From a bacterium (lineage in GTDB: Bacteria; Patescibacteriota; Minisyncoccia; Minisyncoccales; UBA10102), in NCBI GenBank assembly GCA_030647175.1, contig JAUSJU010000058.1:1-37560 (forward strand): 37,560 nt of DNA. The letters are read 5' to 3'. Each line of letters begins with the position of its first letter. The stretch's first letter is position 1. Shown here piece after piece: positions 1 to 37,560 of this stretch. The notes under the pieces are model-generated. The model was not told the origin of the DNA. It did not search any database and saw only the letters and a program-made list of their open reading frames with translations. The position numbers and the translations under genes were made by a program.

Positions 1-48
1 TAATGGCTCCCACGAGCGTGGAAACCGCCAAGACGAAAGGACTCTTCG

Positions 49-354
49 TCATCCTTTGAACACTCGATCTCCCTCTCTCGCCTTTCTCTTCACTTTCATA
101 CCGACCTCGTCTCTCTTCTTGGCCTTCACGATCTTTACATGGTCTTTTTCCATGGACGCAACCTGCTGCTTGAAAGATTTGCCTCCCCCCTCAATCTCTA
201 TCGTGTCTCCTTTCTTGAGGGGAGCTGAAAGTCTGATCACCGCAACCTTAATCTTGTCATAGTAATGCGTCACCTTGCCTAAAAGCGGGCGCTTTACAAC
301 AGCTTTCTTCTTTGAAGAAGGTTTCTCCGTTGATTTCTTTGTTTTCTTTCTCAT
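49..354 (-). CDS. small stand-alone EF-Tu domain-II-like beta-barrel protein (translation elongation factor-like protein) with Lys-rich N-terminal tail
   Basis: ORF 49..375. GKVTHYYDKIKVAVIRL...GDTIEIEG...VGMKV...REGDRVFK resembles the small EF-Tu domain 2-like family. ATG at 354 is preferred because the TTG at 375 lies inside the upstream terminator T-tract and a -10 box sits 6 nt before 354. Confidence 0.6.
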   Translation of the reverse strand: MRKKTKKSTEKPSSKKKAVVKRPLLGKVTHYYDKIKVAVIRLSAPLKKGDTIEIEGGGKSFKQQVASMEKDHVKIVKAKKRDEVGMKVKRKAREGDRVFKG

Positions 355-360
355 GTAGAT

Positions 361-369
361 AGTATACCA
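361..369 (-). promoter_or_regulatory. extended -10 box TGGTATACT, 6 nt upstream of ATG 354 (leaderless-type promoter)
   Basis: The minus strand reads TGGTATACT-ATCTAC-ATG. There is no Shine-Dalgarno. Confidence 0.45.
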
Positions 370-373
370 AATC

Positions 374-409
374 AAAGAAAAAAGGGTACGTCCGTTGCTG
401 TACGTACCC
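374..409 (-). terminator. intrinsic terminator after the 164-aa gene
   Basis: Minus-strand hairpin GGGTACGT-N10-ACGTACCC (384..391 / 402..409) is followed by TTTTTTCTTT, about 16 nt after the stop at 426. Confidence 0.7.
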
Positions 410-425
410 CTAGGAGAATTGAGGC

Positions 426-920
426 TTACCAGTTGAGGTCTTGGAACTCAGGCTCCCCCCACACTTCAACGTAATACTCTGCTCCCGGAACTTTGACGAT
501 GAGGAAAGGATCTTCGTTGAGCCATTCTACCAGCAATCGAGCGGAAGGTACTTCCTCTCTGATCGCAGTTGCTTTTGCGAGCACGCTCTCTGGGACAGAT
601 CTCCTGTACTCATCGATACTGGTCCGCTCCCATCGAATGAACGTGGGGTAGGGTCTCCCCACACGTGCACTCTTGAGCATTGCTTCCTGATATCGCTTCA
701 CCGACTCTGGTGAGAAAGGTTCGATTCCCAACTCGTTAAGAAGATCGACCAATCTTTGCAAGGTCGTTCTTCTATCCTCTTGAATTTTAACGAGGACTCC
801 AAAGGGCCCATGGCGCAGAAGACGAGAAGCTTTTCTCGTTATTCCCATCGCCCAAGAATCCGAAGGGGAAGGAACTTGAACTGCCTGCCGTTCTAAAACC
901 GCAGCATTTGTACCTGCCAT
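426..920 (-). CDS. hypothetical protein (164 aa), no family recognised
   Basis: Uninterrupted ORF. AAGGAGG (RC of 929..935) lies 8 nt upstream of the ATG, and the gene is followed by an intrinsic terminator. Confidence 0.65.
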   Translation of the reverse strand: MAGTNAAVLERQAVQVPSPSDSWAMGITRKASRLLRHGPFGVLVKIQEDRRTTLQRLVDLLNELGIEPFSPESVKRYQEAMLKSARVGRPYPTFIRWERTSIDEYRRSVPESVLAKATAIREEVPSARLLVEWLNEDPFLIVKVPGAEYYVEVWGEPEFQDLNW

Positions 921-988
921 TGCTTCTACCTCCTTTTAAGGTCTACTGCGGATAATCTAGCAGACTGGACTTGAGATGTCTATATCTG

Positions 989-1060
989 TGCCCCCACGGG
1001 GAGTCGAACCTCGATCTCAGCCTTCGGAGGGCTGCGCTCTGTCCATTGAGCTATAAGGGC
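989..1060 (-). tRNA. tRNA-Arg (anticodon CCG)
   Basis: The minus strand reads GCCCTTATAGCTCAATGGACAGAGCGCAGCCCTCCGAAGGCTGAGATCGAGGTTCGACTCCCCGTGGGGGCA. The 7-bp acceptor stem has two G-U pairs. The anticodon stem is CAGCC/GGCTG with loop CUCCGAA. The T-loop is TTCGACT and the discriminator is A. CCA is not encoded. Confidence 0.9.
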
Positions 1061-1062
1061 GT

Positions 1063-2004
1063 TTATACCCGGGAAACCCGGATGAGTCCTCCGCAAGGAA
1101 CAATAGCCACTCCTTGTTTCTGTACTTCGTCTAAAATAAGGTTCATGCCGATGGAGTCAGAGGACATATGGCCCGCCACCATGATATTCACGTGGTAGGC
1201 TTCGGCCTCTTTCTTGTGGTCGTCTGAGATATGCATATCTACAATGGTGCCCACTCCGGCCTGGGCCAAGCGCTCATAGATCTTCGGAGGGCCTTCTGTA
1301 CCTCCCGTCATATCCACGATGATCTTGCCGCATCTGTTCTCTGTGTTCCCTGTGAAGAGGCGGGGTCCTACCCCGAGACCTACGGCAAGCTTGTACTCTG
1401 GGATTTCATTCAGAATGATAAGAAGATCTTCTATCCGTTCTGGATTCCCTTTTTCAATCGCTTCTCTCACAAAGGTTGCTGAAATATTGTCGGCTGCCGT
1501 ATGGATGCACATTAAATTGATCCCCAAGAGCTTTGCTGCGTCAATAGTCCTCCAATGGTTTCTCGGATTGAATGCTCTGGCGATCTCTGATGTGCGCTCT
1601 CGCATCATTCCTTCTCCTATGTTAATGGGGACCCCGTACTTGTGGAAGACATCTGCCTGGAGCTCCATGACTTCATGCATATCAGCCAACGCTCTTCCCA
1701 TGGGGTGGTGAGAAATAACCAGATCAATGTCTCCCAATTCCTTGGCGAGCAGGATTTCTCCCACTTCAATATCAATACCGCACATCACTTTCTTTATCTC
1801 CCGGTCATCAGCCACATGGAGGATCCTCGTGTCAGAATACGGGTTCTGCAAAGACTCTGCGTCAAACTCTATTTTCTGGGAATCAGAGAGTTTTGCATAC
1901 TTTTCTTTCTTGCGCTCTAAAAGACGAGCTACGTACTCGTTGGTGCGAAAATCAGCGTCAATCCCCATCTGCACGGCCTTGGTGTAGATGTCAGATATCT
2001 TCAT
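1063..2004 (-). CDS. NIF3 / GTP cyclohydrolase 1 type 2 family (YbgI-like) dinuclear metal-centre protein
   Basis: 313 aa. It has DLVISHHPMG and C-terminal VAGHMSSDSIG metal-ligand-type motifs, and length and architecture typical of the Nif3 family. Confidence 0.8.
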   Translation of the reverse strand: MKISDIYTKAVQMGIDADFRTNEYVARLLERKKEKYAKLSDSQKIEFDAESLQNPYSDTRILHVADDREIKKVMCGIDIEVGEILLAKELGDIDLVISHHPMGRALADMHEVMELQADVFHKYGVPINIGEGMMRERTSEIARAFNPRNHWRTIDAAKLLGINLMCIHTAADNISATFVREAIEKGNPERIEDLLIILNEIPEYKLAVGLGVGPRLFTGNTENRCGKIIVDMTGGTEGPPKIYERLAQAGVGTIVDMHISDDHKKEAEAYHVNIMVAGHMSSDSIGMNLILDEVQKQGVAIVPCGGLIRVSRV

Positions 2005-2153
2005 ACTACAGCTGGACGGGTTTTCCCTATCCGTTCATACATCTTGGCAATAGCGTCTTTTGCTTGCTGGATATCTGCAGTTCCTCTGCGGATACGGCCT
2101 TTTTCCATGCGGACGTATTTCCTGAGGCTTTTGGGCAACTTGGCATTGTTCAT
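2001..2153 (-). CDS. small basic protein (50 aa), unannotated in the ORF track
   Basis: Sequence MNNAKLPKSLRKYVRMEKGRIRRGTADIQQAKDAIAKMYERIGKTRPAVV. It fills the Mur-ligase/NIF3 gap exactly, and its TGA overlaps the NIF3 ATG (ATGA at 2001..2004). No clear SD. Confidence 0.4.
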   Translation of the reverse strand: MNNAKLPKSLRKYVRMEKGRIRRGTADIQQAKDAIAKMYERIGKTRPAVV

Positions 2154-2168
2154 GACTGCTAAACTCTA

Positions 2169-3449
2169 TCACGATATGCGCCCCTTGTCCAGAATCGTTG
2201 AGAGCTCTTCTCGTACAACTTCCCTATCATCCCAAGGCATCTTTACCCCTCCTTTCTGCGCAATGGAATCTTCGCTTCCTTTGCCCGTGATGATGACCGC
2301 ATCCCCTTCGTGAGCCAGGCTCAGAACCCTTCGTATGGCCTCTCTTCTGTCTTCCACGATCTCCACGACAGCTTTTCCTTGCTCTCTCGCGCCTTGGGCT
2401 ACCTGCTCCATGATCTGTCTCGGATCCTCCTCATACGGATCCTCGTTCGTAATGATGACTTCCCTGCAGTAGGAAACAGCTATCTTTCCTAGTTCTGACC
2501 GTTTCCACACATCTCTTCCCCCTCCAGCTGCTCCCAAAAGGCAGACGAGCTTTGAAGAAGAAAACGTCTGATATACCTGCTCTAAAGCTGCTGGAGTGAA
2601 CGCATAGTCTACGATCACGAGAAAAGGTTCCTTGGAAATAACCTCCATTCTCCCTGGAACGCTGCGTATTCCTTCCAATGCTTTCTTGCAAACCTCCAGA
2701 GATATCCCTTCAGAGAGAGCGACGCAGATTGCAGCTAACGCATTAGAGGCCTGGAACTTTCCGAGAAGTTGGAGATGGAACATAATTCCTGCCACAGAGA
2801 AATTGCTCTCCATGTTCTCTTGGCCCAGACGAGCTTCCACGATATGCACCCCGTCTGAGGCCTTAATAGGAAAAGCGCCTGTTGTGTATACAAAACGTTC
2901 CTTTGACGGGAAGCTGAGAAAGAAATCTGCTCTGGAATCGTCTCCGTTCACCACGTGCAGATTCTTTGCGACCTCAAAGAGCTGGCCTTTTGCCTTCATG
3001 TAGTTTTCAAACGATCCGTGGCGCTCAATATGCTCTGGGCTTATGTTTGTGAAAACTGCTGTATGAAAATTGAGAAACCTGTGGCGGTGCTGGAGGATCC
3101 CTTCTGACGTAACTTCCAATACCACATACCTGCACCCTTGATCTACCGCTTTTCTCAGGAACCCCTGGATGAAGAAGCGCCCCGGCATGGTCATTTTCAA
3201 TGTATTGCGCTCTTCTTTGTCCCCGATCTGGAAATGGATGGAGGAAAGCAGGGCGGTCTTGCATCCTGCCTCAGAGAGAATATGGAATATCATCTCTGCG
3301 GTCGTGGATTTTCCGTTCGTTCCCGTCACTCCGATGAGAATGAGCTGGCTGGACGGAAAACGGTACCAGAAAGCCGCAAGAAAAGCCAAGAGGAGGTGGT
3401 ACCACCCCAGGAGAAAAGAAGGAAGAATGCGCTTGATCAGCTCTTTCAT
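2169..3449 (-). CDS. Mur ligase family protein (MurE-like UDP-N-acetylmuramyl-tripeptide synthetase type) with hydrophobic N-terminus instead of the usual N-terminal domain
   Basis: P-loop GVTGTNGKSTT, motif TNISPEHIERHGSFENYMKAKGQLF (compare Mur ligase TNxxxDHLDxHGxxExYxxAK), and a C-terminal Mur ligase domain (GDAVIITGKGSE). Confidence 0.8.
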   Translation of the reverse strand: MKELIKRILPSFLLGWYHLLLAFLAAFWYRFPSSQLILIGVTGTNGKSTTAEMIFHILSEAGCKTALLSSIHFQIGDKEERNTLKMTMPGRFFIQGFLRKAVDQGCRYVVLEVTSEGILQHRHRFLNFHTAVFTNISPEHIERHGSFENYMKAKGQLFEVAKNLHVVNGDDSRADFFLSFPSKERFVYTTGAFPIKASDGVHIVEARLGQENMESNFSVAGIMFHLQLLGKFQASNALAAICVALSEGISLEVCKKALEGIRSVPGRMEVISKEPFLVIVDYAFTPAALEQVYQTFSSSKLVCLLGAAGGGRDVWKRSELGKIAVSYCREVIITNEDPYEEDPRQIMEQVAQGAREQGKAVVEIVEDRREAIRRVLSLAHEGDAVIITGKGSEDSIAQKGGVKMPWDDREVVREELSTILDKGRIS

Positions 3450-3456
3450 TGTCTTT

Positions 3457-3465
3457 AGGGTATCA
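3457..3465 (-). promoter_or_regulatory. extended -10-like box TGATACCCT, 7 nt upstream of ATG 3449
   Basis: The minus strand reads TGATACCCT-AAAGACA-ATG. There is no SD. Confidence 0.3.
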
Positions 3466-3474
3466 GAGAAGTTA

Positions 3475-3513
3475 GGGAAAAGAAAAGGGGGCAGATGCGA
3501 AATGCATCTGCCC
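3475..3513 (-). terminator. intrinsic terminator
   Basis: Perfect 10-bp stem GGGCAGATGC/GCATCTGCCC (3489..3498 / 3504..3513) with a 5-nt loop. On the minus strand it is followed by CCTTTTCTTTTCCC. Confidence 0.8.
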
Positions 3514-3574
3514 TTGAAAGGACTCTAAGAGAAAGGGTAAAAGGTGCTGTGTTGAAAAGGGTGGTGCGAAACGG

Positions 3575-3997
3575 CTAAGGTGAACCGGAGCCGGCGACAG
3601 CGAAGAAGGAAGGGGCCCTGGGTCTCAGTACGGGCTGAGAAGCCCGTGCCCATGCTCCTATTTTTTGAGCCGACGTAGTCATGAATGTCACCGCAGTACG
3701 AAGGGCGAAGAGCGCCGTGTTGTTGACGAGCTGTAGAAGGTGGAGTCGTCGTGCAGCTGTGCCTCGTGGGGTGAAGTGCATGAAAGCGTGCTGTGTGTCG
3801 GTGGTAAGACGTGTCATCGCGGCCGCGAATAGGGTGGCCACGAACATCAGCCACTTCGTCAGGAGCGTTCGTTGTTTCGCCCAATACGCGGCGAGTAACA
3901 GAACGACCATGCCTCCCAGGGAACCGGAACGAATGCGGATGAACGCTGCAACGAGCAGCAACAGCAACAACGTTACCGAAAGAAACACAATGAGCAA
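3575..3997 (-). CDS. hypothetical small membrane protein (140 aa), compositionally atypical (GC-rich)
   Basis: TTG start with AAGGAGG 5 nt upstream. Two to three N-terminal hydrophobic helices (LIVFLSVTLLLLLLVAAFI, GGMVVLLLAAYWA, WLMFVATLFAAAM). A terminator lies downstream. The C-terminal half may not be genuine coding sequence. Confidence 0.45.
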   Translation of the reverse strand: MLIVFLSVTLLLLLLVAAFIRIRSGSLGGMVVLLLAAYWAKQRTLLTKWLMFVATLFAAAMTRLTTDTQHAFMHFTPRGTAARRLHLLQLVNNTALFALRTAVTFMTTSAQKIGAWARASQPVLRPRAPSFFAVAGSGSP

Positions 3998-4069
3998 GCG
4001 TACCTCCTTTTGTATAAACCTCTCTCAAAGTCCTGTGATAAGTATGACACCTTCCTTTGGGAAAGCAAG

Positions 4070-4078
4070 TGGTATAGT
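4070..4078 (+). promoter_or_regulatory. extended -10 box TGGTATAGT upstream of uvrB
   Basis: TGGTATAGT directly abuts ATG 4079. If it is used, transcription would start near 4085 and the ATG at 4097 would be the real start. Confidence 0.35.
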
Positions 4079-6139
4079 ATGAATAGCCTTTTCCCTATGG
4101 CGTTTGAACTTGTTTCTCCATTTAAGCCCACGGGCGACCAGCCCCGGGCGATAGAACGACTCGTAAAGAACCTGAAAACTGGCATGGAACACCAGGTGCT
4201 TTTAGGAGTGACGGGATCTGGGAAAACTTTTACCATGGCGAACGTCATACAGAAAATCCAAAAACCAGTACTCGTCATTTCTCCCAACAAAACGTTAGCC
4301 GCCCAGCTCTACCAGGAGTTCAAAGAGTTCTTTCCGAACAGCGGAGTCCACTACTTCGTCTCCTACTACGACTACTACCAGCCAGAAGCCTACATCCCCC
4401 AGTCAGACACGTATATTGAAAAAGATGCGAAGATAAACGACGTGCTAGACAGGCTGCGCCACGAAGCGGTGCAGGACGTTCTCTCAAGGAAAGACGTCAT
4501 CGTGGTGGCTTCCGTATCCTGCATCTACAGCATCGGATCCCCCGAGGAATATCAGAAGGTTGCCATGGAAATACGCCCTGGCCATCGAATCACCAGACGA
4601 GATTTCTTTTCTCACCTCACTCAGCTTCAGTACCAAAGAAATGATATTGAGTGGAAACCAGGGATGTTCCGGGCCCGGGGGGACGTCGTAGAGATCCATC
4701 TGGTGACGGGAAAAGAATTCGTGCGCGTGGAGTTTGCAGGAAACGAGATAGAAACCATTTCGGTCTCTGAAGCTTCCGCTTCTCCATCCTATACACCCCA
4801 TGCAGATCCCTATATGCTCTACCCTGCAAAGTTCTGGGTAGCGGAAGAAAACAAATTAAAGATCGCTGTTTCCAACATCCGTCTGGAAGCCGAAGTCCGA
4901 GTCAAGGAGCTGCGCGATCAAGGAAAGCTCTTGGAAGCCCAGCGTCTGGAGCAGCGGACGAACTATGACATGGAGATGATTGAGGAGTCAGGGTACTGCC
5001 ACGGCATTGAGAACTATTCTCGGCACCTTGAGTTCAGAAAGCAGGGGGATCCCCCATTCACTCTTATTGATTACTTCGGGAAAGACTTTCTCGTCTTTGT
5101 TGACGAAAGCCACTTAACACTCCCCCAGATTAAAGCGATGTCCACGCAGGACAGGATCCGGAAAGAATCTCTCGTGAACTTCGGGTTCCGCCTTCCTTCA
5201 GCCATAGACAACCGGCCTCTCACCATTGATGAGTTTTTCCAGCGAGCCCCCCAGATCACGTACGTTTCAGCAACTCCGGGGTCAGGAGAGAAAGCGCGGT
5301 CAGGAGACATCGTGGAACAGATCATACGGCCTACCGGGCTCTTGGAACCTGCTGTGGAAATACGTCCTTCAGCAAACCAGATCAAGGACATCATCAAGGA
5401 GATCCGAACCCTTAAAGAAAAAGGCCAGCGCGCCCTTGTGATCACCGTCACCAAACGCTTGGCTGAAGATATTGCAGACTACCTCGCCCAGCAGGGAATT
5501 TCCGTCCAATGGCTCCACTCTGAAGTAAAGACGCTTGCTCGCCCGAGCATCTTGGAGGATCTGCGAAGAGGGAAGTACGACGTGCTTGTGGGAATAAATC
5601 TTCTCCGAGAGGGGCTAGATCTGCCCGAAGTCTCCCTTGTGGCCATCCTGGATGCAGACAAAGAAGGATTCCTGAGGAATGAGACTACGCTTATCCAGAC
5701 CATGGGAAGGGCAGCAAGGCATGTAGACGGGAAAGTGATCATGTACGCAGACCACACGAGCCTTTCTATGGCTTCAGCATTAGAAGAGATACGCCGAAGG
5801 AGAGATGTCCAGGAACAATACAACAAAGAGCACCATATTACTCCCCAGCCTATCTTGAAAGAAATAAAGCCGTGGGAGTTCGCGGTAAAAGAAAAAACCT
5901 TGAGCACGGAGCTCGACCTCCTTGAAGACAAAGAGCTCTTGGAAAAAGAGATGCAGGAAGCAGCTTCGTCCCTGGATTTTGAACGGGCAGCTCATATACG
6001 GGACTTGATTAAAAAACTCAAACCTGCTACAACCAAAGCATATGCCAATCACAAAATCAGCAAAAAAGGCTCTCCGTCAGAACATTTCGCGCAGAGCAAG
6101 AAACATCAAAGCGACAGAAACCCTGAAAAGGCTCGTTAA
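4079..6139 (+). CDS. uvrB: excinuclease ABC subunit B
   Basis: [18 protein letters not shown]-terminus, Walker [11 protein letters not shown], beta-hairpin [16 protein letters not shown], helicase motifs and a UVR domain ([17 protein letters not shown]). The start is ambiguous (4079 or 4097); the ORF-track start at 4010 is not conserved. About 40 aa of non-conserved tail overlap rpsT. Confidence 0.93.
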
Positions 6140-6314
6140 GGATTTGAAAAAAGCCGTGCTCGCAAACAACACGCAAGAGGCGCAGAGATTGCTTGCCGCA
6201 GGATACAAGGCATTTGATAAGGCTTCAAAGACCGGGCTTCTTAAAAAGAATACGGTTTCCCGCAAGAAATCTTCTTTGGCAAAGCTCCTCTCAGGAAAGA
6301 AGCAGGGCGTCTAG
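6042..6314 (+). CDS. rpsT: 30S ribosomal protein S20
   Basis: [21 protein letters not shown]...AFDKASKTGLLKKNTVSRKKSSL matches the bS20 pattern (KSAKKR...HKN.A.R.KS.L). Confidence 0.9.
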   Translation: MPITKSAKKALRQNISRRARNIKATETLKRLVKDLKKAVLANNTQEAQRLLAAGYKAFDKASKTGLLKKNTVSRKKSSLAKLLSGKKQGV

Positions 6315-7208
6315 GGCGACCTCTCCATCCATTACCCCTGTCTTTACGGCAAGGTCCGTCCCCCATATCTTCTCATAGATAGCTTTCAACTCATCCATGG
6401 AAAACAATGAAGCCAGCTCCTGGCTTTTTTTGAACACGAAAGGATGCATGGGAATCTTCCCTCCTTTGAAATCCTTTGCCTGGAGGATGTTGCGGAACTG
6501 GAAATGAATCATGGAGAGCAGGTACAGAGGAGAATCCCCCTTTGCTATGTGCCTGTGCAGAAGCTCCAACGCCTCGTCTTTTCTGTTCTTTGCGATGGCG
6601 TCTATGGTTTTGAAAATGTCTGTTTCAAAGGAGTGAGCGGAGGCAATAGCCTTCACGTCTTCCAATGAAACCTGCTTTACGGGCTCTGACTGCTTGAAGG
6701 CAGCCATCTTTCGTATCTCCTGAGAAAGAGCCCACGGGTTATCTTGAAACAGGGAGCATAGCTCCCCTCCTGCTTCTTTGGAGATATCCAGTCCGTAGGA
6801 TTCTCCCTCCTTCACGATCCAGGACAAGAGAGGCGCTCCCGAGAGATTGCTGAACTTTTGCGTCTTCCCGTTCTTTTGGATGAACTGGAAAAAAGCGTCT
6901 TTTGCCAAGATGTCCTTTTCCTCAACGAAAACAAGGGTGTTGTCGGTTTCTTTCAACAGCTGGGCTTTGGAAAGCAAAAACTCTTTCAAGAGTTTCGCTT
7001 CAAACGCATGCTTGAATATCAAAAGCTTCCGTTCTTTGAACATCGGGGCTGAAACGAGCTCCTGTTCAACCTCTTCCGATGAACACTCCATGGCATCCAG
7101 CACGCGCACCGATATTCCTGCCTTCCCGGAATTGCGGTACCTCTCAATAATCTCTCCCAGCTTTACGGAAGAGCGCAACGTATCTGGGCCGTATAGAAGA
7201 ATGAGCAT
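6291..7208 (-). CDS. holA: DNA polymerase III delta subunit
   Basis: 305 aa. N-terminal LILLYGPD...and a C-terminal helical domain typical of HolA. It lies next to polA. Confidence 0.7.
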   Translation of the reverse strand: MLILLYGPDTLRSSVKLGEIIERYRNSGKAGISVRVLDAMECSSEEVEQELVSAPMFKERKLLIFKHAFEAKLLKEFLLSKAQLLKETDNTLVFVEEKDILAKDAFFQFIQKNGKTQKFSNLSGAPLLSWIVKEGESYGLDISKEAGGELCSLFQDNPWALSQEIRKMAAFKQSEPVKQVSLEDVKAIASAHSFETDIFKTIDAIAKNRKDEALELLHRHIAKGDSPLYLLSMIHFQFRNILQAKDFKGGKIPMHPFVFKKSQELASLFSMDELKAIYEKIWGTDLAVKTGVMDGEVALDALLLS

Positions 7209-7224
7209 GGCTGTGAATGAGCGG

Positions 7225-7593
7225 TTACAACGAGATCGCCTTTCTGACTTTCTCTACGATTTCTTCCGGAGTGTTGTAGATCTTGATGAGATAGTCGGCT
7301 GCCCCCAGAGCCATTGCCCTATCAAGGTCTGTTTTCTGATCCACGTTAGAAAGGATGACCACGGGAAGCGAAGATAAGTCCTTGTCTTCTTTTATCTGCT
7401 TAAGCGCTTCAAAACCGTCCATGACAGGCATCATGAGATCCATCACGATAGCATCTGGCTTCTCCTTCTTGGCTTTTTCTACTCCCTCCTTCCCATCTTT
7501 TGCCTCCTGCACCTTGTATCCCAAACTGCGGAACTTGTCTCCCAAGAGAGAACGGATGAACTCGTCGTCTTCCACTAAAAGAATTGTTGCCAT
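7225..7593 (-). CDS. single-domain response regulator (CheY-like receiver)
   Basis: ILLVEDDEF, phospho-acceptor context AIVMDLMMPVMDG, SNV, and K in YLIK. No output domain, and no kinase in the window. Confidence 0.85.
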   Translation of the reverse strand: MATILLVEDDEFIRSLLGDKFRSLGYKVQEAKDGKEGVEKAKKEKPDAIVMDLMMPVMDGFEALKQIKEDKDLSSLPVVILSNVDQKTDLDRAMALGAADYLIKIYNTPEEIVEKVRKAISL

Positions 7594-7599
7594 TGCTTT

Positions 7600-9798
7600 T
7601 CAGTATATCACAGGTCTCATGCTCCCCCAATTAGGGCCTTCCTTTGCCTCAACTTTAAGTAAAAGTCCGCTGGCTTTCCCGACGTCTTCCATTTTCTCTT
7701 TGATGCGGGGAAGCGATTCATGAACGTTCTTCTCCTTGCATTCAAAAAGCAACTCGTCATGGATCTGGAGCAGCAGCCTGCATTCTGGATTATTCTTCAC
7801 AATGGCGTCGTAGATTTCCACCATCGCCATTTTCATCAAGTCAGCGTTCGTGCCTTGGATCGGGTGGTTGATGGCCATGCGTTCAGCAGCTGCTTTCAAC
7901 TGCGGAGCCGTAGAATAAATGTCGGGAAGATACCTTCTTCTTTTGAATAGGGTTTCTGCGTACCCATAGGTTCTCGCAAACGCTTTTGTGTCTTCCATGA
8001 AACGCTGGATGCTCGGAAATCGTGCAAAGTAGCTCGCAATGAAATCCTGGGCTTCCTCTAAAGAGATCTTCGCTGACTTTGCGAATCCTTGGGGCCCCAT
8101 GCCGTACAGGATCCCAAAGTTCAAAGCCTTTGCACGATTCCGCATCTCTTTAGTAACCGCTTCCGGAGAAACTCCGAAGACGGTTGAAGCGGTCACCCTA
8201 TGAATGTCCTCTCCTTTCCGGAACGCTTCTTCCAACATGGGGTCTTTAGCCAGGTGCGAAGCGATGCGGAGCTCCGTCTGGGAATAATCCAGAGAAAGAA
8301 ACGTGTACCCTTTTTCTGCGATGAATCCCTCCCGTATGCGTTTGCCCCACGTTCCTTGCACGGGGATATTCTGCAGATTCGGATCAGACGAAGACATTCT
8401 CCCGGTAGCTGCCCCCAGCTGATGGAATGTCGTGTGAATCCTTCCTGCAGAGTCCGTCATTAACGGCAGGGGTTTTACGTAGGTCGTCAAAATCTTCTGC
8501 AGCTCTCTGTATGAAATCAGAAGGGGAATGATGGAATGGAGCGCTTCTAGTTTTTCCAGCTCCGGAGAAGCGGTGGACACCATGCCACCCGAAGTTTTCT
8601 TGATCCCTTTCAAAGGAAGCTTGAGCCGGGAGAAGAGCACTTCGCTCAATTGCTTGGGGGAGTTGATGGTAAAGCTCCCCTTTGCTTCTTTTGTAATCTT
8701 GGCTTCCAGCTTTTTTAGTTCAGCTCGCATTTCTTTAGAGAGCGAGGCAAAGTATTTCTTGTCTATCTTGATCCCTGTCTTTTCCATATGGTCGATCACC
8801 GGGATCAGGCGCTTCTCTAGCTCGTATAGTTCAGGAGGCAGAATCTTTTCCGCATAGAGCTGTTCAATTTCCTGCAGTATTCCCGGTAAAGCACCCGTTT
8901 GAGAAACCGAGGAAGTTTCAGGAAGCTTGTTCATTAAACTTTGAAATCCGAGATTTTGAAGAAACTGCTTTGCCTCTTCCGGATCGTATCCTTTCCATTC
9001 GCAACCTTGAAGCTGAAAGTCTATGGGGACATTGGTATCAACTGTGCCCAGCTCCTTGCTCAAGAATGCGTCCTCTTTTGACTCTTTAAGCTTTGTGCCG
9101 AGAGTTCCCTTGATGGAACCAACGTTCTTATATACTCCTTCCACGGAACCGTATTCTTGAAGCAACTGGATTGCGGTCTTTTCTCCCACTCCTCTGACTC
9201 CCGGGATGTTGTCTGAAGGATCCCCCCGAAGCCCTTTGTAGTCGGCTAACTGATTGGGGCGCAGTCCTCCAAAACGCTCCTGCACTCGTTTCTCGTCGTA
9301 GAGCACGGTGTCTTGGAGCCCTTTGCGCATGGTGTACACTTTCGTGCCCTTATCCACCAGCTGAAGCGTATCCATGTCTCCTGAAATGATGACGACTTCC
9401 AAGGGAGGGTGAGCTTGGCGCAGATGAGAGAGCTTTGCGATGGTCCCTATGAGATCATCCGCTTCAAACCCCTCTTTCTCGTATATGGGGATGTGGAACT
9501 TCTCTAACGCTTCCTTCACTCTCGGCATCTGACTGTAGAGTTCGTCGGGGCCTTTCACCCGGTTTGCCTTATAGAAAGCAAACTGCTGCTTGCGTTTGGT
9601 CGGGGAGGGCACGTCAAAACAAGCCACCGCATACTCTGGGTGAAGCTCTTTGAGCACTTTAAACAGCACCAGAAGGAACCCGTACACCGCATTTACGAGT
9701 TCTCCCTTCCTCGTGCTCAAAGGAGGGAGCGCGTGGAACGCCCTGTGGATGAGGGAGTTCGCATCAATGACGATGAGTCGTTTTTGATGAGCAGGCAT
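7600..9798 (-). CDS. polA: DNA polymerase I (5' nuclease + polymerase domains; 3'-5' exonuclease domain absent)
   Basis: 5' nuclease motifs (LIVIDANSLIHRAFHA, GFEADDLIG, GDMDTLQL, H3TH GVRGVGEKTA). Pol motifs A LSLDYSQTELR, B RNRAKALNFGILYG and C LLQIHDELLFE. Only about 30 aa link the nuclease to the LYELEKRLIPVIDHMEKTGIKID thumb start. Confidence 0.93.
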   Translation of the reverse strand: MPAHQKRLIVIDANSLIHRAFHALPPLSTRKGELVNAVYGFLLVLFKVLKELHPEYAVACFDVPSPTKRKQQFAFYKANRVKGPDELYSQMPRVKEALEKFHIPIYEKEGFEADDLIGTIAKLSHLRQAHPPLEVVIISGDMDTLQLVDKGTKVYTMRKGLQDTVLYDEKRVQERFGGLRPNQLADYKGLRGDPSDNIPGVRGVGEKTAIQLLQEYGSVEGVYKNVGSIKGTLGTKLKESKEDAFLSKELGTVDTNVPIDFQLQGCEWKGYDPEEAKQFLQNLGFQSLMNKLPETSSVSQTGALPGILQEIEQLYAEKILPPELYELEKRLIPVIDHMEKTGIKIDKKYFASLSKEMRAELKKLEAKITKEAKGSFTINSPKQLSEVLFSRLKLPLKGIKKTSGGMVSTASPELEKLEALHSIIPLLISYRELQKILTTYVKPLPLMTDSAGRIHTTFHQLGAATGRMSSSDPNLQNIPVQGTWGKRIREGFIAEKGYTFLSLDYSQTELRIASHLAKDPMLEEAFRKGEDIHRVTASTVFGVSPEAVTKEMRNRAKALNFGILYGMGPQGFAKSAKISLEEAQDFIASYFARFPSIQRFMEDTKAFARTYGYAETLFKRRRYLPDIYSTAPQLKAAAERMAINHPIQGTNADLMKMAMVEIYDAIVKNNPECRLLLQIHDELLFECKEKNVHESLPRIKEKMEDVGKASGLLLKVEAKEGPNWGSMRPVIY
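7602..7610 (-). promoter_or_regulatory. extended -10 box TGATATACT, 8 nt upstream of ATG 7593
   Basis: The minus strand reads TGATATACT-GAAAAGCA-ATG. It overlaps the polA stop codon. Confidence 0.35.
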
Positions 9799-9804
9799 GT
9801 TTAT

Positions 9805-9813
9805 ATTGTATCA
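9805..9813 (-). promoter_or_regulatory. extended -10 box TGATACAAT, 6 nt upstream of polA ATG
   Basis: The minus strand reads TGATACAAT-ATAAAC-ATG. There is no SD. Confidence 0.5.
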
Positions 9814-9814
9814 C

Positions 9815-9845
9815 CAAAAGAAAAGCCGACCTATGATTGGTCGGC
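9815..9845 (-). terminator. intrinsic terminator ending the upstream intergenic transcript
   Basis: Stem GCCGACC/GGTCGGC (9825..9831 / 9839..9845) with a 7-nt loop. On the minus strand it is followed by TTTTCTTTTG. The plus strand has only A-runs after it, so it is strand-specific. Confidence 0.7.
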
Positions 9846-9856
9846 AAAAAGTGCAG

Positions 9857-10231
9857 TGTGCTCGCCGCGCTTGGTTATGCCGCGACAGAAGCGCTGTATC
9901 CTCCCGATAGGGCGATCAGGAGGGGGTAGCGGCTTCCGGCTAGACCGGCCCAAATCGTGCTGAGAAGTGTGGGAACTACGTGCTGCGTATACTTGCTGGC
10001 TTGGTCAGAAACCTAGAAGAACCGACCACTAGGACCGAGACTCCATTTCCATGGCCCTCGTCCCGGTTTCCTGTTCATCGCACTAAGTCCCGGCTTTCGC
10101 ATACAGAAGGAAGAGGAATTGAGTTTGGGGACGTGCGGCCCCAAGAAAGAACCCTCTGAACCTTCCCGTTCACGCAAAAATTTCGCAAAGTCGTTCATCC
10201 CATACCTCCTAAAACGAACGCGGCGAGCACA
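9857..10231 (-). ncRNA. candidate structured RNA of unknown class (about 375 nt), closed by a 13-bp terminal helix; alternatively an IR-bounded MITE-like element or a leader carrying a 61-aa ORF
   Basis: TGTGCTCGCCGCG at 9857..9869 is the exact reverse complement of 10219..10231. Internal helices include a 9-bp stem (9900..9908 / 9915..9923) that contains a G-U pair only on the minus-strand transcript. There is a GCCGC/GCGGC three-way junction and a CCAU-GGAA-AUGG tetraloop hairpin. The minus-strand terminator lies immediately 3'. Confidence 0.4.
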
Positions 10232-10242
10232 AGACAACACTA

Positions 10243-10277
10243 GCAAAAAGAAAAGAAAGGTCAACGACCCTCCTTTC
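10243..10277 (-). terminator. weak intrinsic terminator after the TRIC-channel gene
   Basis: The minus strand reads GAAAGG-N11-CCTTTC followed by TTTTCTTTTTGC. The stem is short and AU-rich. Confidence 0.35.
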
Positions 10278-10318
10278 TTACGATAGTGCTCTTGGCAAAA
10301 CACGGGCCCTTGAAAGGT

Positions 10319-11041
10319 TCAATTCTTACGAGAAGAGGTGAGATCTTGCGGGACAGAAGTTTTTAAAAGTGCCCGGCGCACCTGCTCGGCGCTCTTTGTA
10401 TGTGCAAAAATCTTTTGCGGGATGCCCGCTCTAAGGATCTTGCTTATAAGATCTGTGAAATAATAAGGGAAGAAAATGGCTATAATCCGTAGCGCAAAGA
10501 TCAGGGCGAGTAAGCTGAAAATGGCGATGGTGTCGTTCATTGAAGATCGAAAGATGTAATGCAACGCCCCAGAGAGGATTGCCGGAGTTGCATAGAAATC
10601 GCGCTGAAGAAACGTGCTCGGGGTATCGTTCACAAGGATGTCGCGCAGAACTCCTCCCCCTACTGCAGTCAGCAGGGCGAAGAATACCGCGCCCACAAAC
10701 CCTAAGTTCGCTTCTATTCCTTTGGCTGCTCCCACGAATGCGAATGTTGAAAGCCCAATCGCATCAAGGACAAGCATCCCTTTATTGATTCTGTGGAACT
10801 GATTGTACATTATTGAGGAAAACAGCACTCCGGCAAACATTACATAGATATAGGTATGATCGTAGAAATAAAACGGTGTCCGGTTCAAAAACACCTCGCG
10901 GATTGTTCCTCCTCCCATAGAGCAGAGAAGCGCACAGATAGAAACGCCGACGTAATCGAACTTCTTTTGCAGCCCTATGTAGGCGCCATATACGGAGAAA
11001 GCGAATGTCCCTACAAGATCGAATATATAGAGGTATTCCAC
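10319..11041 (-). CDS. trimeric intracellular cation channel (TRIC) / UPF0126 (YadS-type) membrane protein
   Basis: Two internal repeats carry the family signature (SMGGGTIREVFL and AVGGGVLRDILV). Seven predicted TM segments. GTG start. Confidence 0.8.
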   Translation of the reverse strand: MEYLYIFDLVGTFAFSVYGAYIGLQKKFDYVGVSICALLCSMGGGTIREVFLNRTPFYFYDHTYIYVMFAGVLFSSIMYNQFHRINKGMLVLDAIGLSTFAFVGAAKGIEANLGFVGAVFFALLTAVGGGVLRDILVNDTPSTFLQRDFYATPAILSGALHYIFRSSMNDTIAIFSLLALIFALRIIAIFFPYYFTDLISKILRAGIPQKIFAHTKSAEQVRRALLKTSVPQDLTSSRKN

Positions 11042-11093
11042 AATATCGTTATTTTACCACGAACATTCGTGGCGAAAAGGGGTCCACCCTATT

Positions 11094-11546
11094 CTAGGTG
11101 TGTGCGTTGATTGCCTTGATGGAACGCTGCTCAGGAGAAAGAGCTTGGAATGAAAGAGTGTATCTCTTTTCTGGAAGGATGTCCTTTACGCGGTCTGCCC
11201 ATTCAACGAATACGACATTCTTCGGGTCCTTAATGATATCGTTCCAGCCGAGGGAAAGAAGGTCCTTGGATCTGTCCAATCGATAGCAATCAATGTGGTA
11301 GAGATTCCTGCCTTGAAGCCCTTCGTACCGCTTCATGAGGACAAACGTGGGGGACGTCACTCTATTTTCTACCCCGAGGCTCTCCATCGCGCCCTGGACA
11401 AATGTGGTTTTTCCGCTTCCGAGCTCTCCTTCAAGCCCGATGACAAGAGCCCCTTCGGGGGAGGGGGGGTTCATCCATACTTTGACCAAGTTTCGTGCCA
11501 CCTCCTTGGTCTGCTCTGCAGAAGATGTCTCAAAATGAGTTTCCAT
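11094..11546 (-). CDS. tsaE: tRNA t6A37 biosynthesis ATPase TsaE
   Basis: 150 aa. P-loop GLEGELGSGKTTFVQG, SPTFVL, and HIDCYRL are hallmark YjeE/TsaE motifs. Confidence 0.88.
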   Translation of the reverse strand: METHFETSSAEQTKEVARNLVKVWMNPPSPEGALVIGLEGELGSGKTTFVQGAMESLGVENRVTSPTFVLMKRYEGLQGRNLYHIDCYRLDRSKDLLSLGWNDIIKDPKNVVFVEWADRVKDILPEKRYTLSFQALSPEQRSIKAINAHT

Positions 11547-11589
11547 TGATTGACGCTTAGAGCCCTATGGGATAAGGTGAAGAAATTCT

Positions 11590-11805
11590 ATGCCTTCTGA
11601 AAAATTCCGCAAGCTTCTCCTCTCGCTCAAAGGATTTGCCCCGTTCGTTTCTGAGATCCGCTACGAAAAGAACGGCCAAGACCTTGAACTCTCCCTTTCC
11701 CTCCAGGGAAAGGAGCTTGAGGCAAAAGATCTCGCATTCAAACGCGGTTCAACGTCCCCCCATCTCACTATTATTGTAACGGAGAAAGAACCTGGTGAGA
11801 AATAA
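11590..11805 (+). CDS. hypothetical 71-aa protein, in frame with and one stop codon away from the PilB-like ATPase
   Basis: ATG with AGGTGA 8-9 nt upstream. It ends at TAA 11803..11805, and after one further codon (CCC) the ATPase ATG follows in the same frame. Confidence 0.45.
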   Translation: MPSEKFRKLLLSLKGFAPFVSEIRYEKNGQDLELSLSLQGKELEAKDLAFKRGSTSPHLTIIVTEKEPGEK

Positions 11806-11808
11806 CCC

Positions 11809-13107
11809 ATGGAATCTCCAAGGCAGAACATCGCAGGGGACGTACATATAGAGAGCTCGCTACTGGAAGAGCTGCGAGGCCTCTCCCTTCCTGCCTTTGA
11901 CGCGTTCCTCAAGGAAGCGCTCTTGAAAGACGTGAGCGGATCGCTTGTCGCGCTTTTAGGAGGAGCGATTGCCTTTGAGTCTTCGGACGTTCACATGGAG
12001 TCTGAGGAGAACGGGGCCAAAATCAGGTTCCGTATTGACGGACTGCTAGAAGACGTCGCCCATATCACTCCAGAGCACTATCGAGTGCTGCTCTCTCGCA
12101 TTAAACTTCTTTCTGGGTTAAAGCTCAACGTCGCAGACCGCCCCCAAGACGGCAGGTTTTCTCTCGCCAAAGACGGGCAAGAAATTGAGGTGAGGACATC
12201 TTCCCTCCCTTCAGAGCACGGAGAGTCTCTGGTGCTGAGAATCTTAGATCCTAAAAACTTCGTCGCCTTAGAGGACTTCGGATTGCGCGACGACATGCTT
12301 TCCTTGTTCACGGAAGAGATCTCAAAGCCTAACGGCATGATCGTGGTGACGGGCCCTACGGGAGCAGGAAAAACAACCACGCTCTACGCCTTTTTACAGA
12401 AGATCCAGAAACCGGAATTGAAAATCGTTACCATTGAAGACCCTATTGAATACCATATTGAAGGGGTATCCCAGACCCAGGCCAATCCTGCGAAAGGGTA
12501 CGACTTCGCTTCAGGACTTCGAGCGATCGTACGGCAAGATCCCGATGTCATCTTGGTTGGAGAAATCCGCGACGGAGAAACGGCCGACATCGCGCTCCAA
12601 GCCTCTCTGACCGGGCACCTTGTGCTTTCCACCCTCCATACTAATGAGGCTGCAGGAACCCCAGGGCGCCTGGTAAGCTTGGGAGCCAAACCCGTAAACA
12701 TAGCTCCGGCCTTAAACCTTGCCATCGCCCAAAGGCTCCTTCGGAAAGTATGCGACAAGTGCTCTGAGAAAAAACCCGCGGACCAAAAAACCCTTGAGCT
12801 TTTAGAAAAAGAGCTTGAGAATCTTCCCGCTTCCCTAAAGCCCAAGCTCAGCAAGGCGACCCAGATCCCTCACGCAAAAAAATGCCCGTCGTGCAACTCC
12901 ACGGGGTACAAGGGAAGAATAGGTGTCTTTGAAGCTATCGCGCTAGATGACGAACTCCGAGAACTCATACTCTCCTCTCCCTCGCTCCCTCAGTTTAAAA
13001 GTCTTGCTGTCAAAAAGGGCATGATCCCTTTGCGTCAGGACGGGCTTTTGAAAGTATTGGAGGGATTGACTACAATGGAAGAGGTAGAAAGGGTGACGAA
13101 AGAGTAG
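11809..13107 (+). CDS. type II/IV secretion (PilB/GspE-family) hexameric ATPase, short N-terminus
   Basis: Walker A GPTGAGKTTT, Asp box, Walker B VILVGEIRD, His box SLTGHLVLSTLHTN, and tetracysteine CDKC...CPSC typical of PilB/GspE. Confidence 0.9.
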   Translation: MESPRQNIAGDVHIESSLLEELRGLSLPAFDAFLKEALLKDVSGSLVALLGGAIAFESSDVHMESEENGAKIRFRIDGLLEDVAHITPEHYRVLLSRIKLLSGLKLNVADRPQDGRFSLAKDGQEIEVRTSSLPSEHGESLVLRILDPKNFVALEDFGLRDDMLSLFTEEISKPNGMIVVTGPTGAGKTTTLYAFLQKIQKPELKIVTIEDPIEYHIEGVSQTQANPAKGYDFASGLRAIVRQDPDVILVGEIRDGETADIALQASLTGHLVLSTLHTNEAAGTPGRLVSLGAKPVNIAPALNLAIAQRLLRKVCDKCSEKKPADQKTLELLEKELENLPASLKPKLSKATQIPHAKKCPSCNSTGYKGRIGVFEAIALDDELRELILSSPSLPQFKSLAVKKGMIPLRQDGLLKVLEGLTTMEEVERVTKE

Positions 13108-13124
13108 GAACAAAAAATACTCCT

Positions 13125-13235
13125 TTTCATGGGGACCAATTTGGTTGTCGGAACACAAATTGTGAAATACTAGCGAGGAATAGCTCAGCATGACCCGTGC
13201 TACCCGTCGCTAGTAATCCCGAGGTCCCCATGAAA
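13125..13235. repeat. 111-nt nested inverted-repeat element (candidate small structured RNA or regulatory element) between the PilB-like gene and yebC
   Basis: The outer 13-bp arms TTTCATGGGGACC (13125..13137) and GGTCCCCATGAAA (13223..13235) are exact reverse complements. The inner 8-bp arms are ACTAGCGA (13169..13176) and TCGCTAGT (13207..13214). There are also small palindromes ACCAATTTGGT and CACAAATTGTG. Confidence 0.5.
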
Positions 13236-13298
13236 GGGAATATTCGTTGCAGAACTGCACTATACTATATAATAAATACATTGTCAATCCCCCTTCCC

Positions 13299-13850
13299 AT
13301 GAGCGGACATTCACACTTTAAAACCATAAAACGCACGAAAGAACTCGGAGACGCGCAGAAAAGCCGCCTGTTTTCCAAGTTTGCGAACGAACTCACCGTA
13401 CTGGCAAGAACAGGGGGAGGAGATCTTACTGGAAACCCGCGGCTCCGCGTAGTCGTTGAGAAAGCAAAGGAGGCCCACATGCCTTCAGACAACATTGAAC
13501 GGGCGATCAAGCGAGGGACTGGAGAGCTCAAGGGATCTCAGTTGGAAGAACTGCTCATAGAAGCCTACGGGCCGGGAGGGTTCGCCATGCTCGTTGAAGC
13601 CATCACAGACAGCAAGAACCGCACTCTGGGAGAGATCAAGCAGATACTCTCTCGCCACAATGCAAAGCTTGTCGGAGAAGGGGGAGTGAGATGGATGTTT
13701 GATAAACAAGGGGGAGAGTGGGTTGCAAAACCTGAGATGGAGATTGCCATATCTGAGCAGGACCAGAAAGCAGCAAACCTACTCTTTGAGGCGCTGGACG
13801 AGAACGATGCGACCCAAGAAGTCTACTCTAATCTAAAGGAAGCGGCATGA
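13299..13850 (+). CDS. yebC: YebC/PmpR family DNA-binding transcriptional regulator
   Basis: MSGHSHFKTIKRTK... N-terminus is the family hallmark. The start at 13299 is used, not the ORF-track 13197. The stop overlaps the ruvC start (ATGA), which is the conserved yebC-ruvC pairing. Confidence 0.88.
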   Translation: MSGHSHFKTIKRTKELGDAQKSRLFSKFANELTVLARTGGGDLTGNPRLRVVVEKAKEAHMPSDNIERAIKRGTGELKGSQLEELLIEAYGPGGFAMLVEAITDSKNRTLGEIKQILSRHNAKLVGEGGVRWMFDKQGGEWVAKPEMEIAISEQDQKAANLLFEALDENDATQEVYSNLKEAA

Positions 13851-14335
13851 TCATCCTTGGAATTGACCCCGGAACCGCAACCACGGGATATGGGGTTATC
13901 CAACAAAGCACCACTCCAGGGAAAGGACGTCCCTGGAAACATATTGAGAATGGCTGCATTCTCACGTCAAAGACCATGGCACGGGAAAAACGCCTGTGGG
14001 TCTTGGAGAAGGAGATGAACAAGCTTTTAAACCTCCACAAGCCAGACATCGTTGCAGTAGAAACCCTGTTTTTCTTCAACAACATCAAGACCGCGATGCC
14101 GGTTTCAGAAGCACGTGGGGTGATTCTCTTGTGCATTGCAAAAAAGAATATCCAGTTGAAAGAGTTTGGACCAGCTCAAGTAAAACTTATTGTTACGGGG
14201 TATGGAAGAGCGGAAAAAAAGGACATGCAAGAAAAAGTGAAGAGCGTGTTTGGTCTCCGCGAGATCCCAAAGCCAGACGACGCAGCTGACGCCCTCTCAA
14301 TCGCACTAGCCTGCGCGCGAGCTTTAGAAACCTAG
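13847..14335 (+). CDS. ruvC: crossover junction endodeoxyribonuclease RuvC
   Basis: MIILGIDPGTATTGYGVI, VETLFF, and DAADALSIALA catalytic-residue contexts. Confidence 0.9.
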   Translation: MIILGIDPGTATTGYGVIQQSTTPGKGRPWKHIENGCILTSKTMAREKRLWVLEKEMNKLLNLHKPDIVAVETLFFFNNIKTAMPVSEARGVILLCIAKKNIQLKEFGPAQVKLIVTGYGRAEKKDMQEKVKSVFGLREIPKPDDAADALSIALACARALET

Positions 14336-15510
14336 TTTAGTTTTACGAAGTTCCTCTTCCCGACCTGGAGCACAATTCCTTTCCCTGCGCTCACTCTTGA
14401 GTTCGGATCTTTTTCAACGATACCGGCTACCTTCACGCCCCCTTGCTCAATAACTCTCCTTGCCTCTCCTTTAGAGGAAGCGAGGTTTGCTTCCACAAGG
14501 GCATCTACGAGAGAGAGCTCTTTTGCGCCAAGAGAAACTTCCACGATATCCGTTGGAAGTTCTTTTCTCTGGAATACGTGCTGAAATTCTTGTTCGGCTT
14601 CCTGCGCCTTCTTTTCGCTGTGATATTTGGAAACAATTTCTCGCGCGAGTCGCATCTTCAGATCTCTTGGAGAAATCTTCTGTGAGGCAAGGTCCTGTTC
14701 CAATTTCTTCACTTCATCCATGGGAACGTCCGTGCACAAGTCAAAGTAGGAGATCATGAGCTCGTCTCGCAACGACATTATTTTCCCATACATATCCTCG
14801 GGAGGATCTTCAATGTTCACCGTGTTCCCTGACGTCTTGCTCATTTGTTTCCCATCAAGACCTACGATCATGGGGATGGTGAGTACGAATTTCTCTCTCC
14901 CTTTCATTTTCTGCTGAAGCTCTCTCCCCATGAGCATGTTGAACACCTGGTCGGTCCCTCCAATTTCTACGTCAGTATCAAGCGCCACGGAGTCGTACCC
15001 TTGGAGCAATGGGTAGAGCAGTTCATGGGTCCACACGGTGTCTCCCTTCGCCAGCCTTCTCTGGAACATGTCGCGCTGGAAAAGCTGGGATGCTGAAACG
15101 TGAGACGCGATTCCCAATATATCTTTAAGGGTGAGTTTGAGCAGCCAATCGCCGTTGTATCGCATCTTCACCTTGCTAAAATCAATGATCTTGGAGGCCT
15201 GCTTCTTCCATGTCTTCATATTCTCTTCAATCTCCTTCATGGTAATGCTCGGCCTCGCATGCTCTCTCTGGGAAGGATCCCCTGCCAGTACGGTTCCTGT
15301 GCCGACCACGAGTATGGCCTCATGCCCTAAGTCAGCGAACTGCTGAAGTTTCCGTAATCCTATGGTATGGCCCAAATGAAGCCTGCCTCCCGTGGGATCA
15401 ATACCGATGTACACGCGCACCTTCCTCTTCTTCATTAAAGCTTCCAGCCCCTCTTTCAGGGGAAGCACTTGAGCTACTTGTCTCGTAAGAACCTCTTGTA
15501 TGGTCGTCAT
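14332..15510 (-). CDS. tyrS: tyrosine--tRNA ligase
   Basis: HIGH-type HLGH, KMSKS-type KMSKT, YIGIDPTG, and a C-terminal S4-like domain (SKGEARRVIEQGGVKV). Confidence 0.92.
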   Translation of the reverse strand: MTTIQEVLTRQVAQVLPLKEGLEALMKKRKVRVYIGIDPTGGRLHLGHTIGLRKLQQFADLGHEAILVVGTGTVLAGDPSQREHARPSITMKEIEENMKTWKKQASKIIDFSKVKMRYNGDWLLKLTLKDILGIASHVSASQLFQRDMFQRRLAKGDTVWTHELLYPLLQGYDSVALDTDVEIGGTDQVFNMLMGRELQQKMKGREKFVLTIPMIVGLDGKQMSKTSGNTVNIEDPPEDMYGKIMSLRDELMISYFDLCTDVPMDEVKKLEQDLASQKISPRDLKMRLAREIVSKYHSEKKAQEAEQEFQHVFQRKELPTDIVEVSLGAKELSLVDALVEANLASSKGEARRVIEQGGVKVAGIVEKDPNSRVSAGKGIVLQVGKRNFVKLN

Positions 15511-15516
15511 TCCGCT

Positions 15517-15545
15517 ATTGTATGCGTCCTAGAGCAGAAAATCAA
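15517..15545 (-). promoter_or_regulatory. promoter TTGATT-17-TACAAT, 6 nt upstream of tyrS ATG (leaderless-type)
   Basis: The minus strand reads TTGATT (RC of 15540..15545), then 17 nt, then TACAAT (RC of 15517..15522), then AGCGGA, then ATG. Confidence 0.5.
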
Positions 15546-15575
15546 CATTGAAAAAAGCTCGCTGAAATGATACCT

Positions 15576-15581
15576 TAGAAT
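15576..15581 (+). promoter_or_regulatory. -10 box TAGAAT, 6 nt upstream of the PBP ATG (leaderless-type)
   Basis: TAGAAT-ACGTAC-ATG(15588). The upstream region is A-rich and there is no good -35. Confidence 0.4.
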
Positions 15582-15587
15582 ACGTAC

Positions 15588-17525
15588 ATGGTAAAAAAGA
15601 TCTCTAGGGGCGGCAAGAAATACCCGTTGCAAAAAATAATCCAGGTTACTCTCGTTGGCTGCCTTGTTGCATTTGTTGGGACGGCTGGCCTTTTCTTGTT
15701 CTATGCGAAAGACCTCCCTCGCCCCGAAAAGTTCACCGAGCTTTCCTTCGCTCAGTCCACAAAGATATTTGACAGGACGGGGGAGCACCTCCTCTATGAG
15801 ATCTACGGGGAAGAGAAGCGGGAGAACATCCCTCTAGACAAAGTTTCCCCGCTCCTGAGAGAAGCGATCATATCCGTAGAGGATGCCGATTTCTACCACC
15901 ACCACGGAATCGACCCTAAAGGAATCCTAAGATCCCTTTTGGTAAACGTAAGATCTCTGGCTCCGGTCCAAGGAGCAAGCACCCTCACCCAGCAACTGGT
16001 GAGGACTTCCTTCCTCTCCCGCACGAAAACCGTGGAGCGAAAAGTGAAAGAGCTCATTCTCACCCTTGAGCTCGAACGAAGATATTCAAAAGATCAGATA
16101 CTGGAGTTTTACCTCAACCAGGTTCCATTAGGCTCCAATGCCTACGGAGTAAGCGAAGGGAGCAAGCTGTTCTTCGGGAAAGTTGCTTCTGATCTTTCCT
16201 TGGAGGAATCGGCTGCTATGGCGGCTCTTATTAAGGCGCCTTCCTTCTATTCTCCGTTCGGCCCCCATAGGACAGACCTCTTAGACAGGAAAGACTATGT
16301 ATTGGACCGCATGGAAGAGAATGGATACCTTACCAAGGAGGAACGGGATGCCGCAAAAAACAAAGAGATTACATTCATGGATCCCTCAGAGAATATTGCA
16401 GCTCCTCATTTTTCTTTGGGGGCGGTAGCTGAATTATCTGAAACGTATGGGGAAGATTTTCTCAGAGAGAACGGGTTGCGCGTGAAAACTACCCTGGACT
16501 GGGAACTCCAGCAAGCGGCAGAAAAGGCGGTCAAAGAGTTTGCGGAAGCGAATATCGCCTACGGAGCGCATAACGCCGCACTTGTCGCAATTGATCCGAG
16601 AACAGGGGAGGTTTTGGCCATGGTGGGGTCCAAGAACTGGTTCGGGGATTCAGAACCCGAAGGCTGTACATCGGGATCTACGTGCGCGTTTGATCCGAAG
16701 CTCAATATCGCCACAGCGAGCCCTGGGAGGCAACCGGGATCTGCATTCAAGCCGTTCGTCTACGTCACCGCTTTTGCAAAGGGAAGCACCGAGGATACCG
16801 TCGTAGTAGACGAACTCACGAACTTCGGGATGTGGGGCGACGAAACCTACTCCCCGCAAAACTATGATGGGAAGTTCCGTGGTCCCGTAACCTTGCGCCA
16901 AGCGCTGGCTCAATCATTGAACGTCCCTGCGGTAAAAGTGCTCAATGATCTGGCCGGGCTCCCAGATAGCATCTCCACCGCGCAAGCAATGGGTATCACC
17001 ACGCTTGATAAGGGCCCCTCGTTCTATGGCTTGTCTCTTGTGCTCGGAGGAGGCGAGGTGAAACTTCTTGATATGGTTTCAGCGTACGGGGTGTTTGCGA
17101 ACGAAGGAAAGCGCGTGCCCTCCTTTGATATCCTTGAGGTGCGTGACAGCAAAGATAATGTGCTGGAGTCTCGGAAGAAAACCCCCATCACGGTGCTCCC
17201 CGCCGAAGCCGTCTCGCAGATCACTGACATTCTTTCAGATAATGACGCCAGGGCTCCGGTATTCGGAGCGCGCTCTCCTTTATACTTCCCGAATGAGCGC
17301 GTCTCAGTAAAAACAGGGACAACCCAGGACTATAAGGACGGATGGATTATTGGATACACGAAAAACATTGTAGCAGGGGTTTGGGTGGGGAATAATGATG
17401 GAACCTTAATGAAAAAAGAGCCTGGCGTCGTAGTTGCCGGCCCCATGTGGCACCAATTCATGGATACTGCGATCCAATACTTAAAGGCGAGAACAGAGCC
17501 CAAGCCCGAAACCCCTACACCCTGA
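15588..17525 (+). CDS. class A penicillin-binding protein (PBP1A-type glycosyltransferase/transpeptidase)
   Basis: N-terminal TM anchor. GT51 motifs EDADFYHHHGID, GASTLTQQL and RKVKE. Transpeptidase motifs SAFK (SxxK) and KTGTT. Confidence 0.92.
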   Translation: MVKKISRGGKKYPLQKIIQVTLVGCLVAFVGTAGLFLFYAKDLPRPEKFTELSFAQSTKIFDRTGEHLLYEIYGEEKRENIPLDKVSPLLREAIISVEDADFYHHHGIDPKGILRSLLVNVRSLAPVQGASTLTQQLVRTSFLSRTKTVERKVKELILTLELERRYSKDQILEFYLNQVPLGSNAYGVSEGSKLFFGKVASDLSLEESAAMAALIKAPSFYSPFGPHRTDLLDRKDYVLDRMEENGYLTKEERDAAKNKEITFMDPSENIAAPHFSLGAVAELSETYGEDFLRENGLRVKTTLDWELQQAAEKAVKEFAEANIAYGAHNAALVAIDPRTGEVLAMVGSKNWFGDSEPEGCTSGSTCAFDPKLNIATASPGRQPGSAFKPFVYVTAFAKGSTEDTVVVDELTNFGMWGDETYSPQNYDGKFRGPVTLRQALAQSLNVPAVKVLNDLAGLPDSISTAQAMGITTLDKGPSFYGLSLVLGGGEVKLLDMVSAYGVFANEGKRVPSFDILEVRDSKDNVLESRKKTPITVLPAEAVSQITDILSDNDARAPVFGARSPLYFPNERVSVKTGTTQDYKDGWIIGYTKNIVAGVWVGNNDGTLMKKEPGVVVAGPMWHQFMDTAIQYLKARTEPKPETPTP

Positions 17526-18642
17526 GAGGCATGATGATATACTGATACCCCTCTTCTTGGACCCCCTTGAGAGAAGCCGGGCCGTCAGAACCATTCATTT
17601 TGAATTCTACGTCAGAAGTTTTGATATGGGAGAGCCCATCAATAAGGAACCTCCAGTTAAAAGACGCTTCTCCGCCCTTGCCCTCTATGGAGGCTTGGAG
17701 AGTGGAGTCGTTCTCCCCGAACTCGGCGCTTCTTGCGCTCAACTCAATAGCCTTCTTTTTGGGATCGGCAACAACGTGGATCTCCTGTATTTTGTTTGAG
17801 AAAATGCTTGCTGCTTTCAGTTGATTGAGAAGCTCTATTTTCTTCGCCTTGATTGTTGTCTGATACTTGCTGGGAATCACGTCTTGATAGTTAGGGTATT
17901 CCCCCTCTATGAGGCGGGATATGATCTGGATGCTCGGCTCTGAGGGATTTTGAGGGGCGTGGTAATCAAAGAGCACCTGGTTGGCAGATAATGATATCTC
18001 CACCGAAGATGTTTTTTCTGAGAATATGTTCAAAATCTCCCGCGCGCCCTTCTGGGGAAGGATAAAGTGAGCGTCAACCCCGTTCTCTTTTTCTAGGGGG
18101 AGAGTTTTCTCTCCGAGGCGGAAGCTGTCGGTCGCCACAACCCGGAGTTCTTTTTGGGAAAACGAGAAGAATATGCCGGATATTTCTGGTCTCGCCTGAT
18201 TTGGAGAAGCAAGCTGGGCTATTTGCGAAATCCCTTCGCATAAAAGTTGGGCTGGTATAGTAATGGAGAATTTGGGATTTTGGATGGGAGGGATGATGGG
18301 GAAGTCGTCTGCCGGGATTGTTTTGAGATTTGCTCTTTGATTTTTCCCTTTTACTAAAAGGGTTCCTTCTTTTGTTTCAAGATCAACTGATTGATCGGAA
18401 AGCAACCCCACGAACTGAGAAAGTGCTTTCGATGGTATAACCACAAGCCCTTCCTGTTCGTTCTTTGAAAGTATGGTGTAAGTGACCGCTATTTCTAAGT
18501 CCGTAGCTGAAAGCTCAAGCGTGTTTTTCGTAGCTGTCATGAGGATATTATTCAGCACGGGCAAGGAAAGAGACTTGGTTGCTATGCGCTCTACAACCAT
18601 CAGTCCCTCTTTTAAGTTTTCTTTTAAAACACTTGATTTCAT
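17515..18642 (-). CDS. dnaN: DNA polymerase III beta sliding clamp
   Basis: 375 aa, immediately downstream of dnaA. It has a clamp-type N-terminus (L..V..I..K.SLPVLNNILM) and three-domain length. Confidence 0.88.
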   Translation of the reverse strand: MKSSVLKENLKEGLMVVERIATKSLSLPVLNNILMTATKNTLELSATDLEIAVTYTILSKNEQEGLVVIPSKALSQFVGLLSDQSVDLETKEGTLLVKGKNQRANLKTIPADDFPIIPPIQNPKFSITIPAQLLCEGISQIAQLASPNQARPEISGIFFSFSQKELRVVATDSFRLGEKTLPLEKENGVDAHFILPQKGAREILNIFSEKTSSVEISLSANQVLFDYHAPQNPSEPSIQIISRLIEGEYPNYQDVIPSKYQTTIKAKKIELLNQLKAASIFSNKIQEIHVVADPKKKAIELSARSAEFGENDSTLQASIEGKGGEASFNWRFLIDGLSHIKTSDVEFKMNGSDGPASLKGVQEEGYQYIIMPLRV

Positions 18643-18840
18643 TTCGTATGTAATAATATATTCTTAATTATTATTAGGGTTATTGTTATTGGTGTTGTGG
18701 ATAGTAAATTGTTTGAGATTAAATACATAGAGAACCGAGGTGTGGAAAATCTGGGGGGAGATGGGGGGAATAAAATAGGTGACGAGTTTGGCGAAAGATT
18801 TCCCCCTCCCTATCCACAAAGTGATCCACACTTATCCCCC
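18643..18840. other. candidate oriC segment: AT-rich unwinding region plus DnaA-box cluster in the dnaA-dnaN spacer
   Basis: The AT-rich run at 18643..18720 is followed by these boxes: TGTGGATAG (18696..18704), TGTGGAAAA (18741..18749), CTATCCACA (18810..18818), TGATCCACA (18822..18830) and TTATCCCCC (18832..18840). Consensus is TTATCCACA. Confidence 0.6.
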
Positions 18841-20187
18841 ATACACGCGTTGCCGTATTAATGACAGCTCGTCGGCCAAGGACTCTGACTCATCCAGTTC
18901 TTTTGCTATTTTGTCGCACGCGTAAATGGCCGTGGTGTGGTCTTTCCCTCCAAACTTCTTTCCTATGAAAGGGTAGGAGCATTTCAACTCGTCTCGCATT
19001 AAAAACATTGCGATCTGCCGGGGCCTTACCACTTCTTTCTTGCGGGATGCTGCGATAAGCTCCCGTTCTTTGAGGTCATAAAACTCAGCGACCATCTGGA
19101 TTATCTTTCTAGGGTTTACATTAGTGCTCTTGTCCTGGATGACGTTCTTGAGAAACGCCTTGGCTTCCTGCAACGAAGGCTTCTTATTATGGAGGCTTTG
19201 GAACGCAAGAACCCTGTTCAGGGCGCCTTCCAGCTCCCGTACGTTTCTTTGGATGTGGGAGGCGATGTACTCGTATATTCCTTCCTCAAATTCAATAGAA
19301 AGCTCCTGAGCCTTTGTTTTTAATATAGCTAATCGCGTTTCAAAGTCAGGGTGCCCAATATCAGCTATCATCCCGCCCTCAAAACGTGACCTCAAACGAT
19401 CTTCGATCGCCGGAATAGCCTTGGGAGACCGGTCCGAGGAAAAAATAATCTGCTTGCCCTGCTCGTACAAGGCGTTGAACGTGTGAAAGAGCTCTTCCTG
19501 GGTTTTGTCTTTCCCGGCCAAGAACTGCACGTCATCTATAATAAGGACGTCTGTCTCTCTGTATGCGCTCCGGAATGCGTCCACCTGCCTATTCCTAATG
19601 GCGGAGACGACCCCTGACGTGAAACGCTCTGACGAAACATAGCGGATCTTTTTCTGCGGGGATTCCTGGAAGAACTGGTTCCCCACAGCTTGCAGGAGAT
19701 GGGTTTTCCCGAGCCCCACTCCTCCATACACAAAGAGCGGGTTGTATGAATGCCCAGGATTTTTTAATATTCCTAAGGAAGCTGCATGAGCCAGCTCATT
19801 AAAGGGGCCTACGATAAAGTTTGAGAATGTGTACCTGGGGTTGAGGTTGGTGGTCTTATTCACCTTCAATCCTTGGAGCTCAAGCTGGGGTTCTTGCCGG
19901 AGGGTTTGCTGGAGGAAAGGAGCTTCTTTTACGAGAGCCTCGGGTTTCCCCACCATGTACCTCACTTCTTTCACTTCTCCGTTCAACTCGCGGATAATTT
20001 TGAATATGACCTTGCTGTATTTATTTTCCAGCCATTCTTTAGAAAAGCTGTTCGGGACGCCCACCACAAGCTCCCCCTCCTTATGAGAAAGAATGGACGT
20101 GTTTTTAAACCACGTCGCAAATCCTGCTTTTGAAACGTGGAACTGGAGTTGGGCAAGGGTTGCTTGCCAGAGTTCTTGGGTGTCCAT
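18832..20187 (-). CDS. dnaA: chromosomal replication initiator DnaA
   Basis: MDTQELWQATLAQL N-terminus, Walker A GGVGLGKTHL, DVLIIDDVQF, and a C-terminal DNA-binding domain (GGKDHTTAIYACDKI). The ORF-track TTG at 20226 and the ATG at 20211 are alternative starts. Confidence 0.92.
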   Translation of the reverse strand: MDTQELWQATLAQLQFHVSKAGFATWFKNTSILSHKEGELVVGVPNSFSKEWLENKYSKVIFKIIRELNGEVKEVRYMVGKPEALVKEAPFLQQTLRQEPQLELQGLKVNKTTNLNPRYTFSNFIVGPFNELAHAASLGILKNPGHSYNPLFVYGGVGLGKTHLLQAVGNQFFQESPQKKIRYVSSERFTSGVVSAIRNRQVDAFRSAYRETDVLIIDDVQFLAGKDKTQEELFHTFNALYEQGKQIIFSSDRSPKAIPAIEDRLRSRFEGGMIADIGHPDFETRLAILKTKAQELSIEFEEGIYEYIASHIQRNVRELEGALNRVLAFQSLHNKKPSLQEAKAFLKNVIQDKSTNVNPRKIIQMVAEFYDLKERELIAASRKKEVVRPRQIAMFLMRDELKCSYPFIGKKFGGKDHTTAIYACDKIAKELDESESLADELSLIRQRVYGG

Positions 20188-20284
20188 GAGCAATATGAGG
20201 TATGGGGCCATTATGCCCCATAGCAAGGAACGAAGTCAAAATGGGCGTGAGGCCCGGCGTTCTGTTGAAAACCTGGGGAAAACA

Positions 20285-20293
20285 TGTTAATGT
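20285..20293 (+). promoter_or_regulatory. extended -10 box TGTTAATGT, 7 nt upstream of rpmH ATG
   Basis: TGTTAATGT-AAACACC-ATG(20301). There is no SD. Confidence 0.4.
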
Positions 20294-20300
20294 AAACACC

Positions 20301-20435
20301 ATGAGTCTAACCTATAATCCTAAAAAGAAGAAGCGGAGGAGAACCCACGGGTTCTTAGCGCGCAAGAGGAAAAAGGGCGGAAGAGTCCTTTTGAGCAGGC
20401 GGAGAAAGGGGAGGAAAGAGCTGGTAAGGGAATAG
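20301..20435 (+). CDS. rpmH: 50S ribosomal protein L34
   Basis: MSLTYNPKKKKRRRTHGFLARKRKKGGRVLLSRRRKGRKEL is the canonical bL34 pattern. The ORF-track start at 20202 is an artefactual extension. Confidence 0.93.
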   Translation: MSLTYNPKKKKRRRTHGFLARKRKKGGRVLLSRRRKGRKELVRE

Positions 20436-20438
20436 CCC

Positions 20439-20780
20439 ATGCTTTCCAAGCCCAACCGTCTTGTCAGGCAGAGGGATTTCACCGCGCTTTTCGACAATGC
20501 GAAAAGCTTCCAAGGGAGAGAACTCGTCCTCAAGGTCTACGCAAAAGGAGGGAAAGGAGTGAGGATCGGAGTGATCATAAGCAAGAAAAGCGCAAAGAAA
20601 GCGGTTATGAGGAATCGTCTCAAGCGCCTGATCCGGGAAACGATGCGCGCATTCGTCCCGCTTTTTCCAGAGGGGACGGACATTGCCGTCATAACGCGCC
20701 CCGGGGTTGAGCGGGTTGAAGAGAAGCAGATTCTTTTCTCCCTCCGCCAGCTCGCAGAAAAAGCCCTGCGCTATCAATAA
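20439..20780 (+). CDS. rnpA: ribonuclease P protein component
   Basis: 113 aa basic protein directly after rpmH. KPNRLVRQRDF and VMRNRLKRLIRE (RNR motif). Confidence 0.88.
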   Translation: MLSKPNRLVRQRDFTALFDNAKSFQGRELVLKVYAKGGKGVRIGVIISKKSAKKAVMRNRLKRLIRETMRAFVPLFPEGTDIAVITRPGVERVEEKQILFSLRQLAEKALRYQ

Positions 20781-20791
20781 CCAGCCTACCT

Positions 20792-21433
20792 ATGGACATT
20801 ATTTCTTCAGCATTCCATTTTGCGGTATATCAGCCTTTGGCTACAACCCTCCTGTTTTTGTATAATGCGACCCCGTTGCACGATTACGGAGTCGCAGTGA
20901 TTCTTCTTACGCTGCTTACCCGGCTTCTTTTGTATCCCTTGAACACGCAGAGCATTAAAGCCCAGCAGAAACTTTCCCAGCTCCAGCCAAAACTCAAGGA
21001 GCTGCAGAAAACAATATCGGACAAAACAGAGCAGGCGAGAGCTACTCTCGAGCTCTATAAGAAAGAAGGAGTGAATCCTTTGAGCTCGCTCCTCCCCATC
21101 CTTATCCAGCTTCCTTTGCTGATTGGGCTGTGGCAGCTGTTTACCGCTCCTCCTCCAGACTCTATAAGCCCCATGTTCTTGGGGATTGTAAATCTTCAGG
21201 CCCCCCACTTTGTACTGGCTTTCGGAGCTGGTGTCGCCCAGTTCTTCCAGGCAAAATATTCCACGCCGTCTAAGGGAGGGAGTCAGACGATGCCGGCTCC
21301 CCTCCTGTTTTTCTTCCCTGTTTTCACGTTCCTCATCCTTTCTTCCCTGCCCTCTGCTTTAGGGCTCTATTGGTTTTCCTCCTCAGTATTTGGTATTCTG
21401 CAGCAATGGATCGTGACCAAAAAGCTCCAATGA
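20792..21433 (+). CDS. yidC: membrane protein insertase YidC (short Gram-positive/Oxa1 type)
   Basis: YGVAVILLTLLTRLLLYPL, KLQPKLKELQK, and GVNPLSSLLPILIQLPLLIGLW. Conserved rnpA-yidC-jag order. Confidence 0.88.
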   Translation: MDIISSAFHFAVYQPLATTLLFLYNATPLHDYGVAVILLTLLTRLLLYPLNTQSIKAQQKLSQLQPKLKELQKTISDKTEQARATLELYKKEGVNPLSSLLPILIQLPLLIGLWQLFTAPPPDSISPMFLGIVNLQAPHFVLAFGAGVAQFFQAKYSTPSKGGSQTMPAPLLFFFPVFTFLILSSLPSALGLYWFSSSVFGILQQWIVTKKLQ

Positions 21434-21897
21434 CCAAAGAACAGTTAGCTACAATTGAAGAGGTTGCCCAAGAGTTCTTCAGCCAGCTTGAGGTTGTGGG
21501 CGACATGGACGTGACCTCTCCGGCAGAGAATACAGCATCTATAGCTCTCACCATTGAGAACCCCGGGATGATTATCGGAGAGAACGGACAGACGCTGCTG
21601 GAGATCCAGCACCTGCTCCGCCGCATTCTGCAAAAGCGCATGAATATGCAATTGCCCCCTCAGGTGGCGCTTGACGTAAATAACTACCGGAAGGCGAAAG
21701 AAGAATATTTAAGGACAATGGCCAAGGAAGCAGCTGACGAAGTTCTCCTTCTGAAAAAAACCAAGGAGCTTCCTCCGATGTCATCGTTTGAACGCAGGGT
21801 TGTCCACGAGGAGATAGGGAAACGAGAAGGGCTGTCTTCAGAGAGTATAGGAGAAGGAGAAGACCGGAGAGTTGTGATCAAAGTCCGGTCACTCTGA
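21430..21897 (+). CDS. jag: Jag/KhpB RNA-binding protein (KH + R3H domains)
   Basis: KH-type GMIIGENGQTLLEIQHL and R3H-type SFERRVVHEEI...GEGEDRRVVI. The start at 21430 overlaps the yidC stop (ATGA). Confidence 0.85.
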   Translation: MTKEQLATIEEVAQEFFSQLEVVGDMDVTSPAENTASIALTIENPGMIIGENGQTLLEIQHLLRRILQKRMNMQLPPQVALDVNNYRKAKEEYLRTMAKEAADEVLLLKKTKELPPMSSFERRVVHEEIGKREGLSSESIGEGEDRRVVIKVRSL

Positions 21898-23679
21898 GGC
21901 CTCTGCCCGAGCTTTCCGTTCCAGGATGTCTTTCGGAGACGTGGTGACGATCTCGTGTTCTCTGGGAGAGGCGACTACTTTTACCGCAACATGTTTCTGC
22001 CCGGCAAAGAATATGCCTTCCCCGAGCTCTGTTTCCAAGAGGAGAGATTTTTCTGCACCCGTAAGGTTGAACGCTTTTTGTACAAGATCAATGGTAGCCG
22101 GCGACTGCTTGAGCAGGAGCTGCATGGAGGAGTTCGTGATGATGGGTTTTCCGTATTCTGACTTCATAAAGTCCCCTACATCCTGGGTGATGGTGGTTAC
22201 TCCCAGATAGTATTTCCTTGCTCGCTTTGCCATCCCATAGAGGAACGAGGCTCCGTCGTCTGATCTCATGATCCACCAGGCCTCATCCACTACGAGGATG
22301 CGCTTTTTTAATTCAGACCGCACTTTGTTCCACACGTACCGCATGATCATGTACATTGCCAAAGGCCTCAGCCCTTCTTCCATGTCGCGGATTCCAAACA
22401 CCACGAGTTTGTTGTTCGTGGTGATGTTAGAGGTCTGGTTGAAGAAGGAAGCATAGGTTCCTTTGGTGAATTTTCCCAATCTCCTCACTAAGGAGTCTGC
22501 CCCCTCCATGGTCTGGAGCACTTGTTCCAAGTCGCTCATGAGAGGGGTTTTTTCGTTCCAGGTTGCAGGGCTAGAAGTTGCGGTGATATCTTTTGCCGCA
22601 TAGGTTTCAGTAAGAGCCCTGTCCATAATCGCGTCTTCTTCAGGAGTTAATCCTCCGAGCATCAACCGCATCAATCCCACGAGGTTGATGATGTTGGACC
22701 TTAAGACGTCGTCTGCCGACTCATCCTCCCTGGGCATAGGAAGGTCGAAAGGATTGACATGGTTTTCAGAACTCAGAGAAATATCAAAGAATGATCCGCC
22801 CGCAGCTTCAGCTAAAGGTTTGTACTCGTTTTCAGGATCAAGAACAATGACGTCAACTCCGGTCATGACAGACCTCAATATCTCCAGCTTCACGGCGTAC
22901 GATTTTCCAGAGCCGGACTTTGCGAAGATAACTTCATTGGCGTTCTCTAGGCTGAACCTATCGAACAGGATGAGAGAATTGTTGTGCCGGTTGATCCCAT
23001 ACAGGATTCCTTCGCTGGAGCTTAAGTCAAAGGAAATAAAAGGGAATATGGAAGACAGCGGCCCCGTGTTCATGGTGGTGTGGATCTGCAAAAGGTCTAA
23101 CCCGTATGGGATTGCTGAGTTGAACCCTTCCTTCTGCTGGTACAGGGCCGGCTTGATGTACAAGAGCCTGGATTCAAAGATAGATCTCAGTTGCGTTTTT
23201 ATTCTCAGAAGATCTTCTGACGTCTCCCCGTAAATAGTGAGGTAGAGGCCGAGGCGGAACATCTTTTCCTGCGCTGTTTGCAGACGGTCTCGGAGAGTCT
23301 CAAGGTCTTGGAACCCGGTCTCCAAAGACGGGTCTCTCACCATGCCCTTTACCTGGCCTTCAAGGATCTCAGACTCCACCTCAGTCACCTTCCTCCTTAG
23401 CTGTTTTAACACCATAGAGGTATCTACAGGATGGGCGAACATGGAGATGTCCATGGGGACATCCATGTTGATGACCGGGGCCAGCCAGCCTGCCGTGAGG
23501 TATCTCGGGTAAGAGAACACGAAGAAGGAAACAGCAAGCCTCCCTCCCACATCAAGGTATTCAGACTCAATCTTCACCACCGCGGGAGCAATGATATCCT
23601 TTGCGGTGATGACGTCCTTTTCAAAGAGTTTCTCCGCAGACTTGGGGACCACCTGTTTTTTGAGAAATGGGAGTTGCAT
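21889..23679 (-). CDS. VirB4/TrbE/PrgJ-family T4SS ATPase, C-terminal 596-aa portion
   Basis: Walker A FAKSGSGKSYAV and Walker B RILVVDEAWWIM (DEAW typical of VirB4). The N-terminal segment IAPAVVKIESEYLDVGGRLAVSFFVFSYPRYL...DISMFAHPVD is like the mid-region of Gram-positive VirB4 proteins. Confidence 0.85.
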   Translation of the reverse strand: MQLPFLKKQVVPKSAEKLFEKDVITAKDIIAPAVVKIESEYLDVGGRLAVSFFVFSYPRYLTAGWLAPVINMDVPMDISMFAHPVDTSMVLKQLRRKVTEVESEILEGQVKGMVRDPSLETGFQDLETLRDRLQTAQEKMFRLGLYLTIYGETSEDLLRIKTQLRSIFESRLLYIKPALYQQKEGFNSAIPYGLDLLQIHTTMNTGPLSSIFPFISFDLSSSEGILYGINRHNNSLILFDRFSLENANEVIFAKSGSGKSYAVKLEILRSVMTGVDVIVLDPENEYKPLAEAAGGSFFDISLSSENHVNPFDLPMPREDESADDVLRSNIINLVGLMRLMLGGLTPEEDAIMDRALTETYAAKDITATSSPATWNEKTPLMSDLEQVLQTMEGADSLVRRLGKFTKGTYASFFNQTSNITTNNKLVVFGIRDMEEGLRPLAMYMIMRYVWNKVRSELKKRILVVDEAWWIMRSDDGASFLYGMAKRARKYYLGVTTITQDVGDFMKSEYGKPIITNSSMQLLLKQSPATIDLVQKAFNLTGAEKSLLLETELGEGIFFAGQKHVAVKVVASPREHEIVTTSPKDILERKARAEASE

Positions 23680-23681
23680 AG

Positions 23682-24320
23682 TTACCTGAATATTTCAGGA
23701 GGGATATCCGGATAGTACCCGATCTCAGCTTCTTTAGGGTGGTGCCAGCCCCACATCATTTCCATGAGCTCCTCGTTGCTCAGAGGGGCTGTTTTCAGTC
23801 CTACTCTGCGCAGTCCTAGGGCGACGAACTCCATGCGCTGCCAGAGCTGGAATTTCATGCGCTCAAACTCTTCCTCTGACATCTCGCCCGAAATCTTTGG
23901 AGCTTGGAACCCCTTCCGCTGTTCCATGGGTACGGTCTCAATGAGAGAAAAAGGGACTACCACGAAGAAGTTCTTTGCCATGATAGAAGCTCCCTGGATG
24001 AGTTGTTCCACAAATTGCCGGTAGTCTTGAGTGAGAGAGCGCATGAGATCGTTCTGCTGCTTCCCGTCCAGGTCCCTCAAGTAGTCCAGGTATCCTGTGA
24101 TGTTGAGGCGCCGCGACTGGATGAGGATTTGGAGGGAGAAATCAAGAGAATTGAGGAAATTCTGGAACTGGAAAATGGTGGCATCCTGCTCCTCTTCTGA
24201 TTTCAAGGCGAAGTTCTGGGCAGAAACCAGCATCACTCCCCGTATGGTCTTGTTTTTCAATACAAGAACGCCTTCCCGTATGGTTCCTATCTCAAGAAAA
24301 TCTTGTGCTGATTGAGGCAT
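23682..24320 (-). CDS. VirB4-family N-terminal domain encoded as a separate 212-aa ORF
   Basis: QDFLEIGTIREGVLVLKNKTIRGVMLVSAQNFALKSEEEQDATIFQFQNFLNSLDFSLQILIQS resembles the N-terminus of single-chain Gram-positive VirB4/TrsE/Orf16-type ATPases (from memory). Its TAA is followed by CT and then the ATG of the ATPase. Confidence 0.6.
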   Translation of the reverse strand: MPQSAQDFLEIGTIREGVLVLKNKTIRGVMLVSAQNFALKSEEEQDATIFQFQNFLNSLDFSLQILIQSRRLNITGYLDYLRDLDGKQQNDLMRSLTQDYRQFVEQLIQGASIMAKNFFVVVPFSLIETVPMEQRKGFQAPKISGEMSEEEFERMKFQLWQRMEFVALGLRRVGLKTAPLSNEELMEMMWGWHHPKEAEIGYYPDIPPEIFR

Positions 24321-24322
24321 AG

Positions 24323-24724
24323 TTATCTCCCGTCGAGCTTGCTCGACAGGCTCTTTAATTTGCTTTCTCTCGTAAGCGAAAGTTGTTCTGCGGTGAGATC
24401 TGGCATCGGAACTTCCTGGCTAGGTCCCGAAATGATGTTTGAGGCCCTCCCCTTTTTCCAGACGTATGTTTTTGTTCCCATAGTGAAGGAGAGGAATCCG
24501 ATGATAAGGGAAGGGAGAGATCTTCCGCTCATGCTGAAAAAAGCGAGAGAAGCCCCAATACCTACGACCAAGATTGTTCCTACAATAAATAAGGTGAATG
24601 GAAGCGTGAAATACATGACGAACGCAACAGCTCCCGCCGCTCCCACATAGAGGAATTGGCGGAATGTTAAGGGTCCTACGACCCGAGCTTCTCGTTCAAT
24701 GAATTGGGGAACTTGGAACTGCAT
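24323..24724 (-). CDS. PrgI-family (VirB3-like) small membrane protein
   Basis: MQFQVPQFIEREARVVGPLTFRQFLYVG followed by two TM helices. It lies immediately upstream of VirB4, as in Gram-positive T4SS loci. Confidence 0.75.
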   Translation of the reverse strand: MQFQVPQFIEREARVVGPLTFRQFLYVGAAGAVAFVMYFTLPFTLFIVGTILVVGIGASLAFFSMSGRSLPSLIIGFLSFTMGTKTYVWKKGRASNIISGPSQEVPMPDLTAEQLSLTRESKLKSLSSKLDGR

Positions 24725-24727
24725 AGA

Positions 24728-25186
24728 TTATGGGCAAGGGATGCTGAACCAGCCGTGCTGAAGGCCCGTCCAATTGGCCACGCCGACCACGACAAAGAAG
24801 AAATCAATGGCAAGCCAGCCCCCATAGAGGATGATGAGGGCTATGATCGTGTCCTTTATGATCGCCTTTCCTTTATCAAGAGACCCCGGGCTGCCCGCTG
24901 ACACTAAAAACATGAACCCTCCTGCCAAGAACATGATTACAGCTACTATCGGTATCAATCCTCCGGGTGGTACAAACAAGAAATTCAAGATGTTGTTGCC
25001 CAAGACGAAGAAATGACAGATTCTACAACTCTCTGCCCTCGAGTCATATAAGGAATCGTTATTCAGGTCATACCCGCAGGCAGGGGCTAGCTGCGCGTGC
25101 GCCTGGAGGAACGGAGTTCCGAGAGAAACCAAAAGCAGGAGAAGAAAGAACGAGGCGTTTCTTTTTGTGAGCAGGCTACTCTTCAT
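24728..25186 (-). CDS. VirB2/TrbC-like pilin candidate (152 aa)
   Basis: Signal peptide ending AHA-QL, then two hydrophobic helices separated by the short loop SAGSPGSLDKGKA. Four Cys in the mature part. The call rests on position and architecture only. Confidence 0.6.
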   Translation of the reverse strand: MKSSLLTKRNASFFLLLLLVSLGTPFLQAHAQLAPACGYDLNNDSLYDSRAESCRICHFFVLGNNILNFLFVPPGGLIPIVAVIMFLAGGFMFLVSAGSPGSLDKGKAIIKDTIIALIILYGGWLAIDFFFVVVGVANWTGLQHGWFSIPCP

Positions 25187-25643
25187 CTATTTTTTCAAGG
25201 TAAGTGTCTGATTTTCTCGGTCGTCCCCTTTTTGGAGTTTCGGGCTGGCGGGCTACTTTTGGAGCCTGTTCTTCAAGAGCAGCAGTAGCGGGGGCCCGGC
25301 TAGGGGAAGGCTTTCCTTGAACGATTATATGGATCTGGCTCAAGCTCTCTTTCACAGGGAAGAATATGAATCTATTGATTTCATGAGCAAGCTGAGATAG
25401 AGCATCTTTTTGCAAGCCAACTTTTTTCTCTATTGCACCGGGGAAATCTTCGGGCATTAATAAGCCCATCAATACGAGCCCTGCGTCAGCTGCAACCTCT
25501 CCTACCCGCGCGTCGGTAATCCCTTGTTTTTCACAGGCCGTCCGTATGGCATCCGCAGTTTGTACGGAAAAGATAGCTTCCTGAAGCTCATCCGGAAGTT
25601 TTTCATACGTCTGTTCTAATTGTTCCTGCGTGTATTCTGCCAT
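25176..25643 (-). CDS. hypothetical 155-aa protein, first gene of the VirB2/B3/B4 operon; C-terminal AT-hook-like PKRGRPRKS
   Basis: ORF with an ATG 6 nt after a perfect extended -10. N-terminal LPDELQEAIFS helical domain, a Pro/Ala-rich linker, then KRGRPRK. Confidence 0.6.
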   Translation of the reverse strand: MAEYTQEQLEQTYEKLPDELQEAIFSVQTADAIRTACEKQGITDARVGEVAADAGLVLMGLLMPEDFPGAIEKKVGLQKDALSQLAHEINRFIFFPVKESLSQIHIIVQGKPSPSRAPATAALEEQAPKVARQPETPKRGRPRKSDTYLEKIDEE

Positions 25644-25649
25644 ACCGAT

Positions 25650-25658
25650 ATTATATCA
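25650..25658 (-). promoter_or_regulatory. extended -10 box TGATATAAT, 6 nt upstream of ATG 25643 (leaderless-type operon promoter)
   Basis: The minus strand reads TTGTAG-17-TGATATAAT-ATCGGT-ATG. The TATAAT hexamer is perfect. Confidence 0.6.
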
Positions 25659-25697
25659 GCGCCAGTAGGGGGCTACAAGCGAACCCAAAACAAAGGG

Positions 25698-25727
25698 TTG
25701 ACAGATTCCTAGTTATTATGGTATAGT
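25698..25727 (+). promoter_or_regulatory. sigma70-type promoter TTGACA-18-TATAGT for the SPFH gene
   Basis: TTGACA at 25698..25703 and TATAGT at 25722..25727. It makes the ORF-track TTG start at 25727 implausible. Confidence 0.6.
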
Positions 25728-25780
25728 TGTACTTAGAACCCTCACAAAAGCATATAGAGAATAGAAAGGATGTGGCTATC

Positions 25781-27016
25781 ATGGGAGGAATCTTCGCTGT
25801 AGTGATACAGTGGATTGTAAGTCATTACTCTTTCCTGGCAACAGGAGCGGGTATTGTCATCGTGGCAATAGGAGCACTATCTTTAGTGCTTATAGCGCCG
25901 GCTATGTTTACCGGGGGGATTGAGGCGCCTGGATTATTCCCGGCCCCCACCATCCCTGGCGGATTTTCCGGGGTTCCTCTGCCCGGATTCGTAACTGGGC
26001 TTCCAGAACCCGCGGATTCCTTAACCAGGATTACTATCCTGTTAAGCACCGTAGTTGTTCTATGGCGTTTCGTTGCACGCAACATATTCGTTATAGTGCA
26101 TCAGGAGAACAGGGCTGTGATTGAGAGGTTCGGCAAGTTTAACCGAGTCTTGAAATCCGGACTGTACTTTATTCTACCCTTCGGGATAGAGGAGGTGCGA
26201 GTCAATATGCCCGTATGGCAGATGACGATGCCGCTTTTTCCATCCTCAATCCAGATTGATTTCAAGGATGGAGGCAGCGCCGCACCAGTTGGCGCGGAAG
26301 CATGGCTTCGTATCTTTAGTCCAGACACGGAATATTCCGTTGACGGCGACACGCCGCGCAACGGGGTGTTCAGGGCTCTGTACGGGGTTGCAAATTGGCG
26401 TACGGCAACACAAGCCGCAGCCGAGCACGCTCTTCGCGGATATCTTGGGACTCAACTCCTCGAAGACATACTGCAGACAACGGATGCTCAAACAGGATTC
26501 GATCTGCTGACTCTTCTGGCTCAACACCAAGGAGATGAGCTAAAGAAAGTATTCAGAGGTTTGGGATTTGAAGTATTGCGCATTACCGTGCAAGATTTCA
26601 ATCTCGGTCCCGAGGTTCTTGCAGCAAGGCGCGGAGTCATGGAAAGCCAGCGACAAGCAGATGCCACCATCTTCCAGAGAAGGACACGTTCCCAGGAAAC
26701 GATGGGTGCGGTGGTCCAGATGGTAGCCGATGCTGTCGGGAAGACGTATGAGGAAACTCAACAATGGCTTGCTCAGCATCCTGAACAGTGGCAACAGGTG
26801 ATCGATCTGGCCACGAAGCTAGTCTTGCGCCAGATGAGTGTCGACGGGAAAGCTCTTCATCACTTCGTCGTCGAAGGATTCGAGCCTCTCGTAGGAGGGA
26901 TCTCCACTATCGCCGAGTTGATTCGAGGTGGAACAGGTCCTACGGCGCAAGGCAACGGCGGTACAGCGCCTGCTATTACCACAACCGGCGCACAGCCTGT
27001 GGCCACCCCTGCCTAG
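25781..27016 (+). CDS. SPFH/Band-7 (stomatin/prohibitin-like) membrane protein with Gly/Thr/Ala/Pro-rich C-terminal tail
   Basis: N-terminal hydrophobic segments, then IVHQENRAVIERFGKFNRVLKSGLYFILPFGIEEVR, typical of the SPFH domain start. GAAAGGA lies 9 nt before ATG 25781. Confidence 0.8.
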   Translation: MGGIFAVVIQWIVSHYSFLATGAGIVIVAIGALSLVLIAPAMFTGGIEAPGLFPAPTIPGGFSGVPLPGFVTGLPEPADSLTRITILLSTVVVLWRFVARNIFVIVHQENRAVIERFGKFNRVLKSGLYFILPFGIEEVRVNMPVWQMTMPLFPSSIQIDFKDGGSAAPVGAEAWLRIFSPDTEYSVDGDTPRNGVFRALYGVANWRTATQAAAEHALRGYLGTQLLEDILQTTDAQTGFDLLTLLAQHQGDELKKVFRGLGFEVLRITVQDFNLGPEVLAARRGVMESQRQADATIFQRRTRSQETMGAVVQMVADAVGKTYEETQQWLAQHPEQWQQVIDLATKLVLRQMSVDGKALHHFVVEGFEPLVGGISTIAELIRGGTGPTAQGNGGTAPAITTTGAQPVATPA

Positions 27017-27098
27017 TAAAAGGTTCGGATGGAAAACGTCGGTGCAAGGACGCGCCAAGAATAATAGCAACCACAGCATTCGCACAAGGTTGCTTCCA

Positions 27099-27132
27099 GG
27101 GCGAGCTTTATACAAGCTCGCCTTTTTATTTT
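27099..27132 (+). terminator. intrinsic terminator of the SPFH gene
   Basis: GGCGAGC-N9-GCTCGCC (27100..27106 / 27116..27122) is followed by TTTTTATTTT. On the minus strand no T-tract follows. Confidence 0.75.
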
Positions 27133-29634
27133 CTATGCTTCTCCTCTTCCCATCCTGGTATATGCGGTCCGCACTTCGTCGTCAGTCATAGCGTTTATCT
27201 GCTCATTGGTGCGTCCTCCTCTCTGGAAGAGCTCTCTTCTCAGGAGAGCTGTATTGTTTCCTCCTGCAGCTTCTCTGAATCTACTTCCTGCTCCGGTATC
27301 AGGAGAAGACGCTTGGCTGCGCCGACTTCCTTCGCCAGTATCAGGAGAGACAGAAAGAGTTTCCCGAGATGCGGAAGCCGTAGATGGAGCGGAACCTCTT
27401 CTTGCAATCACCTGCTCCATTCTTTGGATTTGTCCTTGTATGTCTTGGTTTACCTGTTTGAATTTCTGCACCTCCTTCATCATTTCTGGCTCGCTAGCGT
27501 AGTATCGTTCATTTTCAAGGGTGCTAATTTTCGAGTCGTTTTCTGCAACCTGGGTCCGCATTCTTTCGATTTCCTGGTTGAGCTCAGGTATTGGTCTCCG
27601 ATAATTTTGTACATACTCTTTCAGCCCATCTTCTGTAAGGTTTCCGATAGATTTGACTCCAAGGCCTCTTGCAGTGGAACTCGTAGACCAAGTTAATATA
27701 TCTTCTGCGTCATTCCCCACAAACCAATCGGGTCCGAGCGACTGAACATAGTTCCAGATAGCTTGTCGGTCCGTTCTTTTCGCACGGCGGAGTAGTCCCG
27801 GCATAACGTCGGAGCCTTTCTCCTTCATAATTTTATCAAGAGTTTCTCTTGAAAGTTTTTGCGCGGCCTCTGTTTTCTCTTTATCAACCTCATCATCACC
27901 GTTCGCATCTTTTTTCCCGGTATATATTTTTATTTCGGGGTTGAGATACTCAGCAAGAACTCGATCATTCTTGAAGTCATCGTCAGAAAGCTTTTTTAGG
28001 GTGCTTTCCTGTTCTTTCGCTCCTACACCAAGCGCATCCATTTGTCCCACGAATGCTTTGGATATAGATCTGCTTACATGAGGGCCCCGGCTCCAAGCAG
28101 CCTGGTAGACTCTCTTCAGATCTCCCATATTAAGCCGGCCCGCTTTAATTGCTGTATTAAGGTCGTCAACATCGTTATTTCCTATTAGTCCATTAACCAA
28201 ACCGATTGCCTTATTCATACCTGCAAGGTTGCCTGTTCCGAGGGTAGCGATCAATTCGTTAATCAAGACCTCTGGGTTCTTGCCAGAAGCCGCTGTCTTT
28301 GCCTTAGCCATTTCCACATCGTCAAGCGCTTGCATTTGAGCAGTAGGCTTCATTAACGCAGACCCCAACATTTGAAGCGCTCCTCCAGGAGAGCGCACCG
28401 CATACTTGAGTGTTCCTCCAAGAAGGGGCACGTTCTGGACCCCTTGAGGAATTTTTTCTGCCAGGCTCGTCTGATACCCTCCAAGGCGTTGAAGCCCTTT
28501 TCCTACCTTATCCGAAATAGGGGCACCCACTCTTCTCCAAGCAGAACTTCCCAGGATCTGAGCTCCGCTTTTTGCCTTTCCAGCCATCCATTCTGGCGCA
28601 TTCATGCCGAACGAATGTGATTTTATGGCGTTGAATCCCATGGCGTTTGACTGCAGTCCCATGAAGAAGCCGATCAAGAGCACGATGTCAGCTATGATGA
28701 AGGGTATGACCTCGTTGAATATGTTCGCCAACCCTCTTACAACAGGCAGATTCCCCGTTTCAGGGAGCTGAGAAGTAAACCCTCCCTTGGCGGCAAGCGC
28801 GATGGTATGATCTCCGAGCCAGAGGAAGAACGCCGCAAAAATCCCAACCGTGGACCACTCGATAAATTGGTCGAACCACTTGGTAAAGAATCCTTTGGTC
28901 GCGGGGAGTATGAGGGATATGAGAGCTATGGGAGAAAGGATGACAAGAATCCAGATCATCACTTTTCGTACGAAGAATAGGGTGGCGTAGAAAAAGAAGA
29001 TTACGGCGGTAAGTATATTAAAGAACCCGATCGCCAATATTTTTGCCAGGAAAGCAGGGAAGTTAGAATTCCCGGATGAACCGCTGATGATTGCGTCAAG
29101 GTTGGACCCTACGCTCGTGAGCACCTGAGTTCCCAAGAGCCCTTCCAGAAAGAAGTTCATGACAATGTTCGTCGCATCAACGACGAATCCCATAAGGACG
29201 GGTGCGAAGTTGATGAGAACCGCTATGGCGACCAGGCGAGGAAGCGCCTTTTTCGCCTCGTAATCTCCGAGCCGCAACGCGGTACCAAGACCGATGAAAA
29301 TAAGGATGAGCACCAAGAGCATGTTCGCAAAGTCGCGGACGATGGGCCAGGCCACATCAATAACGCCTCCTGTAGTATAGGGAACTCGGATGAATTGCGG
29401 ATCAATGGATTGCTGGAGCATTAAAGAAGACATGAACAGCAGGCCAGTAGGGATCGCCAGCATGATTCGCGAGAATATCCACCCTATTGCGTCGGGGATG
29501 ATCTGGCCGAGGCTTCCGATGAATCCGAACACATCTTGTTGAGCGGATGCAACGTCAACAGGCACCACAAAGGCAGTAATGAGCATTAAGCTCAATGGGA
29601 ATACTCCGTACTTTTTGATGGTGTTGAGGTTCAT
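27133..29634 (-). CDS. polytopic membrane protein, VirB6/TrbL-like candidate, with a roughly 500-aa hydrophilic C-terminal extension
   Basis: 833 aa. Signal or TM segment plus multiple TM helices in the first 330 aa or so, then a coiled-coil-rich soluble region ending in a duplicated SPDTG(E/A)GSR. The assignment rests on architecture and context, not on a recognised motif. Confidence 0.5.
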   Translation of the reverse strand: MNLNTIKKYGVFPLSLMLITAFVVPVDVASAQQDVFGFIGSLGQIIPDAIGWIFSRIMLAIPTGLLFMSSLMLQQSIDPQFIRVPYTTGGVIDVAWPIVRDFANMLLVLILIFIGLGTALRLGDYEAKKALPRLVAIAVLINFAPVLMGFVVDATNIVMNFFLEGLLGTQVLTSVGSNLDAIISGSSGNSNFPAFLAKILAIGFFNILTAVIFFFYATLFFVRKVMIWILVILSPIALISLILPATKGFFTKWFDQFIEWSTVGIFAAFFLWLGDHTIALAAKGGFTSQLPETGNLPVVRGLANIFNEVIPFIIADIVLLIGFFMGLQSNAMGFNAIKSHSFGMNAPEWMAGKAKSGAQILGSSAWRRVGAPISDKVGKGLQRLGGYQTSLAEKIPQGVQNVPLLGGTLKYAVRSPGGALQMLGSALMKPTAQMQALDDVEMAKAKTAASGKNPEVLINELIATLGTGNLAGMNKAIGLVNGLIGNNDVDDLNTAIKAGRLNMGDLKRVYQAAWSRGPHVSRSISKAFVGQMDALGVGAKEQESTLKKLSDDDFKNDRVLAEYLNPEIKIYTGKKDANGDDEVDKEKTEAAQKLSRETLDKIMKEKGSDVMPGLLRRAKRTDRQAIWNYVQSLGPDWFVGNDAEDILTWSTSSTARGLGVKSIGNLTEDGLKEYVQNYRRPIPELNQEIERMRTQVAENDSKISTLENERYYASEPEMMKEVQKFKQVNQDIQGQIQRMEQVIARRGSAPSTASASRETLSVSPDTGEGSRRSQASSPDTGAGSRFREAAGGNNTALLRRELFQRGGRTNEQINAMTDDEVRTAYTRMGRGEA

Positions 29635-29635
29635 A

Positions 29636-30442
29636 TTACTTCACTACTTGGAGCGAACAGCAGAAGAAATTATTTGTCTGGCACTGCTGTTGGGCGTCAT
29701 TGAGGATTTTTAGATATTTTGCTTCCTGGCAGGAATATATGGCATCGGTCCGCTGAATGATCTCTCCTTCGGAAGTCTGCTGGTTTACCGGAGTCACGCA
29801 GGCCTGGAGGGCGCGGCGGACATCCGCCAATGCATTCATGATATGCGTCCTTTGGGTATTGGGGAGGCACTCTTTGGGGCATCCCTGCCCCGCTCCTCCG
29901 GGCCCGCCGCACCCTGCAGGACAGTTCTTTATCAAAGAAGAAGGGGCTGGAACTTTCTTCCCAAGAAGGTCTTTGATCGCGTCATTCTCTTGTTGTACCT
30001 GGCCGTAGTACCCGTTTACCCCGGCAATCCTGCTTTCAACTTGGCTTTTTGCGTCCGTTGAAAAGGGTTGTCCGGTGCACGAGTTCGTTATGCAGGAACA
30101 TCCGCCCTCTTTCGAACATACGGTAGTGCAAGAGCTCGTGCAGTTTTGCACCTTGGCCTCGCTCTCCAGATCTGTCAGAAGTTTAGACTCCTTGATCTGG
30201 GCTTTTGCCGAGCTCGCTATATTGAAAAGCGAAGTCAGAAGCTGTTGATGAAATTTATCTGCTTCGTCAACCAAGGTTCCTGCGGGAATCTCTTTATCTA
30301 AGCATATGAGTTCCACCTTCTGGGCGAGAGCTTCGTCAATGAACGTCGTTCTTTGATTATACCCAAAGCCGATGAAAATCAAAACAGCAAAGAAGAAAAT
30401 GGCGGAAGTTGTGTAAAGGGGTTGTTTCATGCCAGGGATCAT
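29636..30442 (-). CDS. N-terminally anchored Cys-rich protein (268 aa), unknown family
   Basis: TM anchor AIFFFAVLIFIGFG and about 18 Cys, including GGCSCITNSCTGQPF and CPAGCGGPGGAGQGCPKEC. ATGA overlap with the upstream gene. Confidence 0.65.
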   Translation of the reverse strand: MIPGMKQPLYTTSAIFFFAVLIFIGFGYNQRTTFIDEALAQKVELICLDKEIPAGTLVDEADKFHQQLLTSLFNIASSAKAQIKESKLLTDLESEAKVQNCTSSCTTVCSKEGGCSCITNSCTGQPFSTDAKSQVESRIAGVNGYYGQVQQENDAIKDLLGKKVPAPSSLIKNCPAGCGGPGGAGQGCPKECLPNTQRTHIMNALADVRRALQACVTPVNQQTSEGEIIQRTDAIYSCQEAKYLKILNDAQQQCQTNNFFCCSLQVVK

Positions 30443-31251
30443 TCTGCCGTTATATTCACGCCGATATTAGCTTCTACGTATGCGGCAAGGGTGCTATTCG
30501 CATCTTCTAGTGCCTTTTTCTTTTTTGCCAATGCTGCTTTGTCACAGGGCTCTCCGGTGCATTGAAGAGCAGAACACGAAGGAGCCCCGCCACAATGAGG
30601 AATGACCGTGTTTCGGGAACAACTGCATCGATCAAGCTCGTCTTTGTATGCTTGCGCCTTATCTCGAGCATCTTTGGCAAGATCTTCTGCTTGCTGCGCG
30701 ATAGAGGCTAACTGAGCGAGCGTCCGCTCATCCATAACGCGCTCAACGAGATCTCCCGCGGGGACCTCCAAGAGCTCCGAACCCACTTTCTTCTGTTCAG
30801 TTATCGGCTTGCATATTTTCGCGCAGAACCCTTGGGTCGGATTTGAACAATCGCATGGCGTGATCGGCGAAGCGGGTTTTTCAAGCCGCAAAATATTAAG
30901 CTGCGGATTAATGGTGCCCAGCAAGAGCGAAGATCCCAAAAGGACGAGGATCCCTATTACCGCTCCAGAAATTCTGCTTCGTGCCGCGGTCTGCGAAGCC
31001 ACATTTCCTCCGGAGGTTAAATATTGGACGCCTCCAAGAACCACAGAGCCCATGGCAATAAACCCGGAAGCCGTGATGAGGAAGTAGTACAGGTAGAGAA
31101 TGAATTCAGGAAGCGTTGGCTGGAGCGTGAGCCGTACGCCATTAGGAAGCGTAGGATACTGGATCTCGGTACCTTGGGCGAACGCAATACCGCTGGGCAA
31201 GAGCAAGGCCAGAAGAAAAAGTACGCCCAGATGCTTACTGATAGAACGCAT
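30439..31251 (-). CDS. second VirB2-like pilin module fused to a coiled-coil/Cys-rich C-terminal domain (270 aa)
   Basis: Signal peptide ending AFA-QG. Two hydrophobic helices are separated by TSGGNVASQTAARSR, then about 150 aa carry CDC...C..IC and RCSCSRNTVIPHCGGAPSCSALQCTGEPC. Confidence 0.6.
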   Translation of the reverse strand: MRSISKHLGVLFLLALLLPSGIAFAQGTEIQYPTLPNGVRLTLQPTLPEFILYLYYFLITASGFIAMGSVVLGGVQYLTSGGNVASQTAARSRISGAVIGILVLLGSSLLLGTINPQLNILRLEKPASPITPCDCSNPTQGFCAKICKPITEQKKVGSELLEVPAGDLVERVMDERTLAQLASIAQQAEDLAKDARDKAQAYKDELDRCSCSRNTVIPHCGGAPSCSALQCTGEPCDKAALAKKKKALEDANSTLAAYVEANIGVNITAE

Positions 31252-32200
31252 AGAGATAGTTTGTGCTGAATCTATTGATTACGTCGCTTGCGAGGAACGC
31301 CGCCTCCCCTCCTCCGATGTATGGATCCTGGAAATAGAGGCATGTATCGGTGACGCCTCCTATGGTGCATCTCCCAATTCCTTTGATCAGAGAGATGTGT
31401 CCGTACGTACAGTTCAGCGGACCGCTAAACTTGAAGCAGCCGAAGGATCCAACGATTGGATGCCCCTCCTTTAGATGCTCTTCAATGGCAGAGAAGGGGA
31501 TACTAGCCTGATACCCTATTCCATATTGGTCATATGCGAACCTTGCCAGGTTAGGGAGGGAAGATCCGAAGCCGCAAATGTATTCAATCCCTCCCCTGAC
31601 CGCTTGCGCGATCGTTGCGGGAGTGATGTTCTCGCCGAAGTATTTCAATACCATTGCAATGCTCGTGATTCCGCAGCCGCCTTCCTGCATAGAATTTCCT
31701 GCGCTGCACTGGTCAATGAGCTGTCGTGCCCACGAGGAGTCTGTTTGAGAGAAAGGAGGGATATTGAGCATGGTTGCGTCTGTCGGGACCGGGATCGGGC
31801 CAAAGTTTGGAGGAACGCCTGCTCCTCCTCCGGGAGGAGTGACAAGAGGATAGTTTTGCGGGAGCAATTCTCCACCAACCCCGTACACTTTATCTATTAC
31901 GTGTCGATCGAGCACGGTATCAATGTAAAACGTAAGAGGGTCGTTTCCTGTGGCAGGTATCAGTTGTCCCATGGCTCTGAATGTTTTGATGTCAGCTTTC
32001 TTCCCTCCGGCATTGAGCAGAAGCTGGGAAAGCTCAAGATACTCGTCGTAGTTGATCGGCTGTATCGCTTCCTTGAGCACGATACCCACAGACCCCAAAG
32101 AGCCCCCGTCCCTCATATATTGGATTACCGTTTCAGCGTTCGCTGAAGTCGTTAAAGGAAGGGAAAGGAAGAAGAGTATGGCAAAAACAATTTTCTTCAT
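31235..32200 (-). CDS. secreted papain-like (peptidase C39-like) cysteine peptidase, candidate cell-wall hydrolase or processing enzyme
   Basis: Signal peptide MKKIVFAILFFLSLPLTTSANA and a Gly/Pro linker (TPPGGGAGVPPNFGPIPVP). PPFSQTDSSW...GGCGITSIAMVLKYFG gives the catalytic Cys context and TYGHISLIKG a candidate His. ATG at 32200 is preferred over TTG at 32218. Confidence 0.6.
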   Translation of the reverse strand: MKKIVFAILFFLSLPLTTSANAETVIQYMRDGGSLGSVGIVLKEAIQPINYDEYLELSQLLLNAGGKKADIKTFRAMGQLIPATGNDPLTFYIDTVLDRHVIDKVYGVGGELLPQNYPLVTPPGGGAGVPPNFGPIPVPTDATMLNIPPFSQTDSSWARQLIDQCSAGNSMQEGGCGITSIAMVLKYFGENITPATIAQAVRGGIEYICGFGSSLPNLARFAYDQYGIGYQASIPFSAIEEHLKEGHPIVGSFGCFKFSGPLNCTYGHISLIKGIGRCTIGGVTDTCLYFQDPYIGGGEAAFLASDVINRFSTNYLYAFYQ

Positions 32201-32201
32201 A

Positions 32202-32594
32202 TCAACTCTTGAGTTCAAAATATACGAGCATAGTCCAGAGAGGGAGGGCGCTGACGCCTGGAATGAATTCTCCTAAAAATGTTCCTATCCTCCCCAGCCA
32301 TTTGAAGTTTCGAACCATGGGCTTTCCTCCTTTCCCGAGCTGCTGAGGACGTTTCCCCCGGACGAGAAGCCATAGTCCTACAACGCATATGCCGGTGATG
32401 TCGGTTACGACATTCACTCCAGGGATGATGCTGAGTACGTCAATAATTCCCGCAATGAAAAGCATTATGATTCCTTCCGGAGTCAGTATGGCTCCGAATC
32501 CTTTGCTTTGCCCTTGCTGAGTTTCAGCATTCGCTTGCTGGTTTCTTTGCGGCGCTTGATTTGTTTGAGGTTCTTTCTGCTGTTCTTCTGGCAT
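32202..32594 (-). CDS. hypothetical membrane protein (130 aa) with Gln-rich N-terminus and three TM segments
   Basis: The ORF-track 32202..32630 is trimmed to ATG 32594, which overlaps the rsmA stop (TAATG). Next gene starts 1 nt after its stop. Confidence 0.55.
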   Translation of the reverse strand: MPEEQQKEPQTNQAPQRNQQANAETQQGQSKGFGAILTPEGIIMLFIAGIIDVLSIIPGVNVVTDITGICVVGLWLLVRGKRPQQLGKGGKPMVRNFKWLGRIGTFLGEFIPGVSALPLWTMLVYFELKS

Positions 32595-33418
32595 TACTGC
32601 ATTGTATACCATTTCACCACCCTCATCCAATCAGAAAGAGAAAGAGTTTCTGCTCTCCTTGCAGGATTGATGTCTAGAGACTTAAGTGATGTGGAAATAA
32701 CCCCTTTTGGCATTGCAAGCTTTTTTGAAAGGTTGTTCTGGAGCTGCTTTCTTGGCTGGGAAAACCCTGCTTTCATCACGACAAAGAATGCGGAGGCAAG
32801 AGATTCTTCTTCAGGGGAAAGAGACTTGGGAATGATGCGTATAATGGCAGAATCCACCTTGGGCCTTGGCCAGAACGCCCCGCTTTTCACGTATGAATGA
32901 ATCGTGGAATCTGCATAGAACTGCACAGAAAGCGCAAGAATGCTCATATGGGGGGGCTTCGCGCATATTCTCTGGGCAACCTCTTTCTGAATGAGGAGCG
33001 CCAAGATGCGGGGCCTCGGAGATTCCCCGAGAAACTTCCGCAGCACGGGACCCGTAATGGAAAACGGGAGGTTTGAAACCACCTTGTAGTCCTTGAAAGG
33101 GATAGGGGTTTTTAATATGTCCCCTTCCAGAATCTCAACGTTCCGAAGGTCAGCAAGCTCTTCCTTGAGAGAACGGGCCAACCCCCGGTCTTTCTCAATG
33201 GCGAGCACCTTTTTTGCCTTTTCGGCCAATTCTTTCGTAAGCACGCCAAGACCAGGCCCTATTTCAATGACCGTATCCTCTTTTTGGAGATCAGCTGCCT
33301 TGATGAGCTGAACTATGGGGCCCTGGGAAACCAGGAAGTTCTGACTGAGGCGTTTTTGCGGGGTGAGCCCCTTGTTCTTGAGCGTTTCTTTGATTCTTTG
33401 TATTGAAATGGGTTCCAT
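32594..33418 (-). CDS. rsmA: 16S rRNA (adenine1518/1519-N6)-dimethyltransferase
   Basis: LSQNFL, SAM-binding VIEIGPGLGVLT, and VVSNLPFSIT. Confidence 0.9.
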   Translation of the reverse strand: MEPISIQRIKETLKNKGLTPQKRLSQNFLVSQGPIVQLIKAADLQKEDTVIEIGPGLGVLTKELAEKAKKVLAIEKDRGLARSLKEELADLRNVEILEGDILKTPIPFKDYKVVSNLPFSITGPVLRKFLGESPRPRILALLIQKEVAQRICAKPPHMSILALSVQFYADSTIHSYVKSGAFWPRPKVDSAIIRIIPKSLSPEEESLASAFFVVMKAGFSQPRKQLQNNLSKKLAMPKGVISTSLKSLDINPARRAETLSLSDWMRVVKWYTMQ

Positions 33419-33484
33419 AGGGGGTGTGGATAGGAAGCTTGACTTTGGGTCTGGAAAAGCCTATTCTGTATACTGTTATTGTAT

Positions 33485-34480
33485 ATGAGCCAAGGCCAAG
33501 GAGAAAACTCGCATAGAGGGGATTCCAAAGCACAGCTTCTCTTTATTATACCGCTTATCGGTATTTTTTTGTCGGGGTTGGCGTTCGGAGGGGGTACCAC
33601 GGCTTCCTCTCTGCCTTCAGCCCAGCTTTTAGGGCAGGTTTCGGCATCTCAGGCTCCTTTGCCTGAGGATCCCCAGCTCGTTCTCGTGGGAGACAACGCG
33701 CTTTCTGCCTTTTCTCCGCCCGTAGCAGTCACCTCCAAGGTATTGGGAGCCATCATGGGACAGCCTGATGACGGAGAAGCTTCTATCATAACCTATGATG
33801 CGGAACAAGGAGACACCCCTGCTTCTGTCGCAGAGCGCTTCGGAATCTCTTTGAACACCGTTCTCTGGGCAAACGACCTGACTGCGTCTTCTGTCTTGAA
33901 AGAAGGGAAAGAGCTTCTCATTCTTCCTGTCTCAGGAGCTTTACACATGGTGCGCTCTGGAGACACGCTATCTGAGATCGCCACGTGGTACAAGGGGAGC
34001 TCAAAGGAGATATCTGAGTTCAACAACCTGGATTCCGGGAAAATCTTTGCAGGAGACATAGTCATCATTCCAGGGGGTACAAAGCCAAAATCTTTGCCTT
34101 CAGGGCGCCTTGTGCCCTTGGCCAACTCCTACTTCATCTGGCCTATTCCTGCCCCGCACGTCATTACCCAGGGACTGCACCCTTTCAACGCGGTTGATAT
34201 GACCACGGGATCATGCGGGTCTCCCGTATACGCTGCAGCCGGAGGGAACGTGCAGAAAACAGGGTATTCCTCTGTCGGCGGGAACTACGTCCGTATTCTC
34301 CATCCCAACGGGGTTGTGACGTACTATGGCCACCTTTCAGGACTTGCCGCATCTACAGACTCCAGGGTTTCCCAGGGCCAGATCATCGGATACATAGGGA
34401 ACACGGGACACACCGTAGGAGCTACGGGATGCCACTTGCATTTTGAGGTCAGAGGAGCTGCCAATCCGTTCGCCAGGTAG
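33485..34480 (+). CDS. LysM-domain M23 family metallopeptidase
   Basis: TM anchor and two LysM repeats (YDAEQGDTPASVAERFGISLNTVLWAN; HMVRSGDTLSEIATWYKGSSKEISEFN). M23 motifs NAVDM, NYVRILHPNGVVTYYGHLS and CHLHFEVR. Confidence 0.9.
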   Translation: MSQGQGENSHRGDSKAQLLFIIPLIGIFLSGLAFGGGTTASSLPSAQLLGQVSASQAPLPEDPQLVLVGDNALSAFSPPVAVTSKVLGAIMGQPDDGEASIITYDAEQGDTPASVAERFGISLNTVLWANDLTASSVLKEGKELLILPVSGALHMVRSGDTLSEIATWYKGSSKEISEFNNLDSGKIFAGDIVIIPGGTKPKSLPSGRLVPLANSYFIWPIPAPHVITQGLHPFNAVDMTTGSCGSPVYAAAGGNVQKTGYSSVGGNYVRILHPNGVVTYYGHLSGLAASTDSRVSQGQIIGYIGNTGHTVGATGCHLHFEVRGAANPFAR

Positions 34481-34483
34481 GGA

Positions 34484-34846
34484 TTACGAAATCTTGGCGC
34501 AATTGACGCACGTCCGAGCTTCGGGGAGCGCAAACAGGCGCTCTTTTTGAATCTCTTGAGAGCACTTTTCGCATATCCCGTATGTTCCCGCAGGAAACTT
34601 CTCTAAAGCGTTCTGCACGTCTTGCAGCGTCTTTTCAAGGCTCTGCTCTACGGGAAGGCGCGTGGAGTATTCTTCTACTTCGTCAGCGGCTTCTTCTTCG
34701 TTCCCTTCGGGAGTCCTGGGGTATCTTGTGTCCCAGTCCCCTTTCGTCTTTAGATCTTTAGAGGCAAAACTAGAGAGCTGTTTTTCCAGCTCTTCTTTTT
34801 TCTTGCGCAGCGCTTCCTGCAGGTCGGTTTTTATTTGTTCGTCCAT
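34484..34846 (-). CDS. DksA/TraR family C4-type zinc-finger protein
   Basis: Coiled-coil N-terminus and C-terminal CEKCSQEI...TCVNC (CxxC-N17-CxxC). Confidence 0.82.
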   Translation of the reverse strand: MDEQIKTDLQEALRKKKEELEKQLSSFASKDLKTKGDWDTRYPRTPEGNEEEAADEVEEYSTRLPVEQSLEKTLQDVQNALEKFPAGTYGICEKCSQEIQKERLFALPEARTCVNCAKIS

Positions 34847-34852
34847 ATGGTG

Positions 34853-35815
34853 TTATTGAGTTGATATATTGTCTATGAGAGCTTTCATGCTTTCTAAGGA
34901 TCCGGTTACCAGGAGGCGGTCTTGCAGTAGGGCGTATACGAGACCAAAGTCATTGTTGGACAGCGTTTGGTACCTGATGGAAACTTGTTGATACAGAGTT
35001 GTCCTGAAGAACGAAATGTACCCTTCACCCTTTTCTCCCATGATACCAAAGAATTCCGTTGTGTCACGCTCTAAAGTGGGCTCCCACGACTTCATGAGAA
35101 CAGCCGCCTGTTCTGCATTCTGGACCTTTGTCACGAATCCCAGGCGATTCTTTGAATTTGTAGCATACAGAAACGGCGTCGTAGTTTCTTCAAGCAAGGG
35201 CCCGAGTCCTTGGAGCGGGAAGATGAAGAATGCTCCGAGAAAAGTTTGCGTTGACGCATACTCCCCCCCGTTCTTCAAAAGGATTCTCGTAAATCCTGGA
35301 GCAAGGGTTTCCTGCAATGATTGAGAGAGGAGGTCTGGGATCTGGGAAGCATCCGTATACTCTACAAGAAGGGAGTTCTGCTCATGGATGAGCGATTCCG
35401 GAGGAAGGGCGGGCTGCGCAGGAATTTGTTCTTGCTGCTGCCCTTCCGGCGAAGGTCCTTGCTGGGAAGATCCTTTTTTCGAGAGGACGTAGTATCCCAG
35501 AGCTATGAGGTTGGCGACAAGGAACAAGGTGATGCTTGCGACGACCACTCGCACGACTATTTTCTCAAGCAGCGACTGGGGTTTGTGCTGAGGAGGGATC
35601 AGCACGACTTTTTCCGCACCTGGTTCCGTCCCGCTTTCTTGAAGGGCAGGAAGAGGAGTTTCTTGCTGGGGCTGCGCTTTCTTTCCCGTCTGAAGTTGAA
35701 CGATATGTTCGCGCTCGTTCTTGGCCTCCTCCTCTCGGAGACGCGCCATATCTTTTGCCATGGTGCGGATATCCTCCCTATGGAGGAACTCCAGCTTTTC
35801 ACCTGTTTCTTCCAT
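34853..35815 (-). CDS. hypothetical single-pass membrane protein (320 aa)
   Basis: Charged N-terminus, TM segment VVVASITLFLVANLIALGYYVL, and an extracytoplasmic domain with no recognised family. The ATG lies 6 nt after an extended -10 box. Confidence 0.6.
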   Translation of the reverse strand: MEETGEKLEFLHREDIRTMAKDMARLREEEAKNEREHIVQLQTGKKAQPQQETPLPALQESGTEPGAEKVVLIPPQHKPQSLLEKIVVRVVVASITLFLVANLIALGYYVLSKKGSSQQGPSPEGQQQEQIPAQPALPPESLIHEQNSLLVEYTDASQIPDLLSQSLQETLAPGFTRILLKNGGEYASTQTFLGAFFIFPLQGLGPLLEETTTPFLYATNSKNRLGFVTKVQNAEQAAVLMKSWEPTLERDTTEFFGIMGEKGEGYISFFRTTLYQQVSIRYQTLSNNDFGLVYALLQDRLLVTGSLESMKALIDNISTQ

Positions 35816-35821
35816 GGACTT

Positions 35822-35830
35822 ATTGTATCA
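35822..35830 (-). promoter_or_regulatory. extended -10 box TGATACAAT, 6 nt upstream of ATG 35815 (leaderless-type)
   Basis: The minus strand reads TGATACAAT-AAGTCC-ATG, identical to the polA box. Confidence 0.5.
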
Positions 35831-35851
35831 GGTTTTCCCTGACGCGCCACG

Positions 35852-37560
35852 CTATGAATTTTTTGCCTGCTTGAGCGAGAGGCTCACTTTCCCCTGACCG
35901 TCTATCTTGAGCACTTTTACCGGAATCACGTCCCCAACTTTTACCACGTCTTCCGTGCGGGCGACGCGGTGGGGAGCTAGCTCTGAAATATGCACCAACC
36001 CCTCCTGTCCCGGGAAGATCTCAACGAATGCTCCGAAGGCCAGGGTGCTTACCACTCTTCCCTGGTAGGTTTCTCCGATGACGGGCTCTCGCATCATGTT
36101 CTGGATCCACTCTAACGCTTTCTTGGCGCCTTCTTCCTTGATAGAGGTGATGAATACCTTTCCGTCGTCCTCCACGTCAATTTCCACTTCGCATTCTTCC
36201 GTGATCTGGCGGATCATTTTTCCTCCTGGCCCTATGAGTTCCCCGATCTTCTCTCTGTTGATCTGCAGTATGTAAATGCGGGGCGCCCATTTGGAAAGTT
36301 CTTTGCGAGGTTCTGGAAGCACTCTTGAAATGACCTCGTCCAATATGGTGTGGCGCGCTTTCCTCGCTGCTTCCAATGCATTCTTGAATATTTCTTCGGT
36401 GATACCTTTTACTTTCACGTCCATCTGGATGGCGGTGATTCCGTCTTTGGTGCCTGCCACCTTGAAATCCATGTCTCCATGGTGGTCTTCCGGCCCTTGG
36501 ATATCGGTCAGTATTTTATAGTCTTCAGAGTTTGGATCAGTAAGCAGTCCTACGGAGATTCCCGCCACCGGTTTTTTGATGGGGACTCCTGCGTCCATGA
36601 GAGCCAAGGTCGCAGAGCATACAGAAGCCATGGATGTGGAACCGTTTGAAGACAAGCATTCGGTTACGATGCGTATGGTGTAGGGGAACTCATCTACGGT
36701 AGGGATCACGGGAAGCAATGCTTTTTCAGCCAACATTCCGTGCCCAATCTCTCTTCTTCCAGGTCCTCGCATGGGCTTTACTTCTCCCGTAGAGTAGGGA
36801 GGAAAGTTGTAGTGGTGCATGAAGCGCTTCTTGCCGCTGAACTCCATGCCCTCCATCAACTTATGATCTCCCGGAGTTCCCAACGTGAGGATGGAAAGGG
36901 TTTTGGTCTGTCCTCGCTCAAACAAGGCTGATCCATGAGTTCTCGGAAGCAAGGAGACTCTGCCGGCTAACTGGCGGAGCTCGTCTGTTTTCCTGTCATC
37001 CACGCGCAATCCTTCTTTGAGCCCTCTGGTCCTCATCAATCGGTCAATCTCCCGCTCAAAGAATTCTTTGATGTAGTTTCCTTTTTCCAATCCAGGATAC
37101 CTGGCGTCAATGATCGCCACGACCTCTTTCTTGAGTTCGTTGACCGCATCCATTCGCGCTTTCTTGTCTCCCTGGAACAGGGCTTGTTCTAATTTGTTTC
37201 CAATAAGTTCTTTCGCTTCGTTCTCTAATGTGAGGTCCTGAGGAGGATCTTCCAGAACCATCTTCTCTTTTCCGTGCTCTTTCACCATTTCTTTCTGGAG
37301 CTTGGTCATTTGTTCCAAGAAAGGTTTGGCGAAAGAGAATGCTTGTTCAAATTCTGACTCTGGAACTTCTTCCGCTTCAGCTTCAATCATGTTCAACAGG
37401 GTCTTGTTGTTTTCTTCCAAGGTCCCGATGAGAAAATCCATGGGGCTTTCTCTCCTTTGCGCATAGGTCGGGTTCAAGACGAATTTCCCTTCCTGTTTCC
37501 CTATTCGTACTGCAGACAAGGGTCCCTGCCAGGGAGCAGCAGAGATAGAAAGAGCCAGAG
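35852..37560 (-). CDS. pnp: polyribonucleotide nucleotidyltransferase (PNPase), 5' end beyond the window
   Basis: Second RNase PH domain, KH (GPGGKMIRQI) and S1 (GETYQGRVVSTLAFGAFVEI) domains. The frame stays open from 37519 to 37560 (..LALSISAAPWQGPLSAVRIGK..), matching the conserved PNPase core, so the ORF-track TTG start is internal. Confidence 0.93.
   Translation of the reverse strand, partial: LALSISAAPWQGPLSAVRIGKQEGKFVLNPTYAQRRESPMDFLIGTLEENNKTLLNMIEAEAEEVPESEFEQAFSFAKPFLEQMTKLQKEMVKEHGKEKMVLEDPPQDLTLENEAKELIGNKLEQALFQGDKKARMDAVNELKKEVVAIIDARYPGLEKGNYIKEFFEREIDRLMRTRGLKEGLRVDDRKTDELRQLAGRVSLLPRTHGSALFERGQTKTLSILTLGTPGDHKLMEGMEFSGKKRFMHHYNFPPYSTGEVKPMRGPGRREIGHGMLAEKALLPVIPTVDEFPYTIRIVTECLSSNGSTSMASVCSATLALMDAGVPIKKPVAGISVGLLTDPNSEDYKILTDIQGPEDHHGDMDFKVAGTKDGITAIQMDVKVKGITEEIFKNALEAARKARHTILDEVISRVLPEPRKELSKWAPRIYILQINREKIGELIGPGGKMIRQITEECEVEIDVEDDGKVFITSIKEEGAKKALEWIQNMMREPVIGETYQGRVVSTLAFGAFVEIFPGQEGLVHISELAPHRVARTEDVVKVGDVIPVKVLKIDGQGKVSLSLKQAKNS

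Follow-up and report, generated by a model that had tools for sequence, protein, structure and literature searches.

A relaxase-less Patescibacteria T4SS/pilus cluster next to the candidate replication origin of a Paceibacteria genome

The window analysed here is the entire 37.56-kb contig, carrying core genes, of a Paceibacteria/Parcubacteria MAG, from a member of the ultrasmall, parasitic Patescibacteria. Because the system was described in 2023 and 2025, the cluster that it carries at 21889-32594 is one more member of the chromosomal, relaxase-less Patescibacteria T4SS/pilus cluster, a locus that is real and biologically important. We put a probability of about 85% on the reading that it is the Paceibacteria-type version of this system, descended vertically from the monoderm MPF-FATA conjugation machinery, with DNA processing lost and VirB2-like pilins gained. 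Saccharibacteria require their version of the system for epibiotic growth (Wang et al. 2023, Cell; PMC10633639), and the T4SS that is essential in S. epibionticum has pilins and no recognisable relaxase or T4CP in its cluster (PMC10633639). The same composition, again lacking a relaxase and neighboured by dnaA, dnaN, rnpA and ksgA, has been reported phylum-wide (Quiñonero-Coronel et al. 2025; PMC12102498), and the T4SSs of Patescibacteria have been reviewed (PMC12857230). An earlier note on this DNA had held that the composition is not an established system, a view overturned by these publications (PMC12102498; PMC10633639; PMC12857230). The details added here concern the o155 protein family, the Cys-rich module common to o268 and pil270, and the fusions of pilin anchors to heads in relatives.

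Gene order and genomic surroundings

The features discussed are as follows, with coordinates in the window, strand and basis of the assignment.

18643..18831, no strand: dnaA-dnaN spacer, candidate oriC (four DnaA-box-like 9-mers)
21889..23679, minus: VirB4-type ATPase body, 596 aa (conju_CD1110, P-loop_TraG, 4AG5)
23682..24320, minus: TrsD-like protein, 212 aa (BLASTP and NCBIfam)
24323..24724, minus: PrgI/VirB3-like membrane protein, 133 aa (Pfam PrgI)
24728..25186, minus: short VirB2-like pilin, 152 aa (PF18895 T4SS_pilin, sub-threshold)
25176..25643, minus: o155, conserved cytoplasmic protein, first gene of the core operon (family co-occurrence)
25727..27016, plus: SPFH/Band-7 membrane-scaffold protein (Pfam Band_7, E 1.8e-13)
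27098..27124, no strand: strong terminator-like hairpin (11-bp stem with 6 G-C pairs, then a T run; consensus match only)
27133..29634, minus: extended VirB6-like polytopic membrane protein, 833 aa (Pfam TrbL, sub-threshold)
29636..30442, minus: o268, signal-anchored extracellular protein with 16 Cys (module common with pil270)
30439..31251, minus: pil270, extended pilin (PF18895, E 1.6e-4)
31235..32200, minus: secreted papain-like Peptidase_C39_2 protein, 321 aa from ATG 32200 (Pfam)
32202..32594, minus: o130, small membrane protein (family in relatives)
33479..34480, plus: LysM-LysM-Peptidase_M23 hydrolase (Pfam M23 E 2.7e-23, LysM E 2.3e-16)

According to the ORF table, 21889-32594 holds 10 minus-strand cluster genes, and the eleven counted in the earlier note are reached only with rsmA as the eleventh. 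The two-operon layout proposed there holds, with the addition of a plus-strand SPFH/Band-7 gene (25727-27016), unmentioned before, that splits the two operons. The core operon runs o155, (pilin), PrgI/VirB3, TrsD and VirB4, and the second operon, translationally coupled to rsmA, runs o130, the C39-like peptidase, pil270, o268 and the VirB6-like gene. Every junction previously listed is borne out by the ORF table and base-by-base reading. The latter places the rsmA stop and the overlapping start of the 130-aa protein in a TAATG at 32594, and o268 and pil270 meet in an ATGA at 30439-30442. Gaps of 1 nt lie at 29635 and, provided that ATG 32200 is the start of the C39 gene, at 32201; gaps of 2 nt at 23680-81, between the TrsD-like stop and the VirB4 start, and at 24321-22; and one of 3 nt at 24725-27. 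Overlaps span 11 nt (25176-25186) and 17 nt (31235-31251). A promoter-like site (25698-25727, 11/12 match) is located at the SPFH gene, and the terminator-like hairpin is placed in the convergent spacer between this gene and that of the VirB6-like protein.

The flanks are core genes as previously described, with rsmA, coupled to the first cluster gene, on one side and jag–yidC–rnpA–rpmH–dnaA–dnaN immediately adjoining on the other, and base composition and GC content are flat over the whole window. Four of the nine window matches to TTATCCACA (<=1 mismatch) sit in 18696-18830, within a candidate oriC ~3 kb from the cluster; this grouping of DnaA-box-like 9-mers in the spacer, together with the dnaA/dnaN neighbours, supports the origin-proximal placement.

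Relatives of the locus are present on 529 species-level contigs, and the counts per locus given below as x/80 refer to the best 80 of these 529, all from Patescibacteria/Paceibacteria and with a VirB4 identity of 67-91%. The earlier note had proposed a comparison of synteny across related genomes, in which the order rsmA–[variable pilins/hydrolases]–VirB6–o155–PrgI–TrsD–VirB4–jag–yidC–rnpA–dnaA–dnaN was found to recur in dozens of Paceibacteria species. The TrsD-like protein occurs in 78/80 loci, lying <=60 nt from VirB4 and adjacent to it in 73/78, whilst PrgI occurs in 74/80 (adjoining TrsD in 66/74) and o155 in 66/80 (adjoining PrgI in 55/66), and the VirB6-like gene is upstream of o155 in 53/80. 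SPFH homologues occupy the same position, upstream of VirB4 on the opposite strand, in 23/80 loci, and may represent an accessory component of the cluster. On plasmids, the closest VirB4s belong to the CD1110 family of Actinomycetota and Bacillota and share 28-36% identity with the protein here; the clostridial pCDC3875 order, VirB6–PrgI–x–VirB4–x–SLT hydrolase, illustrates the monoderm affinity of the locus.

Components of the cluster

The motor ATPase is of the VirB4 type, as stated in the earlier note, and the Walker A (AKSGSGKSY) and Walker B (ILVVDEAWW) motifs listed there are present. It matches NCBIfam conju_CD1110 over model positions 178-733 of 752 (E 5.7e-109, 365 bits, cutoff 325) and Pfam P-loop_TraG (E 2.7e-23), and in PDB it is matched best by 4AG5, a VirB4 C-terminal domain (E 1.2e-42). 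The protein comprises the ATPase body; relative to a full-length VirB4, ~200 residues are missing from its N-terminus. The adjacent 212-aa protein, previously unassigned, is collinear with residues 25-197 of a 797-aa clostridial VirB4 (BLASTP E 1e-7) and matches NCBIfam VirB4_plasma (E 3.3e-7) and, weakly, TrsD (0.019); on sequence grounds it is identified as a detached, TrsD-like VirB4 N-terminal domain, and VirB4 is thus shown to be divided into an N-domain protein (TrsD) and an ATPase. The PrgI/VirB3-like assignment was likewise upheld, with a PF12666 match that exceeds the gathering score (E 6.2e-7, 30.3 bits vs 27) and a single long hydrophobic stretch at residues 24-67.

Two VirB2-like pilins had been proposed; singly these are sub-threshold (PF18895 E ~1e-4) and at family level they are secure. 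The short pilin, with a signal peptide and two hydrophobic helices (hydrophobic segments 11-31, 65-101 and 108-142), scores 22.8 bits against PF18895 (E 1e-4), under the gathering score of 26.6, but its family profile aligns with that of pil270 at 100% probability (hhalign, E 9.5e-43), 28 of 44 relatives match PF18895 (best E 8e-10) and one family member matches TrbC/VirB2. The pil270 protein begins like VirB2, with a signal peptide and a helical hairpin (residues 1-124), and continues with a Cys-rich module (156-266); its AF2 model was of low confidence (pLDDT 52) and was left out of the analysis. The C-terminal half of pil270 and o268 were both said to lack a family. For o268, which has a single N-terminal hydrophobic segment (7-29), no match was found in Pfam, NCBIfam or PHROGs, but the pil270 half is the same module as that of o268 (BLASTP E 4e-5; hhalign probability 99.3%, E 5e-20), comprising E-[IV]-P-x-G, a helix and a Cys-rich C-T-G-x-P. 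An N-terminal T4SS_pilin domain is present in 17/34 members of the o268 family.

Amongst relatives, the pilin and Cys-module proteins are fused to C39_2, M23, SLT_3, Ig, LTD and β-helix domains, and 64/107 pilin-family ORFs are longer than 400 aa. The pil270 orthologues of the nearest relatives (413 aa, 61-64% identity) carry an additional C-terminal PF18896 SLT_3 lysozyme-like domain. As judged from these predicted domain architectures, relatives fuse pilin-like anchors to swappable hydrolase or adhesin heads (C39, M23, SLT_3, Ig, β-helix). The C39-like cysteine peptidase, named as such before, matches Peptidase_C39_2 (Pfam E 1.5e-10) and retains its Cys (GCGITS), His (YGHIS) and Asp (QDPY). 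In loci L025, L032 and L038 the C39_2 domain is fused to pilin/Cys-module proteins, in L067 it forms the C-terminus of a 535-aa protein, and the nearest relative, L081, has an M23 peptidase and a pilin-SLT_3 protein in place of the C39 gene. The C39 protein is probably an envelope-hydrolase head of the system, in a VirB1-like slot, although a C39-like enzyme could process protein rather than cell wall. The LysM-M23 gene, divergent from rsmA and beyond the interval described in the earlier note, is syntenic beside rsmA in 25 loci; VirB1-type matches with M23/LysM domains are associated with virB4 in Paceibacteria (PMC12102498), and this peptidoglycan hydrolase may be an associated cell-wall hydrolase.

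The VirB6-like assignment is weaker. Residues 1-330 of the 833-aa protein contain ~7-8 hydrophobic segments and ~340-833 form a hydrophilic, coiled-coil-rich extension without a family. This candidate, also from the earlier note, is polytopic and matches Pfam TrbL at residues 133-278 (E 2.1e-5), but the match falls below the gathering score (24.8 vs 25.9 bits), just 3/40 relatives match TrbL (3 match TrbL_4), and hhalign against clostridial CD1112 VirB6 gave no support (probability 1.8%).

The 155-aa and 130-aa proteins remain orphans, as first described. The former, o155, has no match in Pfam, NCBIfam or PHROGs and consists of a six-helix domain (1-109) joined by a disordered, basic and proline-rich linker to a C-terminal D-x-Y-(R)-E motif in which Y and E are invariant. 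Its AF2 model (pLDDT ~90 over residues 11-100) retrieved nothing at E<=0.001 from PDB or BFVD with Foldseek. A search of 1.84 billion representative proteins gave 6,720 clusters for the family at E<=1e-3 and, conversely, metagenome loci of o155 have PrgI and TrsD downstream in 28/31 and a VirB6-like gene upstream in 26/27; o155 is a member of a large T4SS-linked helical family without a fold match. The o130 protein has a variable N-terminal tail and about three hydrophobic helices. It belongs to a family found in 47/80 loci, usually ahead of pilin genes, with conserved residues D52, W75 and P112 and the motif GE-x-IP-x-VG-x-LPFWT. Profile searches, including PHROGs, gave no family match for it, and hhalign did not relate its profile to those of the PrgI or pilin families.

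Proposed function and substrates

As in characterised T4SSs, VirB3 would anchor the VirB4/TrsD motor to the membrane, where VirB4 would pull Sec-inserted pilin subunits from the bilayer and pass them to the VirB6 platform, yielding a pilus or short conduit across the cell's own wall. The pilin-extraction model for VirB4 reportedly derives from the Gram-negative R388 structure, and a pilus-assembly scheme borrowed from Gram-negative systems may not transfer. Pilin-like anchors would bear a Cys-rich stalk and swappable heads (C39, M23, SLT_3 lysozyme, Ig, β-helix) that could bind the host envelope and open it locally, and the resulting structure would mediate the host-dependent exchange for which the system is essential to cultivated relatives. 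Uptake of host macromolecules or protein delivery would be the most likely substrate flow, over conjugation.

Within this explanation, dedicated nucleic-acid import, whereby the conduit draws host DNA or RNA into the parasite for nucleotides, is a tentative sub-hypothesis with the odds somewhat against it. The T4SS-related uptake systems ComB of H. pylori and Ced of archaea provide the comparison model. No relaxase or T4CP is encoded nearby, and VirB4 bears a weak resemblance to CedB (E 5.5e-11) and CedD (E 1.7e-4), the Ced ATPases, with both matches far under cutoff. Import of DNA or other macromolecules has been proposed (PMC12102498), and work on a cultivated Microgenomatia strain reports tubular parasite-to-host structures, host-RNA uptake and PNPase and VirB4 monophyly in the phylum, although it explicitly leaves the route of RNA uptake unresolved (bioRxiv 10.64898/2026.06.21.733656). 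The pnp gene is 3.3 kb away from the cluster and keeps its synteny in several relatives, but this linkage may be mere origin-proximal housekeeping synteny. Furthermore, ComEC-dependent DNA uptake in S. epibionticum is separate and dispensable whereas the T4SS is essential (PMC12857230), and nothing in the cluster was recognised as binding nucleic acid.

Export and display of hydrolases, adhesins or toxins onto or into the host, for attachment, envelope breach and host manipulation, is possible, albeit on balance unlikely. Wang et al. suggested protein export or an alternative role because DNA-transfer parts are absent (PMC10633639). The enzymatic or adhesive heads on many pilin-family proteins of relatives and the secreted C39-like peptidase with its intact catalytic triad are in keeping with such a role, and the disordered basic tail and conserved C-terminal motif of o155 might be a secretion or docking signal. 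However, the head-bearing proteins all have Sec signal peptides or anchors and therefore need no T4SS for their export, and neither effector-like cargo nor a coupling protein was recognised on the contig.

Missing parts and ancestry

The whole 37.56-kb contig encodes no relaxase, T4CP, VirB11 or integrase and has no att repeats, in agreement with the earlier note, and neither a VirB8- nor a VirB5-like component was recognised. The sole T2SSE-family ATPase on the contig (11809-13107) is of the GspE/PilB type and was rejected as a VirB11. The reported lack of a coupling protein is true of the contig, but VirD4-like matches are present elsewhere in most patescibacterial genomes (PMC12102498), and other contigs of this MAG may encode a relaxase or T4CP.

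A decayed or integrated conjugative element, near the origin by chance in one genome, is very improbable as an explanation and already contradicted. The VirB4, PrgI and VirB6 of the cluster do derive from monoderm conjugation modules, and even close relatives differ in the variable part of the locus. Nevertheless, the insertion point and core gene order are identical in dozens of species-level genomes, VirB4 is kept at 67-91% identity whereas no plasmid VirB4 exceeds 36%, translational coupling links the intact ORFs, base composition is flat, and mobility genes and att repeats are lacking. A domesticated Gram-positive-type machine rather than an ICE, as originally suggested, is supported by these observations. 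The remaining reading, raised in the earlier note, assigns the ATPase to the HerA/FtsK-type translocases and denies the small membrane proteins any kinship with VirB2/VirB3. It is scarcely tenable and already refuted, as a partial DUF87/HerA match (35.6 bits, ~50 residues around the P-loop) is far exceeded by the VirB4 model (365 bits over the whole protein, above the curated cutoff), VirB4 is the sole PDB sequence match of the ATPase, PrgI clears its Pfam gathering score, and the pilin family matches PF18895 to E 8e-10 with one member matching TrbC/VirB2.

Composition of the cluster

The cluster at 21889-32594 is a further Paceibacteria member of the established Patescibacteria type IV secretion system (T4SS), and was correctly read as a T4SS in the earlier note. 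Its genes are arranged as follows:

21889-23679 (-): VirB4 ATPase
23682-24320 (-): TrsD-like protein
24323-24724 (-): PrgI/VirB3-like protein
24728-25186 (-): pilin candidate of 152 aa
25176-25643 (-): o155, a 155-aa protein with no named family
25727-27016 (+): SPFH/Band-7 protein
27133-29634 (-): putative VirB6-like protein
29636-30442 (-): o268, a 268-aa protein with no named family
30439-31251 (-): pil270, an extended pilin
31235-32200 (-): predicted C39 peptidase
32202-32594 (-): o130, a 130-aa protein with no named family

Read base by base, the gene junctions that the earlier note had listed are all borne out, and the Walker A and Walker B motifs that it had described in the ATPase are present. 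The tight minus-strand packing also stands, but the count of eleven genes does not, as there are ten, with an eleventh only if rsmA is included; similarly, the division into two operons holds, but the plus-strand SPFH/Band-7 gene between the two minus-strand units had been missed. Among 80 related loci, 23 have a homologue of this gene at the same place and with the same orientation. A strong promoter-like site (25698-25727) has a -10 element that overlaps the listed TTG start of the SPFH gene, whose true start therefore probably lies farther downstream, and a strong terminator-like hairpin (27098-27124) is located in the convergent spacer between this gene and that for the VirB6-like protein. 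Promoter-like sites are found in the divergent region at ~25.7-25.8 kb; the promoter scan overall is at chance level (10 found versus 9.9 expected), so individual sites are only suggestive.

Identification of the ATPase as VirB4 is secure. The 596-aa protein scores 365 bits against the NCBIfam model conju_CD1110 (cutoff 325), spanning model positions 178-733 of 752, and only one sequence match was found in the PDB, the C-terminal domain of VirB4 (4AG5, E 1.2e-42). A HerA/FtsK-type ATPase, the alternative that the earlier note had set against its VirB4-type assignment, is rejected, as the HerA/DUF87 match is limited to the local P-loop, in contrast to the full-length, VirB4-specific match. The adjacent 212-aa TrsD-like protein, which had been left unassigned, is collinear with residues 25-197 of a 797-aa clostridial VirB4 (BLASTP, E 1e-7) and also matches the N-terminal part of VirB4 NCBIfam models. 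Judged from these alignments, VirB4 is split in this system and the 212-aa protein is its N-terminal domain, encoded separately. A terminase-like match of TrsD in PHROGs was dismissed as spurious and PHROGs otherwise gave nothing. The PrgI/VirB3-like protein noted earlier lies near virB4 and exceeds the gathering score of PF12666 (30.3 bits versus 27). These genes are closely linked among relatives, with VirB4 following TrsD within 60 nt in 73 of 78 loci, TrsD following PrgI in 66 of 74 and PrgI following o155 in 55 of 66, each at the same spacing.

The weakest assignment is that of the 833-aa protein, which is considered VirB6-like from a sub-threshold match to Pfam TrbL (24.8 bits versus a gathering score of 25.9, E 2.1e-5), its topology (7-8 hydrophobic segments) and a position that is kept among relatives. 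TrbL and TrbL_4 each match three of 40 of these relatives. Comparison of the family with the clostridial CD1112 VirB6 by hhalign lent no support (probability 1.8%) and its profile returned coiled-coil noise only from the PDB. Residues ~340-833 form a hydrophilic, coiled-coil-rich extension for which no family was found. The 3' part of the gene contains a 38-nt tandem duplication (76% identity; 27269-27348), through which the peptide S-P-D-T-G-x-G-S-R is repeated in the protein's disordered C-terminal tail.

A fixed chromosomal locus of a published type

Relatives were sought in one genome per GTDB species, yielding 529 contigs with a VirB4 relative, and the best 80 were analysed. These best 80 of 529 VirB4 loci all belong to Patescibacteria MAGs (Wildermuthbacteria, Nealsonbacteria, Parcubacteria and Paceibacterota), at 67-91% identity. 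The best of >5000 plasmid VirB4s, which belong to Actinomycetota/Bacillota and the CD1110 family, reach 28-36%. Taking identity as a proxy for a tree, the VirB4 would group with patescibacterial VirB4s and not with those of plasmids and ICEs. Fully flanked loci share a recurring order, rsmA – variable genes – VirB6-like – o155 – PrgI – TrsD – VirB4 – jag – yidC – rnpA – dnaA – dnaN, with o130 and pilins sometimes placed between VirB4 and jag.

None of the ORFs of ≥96 aa on the 37.56-kb contig has a relaxase or type IV coupling protein (VirD4/TcpA) domain. No integrase or VirB11 was detected on the contig, nor att-like flanking repeats beyond chance 16-18-mers, and no protein of the cluster has a sequence match to VirB8-like proteins (PrgL/TraM/TcpC). 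GC content is flat across the whole window (0.47-0.52). An ICE is rejected on the flat GC, the conserved synteny and the lack of att repeats, and by its sequence features the cluster is not such an element. The earlier note's view of a chromosomally fixed machine is thus upheld by synteny, GC, VirB4 affinity and the absence of mobility genes, and its failure to find a relaxase, VirB11, integrase or att repeats is confirmed for this contig. Its claim that a coupling ATPase is lacking holds for this contig only, as most genomes are reported to have VirD4-like matches elsewhere, at a large distance from virB4 (Quiñonero-Coronel et al. 2025, PMC12102498).

The earlier note did not know this composition as an established system; that view has been overtaken, as the composition was published in 2023 (PMC10633639) and 2025 (PMC12102498). 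In the first report, Tn-seq showed that Ca. Southlakia epibionticum ML1 requires an ‘apparent T4SS’ (SEML1_0006-0019) to grow epibiotically (Wang et al. 2023, PMC10633639), and this is the only organism for which the requirement has been shown; that system resembles Gram-positive conjugative systems, includes essential pilins and has no recognisable coupling or relaxase proteins. In the second, VirB4 was present in 2,417 of 3,035 genomes surveyed and formed a monophyletic Patescibacteria clade nested in MPF-FATA, and relaxases were found in only 103 genomes (PMC12102498). Associated components comprise TrsD (the most abundant), PrgI/VirB3, VirB6 and VirB2-like pilins, often in arrays; neighbours in Paceibacteria and Microgenomatia include dnaA, dnaN, rnpA, ksgA (= rsmA) and rpmH, and the authors proposed origin-proximal gene dosage for a co-opted system, possibly with an importing function (PMC12102498). 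A 2025 FEMS review counts these systems as a distinct newcomer to the T4SS superfamily (PMC12857230).

The cluster shares with these systems VirB4, TrsD-like, PrgI/VirB3 and VirB2-like pilin proteins, a putative VirB6-like protein, hydrolases of peptidase/lysozyme type, the lack of a nearby relaxase and a chromosomal position by dnaA, dnaN, rnpA, rpmH and ksgA. It differs from the S. epibionticum system in lineage (Paceibacteria-like here, Saccharimonadia there), in having two pilin-family genes in place of an array of six and in its hydrolase, a C39_2 peptidase. The window represents no new class; it is a clear-cut case from Paceibacteria in which the published layout is borne out.

Of the other known systems, the MPF-FATA group (the CD1110/CD1112/CD1115 module, e.g. 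pCDC3875; pGO1 Trs; pCF10 Prg/Pcf) shares the CD1110-family VirB4, over the curated cutoff, and the order VirB6–PrgI–…–VirB4–hydrolase; a separate TrsD protein is also known in the pGO1 subclass (PMC12102498). In contrast to that group, this contig has neither a VirD4-type coupling protein nor a relaxase or oriT, no VirB8-like protein was recognised, VirB4 identity is only 28-36%, VirB2-like pilins, absent from Gram-positive systems, are present, and the locus is chromosomal, vertically inherited and not mobile. The Gram-negative VirB/Trw core has in common the VirB2, VirB3, VirB4 and, putatively, VirB6 classes; however, the outer-membrane core (VirB7/9/10), VirB5, VirB8, VirB11 and VirD4 are missing here, the envelope is monoderm and many pilins carry large extracellular extensions. 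In R388/VirB models, pilins are extracted in an ATPase-driven step and polymerised on the VirB6 platform and, given the four matching classes, the same could by analogy operate here. The archaeal Ced and H. pylori ComB systems are likewise relaxase-less T4SS relatives, used for import, but VirB4 is only weakly like CedB and CedD (CedB 41.8 bits versus a cutoff of 700, both scores being far under the family cutoffs), and further components of either Ced or ComB were not recognised.

Extended pilins, o155 and a proposed mechanism

Both pilin candidates, identified as VirB2-like in the earlier note, match PF18895 individually just under the gathering score (E ~1e-4) and possess ordinary Sec-type signal peptides. 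Evidence at the family level is strong: the two families are one (hhalign probability 100%, E 9.5e-43), and relatives match PF18895 in 28 of 44 cases (best E 8.3e-10) and TrbC/VirB2 in one. The earlier note had left o268 and the C-terminal half of pil270 without a family. No named family was found for either, but both are the same module (BLASTP E 4e-5; hhalign probability 99.3%, E 5e-20), composed of an E-[IV]-P-x-G motif, a helix and a Cys-rich C-x-C…C-T-G-x-P region. The o268-module family profile found nothing in the PDB, and an AF2 model of pil270, built from five sequences only, was set aside at pLDDT 52 without a fold search. In relatives, the Cys-rich module joins an N-terminal T4SS_pilin hairpin (17 of 34 members) to variable heads, including Peptidase_C39_2, M23, NosD/β-helix, Ig_Rha78A_N and lamin-tail domains, and 64 of 107 pilin-family ORFs among relatives exceed 400 aa. 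The pil270 orthologues of the two nearest relatives (P0028/P0029) are 413 aa long and have an additional C-terminal PF18896 SLT_3 lysozyme-like domain.

The C39-like cysteine peptidase recognised earlier is a solid hit (PF13529, E 1.5e-10, 42.2 bits versus a gathering score of 24), with a papain-like domain whose predicted catalytic residues, the GCG-x-TS Cys, the G/A-H His and the DP Asp, are kept in relatives; the protein has no sequence relative in the PDB. In the nearest related locus (L081, 4361-6444), an M23 peptidase and a pilin-SLT_3 protein replace the C39 peptidase and pil270, at ~61-64% identity of the pil270 orthologues. The position is conserved, and the hydrolase slot is therefore kept and the enzyme exchanged. 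Because of this, the comparison supports a role for the C39 protein that is probably VirB1-like or host-envelope-directed, and not leader-peptide processing.

The 155-aa protein has no named family, as had been stated, but is no orphan in its distribution. It occurs in 66 of the best 80 of 529 VirB4 loci, and its profile collects 6,720 clusters (E≤1e-3) among 1.84 billion representative proteins, nearly all of 130-180 aa. The association also holds in reverse: metagenomic o155 loci with enough downstream DNA have PrgI and TrsD in 28 of 31 cases and VirB4 in 27 of 31, and those with enough upstream DNA have a VirB6-like gene in 26 of 27. Residues 1-109 form a confident six-helix domain (AF2), followed by a disordered basic/proline-rich linker and a C-terminal D-x-Y-(R)-E motif, in which Y and E are invariant in the alignment. 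There is no hydrophobic segment and no fold match by PDB profile search or by Foldseek against PDB and BFVD. This protein may be a cytoplasmic adaptor whose tail peptide would dock on a partner such as VirB4/TrsD. o130 is a small membrane protein of ~3 helices, present in 47 of 80 loci and usually directly before the pilin genes. By hhalign, neither its profile nor that of o155 resembles those of the PrgI, pilin, TrsD or VirB6 families.

From the observed gene content, split VirB4, chromosomal fixation and modular pilin proteins, a mechanism can be proposed. PrgI would anchor the TrsD/VirB4 motor at the membrane and, by analogy, VirB4 would pull out Sec-inserted pilins and pass them to the VirB6-like platform, giving a pilus or conduit. 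Extended pilins bearing hydrolases or adhesins may then open the cell's own wall and/or that of the host, and the resulting structure would support an exchange dependent on the host, for which Saccharibacteria require the system. As to cargo, host nucleic-acid import has been suggested (PMC12102498; also a 2026 preprint, bioRxiv 10.64898/2026.06.21.733656), as has protein export (Wang et al., PMC10633639). In the preprint, a cultivated Microgenomatia strain is reported to feed on host RNA and to have tubular structures running from parasite to host. A rather doubtful extension, offered tentatively, is that the locus encodes a perhaps undescribed form of host engagement, combining o155 as a dedicated motor-docked adaptor with a pilin-stalk scaffold for swappable heads. 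In this arrangement, o155, a product of the core operon, could take over the function of the absent coupling protein or bring in the substrate, and VirB2-like hairpins on a disulfide-rich stalk could present C39, M23, SLT_3, β-helix and Ig heads that would attack the host envelope. If so, head swapping between close relatives would track host range.

No T4SS before that of Patescibacteria had been shown to be essential for its owner, and this system is the leading candidate for host exploitation by a very large fraction of uncultured bacteria. To this, the present locus adds, modestly, the o155 family, the common Cys-rich module and head-swapping of extended pilins. A term search of the main text of PMC12102498 finds no mention of o155, the Cys-rich stalk module or an SPFH gene at a T4SS locus and no description of head-swapping, and none of these was found in the accessible parts of PMC10633639, PMC12857230 and the 2026 preprint. 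Experimental handles are provided by o155 (conserved, unannotated and cytoplasmic), the split VirB4 and the modular pilin–stalk–hydrolase proteins, which carry different heads in near relatives.

Flanking genes and the candidate origin

The window is a complete MAG contig (37,560 bp) whose exact-match NCBI proteins carry locus tags Q7S63_03365, _03380 and _03385, and its content is almost all housekeeping genes:

Left of the cluster: tRNA-Arg, Mur ligase, uvrB, holA, CheY-like receiver, polA, tsaE, GspE/PilB-type ATPase, yebC, ruvC, tyrS, class A PBP, dnaN, dnaA, rpmH, rnpA, yidC, jag
11809-13107 (+), within the left flank: GspE/PilB-type ATPase, 432 aa, between tsaE and yebC; TIGR02533 E 1e-130, under the equivalog cutoff
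Right of the cluster: rsmA, LysM-M23 hydrolase, DksA/TraR zinc-finger protein, 320-aa protein without a family, pnp

The dnaA-dnaN spacer (18643-18831, 189 nt) is a candidate oriC. DnaA-box-like 9-mers (TTATCCACA, at most one mismatch) number nine in the whole window, which is not above chance (6.2 expected), but four of them lie in this spacer, within 135 nt. The cluster therefore begins ~3 kb from a plausible origin. VirB4 (-) and jag (+) overlap by 9 nt at their 3' ends (21889-21897), so that no space for a terminator exists between these convergent genes.

The GspE/PilB-type ATPase, which has no other pilus genes beside it, is part of a separate Patescibacteria type IV pilus/T2SS-like system; as a T2SSE ATPase of this type, it was rejected as a displaced VirB11. 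A stand-alone CheY-like receiver protein of 122 aa (7225-7593, -) lies between holA and polA, and no histidine kinase was found on the contig.

On the other side, pnp lies 3.3 kb from the cluster, in a synteny that is kept in several relatives. The 2026 preprint proposes PNPase as a host-RNA processing enzyme and also invokes T4SS pili (bioRxiv 10.64898/2026.06.21.733656). The linkage of pnp to the T4SS could be functional, or could merely reflect origin-proximal housekeeping order. ORFs at 34853-35815 (-), 426-920 (-), 3525-4028 (-) and 10013-10303 (-) have no NCBIfam match, and the first two were also without a match in the Pfam scan. Synteny of the block pnp – 320-aa protein – DksA/TraR – LysM-M23 – rsmA (33479-37519) with the T4SS is shared by several Paceibacteria (e.g. 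the related loci L006, L009, L051 and L078), and the block's 320-aa protein (34853-35815, -), which has one TM segment, adjoins dksA in seven related loci.
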